A DNA stretch of 63,395 bases, filler included, from Dimorphilus gyrociliatus (Eukaryota > Animalia > Annelida), in the NCBI GenBank assembly GCA_904063045.1. It is 4 parts of 4 records of this genome, joined end to end, with 100 filler letters (N's around TTAATTAATTAA, not from the genome) between each part and the next. Parts side by side here need not be neighbours in the genome. Positions count along the whole stretch, not along the records: positions 1 to 24,564 come from CAJFCJ010000163.1; 3 more parts are not named here. One strand, given 5' to 3'. Positions within the stretch are counted from its first letter, which is position 1; the number at the start of each line of letters is the position of its first letter. This document shows positions 1 through 63,395 of the stretch, one piece after another. The notes beneath the pieces are model-generated. The model had not been told where the DNA came from and ran no database searches. It worked only from the letters and a program-made list of their open reading frames with translations. The position numbers and the translations under genes were made by a program.

Positions 1-104
1 TCTTACAACTTGTTAATTTTTGATTAAAATCAGCATTTTGAAGAATTTTAATACATAAAAAAGGTCAAATCAGTAATGTTAAATTTTCCAAATAGTTTCT
101 TTTT

Positions 105-1716
105 TTATTGAATATACTCGCTTCCCAAAAGCTCTTTAAACTTTTCCCTTATTTCACGACATTCCTCTTTATCAACTCCTTTATAATAGACTCTTAGTCT
201 AATTTCTTGAAAATTCTCAGGTAAAAATTTACTAACTCTTTCTTTTTTAAGTTTAAAAGGTTTGTCTGGTTCAGATTTTTTATAGAAAAGGAATTTTTCA
301 ACTGGATTCATATTTTTCATATCTGGAGCAAAATTGAATATGGTTTTGTATTTTGTAAGTAATTCTTTTTTATCTTCTAAATGAAAAGTTAAGATTTCAT
401 CTACTTCTTTCATTTTATCATCATCGCTTACTTCAACAATACACCTGTAAAGTTTCCTTTGATGGATTCTCCTTAAAAGTTGTTGGGCATCTTTCAAATT
501 GTCGTCAGTAGAATAAAGTATTCTTGAAAATATCTCATCAGTAAATTGATTAAAAGCGTCAACATTTTGGCATATTTCACCAAGTTTTACTTCTTCAATT
601 TCTCCTTCTTCATTCTTTATTTTCAATTGAAAATTATCCGTTGCCATGATTAAAGCGTCATACATCCTAAAGAAGAGGGATTGGGGTATTATTCATTGAA
701 AATTGTATTCATTACACTCACATTAACGCTATAGCTTTGCAAGTTTTATGCTGATAAGCTCTCTCATGTAGCTGTAATCTTGTATGGAATAATTCATAAA
801 TGCACTTTGCCTCCTTAATAAAGAAAAACTGGTAAAACTAAGAATATTTTACTTAAGAATAAAATATTATACTTTTTCTCTTAAAGATATTTTAAAATTT
901 TTATCATCTTTATCTTCGGAAACTTTTGCGAATTGAATAAAACGAGAATGATCAAATGATGATCTAATTCCAAGATGATAAGAATCCCTTGCAATGTAAT
1001 CAAACCTATCAACATCTACTCCACTTTCCTTATTCCATATAATTTCATAGAGGAATCTGTAATGACAATTTTGTGTTCAAATTTTCAAATTCTTGACATA
1101 CTAATTAACTTTACTTTCTATTTCTAAATTTCACATCAGTAAATTCTCCAGTTTTTTTACCTAAAATCAAATCTCTAAGAAATTCTCTATCCTTCTCTTG
1201 AAATTGTTCTTTTTCGAATTCTTGTTGTAAATTATTTTCTTGTATGATTTGATCAAATATTTTTACTGCTAATTCCTTTTCATCCATATTGAAGTCACGT
1301 CTAAATTTCTCTCGAAAATCAGCAAGTAGAGGTGCATTTGCCAAATTTCTGCAAAGACCTCCCAAAGACACTAGAAGTATATCTTTTTCATCGAACCATT
1401 TAACGTCAGTTGTTTTAAGCGCTCTAAGCAGTTTAGTTGCTAAATAGCATGTTCCTAAACTATGTTCGAAACTGGTATGAGTAGCAGATGGATAAACAAA
1501 ATGACAAGGTCCGAGTTGTTTAATATAACGCAAACGTTGAAATTGAGGCGTGTCAATGACTTTGATAAGTAGAGGATGGAATTCTAAATTTTTGTATATT
1601 ATCTTCGATAGATTTATATATTAAACAATAAAAAAATATACAAACCCATGTGACCATGAACAGCATCATTAAAAACTTTCTTTCCATCTCCAAAATGGAT
1701 TGACAATCGTTTTTTA
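105..1716 (-). CDS. SAMHD1: SAMHD1-like HD-domain protein without SAM domain, predicted catalytically dead; exons about 1646-1716, 1115-1583, 873-1056, 722-813, 105-666
   Basis: Spliced translation KVFNDAVHGHM/EFHPLLIKVIDTPQFQRLRYIKQLG...FEHSLG...FLYEIIWNKESGVDVDRFDYIARDSYHLG...ELFHTRLQLHERAYQHK...RLRVYYK is colinear with SAMHD1. Four in-phase GT-AG introns of 55-62 bp. The start codon is not resolved. Confidence 0.9.
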
Positions 1717-1822
1717 ATTATATATTTTATTTATATATCTCATTGTTTTCAACAAATAATTTGACCTCTTTTTTTATAACACTGCTGATAATAATAATCA
1801 TATTTATCTATCAAAAAAAATA

Positions 1823-1830
1823 TCACGTGA
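1823..1830. promoter_or_regulatory. TCACGTGA E-box palindrome upstream of the SAMHD1-like gene (also at 11008-11015 and 23982-23989)
   Basis: Exact 8-mer in GC-poor intergenic DNA; two of the three copies lie just 5' of a gene. Function is inferred only. Confidence 0.3.
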
Positions 1831-2008
1831 CCTGAATAATTTTCATAAATGTATTTCTTTGTTTTATTAATACAGCAAATGGGAGAATGTTTTCTTTGGC
1901 TAAAAGCATTATTTATAATGAATAGCATTTCTGAGTATATATCATTAATGATAGTTTATATCTTCCTCTCTCTTTCAGTTGAAGAAAATAGAAAATTTAA
2001 ATTTGAAA

Positions 2009-2916
2009 ATGAATAGAACAAACATAACTGGTATAGTTGAATTTGGAGAAATAGAATATATACTACTATTAACATTGTATTTTAGTCTCTTCTCTTTGGG
2101 AATATTACTCAATACTCTTATACTATTGATTATTTTAAAAAATAGACAGATCATTAAATCAATTGTAATATTTATTCCAGCAATAACCATTGCAGATATT
2201 TGTATTTTAATCTGGAATATTGCTGAATCAATTATAAGGGTATCAGTTGATCTGGAAAGTATACAACCAGTTTTATGTATTTTAACATATTTGTTAAAAG
2301 TAATTTTTTATGTTCAATCCCAAATTTATTTATTATTTTGTTTTATTTATAGATTTATTATGATTAAATATCCTTTACATTATGATAGATATTTCACTAA
2401 TTGCAGATCATTTTTTACTATTTTTCTTATTATTCTATTCTCATTTATCTTTTGTCTTTTTCCATGTTATATTCCAATGTTTGGCTATAGAAAATATGCA
2501 ATTTGTCAAGGTTATATGGTTTATAAAAATGAATATTTTTTTATATATCAAACTATTTTCCTTCCAAATATATTTGGAGCTTTAGTTCTACATTCAAAAC
2601 TTTTGAAATTGGCTAAAAACATGCAAATGATATACAAAAACAAACAAATAGGACTAAAAATATCTCCAAATCCTCTAAAGCAACTTTAATACAATTAGTC
2701 CTAATGGCTTCTCTTTGGATGTTATATTCTTTAACATTTGTTATATATTTCTACTATCCAACTGCAACGACAATAAAAATTGTAAACAGTGCAAATATTA
2801 TAATTGTACTTCAATCTGTAATTAACCCTATAATAGCAATAATTGGAAATTCTTCAATTAAACACTCCATCTATAATCTCTTTAAACAAAATAGAGTGAC
2901 ATCCAGAAATATTTAA
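2009..2916 (+). CDS. Rhodopsin-like (class A) GPCR with one frameshift at A-run 2615-2619
   Basis: Seven hydrophobic segments, N-terminal N-x-T sequon, YRFIMIKYPLHY (DRY region) and INPII (NPxxY-like). Adding one A joins the two ORFs as LAKKHANDIQKQ...KATLIQLVLMASLW. Confidence 0.75.
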
Positions 2917-3478
2917 TCAATTTTCTAAGGTAAAGAATCTCAATAGAATGTTTTGGCTTTCAAATTTTTTACCCACATTTTCAGAGTTCAGCTTTCAAAA
3001 AAAGTCTTGTAAAATTCTACTTTAATGTCATTGACCTCAACTAGAGTTTGGATAAATATAGAAGTATTGTAGGATATACTTTGAATATTCAATTATCAAA
3101 AATTCTATGCTGTTCAATGATTAACTTTGTACAATGAAAGCAGAAAATTTACATATCTTTAAATATTTTTGATTAAAGCAAGGAGATTTCAATGGCAAAA
3201 GAAAGTAGGTCATACTCTTGAAATAGTTGAAGTTTGTAGATTCAATTAAATTTAACTGTTTTTGGATAAAATCATCTGGCAGTATATTAAAGAATGCTTT
3301 GAATGTATATTTAATAAGTTTAGAGAATTTATGATTAATTAATATCTGGCAGTTATTGACTAATAAACAAAGAATGTTAAATGGGAGCAGGAGAAACTTT
3401 TCCCACATGATAAACTCAGGAACACTTTTCTTCTTCCAATATCTATGTTAAATTAATATTGATTATTTGGAATTTTAT

Positions 3479-4189
3479 TCAGCAACTGGCTATAAAAAAA
3501 TATGTTGGAACACTCATGACAAACTTTCCGTACGATGATACTTTGAAGCCAACTTCTTCTACAATATTTACAAGTTTGTCTGAATCAATGCAATAATGAG
3601 CAAATGTTTTTTCCCCTACTTGATAATTTTGCTGTTTTACAGCTCCGTAATCGTATAATACGCCACCTGGATTCAATTTATTGTATACATTTTTTAACGA
3701 CTTCATCAAATCTTCCTCTGTTTTACAAGCAGACAGCAACACGAAATTCATGGAGATTACATCATACTTACTATCGTCATTTGGTATTATTTGATGATTG
3801 AGCAAATCCGACTGTGAAATTTTCTTAACACTTTTCAATGCATTTTCATTCATTTCGTTAATATCACGACCTTCTAAAGCTGAAACATACTGAACCAAAG
3901 TTCTTATGTTGTCTAGGTCATCTACAGTTTTCCATTTTTTCAAGCAGTCGATATTAACATCAGAGAAGTCGGATAATGTAATGTCATCGAATTTGATACT
4001 CGCTGAAAAAATTCCAATAGGTGAAGGACCACTCCCAATTTCCAAATATTTACCACTTTTTGTCAAACTCTTTATAAATCTATGAAGTTGAAATAAATTT
4101 GCGAAATTCTCTATATCAGGTTGTCTCCAATTGTTTATAAAATTTTCAGGCCATTCTTCATTGTTATAATCTTCTCTAAATGATGTCAT
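3479..4189 (-). CDS. NNMT/PNMT/TEMT-family SAM-dependent methyltransferase
   Basis: LEIGSGPSPIGIFSAS, ITLSDFSDVN..CLKKW, YDVISMNFVL, LNPGGVL and YQVGEKTF motifs. Confidence 0.85.
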   Translation of the reverse strand: MTSFREDYNNEEWPENFINNWRQPDIENFANLFQLHRFIKSLTKSGKYLEIGSGPSPIGIFSASIKFDDITLSDFSDVNIDCLKKWKTVDDLDNIRTLVQYVSALEGRDINEMNENALKSVKKISQSDLLNHQIIPNDDSKYDVISMNFVLLSACKTEEDLMKSLKNVYNKLNPGGVLYDYGAVKQQNYQVGEKTFAHYCIDSDKLVNIVEEVGFKVSSYGKFVMSVPTYFFIASC

Positions 4190-4869
4190 TTTAGTGATTC
4201 AAAATTTTGTCCTAATTTAAAGATTTAAGGTTGAACTTTTATACAAAAAAGTTTTTTTTTTATAAAAGATTCAGAGCGCCACCTAGTTTTATTCTAGATG
4301 AATGTTATATTATCTTTTTAAAATGTTGCAAAATGACGTATTGACGGAATTACTTTATGTAAAGCACATTTGAATGTCATGAGAAAGATTTACTATGTAA
4401 CTGTGTATAGGCAGGTTGCCAAATTGTTCCTAGTTCAATGTTAATATAGAGTTAGTTACTTGGGGAGAGGAAATTTACCTTACAAAATGAATATGCATTA
4501 TACTTTAAGCCTAGTGCATAATAGAACATCATTCATTAAGAAAAACGATAATTTTAAAGCTTAGACAACTAAAGAAATTAATTAAAAAAAATAAGCCTAT
4601 ATTTTAGAATTACATCCCCCTCTCTCCATGCCTCTCTCTCTCTCTTAGCATATTGTATTTTAAGTGCAGGAGTGATTTATAAAGTTTAGTCATTGGCATG
4701 TGTTGAAAGTTGTCTTTTAAATGGTTTATTGAAAACATAGAAAGGCATGAAAAAAATATTTTAAAATATTTCACAACACCTCCAAAAGAATCACAGAAAT
4801 ATTTTGCATGTTGAATTAGATACTTAAATATAAGATTTCTATGTCAATCTAAGCAGTATGATTCACAGA

Positions 4870-5380
4870 TAACTTTGAAAATTCCATTGCTGTTTTGATA
4901 CTTTTCTTTCATTTCCGGAATCATCGTTTCAAGAATTTTGTAAGTATTAAGTAAAGGTCAAGGACAATTTAATGAATTTATTTAATATACCACTAACTTG
5001 GGATTAATCATTAAGGTAAAACTGTAGATATCTCCAACAAACATCTATTATGCTAATGATCAATTAATAGCATGAATATTCGATAATATTGATTTTTTGT
5101 AACTATAATAAACTTTAGGAAATTCAAATTCTTCACATTGGAAAATTTTCTTGATTTCGTAGAAATATTTATCAACTGTACAGATTTATTACAAAAACAT
5201 TCCAATTCCCCATCCATCTTCGCTACAGAAGTATTTAAATACTTTATCACCAGCACCAACAGGTATAGTAGCAGAGTAACTTTTTCCTATAATTTTCAAT
5301 ATATAGGAATTTTTTCTCAAAAATATAAAAATAAGATCTTTTAGTTATTTTACATACATTTTGGAGTCTAGAATGGACAC
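4870..5380 (-). pseudogene. Decayed 5' fragment of the BC-box LRR family
   Basis: Frameshifted pieces SRLQNVCKI, IPVGAGDKVFKY and ELECFCNKSVQLINISTKSRKFSNVKNLNFLK align by eye with the N-terminus of the 21607 gene (EMEFFKFKRISLSKISLNWKKFKNIINFEFLK). Confidence 0.5.
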
Positions 5381-5553
5381 CGAACGAATATAGTTGGAAT
5401 ACTTTTTGAAAATAACCAATACCATACATGTTTTTAGTACATATATTATATCCGATAGATGGCGTTATTAATACTACTTATTACAAGATTATGTAATAAT
5501 AAATGTATGTGTGTTTGTGCATTGAAATTTCCAAAATATGAAAAAAAAAATTT

Positions 5554-7468
5554 TTATTCCAACTCAGAAACATAGAACAAAGCGAACGAAGTTAATTTAA
5601 TATTATTTTCACTGTAGATAGATTGCAATAATTCAACTGCAACAGATTGTCCTTGTTGCAGTTGTATTAAACCGCCTCTACTGACTGTATCGTATGACGT
5701 ATGAATTGTTACTTGACGCCATAATATTAATCTTATATTAAAATTAACAGTTATATAGACAATTCCAAAACGTTGTGGATATAATCCAATAGAGACGTCG
5801 GCATAGTAGAGTCCAGTTTTTGGTACTTTGTACGAACGATCATTCGCACTCCATGATGAAGTTGTGTCAATTGATATATCTTCAAATAATATTCTCCTTC
5901 TAACTACGTTATTAACGCTTTTTTGTTTTATAGGCAAAAAATATAGGCCTATTTTGGGATGTATCCAATTGGAAACCTGTTAAATAAGTTTCCAAATAGT
6001 TTGTTGACCTCGATTCACCTTCCAATAGTTTTAAACCAATATTATCGCCAGCGTTTAATTGGATAATAAATCCTCTGGACGCTTGATCAAAGGCGTTAAG
6101 GGCTCTATGATTTCTTATAATAGATAATTCGGATTTGTTGTTACGATTGTTAATGTCCAGCGTTAACCACGCCTTTTCTTTAGCATTGAAGCCTATACCA
6201 ATTGTTTATATAGTATAGACCGCTGGTCGAAATTCTTAACTGTCTTTTATCGGCTGTTGGCACAACTCCTCTTAACGTTACAACTCTTTCAAACGGTAAT
6301 AAACCAGTAGTCCCGTTTGATGATGTAACTCTACCAACAAAAAAACCATTGTTTGTCTCATAACGAAACGTAGTCCACGACATATGTTGACCGGAAGTTG
6401 AACTTGCTATTGGAGTAAGAAAATCATTGTAAATGTATGGATTAAATAGAGGCGTAAGTGAAAATAATCCAGATCTAGCTGATATATCCGATGTAGCTGA
6501 TATAGAAGTTTGTACAGTTAACCTTGAAAGGGCAATGTCAACACCAAAATCTTTTCATTATTAGATTAGCTGAGTGTGAATTTCTTGTTGAAATTGATAT
6601 TGATGTAAAGAAAAAATCCTTGTTGTTCAACATTCAATGAATTTGTTGTTGTGTTAAAAAAATTTCCTTGTTCTGTTGAAATTACTTGCCATTTTACTCT
6701 TCCCTCTGGAATTCTCGTATTTCTTACTATACTTACCATAGACGATTGAGAATTTGCCACGTTACAAGGAGGATTTAAACATATATCAACGTCAACCGAA
6801 CTTCCGGGACAATCGTCACCTCCGTTCATTGGAGGTGGACTATCGCAATTTCTTGTACGAATTCGAAGACCATCTCCGCAGGATGGTTCGCAAGAACTCC
6901 AATCCGACCATGTTGACCAACCTCCAGATATTGGACATTTAGCTTCGTCAGGCGTAACGCAAATTCTAGTATTGCAATCTCTTACATTCAATGATGGACT
7001 AAAATAATATCCATCCGGACATTGCTGTGGCCATGAAACTCCATTATAACAATGGTAATACTGTCTACAATCATTTTCATTAGGCAATGTAACATTTTGT
7101 CTATTTGCACAAATGGAATTTTTTAAAAAACAAGGTTCCTCCAAAGATTCTTTAGCGTTAATACCTTCCAAACATTCTGAACTGTGAACATCAGGTTTTA
7201 ATATTAATGATGAATTGCCTCCAGGACAATCGGCTTCGGCTGGTTCAACGCACAATGAATATTCGCAATTGGTTAATGAAACAGTGAAAAATAGTCCTGG
7301 TGGACATTGTTGAGGATAGGCAACGCCATTTATACAATGATAATATACACCGCAAAACGAAGGATCAGCAAAAGCTCCATCAATTGGTTTCAAATTGGAA
7401 TTAAGTGGACAATTAAATTGCGATAGACCGGAAGCGGCCAATGAAGATACTAAATGGAATAGTGTCAT
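5554..7468 (-). CDS. Secreted multidomain protein: signal peptide, 2x chitin-binding peritrophin-A (CBM14), TSP1, 3x C1q-like; four +1 homopolymer frameshifts
   Basis: CGVYYHCINGVAYPQQCPPGLFF and CRQYYHCYNGVSWPQQCPDGYYF (CBM14); WSTWSDWSSCEPSCGDGLRIRTRNC (TSP1); three C1q-like blocks with GFF/GLYY and ARSG/ASRG/VSRG motifs. One ORF results from removing single bases at 6611-6616, 6552-6555, 6205-6207 and 5919-5924. Confidence 0.8.
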
Positions 7469-9552
7469 TAATATATTATAATTTATACAAATATAAATTT
7501 CTACACACCAATTATACAGAGATTTCTTAAAATGTTCATTTTAGCTGAAAAGTAATTCAAATATTCCCAATGCTATATATACACTCTTTTAATGGAGGTC
7601 AACGTTCTATATTTCGTAATAATTAATTACACAAAGATGTCAAGCAGAGGTAAATCTAATCACTATTGATATTGGGATAAGATAAAGAAGAAGAGATTCT
7701 AATCTTGATAAAATAGACCCAAAAAAAAGACAATACAGAACTTCAAAGAATCACTTATAGGCCTACATTTCGATAAAATGACTACGTGGAGAGATATTCT
7801 TTGTGTCTATAAGGCATTTGCTTTAATGATGTTTTCATATGGATTTTGTAATAAGTGTTATTTCATAAATAATTCTTCTCAACTCGTAATTATCTACTTT
7901 ACCAGTTTACATTATAAAAACTCAATTATTTAATATGATAATATATTCTTCTATTGTTCATCCTTTTTTTCTCTCATTTTCTCTCACAATGTTTTCTCAT
8001 TATGAATAATGCATTTTTTAATAATTCATATTTCAATTTACCTTTTACTATTCTATAAAAATCAACATCGTTTTTATCAAATAAAGTCATTCCTGGAGAA
8101 TTTTCTGTTGTAAAGAAGCACTTTTTGTCTGAAACTTCATAATTGAAACCCCTTTTTTTTGTTTTTTTTTAAAAAAAATTCTATAATAGAAATATTAAAA
8201 GAAAAAATTTCAAATATTCAAATACTTATGTGCAATTACTCAACACACTACAATATTGTTTACACATGTCTAGATCTCCCTTAAATATTTCTTCATAAGG
8301 AATGAGTAGTTCTTTTCCCTTAATCCTTTCAAATACTTTTACTAAGTTGAGGAAAAAAAAAAGTCATTTTTTTTTAAAAAAAAACAAAAAAACAAAAAAA
8401 GTAACCTTATCTTTATCTTACCTTGTGGAATATTTGCTAGAATATTTTTATTGTTGGTTTTTTTTTAAAAAAAAAAAGAACATTTACTTTAAAATAAATT
8501 AAAAAAAAAAACAAATTATCTTACGACAACTGGTTTTTTTGTCATAATAGTCGGTTTCTTGACTATTCTGAAGTACTTGCTCTTTTGAATATAATTTACA
8601 TTTTAATTCAATTCATTTATAGGAAAATGACCTAGAAAATGAATATTTTCAAAAAAAGAGAAGAATAATTAATCAATCATTTACTTGCAAATAGGATGAA
8701 GATCACAATGTTCTCTACATTCCGTCAAATTAAAAGATTTAAATTTTATCAATCGTTCTCCAGAAGCTTTCTTACTCAAATGAGTAGAATAGGAGCAAGA
8801 AGCTTAAATTAATGATTGATTGTAGAAATGCAAAAAGAAAAAGAGAAAATTAATCCTTTTTACCACATGTAACATTTTCCATTGACAGTGTGAGTAGTGT
8901 CAACACTATTGGAAAGAATATTAAAGATTGAAAATAAATAGGAAAAGTTATCTTTTGAAGATATGCCATCTTTGATATAGAAATGAAAAAGTGAAGGTTT
9001 ATAAGCTGTATAAATATTTAGATTGATTATTATTGAAGTTATTTGTTTTTTGGTCCAATTGTTAAGGGGAAGAAGACAAGTTTTGAATAATTTACTTAGT
9101 AGAATAAAGTTGAAGGAATGTAAATATTATGTCTGACAATAGGAAATTTCTAAACGTTTACAAAATTGGACATTAATTTTAAATGATACTTTTAATCATC
9201 TATCAATTCTTTAGTTATCTTAATTAACAATTCCACGCCTACCAATATAACGACTACAGGCCTATGCAATGGCAGCGAACAGAAATATGTTTCTAGAGTT
9301 GTTGAAGATAATTCTAGTGAATTTGAAATGGACAATATTTTCTATATCCAAAGTAAATATGGGCGTTTTAAAACACAGAAGATAAGATAAATTAAAACTT
9401 CCCTAAACACTTACTTTATTTCATTGTTTTTAGCTCATCTCTTCCTAAATTGTTCTACTTTCCCAAAAATTAAAAAAACCTTCTGCCAAGATATAAAAGG
9501 CCAATGAAAATTGAATAAATTATACACTCCGAATAGAGAGAAAACTGGTACA

Positions 9553-10318
9553 ATGACTCTTCAGCTTTTCTGTTTTAGTAAGAAACTAAAAATTGATTTT
9601 GTTTTATTTTTTTAAAAGGAAAAGTTTAAAGTTTGCTTTTGTTTTAGCGTTAATGCTGTTTTATGTCGAATCGTCACAATCGACAGCAACAGCAACACCA
9701 GCAGCATCAGATGTCCACTTTATTACAACATTCAAAATAGCAAACAATAGTTTGGATAAAACGGTTAAAAATTGCGAAAATATAGTTTGGCGATGTAATG
9801 CGAGATTAAGATTCAATTTGGAGAGAATGATGGAAACTGGTTATAATGCTCATACATTTTGCAGTGTATTAAAGGAACAGGTACAGTGTGGACATAGCGC
9901 TATTTCAGATGGTTGTCCTATTATAAATATGGAACAAGCAGAGTCATTTCAACAGTCGCATTGTTCAACAAGTAAGATTGTTTTCGTGACAAAATTGAAC
10001 AAATGATAAATTTTTTATTGTACAGAATGTCAAAATGAACTGCAAAAGTGTGACGGTATGGCAAACTCGTGCAAATTGTTCTTTTGTAGAGTTAGGGGTG
10101 AAGTAGCCTGCGGTGCCTACAACAATCATATAAGAAATGTCGATGGGCATAATAGACGAATTTGTAAGGCAATTAACAAACACTTGAAAACTGCTATTGA
10201 GTTTATTTTCACAGGTGGTGACCCAGAAAACTCGGCATCATCTTTAAAAACTCATTCCTTTATCTTTTTCAATTTCATATTCATATTTCAATTTTTGATT
10301 AAAAATTTCCTTTTGTAA
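9553..10318 (+). CDS. Cys-rich secreted, probably GPI-anchored surface protein of unknown family; exons about 9553-9577, 9648-9971, 10026-10166, 10214-10318
   Basis: In-phase GT-AG introns, signal peptide MTLQLFCFTLMLFYVES, about 13 Cys, and a C-terminal NSASSL followed by a hydrophobic tail. Confidence 0.65.
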
Positions 10319-10589
10319 TTTTCTTTTCAAAAATCGATAAGAAAAGTAAACACTTGTCAACTATTTGAATATTCATTTATCAATTTCCTTTTAGTCATCT
10401 AGACAATTCGCAAACAGAAAAATTCACTTTCTCCTCTTTAATTCTATACTTGACCTCTATTTTCTTCTTCTTCTCTATGCTACTCAATACAGTCTGCAAG
10501 ATTATTCAGTGCTCAATTATCAACTCGACATGCAATGGTGAAGAGTTCAAAGCCTTATTTCAACAAAGGTTTATTTCTTTTTTCAGATG

Positions 10590-10805
10590 ACATTGTCGGA
10601 TGATGGGAGTGGAACGCTATTGATTTACACACTGTATAAATTTGCCTCTAACATCCAATCATCGCTTTGCGGTTGGTGAATTGTCTGATAGCAGGATGTT
10701 ACAAAGTCTAATTGTCAAGTTCCTTGTGTTTAGGAAGACCAATTTTGGAATTATGATTTGGCCCAAATTTGATCAGCCATTTTAGTAAAACATTTCTTCC
10801 TTATA
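10590..10805 (+). repeat. Diverged copy of the 636-bp leader repeat
   Basis: acatccaatcatc...caggatgttacaaag...ttatgatttggcc matches 12740-12870. Confidence 0.6.
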
Positions 10806-11089
10806 GTCTAATCAAATTGTAAATGCTGAGGATTGAAAAGTATCTGTTTTTACCAATAAAACAACAAAATCATTGCATTCTGCTTAAAATGTTGAATTGC
10901 ATGAAAAATACAGTTGACAAACATGTAATTATATTCAATCATTTATAATTTTCATAATTTTATAGAATTTACAATTAATTCATAAATACAAAATTTTCTA
11001 TTGATTATCACGTGACTAAAGAGCAGTCAAGGTTATATATATATATATATTGTTCTCTCAATCATGGAGTCTATTTTAAGAATTCAATC

Positions 11090-12372
11090 ATGGAAGATGG
11101 CTTTTTGAACATTTCAACGCTTTTAGTTTTTATACTTTTCATTGATTTTCAATGTTATAGTAAGTTTGTTGTATTTTTTTAAAAGAAAAGAATAGGCCTA
11201 ATTAACAATACTATCTTCCTCCTTTTTCAGACACGGTTAAACTTTCGCAGACGGTTTGTGAAAATCGTTCAATAAACATTATTTGTCCTGTTAAGCAGGT
11301 AATCTCCATAAATAACGTAATTTATGGAAGACAAAAAGGAGATTTGAAGACGTGTCATAGGCATTTTTTGAGCAAAAGTCCAATTTATGAAAGAATATTG
11401 GGAAATGTTTGCAGAGCAAAGAATGGAGATGAAATAGTAAGTAACAACTGCAATGGCAAAAGATTTTGTTTAGTTAAAGCTAAGAATAAAGTATTTGGGG
11501 ATCCATGCATTGGAATTCATAAATATTTAACAATAAACTATGAATGTATTCGAGGTAAACAATGCAATTTTTTCCAACTATAAACTCAAACATTTCATTT
11601 TTTAGACGCAAATAGAAAAGTTGCATGCGAACATAAAACATTGAATTTGTTGTGTCCATTTGGAAAAGTCATTAAAATAAAATCTGCTTTCTATGGAAGA
11701 CAAAAGAAAGATTTTACGATTTGCAAATTCAAGAATTTTTCGAAAGTAAAAAAGAGAATTAATGAGAAAAGTTGCAATTCTTCTAAATCATATTTGAAAG
11801 TATCTCAGTTGTGTAACAAGAGACAAAGTTGTAGTGTTAGGGCAAAAAATTCCGTCTTTGGAGATCCTTGTGTTGGAATTTTTAAATATTTACAAGTTGA
11901 GTATGTTTGTGAACTTCCAGTACCAATAACAACAACAACAACAACAACTATGATACCAACTTCTATCCCACAAAATTATCTTCATTGTAAGTTTCAAATT
12001 TAAAATTTCAACTAATGTTCAACATTTTCTGTTTGCTTTTCAAGATAAAATTCCAATTACTGTTTGTCGACACTTTTTGTTCATTTAAATTGTCCGCTCG
12101 GATCAAAAATTGTTATTAATAATGTTTTCCATGGAAATGAAGACAAGAAGAGGAAAAATGAAGAGGAAAATTGCTCTCATCAATTTTTAAAAGAATTTTA
12201 TTCTAAAAACGATATTCATCTATGCGAATCGATAGATGAAACGAAAATGATAGCTGAAAGATGCAATCAGAGACAAACGTGCGCCATACTAGCAGATCGT
12301 TATTCCACTCAATATTCCTGTTGTAATCATTTCAACTACTTTACAATTATCTATTCCTGTTTCAAAATTTAA
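11090..12372 (+). CDS. Rhamnose/galactose-binding SUEL-type lectin with three domains and a Thr-rich linker
   Basis: Signal exon 11090-11159; domains CENRSINIICP...YGR...FGDPCIGIHKYLTINYEC and CEHKTLNLLCP...YGR...FGDPCVGIFKYLQVEYVC; a divergent third domain needs a 1-bp correction at 12047-12050. Confidence 0.85.
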
Positions 12373-12416
12373 CAATAATAACAGAAAGTAGGTCACTAAC
12401 AAAAAAATAACAATAC

Positions 12417-13052
12417 TGTACTGCTCTTGCTGGCAAAATCTATGCGTTTGCAAGTTATAACAATACTGGTTCTACTCAAACCTTTAAACAAATGTTTAAA
12501 TTAAAACGGTTTATTCGCAATAATAATACTTAAGCAAGTAACGATATGAGAGTTCGATAGCAGAGTAGATAGTTTGTAAAAGCAGGTTGCCAAATTACCA
12601 AACTGTCTTCTAATGTTGAGGAGTAGATGGATGGTTCCAGTGGAGGTTGTTTCCAGATGACTTTCCCAGGTCCTTGGGTCCAGATGGAAGCTGCATGCCA
12701 AATGAGAATAATGAGGATTTATATACTTTGAGGTTTGTCTCTGACATCCAATCATCACTTTACAGTTGCCGAAATGTGTAGTTCATATTTATCTTTAGTA
12801 ACAGGATGTTACAAGGTTCAACATTTAGGAAGGTTAATTGAATTATAACTTGGCCACACTTTAGGCAAGTTAATTAAATTATAACTTGGCCAAACCTTTA
12901 TTGGTAATTAAAGATGAGCCTTCAAGCTGACTAATCAGACTTATGTTTGGCCAATGTTATAGCATTTTCTTGCGTAGGTTTTAAGATGTACATGTATATG
13001 TTGCATAAAATAATAGAGTTCAAGCATGTAAAATATAACCAAAGTTGTACAA
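12417..13052 (+). repeat. 636-bp leader segment, near-identical to 47977-48612 and its mirror 55609-56245
   Basis: Same ends (tgtactgctc...gttgtacaa) and same length in two contigs; contains a duplicated ttaattRaattataacttggcca motif and a splice-acceptor-like ttttcttgcgtag. Confidence 0.9.
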
Positions 13053-16000
13053 TGCATTGACCTATCTAACTGTGGGTTGGGATCAGATATTGGTAATACT
13101 GCTGGTAAAGCAATTGGAAAGCTAAGTGACCTTACTGTGTTACAACTCTCAAATAATCCTCTGGGAACTGAAGTAGGAAAAAATATATTTGAAAATATTA
13201 AAGGAACTTGCACAAAATTAATCCAGATTGCTTTTGACAACTGTGGATTTGGGTCTGAAATTGGCTCAATTGTTGGTGAAGCAATAGGTAAACAAACTCA
13301 ACTATCACTCCTGTATTTGCAACATAATGAAATTGGAACTATAGTCGGAAAGTATATTTTTGAAAATATTAAATTTAACTGCACAAAATTGAGCAAAATT
13401 GCTTTTGACAACTGTGGATTTGATTCTGCAATTGGTCCAATAGTTGGGGAAGCAATAGGTAAACAAACTCAACTAACAGAACTTTTTCTGCAAGATAATA
13501 AATTTGGAACTATAGTTGGAAAGCATATTTTTGAAAATATTAAATTTAACTGTACACATTTGTCAACAATTTGTCTGAATAATTGTGGATTACAATCAGA
13601 AATTGGTCCAATAGTTGGTGAAGTAATTGGTAAGCAAACAGAGCTTACTGGAATATCTTTGACAAAAAATCCAATTGGAACAGAAGTTGGCATTGGAATC
13701 TTTGAAAACATTAAAAGAAATTGCACAAAATTATCAAGTATTTGCTTAAATAACTGTGGAATAGAATCACAAATTGGCCTGGTAATTGGTGAAGCAATAG
13801 GCAAGCAAAAACATCTCACTGCACTGGATCTGTCAAACAATCCACTTGGAACAGAAGTGGGAAAAAATTTAATTGAAAATCTTAAAGCAAATTGCACAAG
13901 ATTATCAGAAATATATCTAAACAACTGTGGATTTGATTCAAATATTGGACCCGCTATTGGTGAAGCAATAGGCAAGCAAAAACAATTAAGTGTCCTTGAC
14001 ATTGGAAACAATGCAGTGGGATCTGTAGTTGGAAGAAATATATTTGAAAACATTAAAGATAATTGTAAGCAAATTAATTAAAATAAATCTAATAAAATGT
14101 GATCTTGAATCAAATATTGGTGAAGCTATTGTTGAAGCAATTGGAAAGCAAAAACAGCTCTCTCAACTGAATCTTTCAGACAATCCACTTGGGACCGAAG
14201 TGGGAAAAAATTTATTTGAAAATATCAAAACAAATTGCACCAGATTATCAGAAATATATCTAAACAACTGTAGATTTGATTCAAATATTGGATGTACTAT
14301 TGCTGAAGCAATAGGTAAACTCAAAGGACTCAAAATATTGACACTTCAAGGTAATTTACTTGGATCAGACATTGGAAAAAATATTTTTGAAAATATTAAA
14401 GCAAATTGTAGACAATTTTTTGGAATTGATTTTGAGAATTGTGGTTTTGACTCAAATGTAGGTTCAGTTGTTGGTGAAGCAATTGGAGAGCAAGAAAGGT
14501 TGTCTAAGTTATATCTAGGTCACAACCATTTTGGCTCAGAAGTTGGAAAACTTATTTTTGAAAATATTGAAAAGAATTGCAGACAATTAACTATTTTGTC
14601 TTTAGCCAATTGTGCATTTGAGCCAAACATTGGTAGCATTATAGGAAAAGCTATTGGGAAGCTTAAAGAACTTATCTACCTGAATCTGAATGATAATCAG
14701 TTTGGATATGAAGCTGGGAAAAGTATTTTTGAAAATATCAAAAATTCTTGTATAAAATTGACACAGTTGGAGCTTGGTAATTGTGGATTTAATTCAGATA
14801 TTGGTTGCGTTATAGGAGAGGCAATTGGAAAACAAACTAAACTCACTACATTGTATCTTCAAAATAATCAACTTGGAACAGAAGTGGGCAGACATATTTT
14901 TGAAAATATAAAGTTGAATTGCACAGAATTAACAACAATTTGTTTTGTTTCATGTGAGTTTGCACCAAATATTGGTTGTGGTATAGGAGATGCAGTTGGG
15001 AAACAAAAGAAACTTACAAGATTGTACCTTTATAATAATATATTGGGATCAGTAGTTGCGATGAGTATTTTTGAAAATATTAAGTTGAATTGCACACAAT
15101 TAACTTTAATTAATCTTTCTTTTTGTGAACTAGAATCAAACATTGGTTTTGTCATTGGAGATGCAATTGGAAAACAAAAAGGACTTAAATGGTTGAATCT
15201 TGAAGGTAATAAATTGGGATCAGAAGTTGGAAAGAGTATCTTTGAAAATATTAAGTTGAATTGCTCAGATTTAAGTGCAATCAGTCTTGCTTCTTGTGAA
15301 CTAGAATCAAACATTGGTTGCGTTATTGGAGATGCAATTGGACGACAAACCAACCTTACCACATTGCATCTGTATAATAATTCACTTGGAACAGAAGTAG
15401 GCAGACATTTTTTTGAAAATATTAAGTTGAATTGCAATGGGTTAACTACAATTAATCTGGCTTCTTGTGCATTTGAATCAAACATTGGCTGTGTCATTGG
15501 AGATGCAATTGGAAAACAAAAAGGACTTAAATGGTTGAATCTTGAAGGTAATAAATTGGGATCAGAAGTTGGAAAGAGTATCTTTGAAAATATTAAGTTG
15601 AATTGCTCAGATTTAAGTACAATCAATCTTGCTTCTTGTGAACTAGAATCAAACATTGGCTGTGTCATTGGAGATGCAATTGGAAAACAAACTGGACTCC
15701 AATGGTTGAAGCTTGAAAATAATAAAATTGGTTCAGAAGTTGGAAAGAGTATATTTGAAAATATTAAGTTGAATTGTAGGTATTTAATAACAATTAGTTT
15801 TGCTTCTTGTGAACTAGAATCAAACATTGGTTGTGTTATTGGAGATGCAATTGGAAAACAGAGAGAACTTACTTATTTGGACATTTCACATAATAATTTG
15901 GGATCAGAAGTTGGAAGATATATCTTTGAAAATATTAAAGAAAATTGCACTAAATTATCCATATTAAAACTAGAAAACTGTAACTTTAAATCAGATATTG

Positions 16001-16350
16001 GTTCTGTTGTTGGTGAGGCAATTGGTAAACAAATAAGTCTAACTGCATTAAGTCTTCAAGATAATCCTCTTGAAACCAAAGTTGGAAAAAGTATCTTTGA
16101 GAATATTAAGATAAACTGCAGGAATTTGTCAAAAATTTTATTAAGGAAATGTAACTTTGATTCAAGCATTAGTTTTCTTGCGCTGGAAGCAAGTCAAAAA
16201 CAGAATATGAATGTAGTTTTATCTCTGGATGACAGCTTAATGAAAAGTATAAATGAAAAGCATACCACTGAAGGCGTATCATCAAAGAAATTGCATTCTA
16301 AAGATAGTTTGAAGAAAAAGAATCGAACAAAAATATGCCTACTGTTGTGA
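13053..16350 (+). CDS. Intronless ribonuclease-inhibitor-type LRR protein with about 37 alternating 28/29-aa repeats and a C-terminal polybasic + CLLL CaaX; +1 frameshift at 14067-14068; 5' junction disrupted
   Basis: 57-aa (171-bp) period alternating xxNC and xxNN/HN/DN repeats; 18 Asn-type and 19 Cys-type repeats counted; ends KKKNRTKICLLL*. Confidence 0.85.
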
Positions 16351-16369
16351 TTTTTAAAGATTATATGTA

Positions 16370-16570
16370 CCTCTACAATTTTAGCAGTTGATTATTCAGT
16401 TCTTAAAGTATCAGTTTGTGTGTTCAAACTTGCTTGTTTAGAAGTAGAAACTAATTTTTTTCAATAAATTTTTTTATGCAAAATACTTGTAATTTTGTTA
16501 AAATTTCTGGATGGACTTGAAGGGATCTATTTGTTTGAACACTTTGGCAAATTGGTGAATGAGAGTGGTT
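16370..16570 (-). repeat. Diverged copy of the trailer repeat just after the LRR-CaaX stop
   Basis: The reverse complement matches 49440-49640 (ccaaagt...aaatagaacc...agtttctaXttctaaacaag...aagaactg). Confidence 0.65.
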
Positions 16571-16899
16571 TAGCTACATTTAAAAGAATAGGGGTGAAAT
16601 CATACCCCTTTTAGTGAAACCGTACCCATGAAATTGTAGATATACTGTATATACATATATTACTAAGAAAATGATAATAGACTAAGACATAACTTTGAAA
16701 GATAAAAATATGAAACTTTGTATAAAATTGTTAGCTTTTTTCATTTTTAATATATTTTTATAAATATATATTTTAATTGTTGATTATTATATTCTCACTA
16801 TATTATCATTAGCTCCCAAAATAGAGCAATTTTTTTACCATTCAAATATCTTTTTCCACTCCTTCAGACTTTTTTTCCCATACTCAATCAAGAATGTAA

Positions 16900-17260
16900 A
16901 AGAATCTTTATAAAGATCTCCACAAAGTATTCAACATATTTAATTGAAGGTACACCAAAACACTAAAAAGATGGCAGTATATCTTGTCAAATAGTTTTAA
17001 ATATATATACGGAATTCTTACTTTTGAGCAAATGTACTCAGGCCTTAATAAGTTACAATTCATCATTTGGAACTTGTGGAGTTTTTGTGTACAGATATCC
17101 ACCAGACTAAAAATTTTAAGAAACTAAAAACTTTTAAATCACTAGTTGAAAAGTTTAAGTGGCTTTTTAAGTAATAATAAAATGAAAGAGATAATCCATT
17201 GTCATAGGTTCTTTTCATTTTCTTTTGTAAAATATGATCTAAATCCTTATAATTTTTCAA
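16900..17260 (-). pseudogene. Possible decayed LRR-family fragment
   Basis: DLKVFSFLKF resembles the NLNFLK motif, and the fragment lies downstream of an inverted leader copy; weak. Confidence 0.25.
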
Positions 17261-17524
17261 TAATGTTTAATTATTATTTAAAAGGTAATTTCAATTCTGT
17301 CATATATTCTATTCATTAAATTGGTGTTTTTTATTTTGTATTACTTCAAACAAATTGTTTTCATGTAGAGTCTAAAGTTTTGTGCTGATTTGCATTCATG
17401 TTGCTACAGTATTTAAATTGCAGAATTTGTAAATTGAATGACGCAATTTTTCTTTTGTATCTAGTCCTATTAACATAGGCCTTTAATCTACCTCAGGTAA
17501 TACCATAACACACATCTTTACTTG

Positions 17525-17660
17525 TAATGTTAGGCCAGATTATAATTCAATAAACTCGCCTAAATGCTGGACTTTTTAACATCCTGTTACTAAAGATAAA
17601 CCTGAACTGGACAGTTCACCAACTATAAAGTGATGATTGAATGTCAAAAGTATATTAACC
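17525..17660 (-). repeat. Inverted diverged copy of the leader repeat
   Basis: aacatcctgttactaaagataaa and aagtgatgatt are reverse complements of 12750-12810. Confidence 0.7.
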
Positions 17661-17917
17661 CGCATTGCTTCATTCCAATCATTTTTATCTTCTTACAAAG
17701 CCATTCATAAAAATCATTTAATCAAATTCCAAGGCTAAAAATTAAATTTCAATTTTATTTGACATTTCTAGAAAGTAGTATTTAGAAAAATGTTCAAGAT
17801 CCTTATTGGCCTCTGCTGGGAAAAAGTACTTAGTGAGGTTCGCATTTTTATAAACACCATTTGAATGGAAACCAGCACAAGGAACTATTGATTGATTCAA
17901 GTTGAAAAATATATAAG

Positions 17918-19888
17918 ATGATTAATGTTGTATTTTTTCATAAAAATATATCTATATCTTTTAAAAGAGTTCATTCTCTGTATCTATTGATTTTCGTATT
18001 ATTTTTATTCTCTTTTAAACAACATAATACTGGCTCTACTATTAGATATGAAATAACAGCTAAGACTAATGCTACTCAAAAGAAAACTTTTCAAATTGTT
18101 AAACTTTTAGCTGAGAAACCGGATTGTGAGAGACCAAAGATGGAATTATGGCCAAATGGTGTTAATAAAATAAATCTAAAATTCAAGCCTGTCATCTGTG
18201 ATCCTCCTTCATCGGAATGGTTTGTTATTAGTAATAGAAAAATATTATTTACAACAACTGCAAAGAAGTATATTTCGAATAATAGCGTTTCTTGTGAATT
18301 ACATGTTCTTGATGTTAATGAGTATTTAGAAAGAAACCTTAGATTTAAGGGTAGATTGTATAATATACAAACTTATAAGAATATCATAAATGGAATGAAA
18401 GTTCCTTCTGATGTCTTCTCAATTCATTGCTCTAAAAGCAGTGAATCAAAATATATATTCGAAAATATATATTTAACGATTAAACCTCATAAAAATATTA
18501 CTTTAAATCCACCGACACCTAATCCATCATCTGGTGAGCCCAAATGGAATATTTTAATTTGCTGTTTCGATTCTTTATCAAGACTCTCCTGGCAAAGATT
18601 TCTACCTAAAACAATTAAAGCATTTAAGGATATTGGAGGAGTTTGGTTTGATAAATCTAACATTATCGATTTTGGAACGCTAGGATCATTTATACCTCTT
18701 CTAACAGGAAAATTTCAGCGTGAACTCCACAAGGCTCTTCGTGGTCAGAAAGGAGCCAGAAGTATTGATGATTATCCATGGATTTGGGAAGAGTTAAAAC
18801 ATCAAAACTATTCTACACTCTTAGCAGATTATAGTACTTTCAATTTTAAATTACTGGGATTTAATACAACTCCTACTCATCACTATGGAAGACCATTTTT
18901 CTTGGCTGCTATGAAAAATAGGAGAAAGCATAAGAGATATTGTCTAAAATCAAAGATTAGACTAGAAATACTGCAAAATTATATTGAAGAATTTTGGAAT
19001 ACTTATAGTAAGAATCCAAAAATGGCTCTTGCGAATTACGAAGAAATGTCACATGACAGTTTTGGCGATATCAGGGCAGCAGATAAAATACAAGCTGATT
19101 GGCTGAAAAGAATGTTAGAATCTAAAAGATTGGAAAATACAATATTTATTTTAATGTCTGATCATGGCGGAAGATTTGGAGAGCTCAGAAAAATGAAACA
19201 AGCTGAATGGGAAATGCTTAATCCCTATTTTGGTGTAAGACTGCCTGACAGTTTTAAACAACTACATCCAATAGAATCAACATACTTAGAAAGCAATAGA
19301 GATGTTTTAATAACTACTTTAGATATCCATGCTACATTTAGCCATATCATCAGATTTGCTACAAATGATTCAGTTAAACTAGAAGTTCATAGTCGGTCTA
19401 AGAGCCTACTGACACTGCTACCAAAAAATCGAACATGCTCAGCTGCAAATGTTCAAAAGAGATTCTGTCTCTGCCATACATATAAAAAAGTTAATGTATC
19501 TGACACTGTTGTTCTCAATGTAACTAAAGTTCTTTTAAGAAACATGACAGATTCCTTGAAACCAATAAGACAACTTTGCAAACCTTTGCAGTTGAAAAGC
19601 ATACTTGAAGCATATAAAGTTGATAGGTTTGTTCCAGGAAAAAATCTTTTAAACACCATCAATAAAGTTTACAAAGTCAGTTTCTTAGTAGATTTCTTCT
19701 ATGGACAATATGAATCATATGTTTCTGTGACATTTGATATCAGCCATACTGTTATATTAAATATAGAAATACAAGAATTAAATAGAATGGATATGTATGG
19801 AGATCAGGCTAACTGCATAGAAAGAGATCATCCTTGGTTAGCTCCCTATTGTTATTGCTTAAATTATAAAAGGAACACAATTGTCTAA
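17918..19888 (+). CDS. DUF229-family (alkaline phosphatase/sulfatase-like) type II membrane protein
   Basis: N-terminal TM, NILICCFDSLSRLSWQRFLPKT, EMSHD, ILMSDHGGRFG, RTCSAANV..RFCLC, and C-terminal YCYC. Confidence 0.85.
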   Translation: MINVVFFHKNISISFKRVHSLYLLIFVLFLFSFKQHNTGSTIRYEITAKTNATQKKTFQIVKLLAEKPDCERPKMELWPNGVNKINLKFKPVICDPPSSEWFVISNRKILFTTTAKKYISNNSVSCELHVLDVNEYLERNLRFKGRLYNIQTYKNIINGMKVPSDVFSIHCSKSSESKYIFENIYLTIKPHKNITLNPPTPNPSSGEPKWNILICCFDSLSRLSWQRFLPKTIKAFKDIGGVWFDKSNIIDFGTLGSFIPLLTGKFQRELHKALRGQKGARSIDDYPWIWEELKHQNYSTLLADYSTFNFKLLGFNTTPTHHYGRPFFLAAMKNRRKHKRYCLKSKIRLEILQNYIEEFWNTYSKNPKMALANYEEMSHDSFGDIRAADKIQADWLKRMLESKRLENTIFILMSDHGGRFGELRKMKQAEWEMLNPYFGVRLPDSFKQLHPIESTYLESNRDVLITTLDIHATFSHIIRFATNDSVKLEVHSRSKSLLTLLPKNRTCSAANVQKRFCLCHTYKKVNVSDTVVLNVTKVLLRNMTDSLKPIRQLCKPLQLKSILEAYKVDRFVPGKNLLNTINKVYKVSFLVDFFYGQYESYVSVTFDISHTVILNIEIQELNRMDMYGDQANCIERDHPWLAPYCYCLNYKRNTIV

Positions 19889-21606
19889 TTTTTTTTACAG
19901 CTATACTAAAAAATATGTTAAAGTGTAAGGTTTTGATGATTGGATTCTTTTCAAGAATAAATATCTCACTGTCTGATTTTAAACACTAAAACTTACATTC
20001 CATATTTCACTACTTGTAAATGAGTCACTAGTTCTGAACTCAGAAGTTTATTCAAAAGAACTATTTTTCTATCTGCTATTGGAGAGACTGTATTACTTTC
20101 TTTTATGTTATAGCCTATAGTCTAGTCCAAAAAAATTGACAATTGTATTTTCTAATATTCCTTTCCTTTCTCTATTCAAGCCTGCCATTTTCTTGGAAGT
20201 AGGTTGATATTGTTCTGATAAAAAGGAGAATGGCTTTCTCCTTAGAAAATCTTTGATTCAAATTATCATAATGGACCCCTCTGATATGGTCCTTCAATCT
20301 CCCAAAAAGATAATAGTCAGTATTGGAAGATTATTGAAAGGCAAACGTCACTGCTTATTTCCCTAAAAGAATTTGTGGGAAAAAGATATGTGGGAAATAG
20401 TGACATTTAGAAATATTTTATGCTTTGATATCAGTGCCATAAAATGTTGTCAATGTAATTTTACTGTCTAGTTACGTCTTAAGTTATGAATAAAACTAGG
20501 CAATTTAATGTTTTCAAAGATAGTTTTATTCAATGCAGATACGAATTATTTAAATATATAAAAAAGTGGTTTCTATTTTCTATCCTATACTGCAACTACA
20601 TCTTTAAGGACCACATGCCATTTTTTAACAAGGTTCAGAAATGTATACTTCCAGTAGATCTGGAATATTCTCTTTAACTCCACTTTTCAAACCTCAAATA
20701 GAACAAGCTTTCAACTCTATGGCTGTTGGTAGCAAAAATGGTTATCAAACTTCCTGGTCTGGTTTTCTTTGTGAATCTAATAGTTTTTTTTTATGAACAT
20801 TATTGAATGCTGATAGAAGTGAATTGGCAGTGTCAGCTGCAGGTTGGTATTTTTTCAAATTTGGAACTGGTTACCCATCCCGGGACAAATGAGTAGTCAG
20901 CCTAACAATAAATAATGATACAGCATAAATGGAAAGATCTCTAGCCAAGGGTCATACCTCTAAAGAAAATAGTCAAGGCTCTAGAGGAGCAATTGCTCGA
21001 TGAAATGAAAAGTCCAGCATTTTATGCCTATAGAACAACAAATTTAATGACATTGTCAAGAGTAAAATTTGATTTTGATCAAGTTGTTCTAGATACAAAT
21101 TCTGGTTACCAACCATAAAAAAAAACATATAAAGTGGCAATTTCCGGTTTATAATAAATTGATGTTCCTGTTGGAATATGGGGATTTTCACAATTTGTAA
21201 TATATATAATAGTAAATAGTGAACAAAAGCTAGGTATGCAAAGACTGACTGCTCAAACAGGTTATCAGACAATGAGCAGAGACATAATGGACATAATTTT
21301 AATAGTTTAGAATGGCACTTATTTTTTGTTCCATAAGACAATACATTATTCAGATATCCAGTCAATATTTGCAATATATCGTCTGCTCTACAGAATTTGT
21401 AAGCGGCGCGGGGGCGAGAGCCACTCTACAACACCTTTAGGCCTATTCGCGATAGAAAAAACACCTGTCAAAAATCATTCTAATTTAACAATGTCCATAT
21501 TAAGGATAGGAGAGTGACAAAAAAAAACATATCGAAAGTTTTATTGTGGAATTCTTGGATCATTGAGATTTTAATAAAGTATAAATCTTTATTTCAAATA
21601 GACAAA

Positions 21607-23841
21607 ATGGCGGTTGATTCGTTAAAGGTGGCTTGTTTAAAAATAATTCGAAAAAATTTAGCATACCTTGCAAAAATTTGCCAAGACAAAGGATTAGCTT
21701 TACCGCAAACAGTTGGAGAAATGATACTAGAATTTTCAAATATCAATGATTCGCATTCATTCATCGAAAACGAAATGGAATTTTTCAAATTTAAAAGAAT
21801 AAGTTTATCAAAAATATCTTTAAATTGGAAAAAATTTAAAAATATAATAAATTTTGAATTTTTAAAAAATCAACCAATCAAATCATTAGAATTGGATGGA
21901 AGTTTTAATTTGAATAAATTGTATATAAATGAAAATATTGAAAGGATATCAACAACTTTTAATCCATATTTCAATTTGCAATTTTTAATAAAATTTCTAC
22001 CTCAATGTACTCAACTTCAGTCATTTGAAATTGATTTGAACACGTGTTCAAAATTTAAAATGGATAATCTTTTTAGAAATATTATTAAAGGTTTAAGGAG
22101 ATCATCGTCCGAATTGAAAGAATTAATTTTACTCAATTATGAAATAACGATAATAGAGGAAGAAGAGCAACTCAATCAATTATTGGTAAAATGTTCCAAA
22201 TTAGAGACTTTCCACCTAAATAAACTTCCTTTGACAGATTGCCAAATTCTTTTTTCTGGATTATCAACATTAAATCATACATTAACAAATTTAAATCTTC
22301 AATTAGATTATAAACAACTGGATAATCTTACAGAATTCTTGGGAAGGTGCTCAAAAATTCAAATATTTCAACTTTGTTTTATCCAATCCGTATTGTTCAC
22401 AGAACCATGGCTACCGCAAATTGTTGATAGTTTGCAATTATCATTGGGAAATTTCAAAGAATTTGTATTGAAAACTAATTTGTCCTTGACCTCTGATGAT
22501 GAGAAAAGTTTGGGAAATTTCTTAGAAAATGCTCCAAATATTGAAAAATTCCATTTAGAAAAGTCACTCAATTCAGGAGATGGGTTTTTCTATTCTAGAA
22601 ATAATGGACAAAGCGATATCAGTCCCATCTATACTGGTCTGAAAGCTTCGCAAAACACCTTGAAAGAAATCTATTTGACTGAAAGTCTTAAAACAAATTT
22701 AATAATTAGGGAATTTGGATTAACATTGCAGTATTGCGTAAATCTTTCTACAATATTTGTATCATTTTGCGGTGTTATGCTAAAAGATGAATTTAAGGAA
22801 ATCTGCAATGGTTTAGAAGCATGTTCTGAGAGCCTAGAGCGTATTACATTTGAACATATTTTTCTAAGAATAGAACAGATTAAATGGTTGAGTAGTGCTT
22901 GTGAAAATTGTTTTCGCCTCTCTTCATTCCAGTTGTACGAAAGATCATCCAGATTAAAAAATGAATTCCCCTCATTTGTTGGAGTAGGGAATTTCTTCCA
23001 GTTAGATGTTCTAGGTGGAAGTCAATTTGCTGCAAATGGAGGTTTTGAAATATTTTTAACCAGTTTTATAACATTTAAACCAATGCTCAGCAATCTTCAA
23101 TTGGAAAACTTTGTGCTTACCCCAGCAAAAGCTGAGAGATTGGGTTTTTATTTACAGTCTTGCAGACATCTGTCTCATCTCAACCTAAAAGGAAATTTAA
23201 ATATGGGAAATGGATTACTTAAAATACTGAATGCATTAAAATCTAGGTCAGAAATAATAAAAAGTCTCAATTTTGAAGAGTGCCATTTGACCAGAGAGCA
23301 AGGCTATTGGTTGAGTAATTTTCTAAATGATTGTACAAACTTGGAATATTTAAATTTGAATTATAACAGATTTTTAAAAACAGCAATGGCAAACATTTTA
23401 AATTCAGTGAAAATGTGCAAAAATCTTTGTTATTTATCTCTTATCAACTGTTGTTTAGAGAGCGATGATGATATATCTTCTTTGATAAATTTACTCCAAA
23501 ATCTTACAAATGTTGATAAACTTTATCTATCATTTGATAACCTGAAAGAAGAACAATTTGAAGATATCTCTGTTGGATTGAAATGCTCAAAACAAAGCTT
23601 ACAAGTTCTTTTTCTAGAATTTCCACAAAAATTTAGTTTAAGTAAAAATTCTGTAGAAAATTTTTGTCAAACATTAAAAAAATTAACATCACTGCAAAAA
23701 TTTAATATAAAATATAATCAAATAGAAAATATCACTTTGCAGTGTTCATTGCAGTATCTAAGGTCAGCTTTTAAAAATTCTTCATTTACGATTAATGAAG
23801 AAAATATTGTATGTTTTGTAAATGAATTTCCAAATTACTGA
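21607..23841 (+). CDS. Intronless LRR protein with N-terminal BC-box and Cul2-box (ZYG11/ZER1/PRAME-like architecture)
   Basis: MAVDSLKVACLKII fits (S/T/P)LxxxCxxx(I/V/L/A); LPQTVGEMIL resembles the Cul2 box; followed by RI-type LRRs (LSHLNLKGN, LEYLNLNYN). Confidence 0.7.
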   Translation: MAVDSLKVACLKIIRKNLAYLAKICQDKGLALPQTVGEMILEFSNINDSHSFIENEMEFFKFKRISLSKISLNWKKFKNIINFEFLKNQPIKSLELDGSFNLNKLYINENIERISTTFNPYFNLQFLIKFLPQCTQLQSFEIDLNTCSKFKMDNLFRNIIKGLRRSSSELKELILLNYEITIIEEEEQLNQLLVKCSKLETFHLNKLPLTDCQILFSGLSTLNHTLTNLNLQLDYKQLDNLTEFLGRCSKIQIFQLCFIQSVLFTEPWLPQIVDSLQLSLGNFKEFVLKTNLSLTSDDEKSLGNFLENAPNIEKFHLEKSLNSGDGFFYSRNNGQSDISPIYTGLKASQNTLKEIYLTESLKTNLIIREFGLTLQYCVNLSTIFVSFCGVMLKDEFKEICNGLEACSESLERITFEHIFLRIEQIKWLSSACENCFRLSSFQLYERSSRLKNEFPSFVGVGNFFQLDVLGGSQFAANGGFEIFLTSFITFKPMLSNLQLENFVLTPAKAERLGFYLQSCRHLSHLNLKGNLNMGNGLLKILNALKSRSEIIKSLNFEECHLTREQGYWLSNFLNDCTNLEYLNLNYNRFLKTAMANILNSVKMCKNLCYLSLINCCLESDDDISSLINLLQNLTNVDKLYLSFDNLKEEQFEDISVGLKCSKQSLQVLFLEFPQKFSLSKNSVENFCQTLKKLTSLQKFNIKYNQIENITLQCSLQYLRSAFKNSSFTINEENIVCFVNEFPNY

Positions 23842-24564
23842 ACAAAAAATCTTTGAATTGTAAACAATTAAATAAACTACTACATAATAATAATTGATTT
23901 TTATTTATTGATAAAACTGCAAAACTGTAAAATTGCAAAAAATTGTGTTGTTAATAAAATGATCATTTAACCTTTCATAGTTCACGTGACCCTATCAAAA
24001 ATTTACAAGTATTTAGTTCACTAAGAGCTCCACCAAATGATTTTAAAAGATAGAGTGAGTGATAAAGTGATAGAGTAAAGAAAAAGATGTACGAAAAAAG
24101 GGTTGGATGTCTGTTTATTCAATTTAAAAAATTATTGAAAAAGAAAAATATCTCATTTAATAGTATTGTTATTTAAGAAACCAGCTTACACAAAAACAAT
24201 TGTTGTCCAATAAGAAATAGTGTCAACTAGCTACTCTTTTACTTGAAAAGACTTTAAACACAGAAAAGTAGGTCAGTTAGTATCATTCATTTTTTCCTTA
24301 TGTTTCACAACAGACATTATTCATTCAAGCAAATTAAATAGTGAGTGTTTCTTTTTTCCATCACCAGGTGGCTCCAACAAGTTCATTACTGATATCCCAA
24401 AGTCGTAAAGCATTCTTATCATCCCTACATAGTTTTGATGGTTGACGTACTTTACATTCGCTGTGGTAATCAAATTAAATATACAGGCCTATTGAATATA
24501 GAAAAAGAAACTCACTGATAATAGGATCCAGCTTCGTGTTCAATCCCCTCACTTACACAACAAT

Positions 24565-24664
24565 NNNNNNNNNNNNNNNNNNNNNNNNNNNNNNNNNNNN
24601 NNNNNNNNTTAATTAATTAANNNNNNNNNNNNNNNNNNNNNNNNNNNNNNNNNNNNNNNNNNNN
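24565..24664. other. Artificial contig linker 44N-TTAATTAATTAA-44N
   Basis: Identical 100-bp structure three times; the 12-mer gives stops in all six frames. Confidence 0.97.
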
Positions 24665-25782
24665 TTTTTCATTGATTAATTTACATTTTGAATTAATAAT
24701 TTAATTCATGAGCAATTTAAATGTGTATAAAAACTTTTCAATAATGACAGAAATTGTTCGATTGCTCTGTAATTCATTATTCAATTATTACCACTAAACA
24801 ATGAATTTTTAATAATTTGCATTTTCCACCATTTTAAAGACCAACGCAGCCTTTTAACAAACTATTTTTAGAATTTTGTGCACTTAGATATAGTGAATTA
24901 TCAATACTTGGACTTTAGATATCCATTTCTATTTTACAGTCTAATGGTATTGCAATAGCACAATTGTAACAATCATGTATAGCTGTTAAAAAGTTGTAGC
25001 TTGGCAGTTAGATAAAAAAGTAGTTTTCTTACTTTTTAAAACACTTAAATCTATTGTAAAAGTATTTTTCTGTTTGTTTTTATTATTTTGTGAGAGAGCT
25101 TGTCACTCTCTGTTCACATTTCAACCTCTCTCTTATATATACAGCATAAATTGTTTAGATTCAATAAAAACTGCACACAAAATATCTTTTTAAAACATTT
25201 TCTCACTTTCAGTTTTCTTCATTTTCCACTTCTCCTTATCACATGTGACTCGTTGCAGGGTAGGAACAATATTTCTAGTGATTTTGGAAAATTAGCACTT
25301 TGATTACTTTTAGAGTATGCTAGGCCTAGACTGAGGATTAGGTCTGTTTTCAAATAGTGTTTTTTGAATATTATGAATTCAATATTTATCAAAAGATGCT
25401 AAAAAGAAAATTTTGACAAGATTCCTACTCCCCTCTATAATGTAACTCCTTGGATGATTGATATCAATTTCATAAATTATTGAACAAAATTGTACTTTGT
25501 TGTATTGTAATTGTAGGAATTTCTCCTTCTTCAGAACAGTATTCGTCCTTTCCAATCATTTATCAATGCACCAAAGTACTCACACAAATAGAACCTTTCA
25601 AATTCGTCCACAAGTAGTCTTAAGAAATGTAATTTCAGTAGAAATTAATCAACAAAATGCCAGTATTTTGTTTAAAGAATATCTATTGAGTAAATGAGTT
25701 TCTAGTTCTAAACTATTTTAAACAATCACCAGGAATATTAGAAGAATAATTAAAATATTTAAGAGCAGTGTAATTAAACAAC

Positions 25783-26910
25783 CTATTTGCTTAGTTCAAA
25801 AAGATCACTTCCGCAATGCCATATCCGTTCCAGAGAAATTCTTTTAAGTTTTGAACAGTGTTTAAACAAGTTAATTATTATTTTAGACTGGTCTTCGCTC
25901 AAATTACATTCTGTAAAGTTGAGGCATTTTAAAGTATTTGACAAATGAAGAAGTTGTGCACAAATATAGAATAGTCCATTGCCTGTTGTATGATTTCCTG
26001 TCAGGTAGATTGTCTCTAGCTTGGCGCATTCTTTAAAAAGGTTTCCAATATGTCTACATTGCCCATTGTTTAAATTACAACAGCCGAAATTTATCTCTTT
26101 TAAACAGCTTGACGATTGGATGAGTCCTTTACAAATGTTAAATAATCCTTCTCCCATCTGAACATTCCATGCCAAGTTGATTGTGTCTATTTTAGAGCAA
26201 CTTTAGAAAAGCTTTCCAATCTTTCTACATTGTTCCTCTTCTAAATTGCAGCCTTTGAAATCAATCTTTATCAGCTGTTTCACTGATTTTAATGTGTCAG
26301 CAATATTCCTTAATATTTGTTCTGATATTGTTGTATTTTCTTTTAGAGTATTTGAAGAGTTGTGTAGATGTTTACATATATAAAAAATCCATTTTCCATA
26401 TTGTCATTAAATGATAAATTGATCTTTTCAATTTTATGGCAGTTATTTAAAAAATTACCAATTTCTCTGGCCATACTTCCATTTAAAAGACAACTTTTTA
26501 AATAAATTTCTGCTAGAGTATTACAACAATTGTAGAGTCCATCCAAAATAGTAGGCAAGCTGTCTTTTAAATCTTTATTCAATGAAAAGTCAACTTTTTG
26601 TAAAGAACAACATTTCTTTAATAAATCTGCAACATTCTTAATACTATTCCATCCAAATTACAATTGCAAAAGTTTATAGCTTTGAGTCCAATTGACGATA
26701 TTAAAAGTGCTTGGCAAATTTTAGGTAAAAAGTGTTCAACATTTGGATTCCAACTTAAATTAACTTTTTCAATTTTTGAACAGTTTGAAAGCAGATTTGA
26801 TAGAGTTTCACAGTTGTTCTTGCCTAAATCACAATAACATAAATTGATCTTTTGTAATGAATTTGATGAAATGAGTAGTTGTTTAAAAATTAATGATAGG
26901 CCAACTTTCA
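25783..26910 (-). pseudogene. RI-type LRR pseudogene, copy 1
   Basis: LKEINFGCCNL and LETIYLTGN repeats; in-frame TAA after GKLF and indels; 5' end replaced by a Tc1 fragment. Confidence 0.8.
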
Positions 26911-27060
26911 AATCTTCAATTGTATGATGCAATTGAAACATTTTCCAGATATATTGGGCACTGAAGCTAGAAATTGTAAACATTTTGGTAATTTTGTTCA
27001 ATGATAGCCCTTCTTGGCATTTTTCAACAACCAAATAACAAATTTTTTATCAATGACCAT
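26905..27060 (-). mobile_element. Tc1/mariner N-terminal HTH remnant fused in frame to the LRR pseudogene (also about 32530-32685 and 39205-39360)
   Basis: VVEKCQEGLSLNKITKMFTISSFSAQYIWKMFQLHHTIEDLK resembles the Tc1 transposase HTH. Confidence 0.6.
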
Positions 27061-27337
27061 TATTTTTTTGAAAAACCAAAGATATAATTATAATAAAATA
27101 CTTTCCTATTTGATTTATGCAGCTTAACCCCCTTTTTTTGATTAAATAGATGGTGACTCATTTTTAACTAACCCCTTTTTTCGAGATGTATTTACTAAAA
27201 CAGGATTTTATAAAAGAAAAACAATTTTTTGATCATTTTTCGTAAAGGACATTAGTTTATACATATTAATCATTATTATTACCAATTCAAAGTAGCTATT
27301 CAGCATAGCTTAATATCAAAACAAAAAATTTTACAAG

Positions 27338-27532
27338 GTGGCTGGGGACTTTTTGCCTATATTTGCATTCAATTATTATAGAGGGAAAATTTTCCAACAC
27401 GATGGGCCCAGCTGTCATACAGCAGCCAGAGCAAAGGAATACCTAAAGAGAAAGAAAGTTGAAACATTGCATTCATGGCCAGCTAACTGCCCAGACTTCA
27501 ACATTATTGAAGCCAATATGGGGCATATATAA
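27338..27532 (+). mobile_element. Tc1/mariner DDE transposase remnant (also 32961-33155 and about 39636-39825)
   Basis: IFQHDGPSCHTA...WPANCPDFNIIE matches the FQQDNAPCH / WPxxSPDLNPIE consensus. Confidence 0.85.
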
Positions 27533-27772
27533 AAGTATTTTTTAAGACAAAACTCTTCCAATCAATGGATGATGACCTAGTTTTATATATCTAAATCTAA
27601 AAGAATCAACTAATAATATGATAAAATAATTACAATTTTATTCACAAAGTATATTTAAATACAACCATAATAACACACCCATAATGAATTAATTAAAACA
27701 AACAAACAGTGAGTGTTCACAATATGGTATTGGAACAGATGTAACAACTTTGATACACCTGAAAAATTGAAT

Positions 27773-28480
27773 TCAACAATTCAAATGAAGCCACAATACA
27801 TTGATTTGGAAGGTAGAATAGCCATCAAAATTGAAAAGTAACCAGAATGGATCCTTAACAATTTGGAAAGTACCATCAATATACCAGTAGTTGGATTTGG
27901 ATAATAAGTTCAGCTGATGGTTTGTTGCAAAAATTAAGATTCTTTCTCCATTTTCACAAATGTCTTTCTGGAGAAATTCATCAGGTAAAAAAGTTGTGTT
28001 CAAGTTGAAATTATACACTTTTGGTTCAACTGGCCTGAATTTTTGTCTGTTTGAGTTTGCCATCCTTTTTAAGTAATTGATATCAGGAAGACATTTAGCA
28101 TTAGGTTCATATGATAATAGAAATTTTTCAGCAATGCTTCTTCCAGATGCTTTGTTATCACTTTTGCAAATAGTTTTTACATCAGTTTTTACTTTAACAT
28201 CTACTTCCAAATTAGGTTTTCTGTTGTGATTATGTTCCAGATTGCCTTTAATAAATATACTTCCATTTTGTCTTATTCTAGCTACACATCTTTTTTCTTA
28301 CTTCTCACACTGCATACCCAATTGTTGTTGTAAGTGTTTTATGTTTAACAACAAAAGAATATCCATCATTCAATAAAATGTCATGTCCTTTTCTGCTTCC
28401 TCCTTGTACATCTCAAAATCATTCCTCCTGATTGAGTCATTTTCATCTTCTGTATTTTCATCAGTTCCTTCTACATCCAT
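27773..28480 (-). mobile_element. FLYWCH + MULE transposase remnant, frameshifted copy 1
   Basis: Copy of 33396-34106 with single-base indels. Confidence 0.75.
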
Positions 28481-28817
28481 TGATTGGTTTTCTGATTGCT
28501 GAGGACTTTCATAATCAAATGTTGAATCTTTAACCTCAGCAGGATCACTTCTGTTATCATTGAAGTCCTTATTACTTCTTTGTATTGATCAATTTCCAGA
28601 TTTCCAGTAATTCTTAAGGTATTTTTTTTGTTACATCTTGTGCAAACAGGTATGCTAGGTGTTTCTGTGTCAATGTGTTAAGAAAAGATAGTTGCCTAAA
28701 TCATAATTGAAAACTGATGTACCTGAACATTTTAATTTTGGTAGAAATTAATCAGCAAAACACAAGTATTTCATTTAAAGAATATGTATTGAGTAAAATG
28801 AGCAATTACCTACAGTA

Positions 28818-29310
28818 TTACATACATAAAATTTCTTTATATAATGTTTCTACAGCTTTGATTGAATGTTCTAATGAGAAACCCTTTACTGCATATTCAG
28901 CACAGTAGGCACGTCTAGCTGCTTTATCGCTGTGTTTAAGTTCTTCCATAATGGCATCAGCCAGTTCTAAATCATCTTCTACTTGAACCAGACGACCTAC
29001 TTTGCTATCAATAAAATCTGGTAACCACTTGGTTAGTACCCACTACAGGTGTGCCACAAGCAAGGGCTTCAATTGCTACTAGACAAATGGTTCTGTACGA
29101 GAAGGCACAACACTTACATCTGCAATATTGTACATTTTAACTAATGTCTCTTGATTAACGTGACCTAAGAAGTATACATGTTCAAGGTCTAATCTTCTTT
29201 CATACGCTTTAACACACCATAGAGTTCACCATTACCTGCAATAATTGTCATTACTTTACCACAGGTTGATTTTTCGTACGTTTTGCTGCTTTTGCATCAT
29301 CCATTTAAAG
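28818..29310 (-). pseudogene. Inverted, indel-rich 3' fragment of the GT4 gene
   Basis: Reverse complement of about 36190-36689. Confidence 0.8.
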
Positions 29311-29419
29311 TGTGTATTTTTGCATGTACGATAAAGCTTTTGATAAATACATGTTTTACTAGAAGTGGTAATCTAAAATTATTAAAACAGTAGATGCTAG
29401 CACTTATAAGTGCTGCATC

Positions 29420-30005
29420 TATTTTTATTAAATGGTTATGATGAATCTTATTCCATCTCTGGACTTAGTAAGAAACTGTTTTAAGATTTGATGTACAGTC
29501 AAAAGATTGTATCGTAGCTTTTGCAGGAAATTAACACTTTAAGTGTGGATGTATTGCTAAAAGCAGCAAACGTTACGAAAATCAACCTGTGGTAGTATGA
29601 CAATTATTGCAGTAATGGTGAATCTATGTTTTAAAGCGTATGAAAGAGATTTAGACCTTGACATGTATACTTCTTAGGTCACGTTAATCAGAGACATTAG
29701 TTAAAATGTACAATATTGCAGATTAAGTGTTTGCTTCTCGTACAGAACCATTGGTCTAGTAGCAATTGAAGCCTTGCTTGTGCACACCTGTAGTGGGTAC
29801 TAACCAAGGTGGTTTACCAGATTTTATTGATAGCAAGTAGGTCGTCTGGTTCAAGTAGAAGATGATTTAGAACTGCTATGCATTATGGAAGAACTTAAAC
29901 CACGATAAAGCAGCTAGACGTGCCTATGTGTGAATATGCAGTAAAGGTTTCTCATTAGAACATTCATCAAACTGTAGAAACATTATATAAAGAATTTTAT
30001 GTATA
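29420..30005 (+). pseudogene. Forward, indel-rich 3' fragment of the GT4 gene
   Basis: Matches about 36060-36689 with many single-base deletions. Confidence 0.8.
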
Positions 30006-31403
30006 TACTGTAGGTAATTGCTCATTTTACTCAATACATATTCTTTAAATGAAATACTTGTGTTTTGCTGATTAATTCTACCAAAATTACATTTGCTAAG
30101 ACTATTTGTGGACGAATTCTAAAGGTTCTATTTGTGTGAGTACTTTGGCAAATTGGCAAATGATTGGAAAGAATGCTTACAGTTGTAAGAAACCAGAAAT
30201 TCCTCCAATTTCAAAACAACAAAGTACAACCAGTGATGTTTATAACTGAACCAATATTCTAAAGGATTTTTGATATGTTTTCATTGATTAATTTACATTT
30301 TGAATTAATAATTTAATTCATGAGGCAATTTAAATGTGTATAAAAACTTTTCAATAATGACAGAAATTGTTCGATTGCTCTGTAATTCATTATTCAATTA
30401 TTACCACTAAACAATGGAATTTTTAATAATTTGGCATTTTCCACCATTTTAAAGACCAACGCAGCCTTTTAACAAACATATTTTTAGAATTTTTGTGCAC
30501 TTAGATATAGTGAATTATCAATACTTGGACTTTAGATATCCATTTCTATTTTACAGTCTAATGGTATTGCAATAGCACAATTGTAACAATCATGTATAGC
30601 TGTTGAAAAAGTTGTAGCTTGGCAGTTAGTATAAAAAAGTAGTTTTCTTACTTTTTAAAACACTTAAATCTATTGTAAAAGTATTTTTCTGTTTGTTTTT
30701 ATTATTTTGTGAGAGATGCTTGTCACTCTCTGTTCACATTTCAACCTCTCTCTTATATATACAGCATAAATTGTTTAGATTCAATAAAAACTGCACACAA
30801 AATATCTTTTTAAAACATTTTCTCACTTTCAGTTTTCTTCATTTTCCACTTCTCCTTATCACATGTGACTCGTTGCAGGGGTAGGAACAATATTTCTAGT
30901 GATTTTGGAAAATTAGCACTTTGATTACTTTTAGAGTATGCTAGGCCTAGACTGAGGATTAGGTCTGTTTTCAAATAGTGTTTTTTGAATATTATGAATT
31001 CAATATTTATCAAAAGATGCTAAAAAGAAAATTTTGACAAGATTCCTACTCCCCTCTATAATGTAACTCCTTGGATGATTGATATCAATTTCATAAATTA
31101 TTGAACAAAATTGTACTTTGTTGTATTGTAATTGTAGGAATTTCTCCTTCTTCAGAACAGTATTCGTCCTTTCCAATCATTTATCAATGCACCAAAGTAC
31201 TCACACAAATAGAACCTTTCAAATTCGTCCACAAGTAGTCTTAAGAAATGTAATTTCAGTAGAAATTAATCAACAAAATGCCAGTATTTTGTTTAAAGAA
31301 TATCTATTGAGTAAATGAGTTTCTAGTTCTAAACTATTTTAAACAATCACCAGGAATATTAGAAGAATAATTAAAATATTTAAGAGCAGTGTAATTAAAC
31401 AAC

Positions 31404-32530
31404 CTATTTGCTTAGTTCAAAAAGATCACTTCCGCAATGCCATATCCGTTCCAGAGAAATTCTTTTAAGTTTTGAACAGTGTTTAAACAAGTTAATTATT
31501 ATTTTAGACTGGTCTTCGCTCAAATTACATTCTGTAAAGTTGAGGCATTTTAAAGTATTTGACAAATGAAGAAGTTGTGCACAAATATAGAATAGTCCAT
31601 TGCCTGTTGTATGATTTCCTGTCAGGTAGATTGTCTCTAGCTTGGCGCATTCTTTAAAAAGGTTTCCAATATGTCTACATTGCCCATTGTTTAAATTACA
31701 ACAGCCGAAATTTATCTCTTTTAAACAGCTTGACGATTGGATGAGTCCTTTACAAATGTTAAATAATCCTTCTCCCATCTGAACATTCCATGCCAAGTTG
31801 ATTGTGTCTATTTTAGAGCAACTTTAGAAAAGCTTTCCAATCTTTCTACATTGTTCCTCTTCTAAATTGCAGCCTTTGAAATCAATCTTTATCAGCTGTT
31901 TCACTGATTTTAATGTGTCAGCAATATTCCTTAATATTTGTTCTGATATTGTTGTATTTTCTTTTAGAGTATTTGAAGAGTTGTGTAGATGTTTACATAT
32001 ATAAAAAAATCCATTTTCCATATTGTCATTAAATGATAAATTGATCTTTTCAATTTTATGGCAGTTATTTAAAAAATTACCAATTTCTCTGGCCATACTT
32101 CCATTTAAAAGACAACTTTTTAAATAAATTTCTGCTAGAGTATTACAACAATTGTAGAGTCCATCCAAAATAGTAGGCAAGCTGTCTTTTAAATCTTTAT
32201 TCAATGAAAAGTCAACTTTTTGTAAAGAACAACATTTCTTTAATAAATCTGCAACATTCTTAATACTATTCCCATCCAAATTACAATTGCAAAAGTTTAT
32301 AGCTTTGAGTCCAATTGACGATATTAAAAGTGCTTGGCAAATTTTAGGTAAAAAGTGTTCAACATTTGGATTCCAACTTAAATTAACTTTTTCAATTTTT
32401 GAACAGTTTGAAAGCAGATTTGATAGAGTTTCACAGTTGTTCTTGCCTAAATCACAATAACATAAATTGATCTTTTGTAATGAATTTGATGAAATGAGTA
32501 GTTGTTTAAAAATTAATGATAGGCCAACTT
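31404..32530 (-). pseudogene. RI-type LRR pseudogene, copy 2
   Basis: In-frame TAA at 31824-31826 separates two in-frame ORFs; the same stop is present in all three copies. Confidence 0.8.
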
Positions 32531-33395
32531 TCAAATCTTCAATTGTATGATGCAATTGAAACATTTTCCAGATATATTGGGCACTGAAGCTAGAAATTGT
32601 AAACATTTTGGTAATTTTGTTCAATGATAGCCCTTCTTGGCATTTTTCAACAACCAAATAACAAATTTTTTATCAATGACCATTATTTTTTTGAAAAACC
32701 AAAGATATAATTATAATAAAATACTTTCCTATTTGATTTATGCAGCTTAACCCCCTTTTTTTGATTAAATAGATGGTGACTCATTTTTAACTAACCCCTT
32801 TTTTCGAGATGTATTTACTAAAACAGGATTTTATAAAAGAAAAACAATTTTTTGATCATTTTTCGTAAAGGACATTAGTTTATACATATTAATCATTATT
32901 ATTACCAATTCAAAGTAGCTATTCAGCATAGCTTAATATCAAAACAAAAAATTTTACAAGGTGGCTGGGGACTTTTTGCCTATATTTGCATTCAATTATT
33001 ATAGAGGGAAAATTTTCCAACACGATGGGCCCAGCTGTCATACAGCAGCCAGAGCAAAGGAATACCTAAAGAGAAAGAAAGTTGAAACATTGCATTCATG
33101 GCCAGCTAACTGCCCAGACTTCAACATTATTGAAGCCAATATGGGGCATATATAAAAGTATTTTTTAAGACAAAACTCTTCCAATCAATGGATGATGACC
33201 TAGTTTTATATATCTAAATCTAAAAGAATCAACTAATAATATGATAAAATAATTACAATTTTATTCACAAAGTATATTTAAATACAACCATAATAACACA
33301 CCCATAATGAATTAATTAAAACAAACAAACAGTGAGTGTTCACAATATGGTATTGGAACAGATGTAACAACTTTGATACACCTGAAAAATTGAAT

Positions 33396-34106
33396 TCAAC
33401 AATTCAAATGAAGCCACAATACATTGATTTGGAAGGTAGAATAGCCATCAAAATTGAAAAGTAACCAGAATGGATCCTTAACAATTTGGAAAGTACCATC
33501 AATATACCAGTAGTTGGATTTGGATAATAAGTTCAGCTGATGGTTTGTTGCAAAAATTAAGATTCTTTCTCCATTTTCACAAATGTCTTTCTGGAGAAAT
33601 TCATCAGGTAAAAAAGTTGTGTTCAAGTTGAAATTATACACTTTTGGTTCAACTGGCCTGAATTTTTGTCTGTTTGAGTTTGCCATCCTTTTTAAGTAAT
33701 TGATATCAGGAAGACATTTAGCATTAGGTTCATATGATAATAGAAATTTTTCAGCAATGCTTCTTCCAGATGCTTTGTTATCACTTTTGCAAATAGTTTT
33801 TACATCAGTTTTTACTTTAACATCTACTTCCAAATTAGGTTTTCTGTTGTGATTATGTTCCAGATTGCCTTTAATAAATATACTTCCATTTTGTCTTATT
33901 CTAGCTACACATCTTTTTTTCTTACTTCTCACACTGCATACCCAAATTGTTGTTGTAAGTGTTTTATGTTTAACAACAAAAGAATATCCATCATTCAATA
34001 AAATGTCATGTCCTTTTCTGCTTCCTCCTTGTACAATCTCAAAATCATTCCTCCTGATTGAGTCATTTTCATCTTCTGTATTTTCATCAGTTCCTTCTAC
34101 ATCCAT
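33396..34106 (-). mobile_element. FLYWCH zinc finger + truncated MULE transposase N-terminus
   Basis: GSRKGHDILLNDGYSF...WVCSVRSKKKRCVARI...EHNH (FLYWCH) and WYIDGTF (first MULE Asp), then truncated. Confidence 0.8.
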
Positions 34107-34916
34107 TGATTGGTTTTCTGATTGCCGAGGACTTTCATAATCAAATGTTGAATCTTTAACCTCAGCAGGATCACTTCTGTTATCATTGAAGTCCTTATTA
34201 CTTTCTTTGTATTGATCAATTTCCAGATTTGTTAACTTCTTAAGGCTAACAGTACATTTTCTTTTGTTACATCTTGTGCAAACAGGTATGCTAGGTGTTT
34301 CTGTGTCAATGTGTTAAGAAAAGATAGTTGCCTAAATCATAATTGAAAACTGATGTACCTGAACATTTTCTATGGATAAGATTCTCACAAAGGCAGCATT
34401 TCAAATATTTTTGCCTTCCATAAATTTTTGAATCACAATTGTTGCACTTTGAAACCATGTTGTTTCAACAGAACAAATTCACTTGATTATTAAAAAATCA
34501 CTGTCCTTTCCAAATATTCAAAATGGCTGAAATTTTGTTTATAGCAAATATTGAAATAATTTGTTATTAAAGAAAATATATTAAATTGTAATATTTTGCA
34601 TCAAAAATCTAGTTAAAAAGCTTTAAATATTTACCTGTTCAAAATCTACAAAGAAGCACTTTGTCCAAATTTATTCAGGACATACAGCTTACCTTTGAAA
34701 GTATATGCTGTCCAAAGTGAAAGTTTATTTCAACCACCTTCACTATTGAACTTCCTGCCATTTCACTTTTCAACAATATTTAATATTTTTAAATAATACT
34801 TCACATTGATAAAATATTACTTTTTACAGTCTGAGTATATACATATATATCTATTATTAACAAAACCATTTGATGAAAAATCAATAAATAAAAGAAAGAG
34901 GAAAGAGGGTGGGAAT

Positions 34917-34965
34917 GTACCTGGGTATGTTCACACCTGCCTTGGGTACATTCGCACCCAGGTAC
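34917..34965. repeat. Small GC-rich hairpin element
   Basis: gtacctgggt ... acccaggtac inverted repeat with internal gggtacattcgcaccc-type subrepeats. Confidence 0.5.
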
Positions 34966-35484
34966 GTTTGCACCTGACCCTGAAGAAAATATATGATATA
35001 TGGAGTTATGATAATAATTTGAAAGAAAAAAACTTGATTCTGATTCTGATCATACAGATATACACAGGTTTCTCCTCCAGTAAAAGATTTTTCCATATTG
35101 TAGCACATATTTTTTTCTTTAAAAGAAAAAAGAAAAAAGACAACATTCTGGCTATGCAGTGTTAGGAGCAAAAGAAACAAATGTTCAGCAACAGTCAGCT
35201 AGCAGGGGAACAACTTTTATCCTAGTTTAATGATTTTTGAAAAATCTTTAACAAATCTTATATAATTACCACACAATGCCACAAAACTCTTTTGAATAGT
35301 ACAATCCTGGCTCAATACTACTTCTCTATTGTGAGATTATAGTTGACAAATGTATGTGTGCAAAGAAAAAGACTTTTAATATTTGGACTATCAAAATTTA
35401 CTTTGTAGCATATTTATGCTGACTACTTTTATAACAAGTTTCTATTGTTATAGCAAGAAATTTCTCATAAATTACAAGTAAGGG

Positions 35485-36689
35485 ATGATGAGTGTGAAGA
35501 TTTTGTTAGTTAATCATTTTCCATTGGAGGGGACTGGTAGTGGCGTGTACACCAAAAATTTGGCAAAGGCTTTAGTAAGTTTTGGCCATAAGGTTAAAAT
35601 CATTTATCCAGAACACGAAGACAAGACATATAAAGGATTTGAATCAAGAGTCATTAAGTTTAAGGGACCAAATACAGTAAAGCCTGAAGTGGATTTCAAT
35701 TTTCCATGTTTTACAACCCATCCAAGAAGTAATACAACTTATTATGAATTATCAGATGATCAAATGAAGACTTACATGGATAAATATATAGAAGTGGTTC
35801 AAGAGGAAGTAGATACTTTTAAACCAGATATTATCCATGCACAGCATTTATGGATTACACCTTATGCTGCTATGTTAACAGGTGTGCCATATGTTATTAC
35901 TGCCCATGGTACGGATTTAAAAGGCTTTGTAAAAGATGACAGATACCATAGTTTTGCTATAGAAGGGGTGGCTAATGCTAAGATGATTATTACCATCTCT
36001 AAACAAGTAGATGCTGAAACAGCACAACTGTATAAAGTGCCGAGCAATAAACGTATGATTTTATTAAATGGTTATGATGAATCCTTATTCCATCCTCTGG
36101 ACTTAAGTAAAGAAACTGTTTTAAATGAATTTGATGTTACAGTCAAAACAGATTGTATCGTAGCTTTTGCAGGAAAATTAACACACTTTAAAGTGTGGAT
36201 GTATTGCTAAAAGCAGCAAAACGTTACGAAAAATCAACCTGTGGTAAAGTAATGACAATTATTGCAGGTAATGGTGAACTCTATGGTGTGTTAAAGCGTA
36301 TGAAAGAAGATTTAGACCTTGAACATGTATACTTCTTAGGTCACGTTAATCAAGAGACATTAGTTAAAATGTACAATATTGCAGATGTAAGTGTTGTGCC
36401 TTCTCGTACAGAACCATTTGGTCTAGTAGCAATTGAAGCCCTTGCTTGTGGCACACCTGTAGTGGGTACTAACCAAGGTGGTTTACCAGATTTTATTGAT
36501 AGCAAAGTAGGTCGTCTGGTTCAAGTAGAAGATGATTTAGAACTGGCTGATGCCATTATGGAAGAACTTAAACACAGCGATAAAGCAGCTAGACGTGCCT
36601 ACTGTGCTGAATATGCAGTAAAGGGTTTCTCATTAGAACATTCAATCAAAGCTGTAGAAACATTATATAAAGAAATTTTATGTATGTAA
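35485..36689 (+). CDS. Bacterial-type GT4 (GT-B, MshA/BshA-like) glycosyltransferase; intronless; -1 frameshift at 36193
   Basis: KILLVNHFPLEGTGSGVY, DIIHAQHLW, VITAHGTD, FAGKLTHFK(G)VDVLLKA and EPFGLVAIE (EX7E), ALACGTPVVGTNQGGLPDFI. Adding one G gives a ~400-aa ORF. Confidence 0.9.
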
Positions 36690-36704
36690 TACTGTAGGTA
36701 ATTG

Positions 36705-36900
36705 CTCATTTTACTCAATACATATTCTTTAAATGAAATACTTGTGTTTTGCTGATTAATTTCTACCAAAATTACATTTGCTAAGACTATTTGTGGACGA
36801 ATTCTAAAGGTTCTATTTGTGTGAGTACTTTGGCAAATTGGCAAATGATTGGAAAGAATGCTTACAGTTGTAAGAAACCAGAAATTCCTCCAATTTCAAA
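36705..36900 (-). repeat. Trailer repeat starting about 17 bp after the GT4 stop; inverted relative to 37800-38025
   Basis: ctcattttactcaatacatattctttaaatgaaatac... is the reverse complement of the repeat at 25500-25720, 31120-31340, 37800-38025 and 49385-49640. Confidence 0.85.
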
Positions 36901-38086
36901 ACAACAAAGTACAACCAGTGATGTTTATAACTGAACCAATATTCTAAAGATTTTTGATATGTTTTCATTGATTAATTTACATTTTGAATTAATAATTTAA
37001 TTCATGAGGCAATTTAAATGTGTATAAAAACTTTTCAATAATGACAGAAATTGTTCGATTGCTCTGTAATTCATTATTCAATTATTACCACTAAACAATG
37101 GAATTTTTAATAATTTGGCATTTTCCACCATTTTAAAGACCAACGCAGCCTTTTAACAAACATATTTTTAGAATTTTTGTGCACTTAGATATAGTGAATT
37201 ATCAATACTTGGACTTTAGATATCCATTTCTATTTTACAGTCTAATGGTATTGCAATAGCACAATTGTAACAATCATGTATAGCTGTTGAAAAAGTTGTA
37301 GCTTGGCAGTTAGTATAAAAAAGTAGTTTTCTTACTTTTTAAAACACTTAAATCTATTGTAAAAGTATTTTTCTGTTTGTTTTTATTATTTTGTGAGAGA
37401 TGCTTGTCACTCTCTGTTCACATTTCAACCTCTCTCTTATATATACAGCATAAATTGTTTAGATTCAATAAAAACTGCACACAAAATATCTTTTTAAAAC
37501 ATTTTCTCACTTTCAGTTTTCTTCATTTTCCACTTCTCCTTATCACATGTGACTCGTTGCAGGGTAGGAACAATATTTCTAGTGATTTTGGAAAATTAGC
37601 ACTTTGATTACTTTTAGAGTATGCTAGGCCTAGACTGAGGATTAGGTCTGTTTTCAAATAGTGTTTTTTGAATATTATGAATTCAATATTTATCAAAAGA
37701 TGCTAAAAAGAAAATTTTGACAAGATTCCTACTCCCCTCTATAATGTAACTCCTTGGATGATTGATATCAATTTCATAAATTATTGAACAAAATTGTACT
37801 TTGTTGTATTGTAATTGTAGGAATTTCTCCTTCTTCAGAACAGTATTCGTCCTTTCCAATCATTTATCAATGCACCAAAGTACTCACACAAATAGAACCT
37901 TTCAAATTCGTCCACAAGTAGTCTTAAGAAATGTAATTTCAGTAGAAATTAATCAACAAAATGCCAGTATTTTGTTTAAAGAATATCTATTGAGTAAATG
38001 AGTTTCTAGTTCTAAACTATTTTAAACAATCACCAGGAATATTAGAAGAATAATTAAAATATTTAAGAGCAGTGTAATTAAACAAC

Positions 38087-39210
38087 CTATTTGCTTAGTT
38101 CAAAAAGATCACTTCCGCAATGCCATATCCGTTCCAGAGAAATTCTTTTAAGTTTTGAACAGTGTTTAAACAAGTTAATTATTATTTTAGACTGGTCTTC
38201 GCTCAAATTACATTCTGTAAAGTTGAGGCATTTTAAAGTATTTGACAAATGAAGAAGTTGTGCACAAATATAGAATAGTCCATTGCCTGTTGTATGATTT
38301 CCTGTCAGGTAGATTGTCTCTAGCTTGGCGCATTCTTTAAAAAGGTTTCCAATATGTCTACATTGCCCATTGTTTAAATTACAACAGCCGAAATTTATCT
38401 CTTTTAAACAGCTTGACGATTGGATGAGTCCTTTACAAATGTTAAATAATCCTTCTCCCATCTGAACATTCCATGCCAAGTTGATTGTGTCTATTTTAGA
38501 GCAACTTTAGAAAAGCTTTCCAATCTTTCTACATTGTTCCTCTTCTAAATTGCAGCCTTTGAAATCAATCTTTATCAGCTGTTTCACTGATTTTAATGTG
38601 TCAGCAATATTCCTTAATATTTGTTCTGATATTGTTGTATTTTCTTTTAGAGTATTTGAAGAGTTGTGTAGATGTTTACATATATAAAAAAATCCATTTT
38701 CCATATTGTCATTAAATGATAAATTGATCTTTTCAATTTTATGGCAGTTATTTAAAAAATTACCAATTTCTCTGGCCATACTTCCATTTAAAAGACAACT
38801 TTTTAAATAAATTTTCTGCTAGAGTATTACAACAAATTGTAGAGTCCATCCAAAATAGTAGGCAAGCTGTCTTTTAAATCTTATTCAATGAAAAGTCAAC
38901 TTTTGTAAAGAACAACATTTCTTTAATAAATCTGCAACATTCTTAATACATTCCCATCCAAATTACAATTGCAAAAGTTATAGCTTTGAGTCCAATTGAC
39001 GATATTAAAAGTGCTTGGCAAATTTTAGGTAAAAAGTGTTCAACATTTGGATTCCAACTTAAATTAACTTTTTCAATTTTTGAACAGTTTGAAAGCAGAT
39101 TTGATAGAGTTTCACAGTTGTTCTTGCCTAAATCACAATAACATAAATTGATCTTTTGTAATGAATTTGATGAAATGAGTAGTTGTTTAAAAATTAATGA
39201 TAGGCCAACT
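38087..39210 (-). pseudogene. RI-type LRR pseudogene, copy 3
   Basis: Same sequence and same stop as copies 1 and 2, plus further indels. Confidence 0.8.
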
Positions 39211-40304
39211 TTCAAATCTTCAATTGTATGATGCAATTGAAACATTTTCCAGATATATTGGGCACTGAAGCTAGAAATTGTAAACATTTTGGTAATTTTG
39301 TTCAATGATAGCCCTTCTTGGCATTTTCAACAACCAAATAACAAATTTTTATCAATGACCATTATTTTTTGAAAAACCAAAGATATAATTATAATAAAAT
39401 ACTTTCCTATTTGATTTATGCAGCTTAACCCCCTTTTTTTGATTAAATAGATGGTGACTCATTTTTAACTAACCCCTTTTTCGAGATGTATTTACTAAAA
39501 CAGGATTTTATAAAAGAAAAACAATTTTTGATCATTTTTCGTAAAGGACATTAGTTTATACATATTAATCATTATTATTACCAATTCAAAGTAGCTATTC
39601 AGCATAGCTTAATATCAAAACAAAAAATTTTACAAGGTGGCTGGGACTTTTGCCTATATTTGCATTCAATTATTATAGAGGGAAAATTTTCCAACACGAT
39701 GGCCCAGCTGTCATACAGCAGCCAGAGCAAAGGAATACCTAAAGAGAAAGAAAGTTGAAACATTGCATTCATGGCCAGCTAACTGCCCAGACTTCAACAT
39801 TATTGAAGCCAATATGGGCATATATAAAAGTATTTTTTAAGACAAAACTCTTCCAATCAATGGATGATGACCTAGTTTTATATATCTAAATCTAAAAGAA
39901 TCAACTAATAATATGATAAAATAATTACAATTTTATTCACAAAGTATATTTAAATACAACCATAATAACACACCCATAATGAATTAATTAAAACAAACAA
40001 ACAGTGAGTGTTCACAATATGGTATTGGAACAGATGTAACAACTTTGATACACCTGAAAAATTGAATTCAACAATTCAAATGAAGCCACAATACATTGAT
40101 TTGGAAGGTAGAATAGCCATCAAAATTGAAAAGTAACCAGAATGGATCCTTAACAATTTGGAAAGTACCATCAATATACCAGTAGTTGGATTTGGATAAT
40201 AAGTTCAGCTGATGGTTTGTTGCAAAAATTAAGATTCTTTCTCCATTTTCACAAATGTCTTTCTGGAGAAATTCATCAGGTAAAAAAGTTGTGTTCAAGT
40301 TGAA

Positions 40305-40404
40305 NNNNNNNNNNNNNNNNNNNNNNNNNNNNNNNNNNNNNNNNNNNNTTAATTAATTAANNNNNNNNNNNNNNNNNNNNNNNNNNNNNNNNNNNNNNNN
40401 NNNN
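40305..40404. other. Artificial contig linker
   Basis: 44N-TTAATTAATTAA-44N. Confidence 0.97.
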
Positions 40405-40570
40405 TAATGGAGAGAAATTTTGTTGAGAGTTAAGTATTACAAATGACAGAAACAAGAAATGATAAAAAATAATACCATTTTGGCCACTTTTCAAAACTTC
40501 AAGTTCTTGTAAATATTTTCTGTTTGTATTTAAAATATTAAATAATTAATTTTTAATTATAAAAATTAAC

Positions 40571-43500
40571 TTATGAAGTCTTGACTTTCTCCTTCCATCA
40601 ATAAATTCACCAAAGAGAAATGATGTAGGATTAACCCCACAATTGATTGGCAAGAATATAATGACAATTAGTGTATAAATATCATTTTCAATATTCAAAT
40701 TGACTAAAAGCGAAAGTAAACCTAAAAATCATTGAAAAGTTATTTAAACAAGAAAAAAAGCTAATTTTTCTGCAACAAGAACCTAAAATTGAAATTGGAA
40801 TCCAACATAACATGTTTATTATTACAATAATAATTATTACTTTAGACAGATTTCTTGTTAGAACCACTCCTTTAGACATGTTATTCAATAATTTTTTGGC
40901 CTTTTTAAGAAGGAAAAAAATTTGGGCATAAGAATAAGTCACAATGCTACTATACACCATCATTAGGCCACTAAAGAGGATAAATGACATGTACCACCTT
41001 AGTGCTGTTGCAATAGTGAAAATTATGGAAATTTCCATTTTCCTTTCCTTTAAGACTGTTTGACCAAAATTTTGAAGAATATACTTTCTTTCTAAACTAA
41101 AAAGAACAACACTAATTGAGGAGAGTAACAATCCAAATGTATTAAAAATTCCTAATATTTTACACAGAAAACCATATCTCCAATTAATATCATGGTAGAT
41201 GTAGTTGTTTTTATAATATAAATCAATTTGAGCAATTATCAAAAAGTATGAAGATGTAAACATATCTCCCATAATAAGTGTTAACTGGTAGAAATTGTAT
41301 GATTTTTTACCTGTAAAACTCAAGAAAACAATTAGTGATAAAGTATTTCCTAAAAATCCAAACACTCCAGTAAACCAAAAAAGTATTTGAATTGTATTAT
41401 TTGCCAATAGGTTTGTGCATTTTTGATTAATAGGTGGTTTTGGTACACAAATAATCCTTCTGTTAAATTTAGTCCAGACTGAACAACATAAATTAAAACT
41501 TAAACTGAATAACTTTTTTATACTATTTAATCCTTTTGTAATTAATTTTAAAGAATTTAACGGAAAATTTGTGCTATTTAAATGCAATTCTTCAAAATAT
41601 GTTAATTGATTGAATAAATTATCTTGAATTGCTTTAATCCTACAATTTGTCATTTTCAATATTATTAACCTTATTAAATTCAATTTGGAACTTGATTGAA
41701 TAGCTTCTATTTTGGTAAATGAAATATCTAAATATCTCAACATATCCAAGTGAAAAGAATGCAAAAATTCCAAATTTCTTATTGGATTGAATGAAATATC
41801 CAAATATTGTAACAATTTTGGCTTTTCTTCAAATTTTGTTTTAAATTGTGTAAAATTGCAGTTTTTTAAAATATCAACAACTAAATTTGGATAATAAGAA
41901 ACAGGAAATGAGGATTGCTCATTTATTTCCATTTATGGATAGTGCAAATTAAACAATACTTGAGGTTGAATTTTGAAATTTCCCACCATTGACACATTCT
42001 TCATATTATTATTTAAATGAATTTCCATAAATTTACCATTGTCTAGTGGTATTACATAGCAAAAAATAGAAAGCGGAGACTTTTGAACACAATACTTTGA
42101 ATTGGAAATATTTTGAAAGCAAAGTAATTCATCACTACCGAAAGAGCAATCAAATATTCCATTGCACACTTTTGTCAGAAGAATAAATTGACTTTCATTT
42201 CTACATTTAAAGTAACCTTTTGGTGTGAAATTGCCTATTGGTGATGGACATTGCTTTAAATATAGATTTTTATGATATATAGAGTTGGTGATATTACCAC
42301 AGAAAATTTCATCATCACCATACATACAGTGATTAATTCCATCGCAAAATTGTTGAATTGATAAGATATCATCTTGGGGATATTGATTGGTTGTTAATAA
42401 ATTTCCCACTGATTCATAAACAATTCTACACTTTGTCTTTGAGCCATTCTCAATGCATAGCTTATTTCGAAGATTTTGATAATCCACAGTGCACTTGCTA
42501 AGTTTTTCATCAACTTGACCTATGCAATCTTTTTGATAATTACACATATAGCTTTTTGGAATAAACTTTCTGGGACATGCCATTTTAAAGTGATCTATTG
42601 AAAGGTTAAACATAGCATGTTTTTCTCATCAATTATATATAAAGGAATTCATACCATTGTAATAATTTTTTGACTAGGAATATTTAAAATCCTCATCACT
42701 TCTGTCAAAGCAATTTCTTTCAATATCACCTATTTCATTGAGTTGATCACATTGACCATTTGAGCAATATCTACAATTTCAAACAGTTAAAAGCTCTTAT
42801 AAAAACCCTAGCAAATATTCACTTGAGGTCTCCAGTACAATTTTCCTTGTCTGTATGGTAATGAAGAAAAATTAGGCTTAATGATTATTTAAGCTACAGA
42901 AAAATCTAACAGCAAAAAGTTTCATCAGAAGCATCAGGACAATCATTTACAAAATCACACACAAGTGTAAAGCTAACTGTAAAATTGGAACTCAAACAGA
43001 AAAATTTCCTAGTGGTTATATCTTCATGACAATTGAGTTCATCCTCTCCCATTGGACAATCAGTTATACCATCGCAAACATAAATGTATGATATGCAAAC
43101 TTCTCCATTTATACAAGTAAATGCATTGGAATGACATTTTATCCCTTGTATTGATGATGAATCAAGTGCAGAATGAATATAAGATATGCTCATTTCTGAA
43201 AAAACACATTCAATCTGTACAATGAAATATATATTCACTAAGAAAGAGAGAACATAGAAAGAGAGTTTACTTACTGGGTTGCTTATGACAAATGTAATAA
43301 TTTGTTAAGATGTCTCTACACTGTCTTTCAATCAGTTTTACCATTGGTACAAAATTCTGTAGTGAGGCCTCTAGTTGATAGCAATCCTTCCCAACAGGCT
43401 GTGAGCATATAGTGAGATGTGCTGAAGATTGAAAAAAATCCAATCTACTGTTTTTAATAAGGCACCTCTATTGAAATTGTATATGGTAAATTAAATCAAT

Positions 43501-45384
43501 CAATTATGTCCAGTATTTATATAAATCTTACATTATCTTGATAAAAATTAGATTGGCACCTATACAAGAATGGAAAATTACTTGTTGTGACAATTATTGG
43601 TTTTTTGTTTCTCATAAATGTATAATATGCTCCTAAATTGAAAAAAACAATGGCAAATATTTAAAAAAATGAGTACAGCACCAGTAATTTTTTTTCATTT
43701 ATACTTGAATAGAATTTGTAAACATCTCCAATTAAATCATATTTTTGTAAAATCGAGAAATATGAAATTGTAAAGGCCATACTCTGGCTTGGAATGTCAG
43801 TTAGTGTTAAATTATGGTGTTGACATTGCCTTTCAATTTCCTCGAATGTTAGAAAGTGAGAACTTTTGAATGTATAATAGCATATATGATCTATAGTATG
43901 GGAATTTTCTCCTCAGCACTGATTTCCTAAAATTAGATATGTATTTAAATATTTCAACAATTTGGAATATAGAAATAATATCTCAACTCTCAATATTTGA
44001 ACATTCAATATACAGTAAATTCACTCCTTCCATACTGTATATTTTTAACATAAAAAATGTATTCTTTTTGGTTTTTGTAAAAAATCTTATAATTAAAACC
44101 TTGTTGGAATCATTGTTCCAAAAGAACATTTATTCAAATTTGCTTTGGAATGGGGACAATGCCATATGCTGTACAACTTAAATAATTGCTTTGTTGCTCT
44201 TCTTAAGTATTTAAAATATATAGGTTCTACTAAAGTTCCATAGGAAAAACCAAAACTTTTACATATAATTTGAACCTCCCTGTTCCCTAAAGTTTGAAAA
44301 TTGTATGCATTATCAGAATTTACTATCATAAATGATCCAATAAAAGAGGTATATATACTTTAACATCTAGTATTGAAAATTCTGATTTATTTATGGCAGA
44401 AAGCTTATACACTACCATTAAGATCTAGATATGTGCACTGGAAGTAGCGAGAGGAATTCTCATTAATTCTTTTTAAATGAATTGCAGATAAGTTTGAATT
44501 GAAAATGGCTGAAAAATTTCTTTCCTCTATAAAACTGCTATTTTTCATATAAATGAATTGTGATTTTTTGCAAACTAGTTCAACACTTTCATTGAATCTG
44601 ATTATTCTATAATTTTTTTGTGGTTACGACAGAAAACGTCACCAAATGCATGATTTAACCATAACCCTAACCTAGCCCTTGTCACTCCCTAACCTTTTTG
44701 ATTACCCCTGACCCTTAGAAGGAACCCCCCTAACTACAAATCAATGGCTACTTCACTCGCCCTAACCATTTTGCAATCCGAAATGTTGCTTTCAAAAATC
44801 TCACTTGGGGACGTTATCTGTTGGCCCCATTTTTTGTTTGACTTCTAATGTATAAATTATGCATTTTTTTCCATTCATTCTGAATTGTCTAGCAAATACA
44901 TCTGAAATAAAGTGTCTAAAAATATAGTACAATGTTTTGTTAGCATTTAAATAAACAGACATGATGGAGTTTTCTTGTAACATTTAAACAAAGTGCCATA
45001 CAAGGCTTTCTCTTTTGAAAATAAACTAAATAAAACAAATTCATAAAATATTTGGAAAGTTTTGTATTAAAAAGCCTACAATTTGCAACATTTTGAAGCA
45101 TATAAATATGCATGAATCATGCTGTCCTGGTGATCTCTTAATTTATGTGGATGTATGATAGAATGAATTGAGTCATATCCCATATGAACACATAAATCAA
45201 TCTTTATTTGGTCAACATTTTGAAAATGATATTTAAGCCAGCATGCCTCTGTCATATTTCCTTTAACTTTAACACTGACTAATCCTTCAGCAAATATTTC
45301 ACTCTCATTGGTTATGTTTAAAAATACAGTTTGATGGCATACTGAAAATAAAAAAAACGCCAAATATGTTACTAGTTCTATCAT
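40571..45384 (-). CDS. GRL101/RXFP-like LGR: signal peptide, SRCR-like domains, C-type-lectin-like segment, several LDLa, LRRs and 7TM; multi-exon with disruptions (possible pseudogene)
   Basis: LDLa (CISYIYVCDGITDCPMGEDELNC; VCNGIFDCSFGSDELLC), LRRs (LQYLDISFNPI), CTNLLAN..IQILFWFTGVFGFLGN, NWRYGFLCKILG, CWIPI, and a last exon IFLPINCGVNP. In-frame TAA at 41933-41935. Confidence 0.8.
44630..44820. mobile_element. MITE-like element with 19-bp imperfect TIRs and internal degenerate CCCTAA repeats
   Basis: cagaaaacgtcaccaaatg / cacttggggacgttatctg; the interior is homologous to 50655-50849. Confidence 0.65.
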
Positions 45385-48300
45385 CCTCCACTCACAAATT
45401 ATTCTAACCTAAATAGAGAAGTCTAGGAAAAGATAATCATTTGAAAATTAATTTGAAATGAAATGATGTCTTGTGTGAAGTTCAATTTTTTAAAATTTTC
45501 ATTTTTTTAAATAAAAACATATACATTAACCTTTTATTATATTTTTACAAAAAACATATTACTATATGCAATCTTATACAATTAGAAGTAGTGACATATT
45601 AATATTTTGAAATTAGAGTGCAAGTGTTGATTGTTGTAAGATCACTAAGCCATGTACTATGTGTTCCATGCTTTGTTCCAAGAATTGTTGGCAGTTGAGG
45701 TGACAGTGGGGCTAGTAGTGCAACCATTCTATTTCTTAAGGTAAACTCCTTGCTAAGTAATTTTGATATTTGTTCAAAAACAATTTGTAAGTTCTGGAAG
45801 TTCTTATCAATATTATTTAAGAGTACTGAAGTTCTGATGGCATCTTGTATGTCAATTGTGCTGAATATCTTCTTTGGTATGTTTTCCCTCTGTTTCCTCA
45901 ACCATATTTGTTATTCTTGTATTGAATTGGTCTATTGAATATTACAAGATTATATAATTCTTTTAAGAACCCTTCTCTCCTATGAGTTATTATTCATAAC
46001 TTTTATATTGGCTGCCATATTTGATATTTGAAAGTGAATTTATTTTTGCAGAAATTTAGTAATAGCACTTGTTTGTATTAACTGTAGCAAAAGATTTTAT
46101 GGTAGACAGAGAAGGATTTCTTCAAGAACAAGTTTTGGCATTACCTTTTTTTCCAGCTGAAGCTTTTCCAAACAGTTTTTACCCTAAGACATTTTTTCCC
46201 ATACTCCATTGTTTTTTTCATTCTTAACATCACAAAAGAAAAAAGCTTATAAATTACTATTCAAGGTAAGTTATATTTTGAAATACTTTAATCAATGATA
46301 ATTTGTGTATTTAGGCTGTAAATGAATCGTCTGGTCACATGTCTGTTCAAAAAATTGCTTTGGATTATGAAAAGGCCATTTGGAGAAGTATAAGAGATAC
46401 ATGGCGAGATGTTACAATGGTTTGTTGTTCTTTTTATTGGTCACCAGCCATTTTTCGAAAAATTCAGGTTAGGAATAATATTAATAAGTGTAAAAATTTA
46501 ATCTAAGTTTATTTTTCTACTTTTAGGATCTGGGTTACAGCCCAGAATTTAAAAAGAGAGAAGGAGAATGGCAATCAAAGAAAATGATTATGGCTTTACC
46601 CTACCTCCCTCATACTTTTATTGCAAATTTATTAAAATAATAAGTTTGTACACTAGGGTATTTTTTGGTGTGAAGGTCTTTAGAGTAGGCTTATTAGTAT
46701 GCCAAGATTTCTTGTTACATATCTGTACCATGCTGCCTTTATTGTTAGAGTCATAGGCCACTGAAACATTACAAATTTGGTTGTTCATTAGTCTATAAAT
46801 CTCTTTATTGGTATTGTTCAAGCTTTTTGCTATTTTTTAATATACAGTCACAGAAAAATATTTTTCTGGTTGTACACTTATGAACTATAGTTTATAGATA
46901 TTTTATAAATAATACTTACCATATGGTAGAAATGTTGAAGTAGATGTTGCCTCTAGGGTAGATGGTACTGAACTGCCAGAATCAACCTCTTTTATAGGCA
47001 AAGCATAAGATGTTACATATTGCATAATATGATAATCCTTGACCCTGTTTGTTGTGAACAATCCTTATCTGGAGTTAGAGTTAGACCCTTGTTGTTGACA
47101 GCTAAGGAAGGCATAAAACAACTGATAAGGAACTGTATAAAAGCAGAGTGCAGGTAGTAACAGGCATTCAGTCCTGAATGAACCCTCTTAGTGAACAGGT
47201 CTAGTATTACTTTAGAACACAGTTATATTATTCTTACAATTTGGTTCTATATTCATTGTCCCTCAATTCTACATCTGTCTTCTAAGCGGCTTACTCCTAA
47301 TTCGGTTCTATTTGGACCAGTACTTACCTACAACTCCCAGGAGGAAAGTACACTGATAATAACTTTTTTGACATTTTTTGCTTCTTTATATCTCAGTTCA
47401 AACAATTATTAAGGAATCATCACAAAATTTTAATTGTTAATGTACAAAAATTCAATATATTTATAATTTCTATATCTCAAATGCATTATAGAATTTTCCA
47501 CAGGAATCTACTTTTGCCATAAAAAGTAATTTGTTTTGTGAAAAAATTCAATGAAAATATTATTTCTGTAATAAGACAATTATTTTCTTATTTTTTTTTT
47601 GACAATTGTTGACAATGTTCACTTTGAAGGAAAAAAGGTACAAATCAAAGCTCAATACTATATCCAATAATCCAAAAATTGACCTAAAAAAGTGATAAGG
47701 AGCATACCAATCTCTGAGTACAAACCTGACATTAAAGTTACAAGACAAAATTGTTAGAAAGAAAAAAGATATTAAAAATTGAATTGTAAAATTTATGGTT
47801 TTAGTTTGGTATGTATTGTAGTTGTATTGAAAATAAAGAGTATTTTGATTCAAATAACCAACATATACAGTACTGGTGGTAAGTCACTGATACACCTTAA
47901 AAAAATAATATTTTTTTGATATTTTCTCTTTCCATACTTAAAGAATGAAAATGAAGGATATTATTATATTTAATAATGTACTGCTCTTGCTGGCAAAATC
48001 TATGCGTTTGCAAGTTATAACAATACTGGTTCTACTCGAACCTTTAAACAAATGTTTAAATTAAAACGGTTTATTCGCAATAATAATACTTAAGCAAGTA
48101 ACAATATGAGAGTTCGATAGCAGAGTAGATAGTTTGTAATAGCAGGTTGCCAAATTACCAAACTGTCTTCCAATGTTGAGGAGTAGATGGATGGTTCCAG
48201 TGGAGGTTGTTTCCAGATGATTTTCCCAGGTCCTTGGGTCCAGATGGAAGCTGCATGCCAAATGAGAATAGTGAGGATTTATATACTTTGAGGTTTGCCT

Positions 48301-48642
48301 CTGACATCCAATCATCACTTTACAGTTGCCGAAATGTGTAGTTCATATTTATGTTTAGTAACAGGATGTTACAAGGTTGAACATTTAGGAAGGTTAATTG
48401 AATTATAACTTGGCCACACCCTAGGCAAGTTAATTAAATTATAACTTGGCCAAACCTTTATTGGTAATTAAAGATGAGCCTTCGAGCTGACTAATCAGAC
48501 TTATGTTTGGCCAATGTTATAGCATTTTCTTGCATAGGTTTTAAGATGTACATGTATAAGTTGCATAAAATAATAGAGTTCAAGCATGTAAAATATAACC
48601 AAAGTTGTACAACTTCCCCCTTCTTTGTGAAGATGAGTCCCT

Positions 48643-49050
48643 TCATCTTGATTTAATGAGAATTACAGGTGGTTGTTCTTCTTCATTAGTTTGATGTTGA
48701 CTAGAGCTACAACTTTGTTTCATTAGTTTTGGGTTTTCAGGAGAGTTATCTGTGCCCTCACTTGGGGTAGCAGTTTCTTCTCTTTGTTTTCTTCTCCTGG
48801 TAGTATAGTTGAAAATGATGATACATACCATTGAAACTACAATACTCAAACAAATATTACATATGATAACTTGGAAAAGCAGGTTGTTCATGGTGACAAG
48901 TAAAAATTGAGAACATTTGTTATTCTTTTTTATCATGCTTAAGTCACAAACTACTTCTGTTGAGGCTATTGGTGAACATTGTTTAATTATAGCTAATTCT
49001 CCCATCTGACTACTGTGCATTCCCAACTCATTTGTTAACACTGTCCGCAA
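48643..49050 (-). CDS. Probable terminal exon of a single-pass membrane protein (mirror at 55171-55578)
   Basis: Acceptor ttttcttgcggacag, TM IICNICLSIVVSMVCIIIF, stop-transfer RRRK and a polar acidic tail. Confidence 0.4.
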   Translation of the reverse strand: MRTVLTNELGMHSSQMGELAIIKQCSPIASTEVVCDLSMIKKNNKCSQFLLVTMNNLLFQVIICNICLSIVVSMVCIIIFNYTTRRRKQREETATPSEGTDNSPENPKLMKQSCSSSQHQTNEEEQPPVILIKSR

Positions 49051-50009
49051 GAAAAGTAAAAAGACTTGAAAATGTTTTTTTCTTATGAAATCATAAAAAA
49101 AGACAAGAAATGAAAAAGATAATGAATGGTTAATTTGTAATAATTTATTTTGTTTCAAACTGATAAAGTAGATGAAAACAAATATCTAAGACTTCTGAAC
49201 ATGTTATCTGCCCAATTTTGAAATTTTCCCATATATCAAAAATCTTCTTTTGCAGATTTACATAAATCTTTTTTTGATAACGCTTCAATTTTTTTTCAGA
49301 TAGCATTTTTTGTATTACTGGCACAAGATCAGCTTCTCTTTTTAACTCATCTAGAAGATTATAAAATGAGCTTGTCAGTTCAGTTACTTTGTTGTATTGT
49401 CATTGTAGGAATTTCTGTTTCTTCAGAACAGTATTCGTCCTTTCCAATCATTTATCAACTCACCAAAGTACTCACACCACATAGAACCTTTCAAGTTTGT
49501 CCACAAATAGTCTTGAGAAATGTAATTTCAGTAGAAATTAATCAACAAAATGCCAGTATTTCATTTAAAGAATATGTATTGAGTAAATGAGTTTCTAGTT
49601 CTAAACAAGTAAGTTTAAACAACCAGCTGACAGTTAAAGAACTGAACTGACAAGCTGGGCAAATGCATTTCCTTTTATACATTTGCCAAAGCCTTGGTTC
49701 AAGTGGTCAAATGATTACAAAGTTGAAATCTATTGGTCTCATAATTCTGATGTAACAAAAATATGAAAGACTTGTTATATCACACATATAAAATATAATC
49801 CTAAGATTAGGGCCACATGTCAAACATGTGCCATTGCAACCAGGCCTGCCTCATCAGCATCTGGTGTTTGACATGCATGTTTTCCATGTTCTTTGTTCCT
49901 TTGTTAATTCCCAAGTAGCCACCATCTGTTGCAGTTAAAGAGTCTATTTCTTACAAAATAGAGTTCTTTCTAAAGTACTAAAAGCTAACTCTACGAATTA
50001 AAAGTCTTT

Positions 50010-50110
50010 CAAAAGTTCCACCATTATAATTCCTATGAAATAGTAGTATTTCTATAGTTGTACCATTGTAATTCCTATAAAATAGAAGTTTTTTAATGTA
50101 GCCTTATATC
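50010..50110. repeat. About 42-bp minisatellite, 2-3 copies (mirror about 54115-54215)
   Basis: ccatt(a/g)taattcctat(g/a)aaatag is repeated; the mirror ORF reads RNYNG twice. Confidence 0.5.
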
Positions 50111-50654
50111 TAAAGTCTAAGTATTCATATATCATTATATCTAAGTGCACAATTTTGTTGATTAATTACTACAAAAATTACATTTATTAAGACTATTTTT
50201 GGACGAACTTGGAATAACATCAAGCTAATAAAAATGTTAATATTTAGACTAAACTGCAAAAATGAAATACAATACTACAGTAAAGAAACAATTGAAAATT
50301 TCAGAAATTTTAATTACTTATTTAGGAATATTCTTTCCTGGTATGAACAGTTTTTTATTTTCAATTTTAAATTATTTAATGTATGAAGGAATTTCTTTAT
50401 TATGTTAAAAATTAATAAATGTCACTGACAAAAGAAATTTTATTTCTTGACTGTCAGCTACTAAATAAAAAATTTACTGTTCAATGTTGGCTTTTTCTTT
50501 GCTATCTTTAGCTACTTCACAATATATTTCTTTTAGTTATTGAAATGAAATGCTTCAACAAAACATGACATTTTTTTTAATTATATTCAAGAAACTAAAC
50601 TGATGGAATATTTAATAATAATCTCAATTATTTATTGAAGGTTAACCCGGATGT

Positions 50655-50849
50655 GGTAGAAAACGGCCATAAATGTATGGTTTTACCCTAACCCTAACCC
50701 AGCCCTTGTTTTTGCCTAACCTTTTTGAATACCCCTAACCCTTAGATGGGACCCTCCTAAGAACATATTAACAGTTATCTTATTCCTCCTAACCATTTCC
50801 CAGGCTGAAATCTAACTTTCAAATATTTCATTTATGGCCGTTTTTAACC
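50655..50849. mobile_element. MITE-like element with a perfect 16-bp TIR core and CCCTAA repeats (mirror about 53375-53570)
   Basis: aaaacggccataaatg (50660-50675) / catttatggccgtttt (50829-50844); internal ccctaaccctaaccc. Confidence 0.75.
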
Positions 50850-52404
50850 CTAAACCATTCTATTAAATTGAAATTTGCAAAACAAAGTGAATTGTCAGTA
50901 TACATTTATTCAAAATATTGCTTAGTATTAATGTGACATTTGCATCATAGCGCTCTAATTATTTTTAATCATATTAGTTGATTATATTTATGTTACACCT
51001 TGGTAATGATTTCACACAACCTAAATGGCTTTGAAGATGCTTTTAAAAAAATTTTCAAATTAACAAATTTTGTTGATGGACAAAAAAACTTGTAATTTTC
51101 TTTTTCTTTGCACAATACAGAATTTTTATCATAGGCAAAAAGTTCAGGATTATTTTCTTCAATATTCTCTCCATAAATTTGAAATTCTACAAAGTTGGTC
51201 AGAGTTTCAATTGTCAGATGGAGAATCCTACCAATGAAAGTTACACAAGTATCAGTTTTATAGTCAACTAGTTCCAATTTAATTTTTTTCCACTTTTCCT
51301 GATTACACCAAGATTTTTCAAATGGAAATTCTAATGAAACCATAACCAGTTGAAACATGCATTCCAGTTTTCTAATTGCATATTTTGCTTTCTCATAGAA
51401 AGAGCCAGGTCACCAAGCAAAATTGTCTTTAAAGGTAGACTGTGTGATTTTACAGAGAAAGTTCCACTATAATCTACCCAAGTGCTTTCTTGTATGGAAT
51501 AACATTTTGCATTTATATTTGACTCTTTTTTACACCTAATGTCAGAAAACATTTGCAAATTCCATCAGTAAAGTTATGTGCAGGTCTCAAATATTATCCC
51601 AGAAAATATAGGCATCATATTTAATATATGAGTAATGTGACAAGAATGTTATATCTTGTGTACATGTTGAAACAGTTTTTAAAAACTGATTAACCCCTTC
51701 TTCAGTAAGATTTTCATACACAATATCTTTTACATAAGATTGATGGAGTTCATATTGACTATCTTGTATCAAAGTCAGCTCTTCAGCATTGTTGTCAAGA
51801 TAAGCTTTTCCCAATATACCATTGTCTTTTTCACATGAAATATTGGCAATTTCTCCTTTAAAAGATACTTGTATTTTAAAAATTGCAGAAGTTTGTTTTT
51901 GTTTTAATTAAAGTTTTTTTTCCACTACAAACAACTAGGTTTACTTATATTCTGAAAAGTCTGGTATTTTGAGGAAACTTTCAAGACTGTTAAAGACCTT
52001 ATGAAGTTATTGGAGAATTAAAACAGGTTCCTCTTCTTTTTGCATTTATGTCATGAAAAAGAAAAGAAGCTTATAATCTATTGATCAATATTTTATGTGA
52101 ATATTTAATGCATTTCCAAGAATGAACTACCTGAAATAATAGATTATAAGCTTCTTTTCTTTTTCATGACATAAATGCAAAAAGAAGAGGAACCTGTTTT
52201 AATTCTCCAATAACTTCATAAGGTCTTTAACAGTCTTGAAAGTTTCCTCAAAATACCAGACTTTTCAGAATATAAGTAAACCTAGTTGTTTTGTAGTGGA
52301 AAAAAACTTTAATTAAAACAAAACAAACTTCTGCAATTTTTAAAATACAAGTATCTTTTAAAGGAGAAATTGCCAATATTTCATGTGAAAAAGACAATGG
52401 TATA

Positions 52405-53229
52405 TTGGGAAAAGCTTATCTTGACAACAATGCTGAAGAGCTGACTTTGATACAAGATAGTCAATATGAACTCCATCAATCTTATGTAAAAGATATTGTG
52501 TATGAAAATCTTACTGAAGAAGGGGTTAATCAGTTTTTAAAAACTGTTTCAACATGTACACAAGATATAACATTCTTGTCACATTACTCATATATTAAAT
52601 ATGATGCCTATATTTTCTGGGATAATATTTTGAGACCTGCACATAACTTTACTGATGGAATTTGCAAATGTTTTTCTGACATTAGGTGTAAAAAAGAGTC
52701 AAATATAAATGCAAAATGTTATTCCATACAAGAAAGCACTTGGGTAGATTATAGTGGAACTTTCTCTGTAAAATCACACAGTCTACCTTTAAAGACAATT
52801 TTGCTTGGTGACCTGGGCTCTTTCTATGAGAAAGCAAAATATGCAATTAGAAAACTGGAATGCATGTTTCAACTGGTTATGGTTTCATTAGAATTTCCAT
52901 TTGAAAAATCTTGGTGTAATCAGGAAAAGTGGAAAAAAATTAAATTGGAACTAGTTGACTATAAAACTGATACTTGTGTAACTTTCATTGGTAGGATTCT
53001 CCATCTGACAATTGAAACTCTGACCAACTTTGTAGAATTTCAAATTTATGGAGAGAATATTGAAGAAAATAATCCTGAACTTTTTGCCTATGATAAAAAT
53101 TCTGTATTGTGCAAAGAAAAAGAAAATTACAAGTTTTTTTGTCCATCAACAAAATTTGTTAATTTGAAAATTTTTTTAAAAGCATCTTCAAAGCCATTTA
53201 GGTTGTGTGAAATCATTACCAAGGTGTAA
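52405..53229 (+). CDS. CASPR/neurexin-IV-type fibrinogen-like (COLFI-like) domain followed by possible degenerate discoidin/fucolectin-like domains; 5'-truncated at the palindrome centre; frameshifted mirror at 50993-51814
   Basis: CTQDITF...W...CKC...C...W.DYSG...LPLKTILLGD...EKAKYAIRKLEC matches the CASPR FReD pattern; NFVEFQIYG and FRLCEI resemble LxFCEVxVYG. Confidence 0.6.
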   Translation: MGKAYLDNNAEELTLIQDSQYELHQSYVKDIVYENLTEEGVNQFLKTVSTCTQDITFLSHYSYIKYDAYIFWDNILRPAHNFTDGICKCFSDIRCKKESNINAKCYSIQESTWVDYSGTFSVKSHSLPLKTILLGDLGSFYEKAKYAIRKLECMFQLVMVSLEFPFEKSWCNQEKWKKIKLELVDYKTDTCVTFIGRILHLTIETLTNFVEFQIYGENIEENNPELFAYDKNSVLCKEKENYKFFCPSTKFVNLKIFLKASSKPFRLCEIITKV

Positions 53230-56200
53230 CATAAATATAATCAACTAATATGATTAAAAATAATTAGAGCGCTATGATGCAAATGTCACATTAATACTAA
53301 GCAATATTTTGAATAAATGTATACTGACAATTCACTTTGTTTTGCAAATTTCAATTTAATAGAATGGTTAGGGTTAAAAACGGCCATAAATGAAATATTT
53401 GAAAGTTAGATTTCAGCCTGGGAAATGGTTAGGAGGAATAAGATAACTGTTAATATGTTCTTAGGAGGGTCCCATCTAAGGGTTAGGGGTATTCAAAAAG
53501 GTTAGGCAAAAACAAGGGCTGGGTTAGGGTTAGGGTAAAACCATACATTTATGGCCGTTTTCTACCACATCCGGGTTAACCTTCAATAAATAATTGAGAT
53601 TATTATTAAATATTCCATCAGTTTAGTTTCTTGAATATAATTAAAAAAAATGTCATGTTTTGTTGAAGCATTTCATTTCAATAACTAAAAGAAATATATT
53701 GTGAAGTAGCTAAAGATAGCAAAGAAAAAGCCAACATTGAACAGTAAATTTTTTATTTAGTAGCTGACAGTCAAGAAATAAAATTTCTTTTGTCAGTGAC
53801 ATTTATTAATTTTTAACATAATAAAGAAATTCCTTCATACATTAAATAATTTAAAATTGAAAATAAAAAACTGTTCATACCAGGAAAGAATATTCCTAAA
53901 TAAGTAATTAAAATTTCTGAAATTTTCAATTGTTTCTTTACTGTAGTATTGTATTTCATTTTTGCAGTTTAGTCTAAATATTAACATTTTTATTAGCTTG
54001 ATGTTATTCCAAGTTCGTCCAAAAATAGTCTTAATAAATGTAATTTTTGTAGTAATTAATCACAAAATTGTGCACTTAGATATAATGATATATGAATACT
54101 TAGACTTTAGATATAAGGCTACATTAGAAAGACTTCTATTTTATAGGAATTACAATGGTCCAACTATAGAAATACTACTATTTCATAGGAATTATAATGG
54201 TGGAACTTTTGAAAGACTTTTAATTCGTAGAGTTAGCTTTTAGTACTTTAGAAAGAACTCTATTTTGTAAGAAATAGACTCTTTAACTGCAACAGATGGT
54301 GGCTACTTGGGAATTAACAAAGGAACAAAGAACATGGAAAACATGCATGTCAAACACCAGATGCTGATGAGGCAGGCCTGGTTGCAATGGCACATGTTTG
54401 ACATGTGGCCCTAATCTTAGGATTATATTTTATATGTGTGATATAACAAGTCTTTCATATTTTTGTTACATCAGAATTATGAGACCAATAGATTTCAACT
54501 TTGTAATCATTTGACCACTTGAACCAAGGCTTTGGCAAATGTATAAAAGGAAATGCATTTGCCCAGCTTGTCAGTTCAGTTCTTTAACTGTCAGCTGGTT
54601 GTTTAAACTTACTTGTTTAGAACTAGAAACTCATTTACTCAATACATATTCTTTAAATGAAATACTGGCATTTGTTGATTAATTTCTACTGAAATTACAT
54701 TTCTCAAGACTATTTGTGGACAAACTTGAAAGGTTCTATGTGGTGTGAGTACTTTGGTGAGTTGATAAATGATTGGAAAGGACGAATACTGTTCTGAAGA
54801 AACAGAAATTCCTACAATGACAATACAACAAAGTAACTGAACTGACAAGCTCATTTTATAATCTTCTAGATGAGTTAAAAAGAGAAGCTGATCTTGTGCC
54901 AGTAATACAAAAATGCTATCTGAAAAAAAATTGAAGCGTTATCAAAAAAAAGATTTATGTAAATCTGCAAAAGAAGATTTTTGATATATGGGAAAATTTC
55001 AAAATTGGGCAGATAACATGTTCAGAAGTCTTAGATATTTGTTTTCATCTACTTTATCAGTTTGAAACAAAATAAATTATTACAAATTAACCATTCATTA
55101 TCTTTTTTCATTTCTTGTCTTTTTTTATGATTTCATAAGAAAAAAACATTTTCAAGTCTTTTTACTTTTCTTGCGGACAGTGTTAACAAATGAGTTGGGA
55201 ATGCACAGTAGTCAGATGGGAGAATTAGCTATAATTAAACAATGTTCACCAATAGCCTCAACAGAAGTAGTTTGTGACTTAAGCATGATAAAAAAGAATA
55301 ACAAATGTTCTCAATTTTTACTTGTCACCATGAACAACCTGCTTTTCCAAGTTATCATATGTAATATTTGTTTGAGTATTGTAGTTTCAATGGTATGTAT
55401 CATCATTTTCAACTATACTACCAGGAGAAGAAAACAAAGAGAAGAAACTGCTACCCCAAGTGAGGGCACAGATAACTCTCCTGAAAACCCAAAACTAATG
55501 AAACAAAGTTGTAGCTCTAGTCAACATCAAACTAATGAAGAAGAACAACCACCTGTAATTCTCATTAAATCAAGATGAAGGGACTCATCTTCACAAAGAA
55601 GGGGGAAGTTGTACAACTTTGGTTATATTTTACATGCTTGAACTCTATTATTTTATGCAACTTATACATGTACATCTTAAAACCTATGCAAGAAAATGCT
55701 ATAACATTGGCCAAACATAAGTCTGATTAGTCAGCTCGAAGGCTCATCTTTAATTACCAATAAAGGTTTGGCCAAGTTATAATTTAATTAACTTGCCTAG
55801 GGTGTGGCCAAGTTATAATTCAATTAACCTTCCTAAATGTTCAACCTTGTAACATCCTGTTACTAAACATAAATATGAACTACACATTTCTGCAACTGTA
55901 AAGTGATGATTGGATGTCAGAGGCAAACCTCAAAGTATATAAATCCTCACTATTCTCATTTGGCATGCAGCTTCCATCTGGACCCAAGGACCTGGGAAAA
56001 TCATCTGGAAACAACCTCCACTGGAACCATCCATCTACTCCTCAACATTGGAAGACAGTTTTGGTAATTTGGCAACCTGCTATTACAAACTATCTACTCT
56101 GCTATCGAACTCTCATATTGTTACTTGCTTAAGTATTATTATTGCGAATAAACCGTTTTAATTTAAACATTTGTTTAAAGGTTCGAGTAGAACCAGTATT

Positions 56201-58167
56201 GTTATAACTTGCAAACGCATAGATTTTGCCAGCAAGAGCAGTACATTATTAAATATAATAATATCCTTCATTTTCCATTCTTTAAGTATGGAAAGAGAAA
56301 ATATCAAAAAAATATTATTTTTTTTAAGGTGTATCAGTGACTTACCACCAGTACTGTATATGTTGGTTATTTGAATCAAAATACTCTTTATTTTCAATAC
56401 AACTACAATACATACCAAACTAAAACCATAAATTTTACAATTCAATTTTTAATATCTTTTTCTTTCTAACAATTTTGTCTTGTAACTTTAATGTCAGGTT
56501 TGTACTCAGAGATTGGTATGCTCCTTATCACTTTTTTAGGTCAATTTTTGGATTATTGGATATAGTATTGAGCTTTGATTTGTACCTTTTTTCCTTCAAA
56601 GTGAACATTGTCAACAATTGTCAAAAAAAAAATAAGAAAATAATTGTCTTATTACAGAAATAATATTTTCATTGAATTTTTTCACAAAACAAATTACTTT
56701 TTATGGCAAAAGTAGATTCCTGTGGAAAATTCTATAATGCATTTGAGATATAGAAATTATAAATATATTGAATTTTTGTACATTAACAAATTAAAATTTT
56801 GTGATGATTCCTTAATAATTGTTTGAACTGAGATATAAAGAAGCAAAAAATGTCAAAAAAGTTATTATCAGTGTACTTTCCTCCTGGGAGTTGTAGGTAA
56901 GTACTGGTCCAAATAGAACGAATTAGGAGTAAGCCGCTTAGAAGACAGATGTAGAATTGAGGGACAATGAATATAGAACCAAATTGTAAGAATAATATAA
57001 CTGTGTTCTAAAGTAATACTAGACCTGTTCACTAAGAGGGTTCATTCAGGACTGAATGCCTGTTACTACCTGCACTCTGCTTTTATACAGTTCCTTATCA
57101 GTTGTTTTATGCCTTCCTTAGCTGTCAACAACAAGGGTCTAACTCTAACTCCAGATAAGGATTGTTCACAACAAACAGGGTCAAGGATTATCATATTATG
57201 CAATATGTAACATCTTATGCTTTGCCTATAAAAGAGGTTGATTCTGGCAGTTCAGTACCATCTACCCTAGAGGCAACATCTACTTCAACATTTCTACCAT
57301 ATGGTAAGTATTATTTATAAAATATCTATAAACTATAGTTCATAAGTGTACAACCAGAAAAATATTTTTCTGTGACTGTATATTAAAAATAGCAAAAAGC
57401 TTGAACAATACCAATAAAGAGATTTATAGACTAATGAACAACCAAATTTGTAATGTTTCAGTGGCCTATGACTCTAACAATAAGGCAGCATGGTACAGAT
57501 ATGTAACAAGAAATCTTGGCATACTAATAAGCCTACTCTAAAGACCTTCACACCAAAAATACCCTAGTGTACAAACTTATTATTTTAATAAATTTGCAAT
57601 AAAAGTATGAGGGAGGTAGGGTAAAGCCATAATCATTTTCTTTGATTGCCATTCTCCTTCTCTCTTTTTAAATTCTGGGCTGTAACCAGATCCTAAAAGT
57701 AGAAAAATAAACTTAGATTAAATTTTTACACTTATTAATATTATTCCTAACCTGAATTTTTCGAAAAATGGCTGGTGACCAATAAAAAGAACAACAAACC
57801 ATTGTAACATCTCGCCATGTATCTCTTATACTTCTCCAAATGGCCTTTTCATAATCCAAAGCAATTTTTTGAACAGACATGTGACCAGACGATTCATTTA
57901 CAGCCTAAATACACAAATTATCATTGATTAAAGTATTTCAAAATATAACTTACCTTGAATAGTAATTTATAAGCTTTTTTCTTTTGTGATGTTAAGAATG
58001 AAAAAAACAATGGAGTATGGGAAAAATGTCTTAGGGTAAAACTGTTTGGAAAAGCTTCAGCTGGAAAAAAAGGTAATGCCAAAACTTGTTCTTGAAGAAA
58101 TCCTTCTCTGTCTACCATAAAATCTTTTGCTACAGTTAATACAAACAAGTGCTATTACTAAATTTCT

Positions 58168-58267
58168 NNNNNNNNNNNNNNNNNNNNNNNNNNNNNNNNN
58201 NNNNNNNNNNNTTAATTAATTAANNNNNNNNNNNNNNNNNNNNNNNNNNNNNNNNNNNNNNNNNNNN
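58168..58267. other. Artificial contig linker
   Basis: 44N-TTAATTAATTAA-44N. Confidence 0.97.
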
Positions 58268-59149
58268 AGAAAAATAAAATATCAATAAAAACTATTTTTT
58301 CTATTCGCTTTTAATTTATAAACTAACATTAAACTGTTAATCATATTTTTAGTTCAAAAGAGAAATTTTACTATAAAGAAATTCTAATCAACTTTAGACC
58401 TTATTAATTCACATTTAGCTTAATACAAATGCTTCACTTCTTTATAAAACATAACTAGGAGGCTTTAATCTAATTTAATAGGTATACAAACTTTATAAGT
58501 TTGAGTTTTTAGTTCATATTTCATAGTATTCATATAAAATAGTCTAAATTGCCATAATAATATATTTTAGATGATTTGGTTGCTAGTATCAGTGTATGCT
58601 TAAAATTATCAGGAGTCAATAAAGCACCTTCTTAAAGCATCTCATTTTCCTATAAATATCACGTATATTTGATAACACCAATAAAATAAATTTCTAAAAA
58701 AGTGAAACTATATTAAACAAACAAAGCTTCTGTGGTCGCTTGTAATAAGGTTGAAATTACATATATCTAAAAACATAATTCGTTTTGAGAGGCTCATTAA
58801 GGACACCTTCAAATATTTAATGTTTATATTAGCCATTAATCTGCTTTTTATGTATAAGTCGTATTTTTTACTTTGAATCCCGTTAATACCTTTATTATAT
58901 ACTAATTTTATTAATACTTATAAACATACTTGTTTAATATCTTTGTATTTAACCTAGTTTAGACTTTCATATCTGATGTTCTATGTAATTTGTATTCCTC
59001 TAAAAAAATATCATTAAGAGATTTACGCATTCTAAAGCTAAACTTTATTTTTATTTAAGGCTTTTGTAACCGTTAATTAAATTTTCTATTCTTTTTGAAA
59101 GGCTTTAAAGAAAAGCTGTGGTAACAAGTATTAAACTTTTCTATAATAT

Positions 59150-59400
59150 CAGTAATTAAATTTTTGAAGACTTCTTATAATCTTAAAGTTGGTGTTCTAG
59201 GTAGTACTTGTGATTTTATGAATGAAAATACGCTTTCAATCGGGCTTCATGTCCGATGGAATGAAATTAAGGATTGAAAAAAAAGCTTAATATATATTTA
59301 GAACTTCTTTTATAGAAGAAAATAACGGATTGAAGCTTTATTCATATCGTGTCTTATTTCTATGATAATATTTTTGTTAGTATGTTTTTCTGGTAATGTA
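59150..59400 (-). mobile_element. Possible Tc1/IS630-type transposase remnant
   Basis: SPIESVFSFIK resembles NPIExVWSxIK; heavily decayed. Confidence 0.3.
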
Positions 59401-59624
59401 GTAAAATTTAAGACATCATTTAATGAAAATGTTGCACTTTTATATTGTGACGTTATAGATTTAACGACATTTTGGCCGGGTAAATAATATACATCATTAT
59501 TATATTTATCAGGATTGAATACTCAGTATTAAAAGAAAATGTGTTGATATTTAGTATTGTTTTCTATTTTAACGTATACAATATCTTTTATTATTGGCAC
59601 TAACTTGATTGATAAAGTTGCTTG

Positions 59625-61180
59625 TCGGTGTGCATCAACTCGCCACATGGCGAATTGGTATAATAAGAAAGGAAAAATTTAAAAATTAAAAAAAAATTTA
59701 TTCTTCTAATAACCAATCAGTTGTATTTTCTAATGTTATTGAATACCCATCACTTGTAAAAAGCTCATAATTTTTAATTATTATTTGTAATTTATACTCT
59801 TTTTTTAAATCATTATTAGGGATTTCTATATTTTTACCTGCAAAGGTCTGAATAATTCTATATCTTGTTCTTTCCTCTTCCTTGCAAATAAGCTCATGAA
59901 ACTTGCAATATTTGGATGAGCATGATTGATTCCTGGTTTAGTCCTCTATGCCAAGCCTCAATTATATTAGTTGTACGTGGTAGATTTTTTATAATTCTTT
60001 CATAACATGACCAGAATTCTATATCATATCGTGGATAGATATATTCTCGCTCCAAAAAGTACCAACAAAGTTTTTTTCAAAATAACTAAAAGCAATTCAA
60101 GTTTTGTATACTTATCCGAGATTGTGCAAGATTTTTTATTCTATAAAAACATCTACTACTTCTTCTATTGGATAAAATACAAGGTTAAGTAATTTTCTTA
60201 TAAACCTCTTACCTTTATCATTTTATAATCTTTCGTAAGTCCTAACTTTTGTACATGTTTCCAAACGGCTTGACTAAAGTGGAAACTGCAACCATATAAT
60301 TTAGAATTATTGAATATAAAGCTTAGTGGATTCATTAAAGCTTTTTCGAAGTCTATTATAATAAACTTAGGCTTGAAAGAGCATTCTTCTTTAATATATT
60401 TAAAACATATCTTTAAGCTTCTTCTGTTTTGTTTTCCATTAGAATAAAACAAAGAGGGTAAAATTTCCCCATTACCTGTCCTTGAACAGTGATCAGTTGA
60501 TAGAACCCATGTGGAACAGATTTGAATGTTCCATCGATCAAAGCCACATCTACTTTTTCTGCTACATCTTTCTGAAAACTTGTTTGAAAAATTACAAATC
60601 GGTTATTTTTACCAATTCCTAATCGTGCTGGAGGAATCCATCACCTCTGAAATTAGTACGAAGACTTTCAGGGAAGTCAGGAATTGCTGGTTTATATTAC
60701 CAAATTTGCTATTTTTTATTCGATTAACATAGTTTTTTAATGACCTTTCTATAGGCATTGATGGTATTAATTCAGGCTTAAATCTGAATAGCTCTCACTA
60801 CTATATCAGAGGTTCTCTCATTGTTTTTAAGGGGGTTTCTTTATTTGTTGTCTTTTTAGATGAATTTCGATTTTTTTATTATCAAAGTCGTGATTGTGTT
60901 CGACTATAACATTACAAACACCTTCTTCCTCTAAAAGTCTGCCTCTACAGCTTCTGCTTTGGCATCTCCAGTATTTTTTTTTTTTTTTTCGTTTAAAAAA
61001 TTATACATATAGCCATTGTATATCGCAATTGGTTTGCCTCTTTGACTTAAACTATAAATAATACAGGTATTATAGGTTAAAAAAAATTTAATTTTTTAAT
61101 TTTTTTTAATTTTTAAAATTTTTAAATTTTTTCCCTTCTTATTGTACCAACTCGCCATGTGGCGAGTTGATGCACACCGA
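59625..61180 (-). mobile_element. MULE/Mutator element with ~60-bp TIRs and a degenerate transposase
   Basis: TIR tcggtgtgcatcaactcgccacatggcgaattggt... with its reverse complement at about 61115-61180; minus-strand IDGTFKSVP, IIDFEKAL...GCSFHFSQAVW and RTTNNIEAWHR motifs broken by frameshifts. Confidence 0.9.
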
Positions 61181-61489
61181 ATTAAGTTTCATTATCCTTT
61201 AAAAATCTATTGATATGGACTTAAAATAGAACACCTATTTTTTTATTATAGAATATACATAAGCCAATAAGATTATTGATTTATGTAGAAACTGTCTATT
61301 CTTATTTAACAGATATTTTGATTGAAAAAAAATTAAAAAGAAATTCAATTACAATGTTTATTCAGATTAATCACTAGAATCATCTTCTTTTATGTTGTAG
61401 TTGATTATTGTAGCCCTGCGAGGGTCTAAACACCTATTCAGCTTACTCCTATACTTATAAGCTGGGGATTTTATCTTAGCATTGTTATC

Positions 61490-61660
61490 AGTTTTTTTAT
61501 CTAAAGTTACATCTTCTGAACATATGTCATTACTTTATTCTCAGTTTTGGTCAATACATCATCTGAATTATTTTTTTATATAAAGTTACATCTTCTGAAC
61601 ATATGACATTATTCTATTTCAGTTTTGTAATATATCTGAATTTTTTTTATCTAAGTTATG
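61490..61660. repeat. Short tandem repeat of about 70-77 bp, two copies plus a fragment
   Basis: tttttatXtaaagttacatcttctgaacatatg occurs twice. Confidence 0.6.
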
Positions 61661-63119
61661 TTTCTATTGAGGAGATTTCCTCAGCTGTAAATACTTTAGT
61701 ATTTGGTATGCTGATCGTTTGTTTCAAATCATGTTTATATCCTCCTTGTTTACTGAATCAGTTGATTCTTTATAATCAGAAGAATCAACTGATCTTGCGG
61801 GCTTTATTCCTGCCTGGAACCTTTCCCACCTAATATTTTGTTCTCTCTTATGAGAGATAACACTTTCAAAGAAGTCTATTCTTTGTTTAACAATTGAAGA
61901 AAACATTAAGGGATAATTTTTTTTTCTTTTATGTTATAAATTATTCTAGAAAATTCTGAAATTAACAAATAAACAAGAAAATAAGCCTTTATATTAAAAG
62001 ATCAACCTACCAAATTTAGAATGTAATATAAAAGACGTTATGATATAAAACATTGTTTTATATTGGAACTTTACTTTAAACCATATCAATCATGATAATT
62101 ACTATTTATAGAAAATCATTTTATTAACTGCTTGTCTGAAAAACATTTCCATTAAAGAATATGTTCTCTATAAATTAATTTTTTTCTATATACTTTAGTT
62201 TTAAAATTTTTTAAAGAATAGATCTTTAAATAGTCTTTTAACCGCTTTATCGTTTAAATAAATAAATTTAATATATTGAGAATGATTTTTAAAAACTACT
62301 TTTTATATTTATTTAATAAAAAATGCTGTTTTATTGTTTTCTCTAAATAAATATGTTTTTAGTTAAATAGAATGGTGTGTTTGTTTATTTTGTTTATTTT
62401 CAGTTTTGAGATGGGAATTGTTATATAATTTGTTATTCAATCTAAATAATATTACAAAGCTTAAGTTGATTCCTAAAAGCTTCATGTTTTTTTATTTTAC
62501 TAAAATAATTTATCTAAAACATTAATAGAATAAAAAAGATAATATTTGCTATTGTTTTGACTTTAATAAAAGAATTGACTCTTATTAAGCTTAATTAATT
62601 TTACATAAAGTTAAATATTTAGTCTATTTAATAGTAGCAGCTTCAAGTAGATTTCGAGTCTAGCTTTATATACAAGAAAAAGTTGGTTTATCAACTTAAA
62701 CTGTTAATTACAGTTTTACAAATAATAAATAAAAAGTTTATTTTTTATATCTCAAACAAAAAATATTATTTTAGAAACACCCTTTTTAGTATACTAAATC
62801 CAAGGTTTGTTAATTTATACTAAATAAAATAGATTGAAAATAATTTTCTGACTTGATAAGCAAGAATAATGGGTTCAAGTCCGTTATAAGTGGCTTTTGA
62901 ATTTTTTATTATATACCCTGAGAAAAATTTACAAAAGTTTAAATAAGAAAAAAACTTTATAGGGTGAAAAATATATATTTTTTGATTTATTAAAGAAGTT
63001 AAAAAAAAATCAATCTTTTAATTTTAATAATAAAACAATTTCATTAAAGCTTTGCTTTTTGTCTACACTATATTTCCACAAGAATTCTAGTAGATATAAT
63101 ATTGTTCTTCTTGTTTTAC

Positions 63120-63395
63120 ACCTCTTTTTTTTGAAGCCAGTACTTAGATCGTGAGAAAAAGCCTTCAACAGATTGTGTATGCACACGTGGGTCAGTGGGC
63201 TTATAAATTCATATGTATGATTAACTTCACTATGTTCTAATATATGCTACCTGTTCATCTTTTATCCTGTTAACAGCTGCATCATAAGCTTTCCACTCAT
63301 CTGTAACAACATGAGTACTGGATAAATGTTATTTAGTATGATTTGTTTCATTGCAGCAGCATTTCTCCTATCAGTTGGCACTATGAAACAGTTTT
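63120..63395 (-). mobile_element. Merlin/IS1595 (ISXO2-like) transposase remnant
   Basis: Frameshifted DRRNAAAMKQII...VVTDEWKAY...VNHTYEF...HTQSVEGFFSR matches the ISXO2 DxWKAY / VNH / HTQxIE motifs. Confidence 0.8.

Follow-up and report, generated by a model that had tools for sequence, protein, structure and literature searches.

Whether SAMHD1 has functions that do not depend on dNTP hydrolysis has been debated for years, mostly by means of engineered mutants in which the HD dyad is changed to RN or AA; the candidates include nucleic-acid binding, DNA repair or replication-fork roles and immune signalling. A locus of the annelid Dimorphilus gyrociliatus, a tiny marine worm whose genome is among the smallest animal genomes and is marked by gene loss, raises the same question in a natural setting. 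In a 63,395-nucleotide stretch of DNA from this species (hereafter the window, filler included), the initial annotation described positions 1115-1583 as part of a SAMHD1 whose HD motif reads RN while the allosteric sites are kept, and proposed a selected pseudo-dNTPase. Is the RN site real, is the gene expressed, and is the protein maintained for something other than catalysis?

Gene structure, start codon and transcripts

Positions 105-1687 of the window (minus strand) form a five-exon gene with GT..AG introns, DgyrCDS14884 (CAD5126856.1, 449 aa), whose database entry carries no functional name. The range originally singled out coincides exactly with exon 2, which is 100% identical to the DgyrCDS14884 protein. 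The features referred to below are the following, residues being given in the numbering of the annelid protein with the human equivalent in brackets.

1688-1779 (-): 5' UTR, minimum extent (X3 record 21 spans 1646-1779)
1743 (-), start: upstream ORF of 9 codons in the 5' UTR, from the listed ATG positions
1646-1687 (-): exon 1, coding part, with ATG at 1685-1687 (X3 record 21)
1584-1645 (-): intron 1, GT..AG, 62 nt; junction HGHM-E-FHPLL, as in the family and the DgyrCDS14884 protein
1115-1583 (-): exon 2, N-terminal HD lobe with allosteric-1 residues, HTSFEH and the degenerate HD motif
1528-1554 (-): A1 guanine-recognising residues D25, Q30 and R33 (human D137, Q142 and R145), all kept
1462-1479 (-): HTSFEH where human SAMHD1 has HNRFEH; S52 in place of R164, metal ligand H167 retained as H55
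1345-1350 (-): R93-N94 (AGA AAT) at the metal-binding dyad H206-D207
1312-1344 (-): LANAPLLADFR where SAMHD1 has LGHGPFSHMFD; H210N, H215A and, in the ungapped alignment only, D218R
1057-1114 (-): intron 2, 58 nt; joint of 1056 to 1115 (CT..AC on the plus strand) in X2 and X3 contigs
873-1056 (-): exon 3 (X2 record 11 spans 872-1056, 0 differences)
1008-1010 (-): D187 (human D311), kept, exon 3
within 873-1056 (-): equivalents of K312R, Y315, D319, D330, R333, R352 and K354, exon 3
814-872 (-): intron 3, 59 nt; joint of 812/813 to 872/873 in X2 and X3 contigs
722-813 (-): exon 4, including the RAYQHK motif; N358 is replaced by C236
745-750 (-): H254-K255 (human H376-K377), exon 4
667-721 (-): intron 4, 55 nt; X2 record 10 stops exactly at 666
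105-666 (-): exon 5, C-lobe (X2 record 10 at 243-666 and X3 record 17 at 180-666, 0 differences)
456-458 (-): R333 (human R451), exon 5
276-278 (-): K393 (human K523), exon 5
105-107 (-): stop codon
1-104 (-): 3' UTR, at least part (X1, X2 and X3 contigs span 1-200)

The spliced frame had been called intact and the start codon left to be resolved. The first claim holds once a single base is restored; in the window as given, exon 1 carries a frameshift. At 1680/1681 the window is one A (T on the plus strand) short of the A-run found in the published assembly, in an X1 DNA contig and in an X3 transcript contig. The missing base is an assembly error and the frame is shifted in the window only. 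With the base in place, the ATG at 1685-1687 opens MEKKVFND... and the spliced coding sequence translates into the exact DgyrCDS14884 protein, which settles the position of the start. This one-nucleotide assembly deletion also disposes of the idea that the start codon comes from trans-splicing or from an exon further upstream.

Could the RN site itself be an artefact, owing to errors in sequencing or assembly, to contamination or to a wrongly joined gene model? The window assembly is not free of errors: a comparison with the published assembly over 6.9 kb revealed 12 single-base homopolymer indels, the one in exon 1 among them. The same comparison, however, showed 0 substitutions, and the RN codons are identical in the published assembly, which encodes the same protein. 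Exon 2 is moreover covered by contigs of two independent studies with 0 differences (X2 record 11 spans its positions 1115-1581), which rules out a sequencing error at the RN codons; CAT-GAT was not seen at 1345-1350. Introns, codon usage and gene neighbours all match the host genome, and an identity to human SAMHD1 of 38% excludes a laboratory construct. The chance that the RN site is artefactual is thus vanishingly small.

Transcription of the locus is borne out by spliced contigs of 100% identity from two runs of two studies. The X2 and X3 contigs join 1056 to 1115 and 813 to 873 with 0 mismatches, and their depth collapses in intergenic DNA. One X2 contig end shows five synonymous differences. 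None of the sequencing runs looked up is recorded as RNA, X2 and X3 being entered as '?' and 'DNA?'; we infer from the lack of introns in their contigs, which is also the basis for calling the gene expressed, and from the depth profile that they represent RNA. DgyrCDS14884 thus appears to be expressed and spliced, and the contigs match its exons exactly in two independent studies.

The catalytic centre and the allosteric pockets

By sequence and fold over its full length, DgyrCDS14884 is a homologue of the SAMHD1-type (YdhJ/COG1078-like) HD-domain dNTP triphosphohydrolases. It matches SAMHD1 proteins, the human one included, with E ~1e-88 and 38-42% identity over 94-99% of its length. It shares the HD lobe and C-lobe fold of human and mouse SAMHD1 (38% identity to the human protein over 97% of the length), consistent with an AF2 model of mean pLDDT 90.9 and pTM 0.91 to which Foldseek assigned TM scores of 0.88-0.90 against SAMHD1 structures. 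Unlike the human and mouse proteins, DgyrCDS14884 is one of three paralogues in its genome and lacks both the SAM domain and the C-terminal regulatory tail (T592 region): its first residue lies 3 positions ahead of the K116 equivalent, and its end is close to the equivalent of human 583. The active D. gyrociliatus paralogues and C. elegans ZK177.8 (PDB 6pwy) also do without the SAM domain and the T592 tail, the latter having the same HD-only architecture. ZK177.8, a SAMHD1 orthologue, is an active dNTPase with dGTP-driven tetramerisation (PMC10485159), which places invertebrate homologues without a SAM domain among the genuine SAMHD1-type proteins.

Residues were mapped by HMMER alignment to solved SAMHD1 chains and by MAFFT alignments, with a 626-aa Pongo SAMHD1 in human numbering as the reference for the latter. 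The plus strand reads ATTTCT at 1345-1350; on the minus strand, which is the coding one, this is AGA AAT (Arg-Asn) directly after a TGC (Cys) codon, and the independent contigs agree with this reading of the dyad; the alignments likewise confirm HTSFEH in place of HNRFEH. Seven substitutions had been claimed by eye. Six stand (R164, H206, D207, H210, H215 and H233), whereas the seventh, D218, depends on the alignment: it is replaced in most of them and becomes D218R when no gap is admitted, but a gapped alignment can place at 218 an Asp from two residues upstream. The replacements in the catalytic centre read R164S, H206R, D207N, H210N, H215A, H233K/E and K312R. The metal-binding quartet (H167, H206, D207, D311) has lost H206 and D207 but keeps H167 and D311. 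Retention of these two, of D137, Q142, R145 and R451 and of the RAYQHK motif had been noted from the outset, and both kinds of alignment concur. Also kept in the substrate pocket are Y315, D319, R366, Y374, Q375, Q149 and L150.

The best match in the PDB is not a wild-type structure but 6brk, an engineered mouse HD-to-RN mutant, because it has the identical Arg-Asn pair at the HD dyad. The same pair was introduced in other engineered H206R/D207N proteins employed in crystallography ('HD/RN'; for example 4bzb, 4tnp), and the equivalent H-to-R and D-to-N changes served to inactivate ZK177.8 for crystallisation. The annelid protein carries both naturally and, in contrast to the HD/RN mutant, combines them with R164S, H210N, H215A, H233K/E, K312R and N358C. 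In human SAMHD1, neither metal binding nor activity survives the H206R/D207N change, and catalysis is likewise disrupted by H210A and by H233A (PMC7045340). From these data, dNTP hydrolysis by DgyrCDS14884 is predicted to be lost.

One may ask whether DgyrCDS14884 has remained an enzyme of altered chemistry or substrate, acting through H167 and D311 (with N207) or through the new basic residues R93, R105, K/E at 233 and R188. The retention of H167, D311 and the seven further substrate-pocket residues listed above lends this idea some support, and suggests that the pocket is probably still shaped for a nucleotide. Against it stand the human data just cited, in which the dyad change alone is sufficient to kill metal binding and activity, the additional changes at H210 and H233 and at R164 and H215, and the failure of the Pfam HD profile (PF01966) to recognise a domain in DgyrCDS14884 while matching the active paralogue. 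Residual enzymatic activity is therefore very improbable.

The allosteric pockets present a different picture. All A1 residues (K116, V117, N119, D137, Q142, R145, R451, K455) are identical to those of SAMHD1 except for K455R, which the active paralogue has too and which recurs in 24 of 219 homologues. In A2 (V156, F157, D330, R333, R352, K354, N358, H376, K377, K523), 8 of 10 positions are identical; F157Y is shared with the paralogue and occurs in 100 of 219 homologues, leaving N358C as the sole unusual allosteric change. D137, Q142 and R145 are the guanine-recognising residues of A1 (PMC7045340, PMC7854603), and oligonucleotides can occupy the allosteric sites of SAMHD1, a function separable from dNTPase activity (PMC7854603). 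The combination of a destroyed catalytic centre and intact regulatory pockets suggests that DgyrCDS14884 probably works in binding or regulation and not as an enzyme.

Paralogues and signs of selection

A search for active paralogues, which would bear on the proposed pseudoenzyme, revealed that the genome carries three SAMHD1-type copies: DgyrCDS14884, alone on its contig, and a tandem pair with intact HD motifs on another contig of 4.6 Mb (locus L006). One member of the pair is DgyrCDS6560 (10001-11636; P0161, also g2), 51% identical to the RN copy; its neighbour lies at 7620-9598. Both have the exon structure and SAM-less architecture of the RN copy together with the full catalytic set RHHDHHHD (positions 164/167/206/207/210/215/233/311), and both are matched by Pfam HD. 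Transcript ends of DgyrCDS6560 are seen in X2. Phylogenetically, the RN copy groups with the DgyrCDS6560 lineage (support 72/97 and 93/97). Its terminal branch is ~5 times that of the active paralogue (1.45-1.80 versus 0.31-0.34), which points to strong relaxation or adaptive change. The order of duplication and species split is left undecided by three indistinguishable topologies (AU p 0.29-0.51).

No RN orthologue from another species, at an identity between 51% and 100%, was found in an exhaustive search and a full-length word search. A word-index search with exon 2 returned fragments only, the nearest being P0001 (49% identity, HD intact), which proved to be a related species' orthologue of the active paralogue; exon 5 gave no matches in the same type of search.

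Nucleotide comparisons with DgyrCDS6560 gave a saturated dS (2.4 by NG86, 3.2 by GY94) and a dN of 0.33-0.34. Pairwise omega was ~0.1-0.14, values that are rough because dS is saturated in every comparison. By least squares, branch dN was 0.25 for the RN copy and 0.10 for DgyrCDS6560. The distribution of changes along the protein was examined at 82 columns for which 90% or more of 219 homologues agree. Of the 30 that fall in the catalytic set or the 198-237 segment, the RN copy loses 16 and the active paralogue 4; elsewhere the losses are 4 of 52, all conservative, and 3 of 52, respectively (Fisher p=7e-6, the 198-237 segment having been delimited after the data were seen). With the catalytic list fixed beforehand, 7 of 14 columns are lost versus 13 of 68 (p=0.035), and none of the 8 allosteric columns. 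As no orthologue was found, we infer purifying selection on DgyrCDS14884 after the catalytic loss from the comparisons above.

These data bear on the possibility that DgyrCDS14884 is an expressed but functionless duplicate drifting towards a pseudogene, in which catalysis was lost after selection had relaxed and the remainder has yet to decay. The long terminal branch, the absence of an RN orthologue from the other species searched and the presence of two active paralogues, which make the RN copy dispensable for dNTP hydrolysis, are what such drift would produce. Yet the 449-codon ORF is intact and the four introns are correctly spliced in a genome of 28% GC; dN has remained at the above low value while dS to the nearest paralogue has become saturated; outside the catalytic segment, DgyrCDS14884 keeps 48/52 conserved columns where the active paralogue keeps 49/52, and no allosteric column is lost; and the number of catalytic-site substitutions, at least seven, speaks against a very recent loss. 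We thus consider a pseudogene in the making unlikely.

The loss of catalytic residues, an expressed and intact ORF with localised decay and the existence of active paralogues together support the selected pseudo-dNTPase first proposed. Taken jointly, the data suggest that DgyrCDS14884 is probably a dispersed, old duplicate of DgyrCDS6560, a SAM-less SAMHD1-type dNTPase of the tandem pair, and an old, selected pseudo-dNTPase whose allosteric pocket is maintained, a putative nucleotide or nucleic-acid binder or regulatory subunit.

Possible roles and degenerate copies in other animals

How might such a pseudo-dNTPase act? Hydrolysis of dNTPs would have been lost through H206R and D207N along with replacement of the catalytic and triphosphate-binding residues R164, H210, H215 and H233. 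Selection would maintain the remainder, especially the composite pocket formed by A1 (K116, V117, N119, D137, Q142, R145, R451) and A2 (V156, D330, R333, R352, K354, H376, K377, K523). This pocket may still bind GTP/dGTP and dNTPs, or single-stranded nucleic acid containing G, and the protein may still form dimers or tetramers, as a homo-oligomer or together with both active copies. It would serve to bind nucleotides or nucleic acids without catalysis, or act as a regulatory subunit.

A narrower version makes DgyrCDS14884 a putative hetero-oligomer partner, a dominant-negative or 'diluting' subunit that tunes the dNTPase output of the active paralogues by contributing allosteric faces without an active site. 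All residues that build the three-chain A1/A2 pocket are kept in both the RN copy and DgyrCDS6560, transcript contigs of the two occur in the same run, and the identity between them (see above) fits a partnership. Each SAMHD1 subunit, however, has its own active site, so that an inactive one among them would not necessarily exert a dominant-negative effect. This more specific role is a possibility that we would entertain but not favour.

Beyond such specific roles, the pseudo-dNTPase may be viewed as the laboratory HD-to-RN mutant made by nature, kept and expressed beside two active copies, and preserving almost residue for residue the pocket that in SAMHD1 binds GTP/dNTP activators and G-containing oligonucleotides. 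Natural degenerate HD dyads are also found elsewhere: 'YN' in cyprinids (Chanodichthys, Cirrhinus, Rhinichthys, Carassius), 'FN' in Physella acuta, 'RG' in Batillaria, and variants in Bulinus and in the jellyfish Sanderia. Like DgyrCDS14884, these copies keep most A1/A2 residues (D137, Q142, R145, V156, K354, R451 and others). They differ from it in their replacement residues and belong to independent lineages, though D207N recurs among them. A literature search found no paper on the fish, snail and jellyfish copies, nor one naming DgyrCDS gene ids or a SAMHD1 pseudoenzyme.

It is conceivable, if still tentative, that SAMHD1-derived pseudoenzymes constitute a recurrent and so far undescribed class in animals, in which the catalytic centre is discarded and the guanine-specific allosteric/oligonucleotide pocket is kept. 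If so, the ancient, selectable core function of the pocket (sensing of GTP or G-containing nucleic acid, and oligomerisation) could stand without dNTP hydrolysis, and the annelid copy would provide a natural separation-of-function allele for studying it. DgyrCDS14884 and the copies from fish, snails and jellyfish would then offer a comparative route, and a testable protein, for isolating the non-catalytic function. The latter copies are annotated just as 'SAMHD1-like', a warning that this label may cover proteins unable to be dNTPases.

Structure and expression of the RN gene

At 27-34% GC the window is rich in AT; its genes are compact and its introns measure 55-62 nt. The D. gyrociliatus genome spans 73.8 Mb, and its median intron length is 66 bp (PMC7854359). 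Minus-strand translation of positions 1-2000, combined with inspection of splice junctions, yielded a gene of five exons separated by GT..AG introns.

Exons of the RN gene (translation and junctions)
1646-1687, minus: exon 1
1115-1583, minus: exon 2, exactly the range flagged in the initial annotation
873-1056, minus: exon 3
722-813, minus: exon 4
105-666, minus: exon 5, stop codon at 105-107

An exhaustive protein search with exon 2 retrieved a 449-aa protein (P0010), identical across the whole exon. This is DgyrCDS14884 (CAD5126856.1, UniProt A0A7I8WF79) of the miniature annelid Dimorphilus gyrociliatus, located on contig CAJFCJ010000095.1 of assembly GCA_904063045.1. It is already present in public databases, lacks a functional name and is undiscussed in the papers searched, including the text of the genome paper (PMC7854359).

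As given, the window has no in-frame ATG in exon 1. An A-run at 1680/1681 is one base longer in the published assembly, in a genomic contig from sequencing run X1 and in a transcript contig from run X3. Once this base is restored, translation can start at the ATG at 1685-1687 as MEKKVFNDAVHGHM..., and the window's spliced CDS matches P0010 exactly. The missing base is an assembly error, not biology; an upstream exon or spliced leader providing the start codon becomes unneeded. The spliced frame, described initially as intact, is so after this correction but not in exon 1 of the window, which is one base short. Compared with the published assembly (locus L005), the window shows 12 single-base homopolymer indels (22, 860, 1081, 1680, 2614, 4810, 5551, 5669, 5919, 6202, 6552 and 6611) and no substitutions over 6.9 kb. 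Such indels are typical of unpolished long-read assemblies. Several hit coding sequence: SAMHD1-like exon 1 (1680), the neighbouring receptor gene (2614) and a C1q-like ORF (5669 and 5919).

Four public runs were compared with window positions 1-3000. X1 gave a 2.1-kb genomic contig (220-2350), introns included. X2 (2017, from another study and under another species label) and X3 (2020) gave exon-matching contigs without introns and with no differences: one links 1115-1581 straight to 872-1056 and then runs into exon 4, another stops exactly at 666. Depth in both drops sharply in intergenic DNA and in the receptor gene. From the missing introns and the depth profile, both runs, neither of which is on record as RNA, appear to be RNA, which supports expression of the gene. 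A loose end of X2 at 721 derives from the paralogue P0161 (see below), at its spliced junction of exons 4 and 5, again indicating transcripts and expression of P0161 too. The agreement of two assemblies and two independent studies supports the RN codons.

One X2 contig end (722-731) crosses the exon 4/5 junction; its peptide, I-A-L-M-M-Y-D-A, is that of the RN gene, but the DNA differs at five nucleotides, each change being synonymous. Neither the window nor L005 nor the paralogue locus L006 contains this variant, which could represent another RN-like allele or copy, or a divergent strain. In run X6 over 1-3000, C>T changes (153) and G>A changes (172) make up nearly all differences; the run resembles a methylation library prepared by bisulfite or enzymatic conversion, which is of no use here for calling variants.

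Distribution of the substitutions

The plus strand reads ATTTCT at 1345-1350, so the coding strand carries AGA AAT (Arg-Asn), directly preceded by Cys, as initially read. When all PDB chains were searched with HMMER, the top match was 6brk, an engineered mouse SAMHD1 HD-to-RN mutant, ranking above wild type and sharing the aligned motif GLCRNL. H206R/D207N prevents metal coordination in SAMHD1 and eliminates activity; D311A is inactive, and H210A and H233A disrupt catalysis (PMC7045340). Residues were mapped onto the 626-aa Pongo SAMHD1 (human numbering), with roles taken from the same review.

Residues of the RN protein
Replaced: R164S, H206R, D207N, H210N, H215A, H233K/E, K312R
D218, alignment-dependent: Arg when ungapped; a nearby Asp can be placed there when gapped
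Catalytic pocket, kept: Q149, L150, H167, D311, Y315, D319, R366, Y374, Q375
Allosteric site 1 (A1), kept: K116, V117, N119, D137, Q142, R145, R451; K455R as in the active paralogue
Allosteric site 2 (A2), kept: V156, D330, R333, R352, K354, H376, K377, K523
Allosteric site 2, changed: F157Y, common in the family; N358C, unusual

The initial claim that catalytic residues are replaced while allosteric ones are kept is thus borne out in every element, D218 depending on the alignment. The Pfam HD model did not detect an HD domain in the RN protein. AlphaFold2 (80-sequence alignment) gave a mean pLDDT of 90.9 and a pTM of 0.91, confidence dipping only in one loop and immediately downstream of the RN motif; the model matches SAMHD1 structures with TM 0.88-0.90 (Foldseek).

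Losses were scored in a 220-member family alignment, at columns where no fewer than 90% of the remaining 219 members share the residue.

Conserved columns lost (RN copy; active paralogue P0161)
Catalytic columns defined in the literature: 7/14; 0/14
Allosteric columns: 0/8; 0/8
All other conserved columns: 13/60; 7/60
Catalytic set plus segment 198-237: 16/30; 4/30
Columns outside these: 4/52 (I191F, I268L, V301I, G508A); 3/52

Of the 13 "other" losses, nine fall in 198-237, the stretch that includes the HD motif. Fisher's test gave p=7e-6 for the grouped sets, in which the segment was delimited after the data were seen, and p=0.035 for the pre-defined catalytic list alone. Over residues 113-197, RN shares 61% identity with Pongo SAMHD1, versus 59% for P0161; over 238-583 the values are 36% versus 41%, but over 198-237 they are 26% versus 57%. 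By this comparison decay is local, the remaining protein being apparently as constrained as an active enzyme.

Paralogues, origin and probable function

A full-length search identified DgyrCDS6560 (P0161; 452 aa, 51% identity to the RN protein, Pfam HD match) in the same species. Directly upstream of it at L006 lies a second HD gene (7620-9598, 467 aa), and both carry canonical HNRFEH and LCHDLGHGP(F/L)SH motifs. The active paralogues envisaged initially therefore exist as a tandem pair, found also intact in a related but distinct species (Logan runs, loci L001-L004). No RN-type orthologue was seen in exon 2, exon 5 or full-length protein searches. In the upstream tandem member, the counterpart of exon 4 ("...RAYxHK..." region; L006 about 8470-8560 and 8709-8795, L002 2855-2977 and 3090-3179) occurs in two successive versions. 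Both are conserved in D. gyrociliatus and the related species, and they look like mutually exclusive alternative exons.

In maximum-likelihood trees the five dinophilid sequences form one clade (100/100 support), within which the RN copy clusters with the g2 lineage, P0161 and its orthologue (72/97 and 93/97). Duplication before and after the split from the relative are indistinguishable (AU p 0.29-0.51). The terminal branch of the RN copy measures 1.45-1.80 substitutions per site versus 0.31-0.34 for P0161. Over 378 ungapped codons the two differ by dN 0.33-0.34 and a saturated dS of 2.4-3.2; dS is at least 1.4 even for orthologous pairs between the two species. A least-squares partition of dN assigns 0.25 to the RN branch and 0.10 to that of P0161. 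The duplicate is thus old, and the RN non-synonymous rate is about 2.6 times that of its sister, yet far below the silent-site rate (rough omega 0.2-0.35, only a bound as dS is saturated).

Several other natural proteins among the homologues collected have a degenerate dyad or degenerate catalytic histidines (P0062, P0132, P0135, P0152, P0117, P0025, P0100 and P0057).

Degenerate SAMHD1-like homologues
Cyprinid group, four genera: Tyr-Asn dyad
Physella acuta: Phe-Asn dyad
Batillaria: Arg-Gly dyad
Bulinus and the jellyfish Sanderia: degenerate dyad or catalytic histidines

D207N recurs among them, and most keep D137, Q142, R145, V156, K354 and R451. As the tree places them in separate lineages, loss of catalysis with the allosteric site retained has recurred. 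All are annotated only as "SAMHD1-like" or hypothetical, and a literature search found no paper on them or on a "SAMHD1 pseudoenzyme".

The most economical reading of these data is that the RN copy is a pseudo-dNTPase retained by selection, in line with the initial interpretation. In SAMHD1 the allosteric pocket binds GTP/dGTP (A1) and dNTP (A2) across three subunits, driving dimer/tetramer formation (PMC7045340), or can instead hold G-containing oligonucleotides, a property separable from dNTP depletion (PMC7854603). Retention of this pocket favours a protein that would still oligomerise, by itself or together with the two active paralogues, and would still bind single-stranded nucleic acid or guanine nucleotides, as a stand-alone binder or a regulatory subunit. 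The RN protein lacks a SAM domain, as is usual among invertebrate homologues; one of these, C. elegans ZK177.8, is an active, dGTP-activated tetramer (PMC10485159).

Neighbouring genes

A rhodopsin-type 7TM receptor gene without introns (Pfam 7tm_1) lies at 1979-2916, plus strand (L005 8771-9709, minus), about 300 bp from the SAMHD1-like gene and divergently transcribed. A false frameshift at 2614 splits the window version; the published assembly has it intact (312 codons), with no gene called there in the gene list for L005. ORFs around the SAMHD1-like gene are mostly intronless.

Other ORFs in the region
3479-4189, minus: NNMT/PNMT/TEMT-type methyltransferase (Pfam)
5554-5937, minus: C1q-domain ORF (Pfam)
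6566-7468, minus: Cys-rich chitin-binding/TSP1-like ORF (by eye only)
11641-12372, plus: two galactose-lectin-like ORFs (by eye only)
17918-19888, plus: 656-aa ORF
21514-23841, plus: another leucine-rich-repeat protein (by eye only)

Beyond 6924 the assemblies lose collinearity (window 6924-16000 versus L005 18400-21586). Leucine-rich-repeat ORFs at 13077-14081 and 14029-16350, with RNI-like repeats of about 28 residues and long antisense ORFs, match L005 only piecewise and in different order, indicating a repeat array assembled differently in the two versions.

Follow-up and report, generated by a model that had tools for sequence, protein, structure and literature searches.

In ribonuclease inhibitor (RI, RNH1), A- and B-type leucine-rich repeats (LRRs) of 28 and 29 residues alternate, with Cys or Asn at a conserved position, and about 15-16 of them close a horseshoe that works as a stand-alone inhibitor. 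Animal NLRs (NLRP3/5/14, NLRC3-like) carry an array of this type C-terminal to a P-loop NACHT domain, and the arrays of solved NLRs are shorter and less regular than the one described here. Lineage-specific expansion is a known feature of animal NLRs and is reportedly seen in the annelid Capitella. NOD1/2 and NLRP3 bind membranes by palmitoylation or a polybasic region. Another membrane signal is found in Rho-family GTPases of the Rac1 type, in which a Lys/Arg-rich stretch directly precedes Cys-aliphatic-aliphatic-Leu as the last residues of the protein; such an ending is classical for GGTase-I substrates and includes a signal for targeting to the plasma membrane, and Rac1 itself ends in a polybasic region and CLLL. 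To our knowledge, no NLR has a polybasic CaaX box, and a literature search found no published work on prenylated NLRs. Putative CaaX sites in a BspA-type LRR protein of Entamoeba (PMC5349171) offer a loose parallel only. How NLRs arose and evolved in animals is the stated subject of another paper (PMC3879445), and our literature search found no published work on the NLRs of Dimorphilus gyrociliatus.

The window analyzed here is a stretch of 63,395 nucleotides of D. gyrociliatus DNA, of which positions 1 to 24,564 are the contig CAJFCJ010000163.1 (C163; 24,564 bp, ~29% G+C) of a 77.9-Mb assembly of 349 contigs (G000). An initial annotation had read the region from 13053 to 16350 as a prenylated, LRR-only cytosolic sensor or inhibitor of an unrecognized architecture. 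We find instead, with a probability of about three in four, that it represents the 3′ part of a NACHT-LRR gene, namely the C-terminal LRR domain, a tail specific to this gene, and the 3′ UTR, present on C163 as a severed copy.

Results

The plus strand between 13032 and 16350 holds two long open frames, 13077-14081 and, in the next frame, 14029-16350. When both are read by script across the break that separates them, 1105 codons result once one base is removed, in agreement with the corrected ~1100-aa protein of the initial annotation. This reading consists of 5 leader residues, 18 units, 1 degenerate capping unit, and a non-repeat end of 45 aa, and it was joined solely in scripts for counting repeat columns, while searches and folding used the two pieces separately. 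The 18 successive units are each exactly 57 aa with zero indels, as counted by script, which together with the cap makes ~37 LRRs. Units 1-6 lie at 13032-14072 in frame 3, which opens past a stop at 13029-13031 and contains no ATG, and units 7-18 with the degenerate capping repeat lie at 14074-16146 in frame 1. In the DNA, the same regularity appears as a 171-nt period over 13149-16110 (TRF), to which the 3′ half adds a super-period of 342 nt.

Within a unit, a Cys-type repeat of 29 aa precedes an Asn-type repeat of 28 aa, and the consensus reads LsxIxLxxCxFxSxIGxvIGeAIGKQxx-LtxLxLxxNxlGtEVGKxIFENIKxNCtx. The array matches RI and the LRRs of NLRP1/2/3/5/9/14 with E values of 1e-14 to 1e-7 (phmmer against PDB), and Pfam finds LRR families and nothing else in it. 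The 28/29 alternation, the LxxLxLxxN/CxL pattern, and a convex-side helix are all present, so the RI type, the alternation, and the ~37 repeats of the initial annotation are borne out. RI is also the top Foldseek and phmmer match, but identity to it is just 16-19%, and whereas RI stands alone, the context of the array is that of an NLR.

The 758-aa piece after the break (14074-16347) was folded by AF2 with six paralogue rows. The model is a confident long solenoid of 25 strand-helix units (pLDDT 87.5, pTM 0.74), in which residues 732-753, belonging to the tail, have a pLDDT below 50 and are predicted to be disordered. Foldseek ranked RI first, followed by NLRP14/5/3/9, and RI spans just ~470-520 columns of the model. 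The best whole-length superpositions were with superhelical BRI1-type LRRs (TMq 0.51-0.54). The earlier reasoning that so many repeats could not form a flat ring, and should therefore be superhelical, agrees with this model; RI, in contrast, closes its horseshoe with less than half the 37 repeats of the present array.

Apart from one Logan protein, the array has database homologues only among the LRR proteins of D. gyrociliatus, with protein matches at 42-57% identity, and all the homologues carry precomputed Pfam PF27087. The closest paralogues, P0001 (57%) and P0004 (51%), are partial NLR models whose N-termini match the mid-region of the array-bearing locus on a second contig, C95; the P0001 locus also has a NACHT 1.9 kb upstream. 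The assembly contains at least 100 Pfam-NACHT loci above cut-off, most of them within ORFs 1400-3200 aa long whose P-loop falls around residue 150-200. The array is homologous to the arrays of genuine NACHT-bearing ORFs: it shares 38-39% identity over ~700 aa with the C-terminal arrays of the intact NACHT-LRR ORFs L018_2449, L023_2436, and L026_1972, which likewise have a 57-residue period.

On C163, no NACHT-like sequence was found in 24.5 kb on either strand (Pfam and a NACHT search), and the absence of NACHT, TIR, or any other domain claimed by the initial annotation is confirmed. The copy lacks NACHT because it begins at the boundary of a repeat element. A near-identical copy on C95, in contrast, has NACHT upstream of the same array. 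Two blocks, both on the plus strand of C163, are shared: block A (C163 13052-14191, C95 96083-97221) at 99.9% identity with one gap, and block C (C163 15161-16904, C95 98278-100019) at 99.6%. Block B between them (C163 14192-15160) has no counterpart on C95, where unrelated sequence of 422 nt stands in its place. Upstream of block A, the C95 array extends through an extra unit, U, then a 52-nt remnant of the element and more LRR units, followed further upstream by an irregular LRR region and ORFs with Walker A (GDAGMGKT) and Walker B (LDGADEL) motifs. They align collinearly with intact single-ORF NLRs of the same assembly over residues 12-1058 of the latter (E 1e-18 to 1e-40), and those NLRs exceed the Pfam NACHT cut-off. 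The P-loop fragment taken alone scores 19.4 bits against Pfam NACHT, below the 26.7-bit cut-off. No CARD, PYD, or Death domain was recognizable upstream of the array. The upstream NACHT on C95 and the homology to the family together identify the array as the LRR portion of a gene of the NLR family, and the LRR-only sensor or inhibitor of the initial annotation is replaced by the C-terminal part of such a gene.

The C95 copy is not in one piece. Its NACHT region is broken into several frames at homopolymer runs, and it also contains one real GT-AG intron of 57 nt. The differences between C163 and C95 in the shared blocks are nearly all single-base indels, and along with the frame changes at homopolymers, this suggests consensus errors in one or both contigs. 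An intact NACHT-LRR-CLLL ORF could be demonstrated on neither C163 nor C95.

The element that bounds the array is an interspersed repeat of 635 bp on the plus strand (12417-13051) and abuts the first LRR unit directly. Among 636 candidates in the assembly, at least 40 are full-length copies at 99-100% identity, and the depth of the element in sequencing run X1 is ~3e5 against ~300 in its flanks (~1000-fold). Rfam gave only a chance-level match for the element, and a search for inverted repeats in it found none. Many run contigs terminate at 12417 and at 13051, but a contig of run X3 crosses from the element into the array (13023-13473) with zero mismatches, so the junction is real. On C95, the full element (C163 12417-13052, C95 97220-97855) is located after block A, and its last 52 nt form the solo remnant at ~95857-95910.

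The frame of the array is open only from 13032, that is, from inside the element, and the listed ORF starts are TTG. A script found no in-frame ATG in the first 677 codons, the first Met being codon 678, so position 13053, where the initial annotation had begun the gene, is not a gene start. Upstream of the element, three ORFs with SUEL-lectin domains (Pfam) lie on the same strand at 11344-12372, within exons spanning 11234-12417. A lectin-LRR fusion gene was rejected: contigs of runs X2-X4 leave the lectin exons at 12417 into sequence foreign to both C163 and the assembly by a 30-mer check, no run contig spans the lectin/element junction at 12417, and the X2-X4 contigs give no sign of the lectin gene feeding into the array. 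Elsewhere on C163, a second NLR-type LRR ORF without NACHT was seen at 21514-23841, and the contig also has a DUF229 gene.

The break between the two frames is an A-run with one extra base at 14071-14073, a +1 frameshift on the plus strand. C163 reads caaatta where C95 reads caatta, and C95 encodes DNCKQLIKINLIKC in a single frame. The extra A is polymorphic between runs, being present in the X3 and X4 contigs and missing from those of X1 and X2, and this division marks it as a real variant and not merely an assembly slip. A short intron at the break was considered and rejected, since the nearest AG is ~55 nt downstream and splicing would remove part of a repeat, and since C95, like the contigs of X1 and X2, merely has one A fewer.

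The records of these runs are labelled "DNA?" or "?", and we infer the RNA nature of X2-X4 from their behavior. Their contigs omit stretches of 51-74 nt between the lectin-domain ORFs, the 51-nt one having GT..AG ends, and over the array they stop at 16485 in X2 and at 16483 in X3, 15-17 nt past an AATAAA signal at 16463-16468, marking an apparent transcript end on the plus strand (16463-16485). Past 16532, depth collapses in X2-X4 and continues in X1. The contigs are collinear from 15804 to 16483/16485 with no splice, leaving the array and the CaaX tail contiguous, and those of X2-X4, taken as RNA, cover the array to the poly(A) site. An unspliced 3′ end and a transcript, both of which the initial annotation presupposed, are thus supported, and the array and its tail, CLLL codons included, probably sit in one unspliced polyadenylated transcript. 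The copy transcribed in X3 and X4 would be the one that carries the frameshift and begins in the element.

The array is followed by a non-repeat tail of 67 aa (plus strand, 16147-16347) that is predicted to be disordered and ends in ...SLKKKNRTKICLLL, with a TGA stop at 16348-16350. The polybasic KKKNRTKI (16312-16335) stands directly before CLLL (16336-16347; TGC CTA CTG TTG), so the C-terminus given by the initial annotation is truly encoded. Two aliphatic residues (-3 and -2) stand between the Cys at -4 and the Leu at -1, and the stop adjoins; as far as sequence can tell, this is a correct CaaX box of the geranylgeranylation (GGTase-I) type. In the assembly, the tail matches in three places only, namely C163, C95 (100%), and C91 (60%), the last of which is decayed and contains stops (...KDTLKKKY*TKICLLL*). 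The initial annotation had named the lack of a CaaX box in paralogues as grounds for refuting its reading, and indeed none of ~30 paralogue C-termini has one (P0001-P0006, 20 NLR loci, C105, C16, and C169). The CaaX tail is therefore a private feature of one gene (C163, C95) and the decayed C91 fragment. One paralogue subfamily has a common ending of its own, ...VRNRLG. By a rough estimate from composition, a CaaL with a basic stretch is unlikely to arise by chance within ~140 paralogues; in a whole proteome scanned post hoc, it is not unlikely.

Discussion

As in animal NLRs, the family to which this array belongs has RI-type repeats C-terminal to a P-loop NACHT, and NLRP LRRs match the array in both sequence and fold. 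The large size of the family and the duplication of units within the array are shared with the lineage-specific expansions of other animals. Solved NLRs differ in having shorter and less regular arrays, compared with ~37 LRRs without an indel here, and unlike NLRs generally, the C163 copy lacks NACHT and ends in a polybasic CaaX box. The same motif in Rho-family proteins sits on a GTPase; here it sits on an LRR solenoid and is conserved in no paralogue, and the likeness is one of primary structure.

Under the reading we prefer, the gene would be a member of a large lineage-specific D. gyrociliatus NLR family, whose complete members are single long ORFs in which a P-loop NACHT NTPase comes after a short N-terminal region and is followed by helical and irregular LRR stretches and then the RI-type array with its 57-aa period. 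If solved NLRs are a guide, this array would serve as a sensor and as an autoinhibitory surface. The C163 copy would have been cut off from its NACHT, as it starts at the edge of a young repeat, has no start codon for 677 codons, and carries the +1 frameshift. Most likely, it is a truncated duplicate or pseudogene and not a free-standing LRR protein. If the duplicate is real, it would be a recent segmental one, comprising the element, the array, and 554 nt of 3′ flank at another locus; this is one of two cases, and the NLR origin of the sequence holds under both.

The other case, which we consider possible and less likely, is that C163 and C95 represent the same gene, C163 being a mis-join or an allelic structural variant. 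The array would then follow the NACHT, with the element or its 52-nt remnant inserted and perhaps spliced as a short intron, and the product would be a full-length NLR with a polybasic-CLLL end. The 99.6-99.9% identity of the shared blocks, in which the differences are nearly all indels, favors this view, as does the junction from the element end to 'CIDLSNCGLGSDIG', which C95 also has, there with the remainder of the NLR directly upstream. In X1 and X2, contigs show unit U of C95 at a joint (13220, then GC, then 13052) that connects it to block A without the frameshift, and the X1 contig runs on into block B. A 49-nt GT...AG stretch on C95 covers most of the remnant and would splice in frame; the introns seen on C163 measure 51-74 nt. 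Such splicing, however, is seen in no contig, and removal would cost one 28-aa repeat, while the X3 contig keeps both the element end before block A and the frameshift. Moreover, C163 7000-12416 and 16905-24564 have no other near-identical copy in the genome, so that C163 must be a locus of its own if it is not a chimera at either end. For the same reason, C163 was rejected as a plain haplotig of C95, of which its positions 1-6924 are an inverted 99.8% copy (C95 81901-88824).

The X1 and X2 contigs in which U adjoins unshifted block A also point to an intact allele. By linking unshifted block A to block B, the X1 contig hints at a longer unbroken version represented by neither C163 nor C95. 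Such an allele might encode a full-length NACHT-LRR protein with a superhelical RI-type array of ~40 repeats and a Rac-like polybasic-CLLL end, geranylgeranylated and surveying the inner plasma membrane. This complete picture we regard as speculative and rather unlikely. Taken by itself, a prenylated NLR is possible, and genuine prenylation of a genuine product has roughly the same low odds as the picture as a whole. If it were true, the intact allele would encode the first prenyl-anchored NLR, and its prenylation would be a new route for placing an NLR on a membrane.

Two further readings concern the C163 copy as it stands, and both are very improbable. A short LRR decoy could be translated from the ATG at codon 678, yielding ~428 aa with ~12 LRRs and the CaaX tail, and, placed on membranes, could sequester ligands or partners from the full-length NLR. 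The frame is open from codon 678 to the stop, downstream of the frameshift, and a transcript is present, but the product is putative. The Met lies within a repeat helix (VVAMSIFENIK) and not at a domain edge, and a long 5′ leader with many out-of-frame ORFs would come first. The least probable reading is that of the initial annotation, an independent cytosolic protein of ~1100 aa made of LRRs only, with CLLL geranylgeranylated and with a polybasic hold on the inner plasma membrane: the CaaX box and basic stretch are correctly placed at the extreme C-terminus, the tail is linker-like in its predicted disorder and included in the transcript evidence, and the other NACHT-less LRR ORF on C163 suggests that LRR-only derivatives may exist here, but the frame opens within a repeat element and lacks an ATG for 677 codons, the copy transcribed in X3 and X4 is frameshifted, the relatives are all NACHT-linked and none has a CaaX box, and the X2-X4 contigs from the upstream lectin exons do not continue into the array.

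With the severed NACHT-LRR copy as the preferred reading, an apparently new LRR-only architecture is explained away as an ordinary fragment of an expanded invertebrate NLR family, one member of which has acquired a textbook polybasic-CaaX end. In a miniature annelid genome of 78 Mb, there are at least 100 NACHT loci whose RI-type arrays are unusually long and perfectly periodic, and these are good material for studying how LRR arrays lengthen as units duplicate and for structural studies of superhelical LRRs of the RI type. The array itself follows the usual picture of an LRR recognition surface enlarging through unit duplication: variation between units is confined to concave-face columns, the x positions in LxxIxLxx and LxxLxLxx, its helices are nearly invariant, and units 13 and 15 are 94% identical at the DNA level.

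NLR-type LRR sequences in C163 and across the genome

The plus-strand ORF at 21514-23841 (775 aa) had no match in a Pfam search, and it is homologous to NACHT-LRR ORFs of the same Dimorphilus gyrociliatus assembly (e.g., L014_2173, E 6e-36), the matched part being their LRR region, residues ~1277-1840. It is the second NACHT-less ORF with NLR-type LRRs within the 24.5-kb contig C163. At least 100 NACHT loci pass the Pfam cut-off in the 78-Mb genome; many of these are intronless ORFs of 1400-3200 aa, and the C-terminal ending ...VRNRLG is common to one subfamily.

A decayed NLR fragment is present on another contig, C91, at ~1270-1670 of stretch L003 (C91:26785-29949), where an NLR N-terminal piece (FENIFKQYIQYV...) is joined to the tail that also ends the C163 array gene (...TKICLLL*) and in-frame stops are present. 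This fusion of N-terminal piece and tail arose after a large internal deletion.

Duplicated sequence and assembly quality

Positions 1-6924 are an inverted duplicate of C95:81901-88824 at 99.8% identity, with 12 differences, all 12 involving gaps. Blocks A and C, common to C163 and C95 (13052-14191 and 15161-16904), likewise differ almost exclusively by single-base indels. Such a dominance of gaps and indels points to errors in the long-read consensus of these contigs, which are rich in repeats. Upstream of the C95 array, a NACHT-LRR gene at 1458-5921 of stretch L008 (C95:90000-99999) contains one real 57-nt GT-AG intron (~3503-3560), and its reading frame shifts at least five times, mostly at homopolymer runs, including a T-run at Walker B and an A-run at ~5649. 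Either this gene is in decay or the assembly is poorly polished.

A repeat, probably recently active, and the neighboring genes

A 635-bp element at 12417-13051 is found genome-wide in at least 40 full-length copies of 99-100% identity, among 636 candidates, and two copies on C91 lie ~3 kb from the decayed fragment. It has the ends TGTAC...GTACAA and a 36-bp internal tandem duplication (12824-12895); no long terminal inverted repeats were found in it, and an Rfam search gave no match. It looks like a non-autonomous element that would have been active very recently.

The plus-strand gene at 11234-12417 encodes three SUEL-type (rhamnose/galactose-binding) lectin domains, and public sequencing runs X2-X4, which we take to be RNA, skip stretches of 51-74 nt between its domain ORFs; the continuation of this gene past 12417 in those runs was not found in the assembly. 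Directly downstream of the LRR gene lies an intronless plus-strand DUF229 (sulfatase-like) ORF of 656 aa at 17918-19888, a strong match (E 4.5e-83).

Follow-up and report, generated by a model that had tools for sequence, protein, structure and literature searches.

Within the window, by which we mean the whole 63,395-nucleotide stretch of Dimorphilus gyrociliatus DNA analyzed here (filler included), positions 35485–36689 encode a GT4 glycosyltransferase that, as judged from alignments and phylogeny, is bacterial in origin (Bacillota, Clostridia). The gene lies between repeats of the worm, and we consider it very probable that it was genuinely integrated into the worm genome. The horizontal gene transfer (HGT) is probably real and fairly young. 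We propose that a 1.3-kb piece was excised from a conserved operon in a Clostridia bacterium of marine or sediment habitat, whose clade would have Fusibacter, Acidaminobacter, Senegalia, and Helicovermis as its named relatives. Carrying one complete GT4 gene, this piece would have landed in a dinophilid annelid, within a repeat array rich in transposons and NLR-like LRR sequences, and would then have been copied along with the array. Our reading, held at even odds, is that the insert is a passenger of the array rather than an established host gene.

A Clostridia gene between annelid repeats

The gene and its motifs are located as follows.

35485–36689, plus strand: GT4 glycosyltransferase coding sequence, in two ORFs, 90% identical to proteins P0001–P0003
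35485–36210, plus strand: N-terminal ORF, 241 aa (ORF call)
36195–36689, plus strand: C-terminal ORF, 164 aa (ORF call)
35527–35544, plus strand: glycine-rich loop EGTGSG (motif scan)
35692–35730, plus strand: DFNFPCFTTHPRS stretch (motif scan)
35905–35916, plus strand: HGTD motif (motif scan)
36411–36437, plus strand: EX7E motif (EPFGLVAIE) of the sugar-nucleotide-binding domain (motif scan)

The first ORF matched Glyco_transf_4 (PF13439) over residues 18–199 with 68.7 bits (cut-off 28.5), and the second matched Glycos_transf_1 (PF00534) with 110.9 bits (cut-off 26.4); the C-terminal domain also matched the Pfam family 'GT4 in conflict systems' with 49 bits. With both domains found, the predicted protein is a GT4 enzyme of the GT-B fold. 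The original prediction of a GT-B protein with HGTD and EX7E motifs at 35485–36689 was thus borne out by ORF calls, Pfam, and motif scan alike. The whole 1.2-kb gene aligned to its bacterial relatives without gaps, except for one base at 36192/36193, and no stop codon was present anywhere across the 1.2 kb. The gene had been described as intronless and about 400 aa long; this alignment indeed contained no intron-like gap, but the frame is broken into 241 and 164 aa. The DFNFPCFTTHPRS stretch had been taken for an insert. It is present in the nearest bacterial relatives with one or two changes, and the alignment therefore marks it as a family feature rather than a private insert.

A protein search with the N-terminal piece as the query matched 1570 proteins. 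The top three (P0001–P0003) were 90% identical to the window GT4, a second group was 79–82% identical, and the remaining relatives were approximately 60% identical, the named ones belonging to Clostridia/Bacillota (Acidaminobacter, Senegalia, Helicovermis, and various MAGs). Among the best 120 of the 1570, all named matches were bacterial, and all unnamed matches whose contig was examined lay in a bacterial context; no eukaryotic relative was found among these named matches or examined contexts. Blastn showed 87% DNA identity to the uncultured Clostridia contigs L001 and L002, and at the DNA level, 13% divergence separated the allele from each bacterial sequence found. Among species-representative genomes, the closest named relative was an uncultured Clostridia MAG (86% identity to P0002), followed by Acidaminobacter and Fusibacter (64–66%). 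A JGI metagenome scan with the N-terminal piece returned bacterial relatives only (49–81%) and no host copy, and the 241-aa ORF product had no exact match on record. The window protein was placed as sister to P0001–P0003 (SH-aLRT 97) in a tree of 124 rows, within a 13-row clade (SH-aLRT 100). The protein search and phylogeny that had been proposed as a check thus placed the gene inside bacteria, as expected, and the closest homologs were Clostridia proteins at 90% identity, not animal ones. Identity of 87% in DNA and 90% in protein to Clostridia, together with nesting in a bacterial clade, upholds the predicted Firmicutes-type origin.

These marine or sediment Clostridia GT4s (P0001–P0003, the 'Clostridia bacterium' MAG, Fusibacter, Acidaminobacter, Senegalia, and Helicovermis) are 90% to approximately 60% identical to the window copy over their full length, and share with it an equal length, the HGTD and EX7E motifs, and an FPCFT(S/T)HPRS loop. 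They differ in starting with GTG or TTG and in belonging to an operon that also encodes a 411-aa protein, a cNMP-binding protein, and GalU, whereas the window copy stands alone among animal repeats, with an ATG start and a one-base break. The Clostridia relatives are uncharacterized. Ten relative loci were fetched from the two closest groups, eight of them with flanks on both sides of the gene. One gene order was common to all eight two-sided loci, all of which were plainly bacterial: two-component system, SLT lytic transglycosylase, 398/411-aa protein, GT4, 580-aa cNMP-binding protein, GalU, M20 peptidase, methyltransferase, and PFOR. The 398/411-aa protein had no family match, and GalU scored 392.6 bits against a cut-off of 326.8. 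In this donor operon, the upstream 411-aa gene overlaps the GT4 start.

The bacterial segment and the additional GT4 copies were delimited as follows.

35430–36704, plus strand: bacterial-derived segment of 1275 bp, comprising GT4 with 55 bp upstream and 15 bp downstream (blastn, 87%)
35430–35510, plus strand: last 27 codons of the upstream 411-aa bacterial gene (tblastn, residues 385–411, 85%, E = 7e-9)
29423–30020, plus strand: partial second GT4 copy (equivalent to 36059–36704), followed by the same host repeat (1 mismatch, 42 mostly one-base gaps)
28733–29326, minus strand: partial inverted copy with the last 530 bp of GT4 and the initial 70 bp of repeat R (equivalent to 36174–36774; 1 mismatch, 10 gaps)

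Blastn against the two nearest bacterial loci revealed no further bacterial-like DNA beyond 35430–36704 and the two partial copies, and in tblastn with 13 proteins of the bacterial locus, only GT4 and the 27-codon tail of the upstream gene matched. Because the matches are confined to 35430–36704, the segment measures 1275 bp and holds one whole gene; the claim that GT4 has no bacterial neighbors agrees with both searches. The inverted copy at 28733–29326 forms a palindrome with 29499–30089, with arms of approximately 600 bp, and this palindrome (28733–30089) may reflect either a genuine inverted duplication or an artifact of fold-back reads. As the partial copies continue into the same host repeat, the junction between the 3′ end of the gene and that repeat occurs three times in the piece.

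This piece (24665–40304) contains zero N and is one contiguous sequence. It is built from a unit of approximately 4 kb (unit A), whose three copies are 99.2% identical to one another and each carry LRR ORFs, a Tc1/mariner remnant, and a FLYWCH/MULE stretch. The features are located as follows, those of unit A by their positions in copy 2.

24666–28733: unit A, copy 1 (self-comparison)
30278–34369: unit A, copy 2 (self-comparison)
36962–40304: unit A, copy 3 (self-comparison)
31404–32657, minus strand: RNI/NLR-type LRR ORFs in unit A (family match)
32961–33155, plus strand: Tc1/mariner DDE_3 remnant in unit A (family match)
33396–34106, minus strand: FLYWCH ORF running into a MULE-like stretch, a remnant in unit A (family match)
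34370–35429: AT-rich host spacer with no long ORF and with short matches to D. gyrociliatus repeats
36705–36914, minus strand: host repeat R, approximately 210 bp, abutting the bacterial segment (self-comparison)
25490–25698, plus strand: repeat R copy
31111–31319, plus strand: repeat R copy
37794–38002, plus strand: repeat R copy
30021–30229, minus strand: repeat R copy

An exhaustive protein search with the FLYWCH ORF showed two top matches at 82%, both from D. gyrociliatus: one FLYWCH+MULE protein and one NACHT+LRR+FLYWCH+MULE model. The LRR ORF was 30–32% identical to the LRR region of the latter model. Word-indexed protein searches with the FLYWCH and LRR ORFs gave no matches. At the DNA level, repeat R, the FLYWCH/MULE region, and short pieces of the upstream spacer matched D. 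gyrociliatus contigs at 79–91%, with repeat R at 81–88% to contig L019, and the GC content was 29–32% in both the window piece and the matching contigs. Mariner and MULE are reported to be the DNA transposons of D. gyrociliatus (PMC7854359). Judged by these matches, both flanks of GT4 are eukaryotic (annelid) repeats. A eukaryotic MULE remnant does lie upstream of the gene, as had been noted, in the form of the minus-strand FLYWCH/MULE stretch at 33396–34106. The host repeat reported just past the stop codon abuts the segment, but its first base, 36705, is the 16th after the stop and not the 17th. Repeat R also makes a 205-nt inverted pair around 36710–37998. Signs of an insertion at a transposon end were looked for; there is no target-site duplication, and D. 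gyrociliatus homology continues for approximately 14 bp beyond the junction. An origin from a giant virus or phage was considered and dropped after viral-contig scans for GT4 and the LRR ORF gave no matches.

Reading frame, expression signals, and sequencing runs

Relative to bacteria, the window lacks one base at 36192/36193 (window, TTTAAAGTGTGG; bacteria, TTTAAGGGTGTAG), and the frame is therefore split into two ORFs. Position 36193 had been flagged for verification, and it indeed marks a one-base deletion relative to the bacterial frame. Among the three copies of unit A, there were 61 gap events but only 3 mismatches; most of the gaps fall in homopolymers, and nearly all span a single base. 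The two partial GT4 copies each differed from the full copy by 1 mismatch, with 10 and 42 gaps, the latter falling within 904 columns of one region. These differences are long-read consensus noise of approximately 0.28% per base per copy. At this rate, approximately 3.4 spurious indels are expected in 1205 bp, and the probability of at least one is 0.97. Given this rate, the one frameshift cannot count as evidence for a pseudogene, and the gene may be intact. The partial copy at 29423–30020 also lacks the G at the break; this shared absence could point to a real frameshift that arose before the duplication. We give assembly noise and a real, shared frameshift about equal weight.

The start region of the gene has one further feature.

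35485–35490, plus strand: in-frame pair of ATG codons, at −9 and −6 nt relative to the bacterial GTG/TTG start (alignment)

All ten bacterial relatives start with GTG or TTG after a Shine-Dalgarno-like AGGGG/AGGAG. At −9/−6, the window has ATG ATG, with a purine at −3, where the nearest relatives have GTG ACG. Two substitutions made ATG ATG, which would allow eukaryotic initiation with the glycine-rich loop kept. The weight of the gained ATG is reduced because two more distant bacterial relatives (L003 and L015) also have an ATG at −6. A TATA-like site is present approximately 225 bp upstream of GT4, and no AATAAA or ATTAAA was found within 500 bp downstream. In total, the eukaryotic features tested gave a gained ATG, no intron, no canonical poly(A) signal, and none of the five sequencing runs holding the stretch on record as RNA.

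These runs were found by searching with 280 sampled words of 34370–36960, about half of them from the flank and half from the gene. Five runs from two studies held 0.83–0.98 of the words, a measure of co-occurrence of gene and flanks and not of linkage. As the sampled stretch is half flank and half gene, both are present in all five. Four of these runs come from a 2020 study under one organism label, and one comes from a 2017 study under another. A 2024 run with the same species label held 0.03 of the words. Several of the holding runs are very small (1–123 million letters), which hints at high copy number, or at targeted or long-read data.

Constraint and predicted activity of the enzyme

Pairwise dN/dS between the window gene and the nearest bacterium was 0.058 (dS = 0.74), a value for which most of the underlying divergence arose in bacteria. 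Highly conserved columns, with at least 97% conservation, made up 148 of the 398 columns (37%), and the window GT4 kept 145 of these. Among 30 window-specific amino-acid changes, 2 (S17T and A162V) fell in such columns (P = 0.00015); when only 17 excess changes were counted, the avoidance of conserved columns gave P = 0.02. Furthermore, Tajima-type site-pattern counts were made by codon position with four outgroups. Codon positions 1+2 showed 20–26 window-unique versus 4–9 sister-unique changes (p from 6e-5 to 0.06), and codon position 3 showed 31–51 versus 42–57. For sites polarized by at least three of the four outgroups, the counts were 19:11 versus 2:25 (Fisher's exact test, p = 2e-5). These patterns indicate that constraint is relaxed on the window lineage; as the conserved columns are spared and there is no stop codon despite the excess at positions 1+2, it appears loosened without being lost. 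The same pattern would also result from a donor lineage that evolves faster and is missing from the sample. Maximum-likelihood branch lengths from third positions carry no weight, being unreliable because the outgroups are saturated. The direction of GC-to-AT change was also counted among window-specific changes, and these counts were too sparse to interpret.

For equivalog scoring, the bacterial protein P0002, 90% identical to the window protein, was used as a proxy. It reached no NCBIfam equivalog cut-off, scoring 106.8 bits for BshA (cut-off 273.7) and 116.5 bits for MshA (cut-off 462.5). An identity as BshA or MshA, enzymes of low-molecular-weight thiol biosynthesis, was rejected because both scores are far below the cut-off. 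Phmmer with the same 90%-identical proxy showed the nearest solved structures, all of characterized GT4 enzymes, at E values of 7e-33 to 9e-18: sucrose-phosphate-synthase-like enzymes (9dcm, 8vrf, and 8uag), BshA (2jjm, 3mbo, and 5d00), MshA (3c4q), and GlgM (6tvp). The window protein is predicted to share with them the GT-B fold family, a retaining mechanism, and an EX7E sugar-nucleotide domain. These solved enzymes are not orthologs, with scores far below the family cut-offs. As the window gene is orthologous to none of them, their acceptors cannot be transferred to it. As a retaining GT-B enzyme, the protein would bind a nucleotide sugar with its C-terminal Rossmann domain, which carries the EX7E motif, and pass the sugar on to an acceptor bound in the N-terminal domain. 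The sugar donor is probably UDP-glucose, as suggested by the presence of GalU in the donor operon. UDP-glucose is present in the animal cytosol, and the enzyme could therefore in principle work without bacterial partners.

Competing explanations and known transfers

The original prediction was a genuine integration that may give the host a new activity. The bacterial gene, the animal flanks, and the single gap-free contig support its first part, whereas a new glycosylation or detoxification activity is unsupported. Integration is favored by the threefold junction of the 3′ end of the gene with the host repeat in a contig without N, and by the finding of gene and flank words in five runs of two studies, which is co-occurrence and not joining. 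Against it stand the noise of the contig and the palindrome made by two of the three GT4 pieces, which may be a fold-back read artifact.

The chance that the insert was genuinely integrated and travels with the repeat array as a passenger is, in our estimate, even. Consistent with such a passenger, none of the holding runs is on record as RNA, and the gene has neither an intron nor a canonical poly(A) signal; the excess of changes at codon positions 1+2 (20–26 versus 4–9 in the sister; Fisher p = 2e-5) fits as well. A passive insert is harder to reconcile with the mere 2 of 30 window-specific changes in conserved columns, the absence of a stop codon in 1.2 kb, and the ATG ATG, with its purine at −3, that was created just ahead of the bacterial GTG. 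In addition, the frameshift is within indel noise (P = 0.97), and the gene may be intact.

A more doubtful explanation is that the gene was both integrated and domesticated, the worm expressing an intact 401-aa GT4 from the new ATG. In the same doubtful reading, the enzyme would draw on cytosolic UDP-glucose or another UDP-sugar to glycosylate an acceptor of the host or of its environment, such as a compatible solute, a component of the glycocalyx or cuticle, or a xenobiotic. Domestication could explain why ATG ATG was gained where 10 of 10 bacterial relatives use GTG or TTG, but an ATG at −6 also occurs in two of the bacterial relatives. It is consistent with the 145 of 148 conserved columns kept without stops, with the avoidance of conserved columns by window-specific changes, and with the pairwise dN/dS of 0.058 to the nearest bacterium; that low ratio, however, was mostly built up in bacteria, and constraint appears relaxed on the window lineage. 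The frameshift lies well inside the indel noise of the assembly, but the partial second copy also lacks the G, so that the break is possibly real and predates the duplication. Domestication is further weakened by the absence of an RNA run among the holders of the stretch, by the absence of an intron and of AATAAA/ATTAAA within 500 bp, and by the position of the gene in a transposon and repeat array.

It is unlikely that the arrangement is an artifact, in which bacterial DNA from the culture or gut became attached to worm repeats through chimeric long reads or during assembly, the worm genome itself having no such gene. The published assembly was made from PacBio RSII reads with PBcR, Quiver, and Pilon, and needed four rounds of bacterial decontamination (PMC7854359). 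The long-read consensus is noisy, with 42 gaps in 904 columns of one region suggesting very low coverage, and the palindromic GT4 fragments at 28733–30089 resemble fold-back chimeras. Moreover, no protein of the GT4 gene was found in the protein collection in either form, and the 2024 run with the same species label held just 3% of the words. However, an artifact would require a pair of chimeric junctions enclosing precisely one gene, the first lying 55 bp ahead of the start codon and the second 15 bp beyond the stop, and the 3′ junction is found three times. Gene and flank words both occur in four further runs, of which one belongs to another study and year. The allele also differs by 13% in DNA from all bacterial sequences found, and its excess of changes at codon positions 1+2 would be unexpected of a living bacterial gene.

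Less probable still is an intact and expressed GT4 that was amplified with the surrounding NLR-like LRR genes and has a role in defense or surface glycosylation. Vertical inheritance from an old animal or eukaryotic GT4 family, for which no favoring evidence was found, is effectively refuted by the bacterial identity of all named matches (best 120 of 1570) and bacterial nature of the examined contexts, by 87% DNA identity to bacteria, by the retained tail of the neighboring bacterial gene, and by the absence of introns.

To our knowledge, well-documented transfers from bacteria to animals are still few outside rotifers, nematodes, and arthropods. Genuine integration of the window GT4 would be an unusually clean candidate, with a known donor operon, sharp fragment limits, and a nearest living relative at 87% DNA identity; integration, age, and any domestication are therefore directly testable. 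An intact, expressed gene would represent a recent and still datable functional HGT into an animal known for its compact, conservative genome. A silent gene would capture the material from which HGT starts, namely foreign DNA that has come to rest in a transposon island. The window case also cautions that junctions in noisy long-read contigs need validation.

We found no HGT analysis in the D. gyrociliatus genome paper (PMC7854359). Among known systems, the bacterial-origin UDP-glycosyltransferases of Tetranychus urticae resemble the window gene in being sugar-transferase genes acquired by an animal from bacteria (PMC10731231; cited in PMC13342648). The mite genes are of family GT1 and have expanded to approximately 80 expressed genes with demonstrated detoxification activity (PMC10731231), whereas the window holds one GT4 gene of predicted activity. 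The foreign genes of bdelloid rotifers are likewise intronless bacterial genes among transposons in a microscopic aquatic invertebrate, but bdelloid acquisition is large-scale and many of the foreign genes are expressed (PMC4632278). The window case belongs to this known phenomenon, as an HGT of a sugar-transferase gene from a bacterium to an animal.

Host repeat units and transposon remnants

The host sequence around the bacterial-derived glycosyltransferase (GT4) gene contains the following features:

24666-28733, 30278-34369 and 36962-40304: three copies of unit A, the host repeat unit of about 4 kb
32961-33155 (+): Tc1/mariner transposase remnant, DDE_3 motif region (E = 2e-4)
34306-34458 (-): short ORF rich in cysteine, weakly matching C1/PHD fingers

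Comparison of the three unit A copies revealed 61 one-base indels but only 3 mismatches; these indel-dominated differences are long-read consensus noise. The same noise probably accounts for the broken LRR ORFs of copies 1 and 3. The Tc1/mariner remnant has the LRR ORFs on one side and the FLYWCH/MULE remnant on the other, and the cysteine-rich ORF lies where unit A meets the spacer found upstream of GT4.

The same NLR-like/transposon neighbourhood was observed on another D. gyrociliatus contig, CAJFCJ010000059 (L019:10001-19028). There, the 2396-aa gene model CAD5126542 (P0122) joins NACHT and LRR to FLYWCH and MULE domains; an NLR-like gene and a transposon were probably merged in this annotation.

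Inverted structures near the GT4 gene

Two inverted structures were found on the contig that carries the GT4 gene:

28733-30089: near-perfect palindrome, arms of about 600 bp with 91% identity
36710-36914 and 37794-37998: 205-nt inverted repeat pair downstream of GT4, 84% complementary and 879 nt apart

Each palindrome arm combines the 3' part of the GT4 gene with the start of repeat R, the host repeat of about 210 bp. The palindrome may reflect a genuine inverted duplication, or it may be an artefact of fold-back long reads. The inverted repeat pair looks like a MITE, with no target-site duplication seen, and its repeat is present several times in CAJFCJ010000059.

Sequencing runs

Among the six runs compared (X1-X6), 83-98% of the words of 34370-36960, covering the gene and its flanks, were present in runs of only 1-123 million letters, whereas a 273-million-letter run bearing the same species label contained 3%. 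Copy number, data type or between-culture polymorphism could account for this contrast.

The donor-type gene cluster

In marine and sediment Clostridia, GT4 relatives lie in a conserved cluster (L001:7940-13855) encoding an SLT transglycosylase, a 398/411-aa protein for which no family match was found, GT4, a 580-aa cNMP-binding protein and GalU. The same genes occur at six further clostridial loci (L002, L008-L010, L012 and L013).
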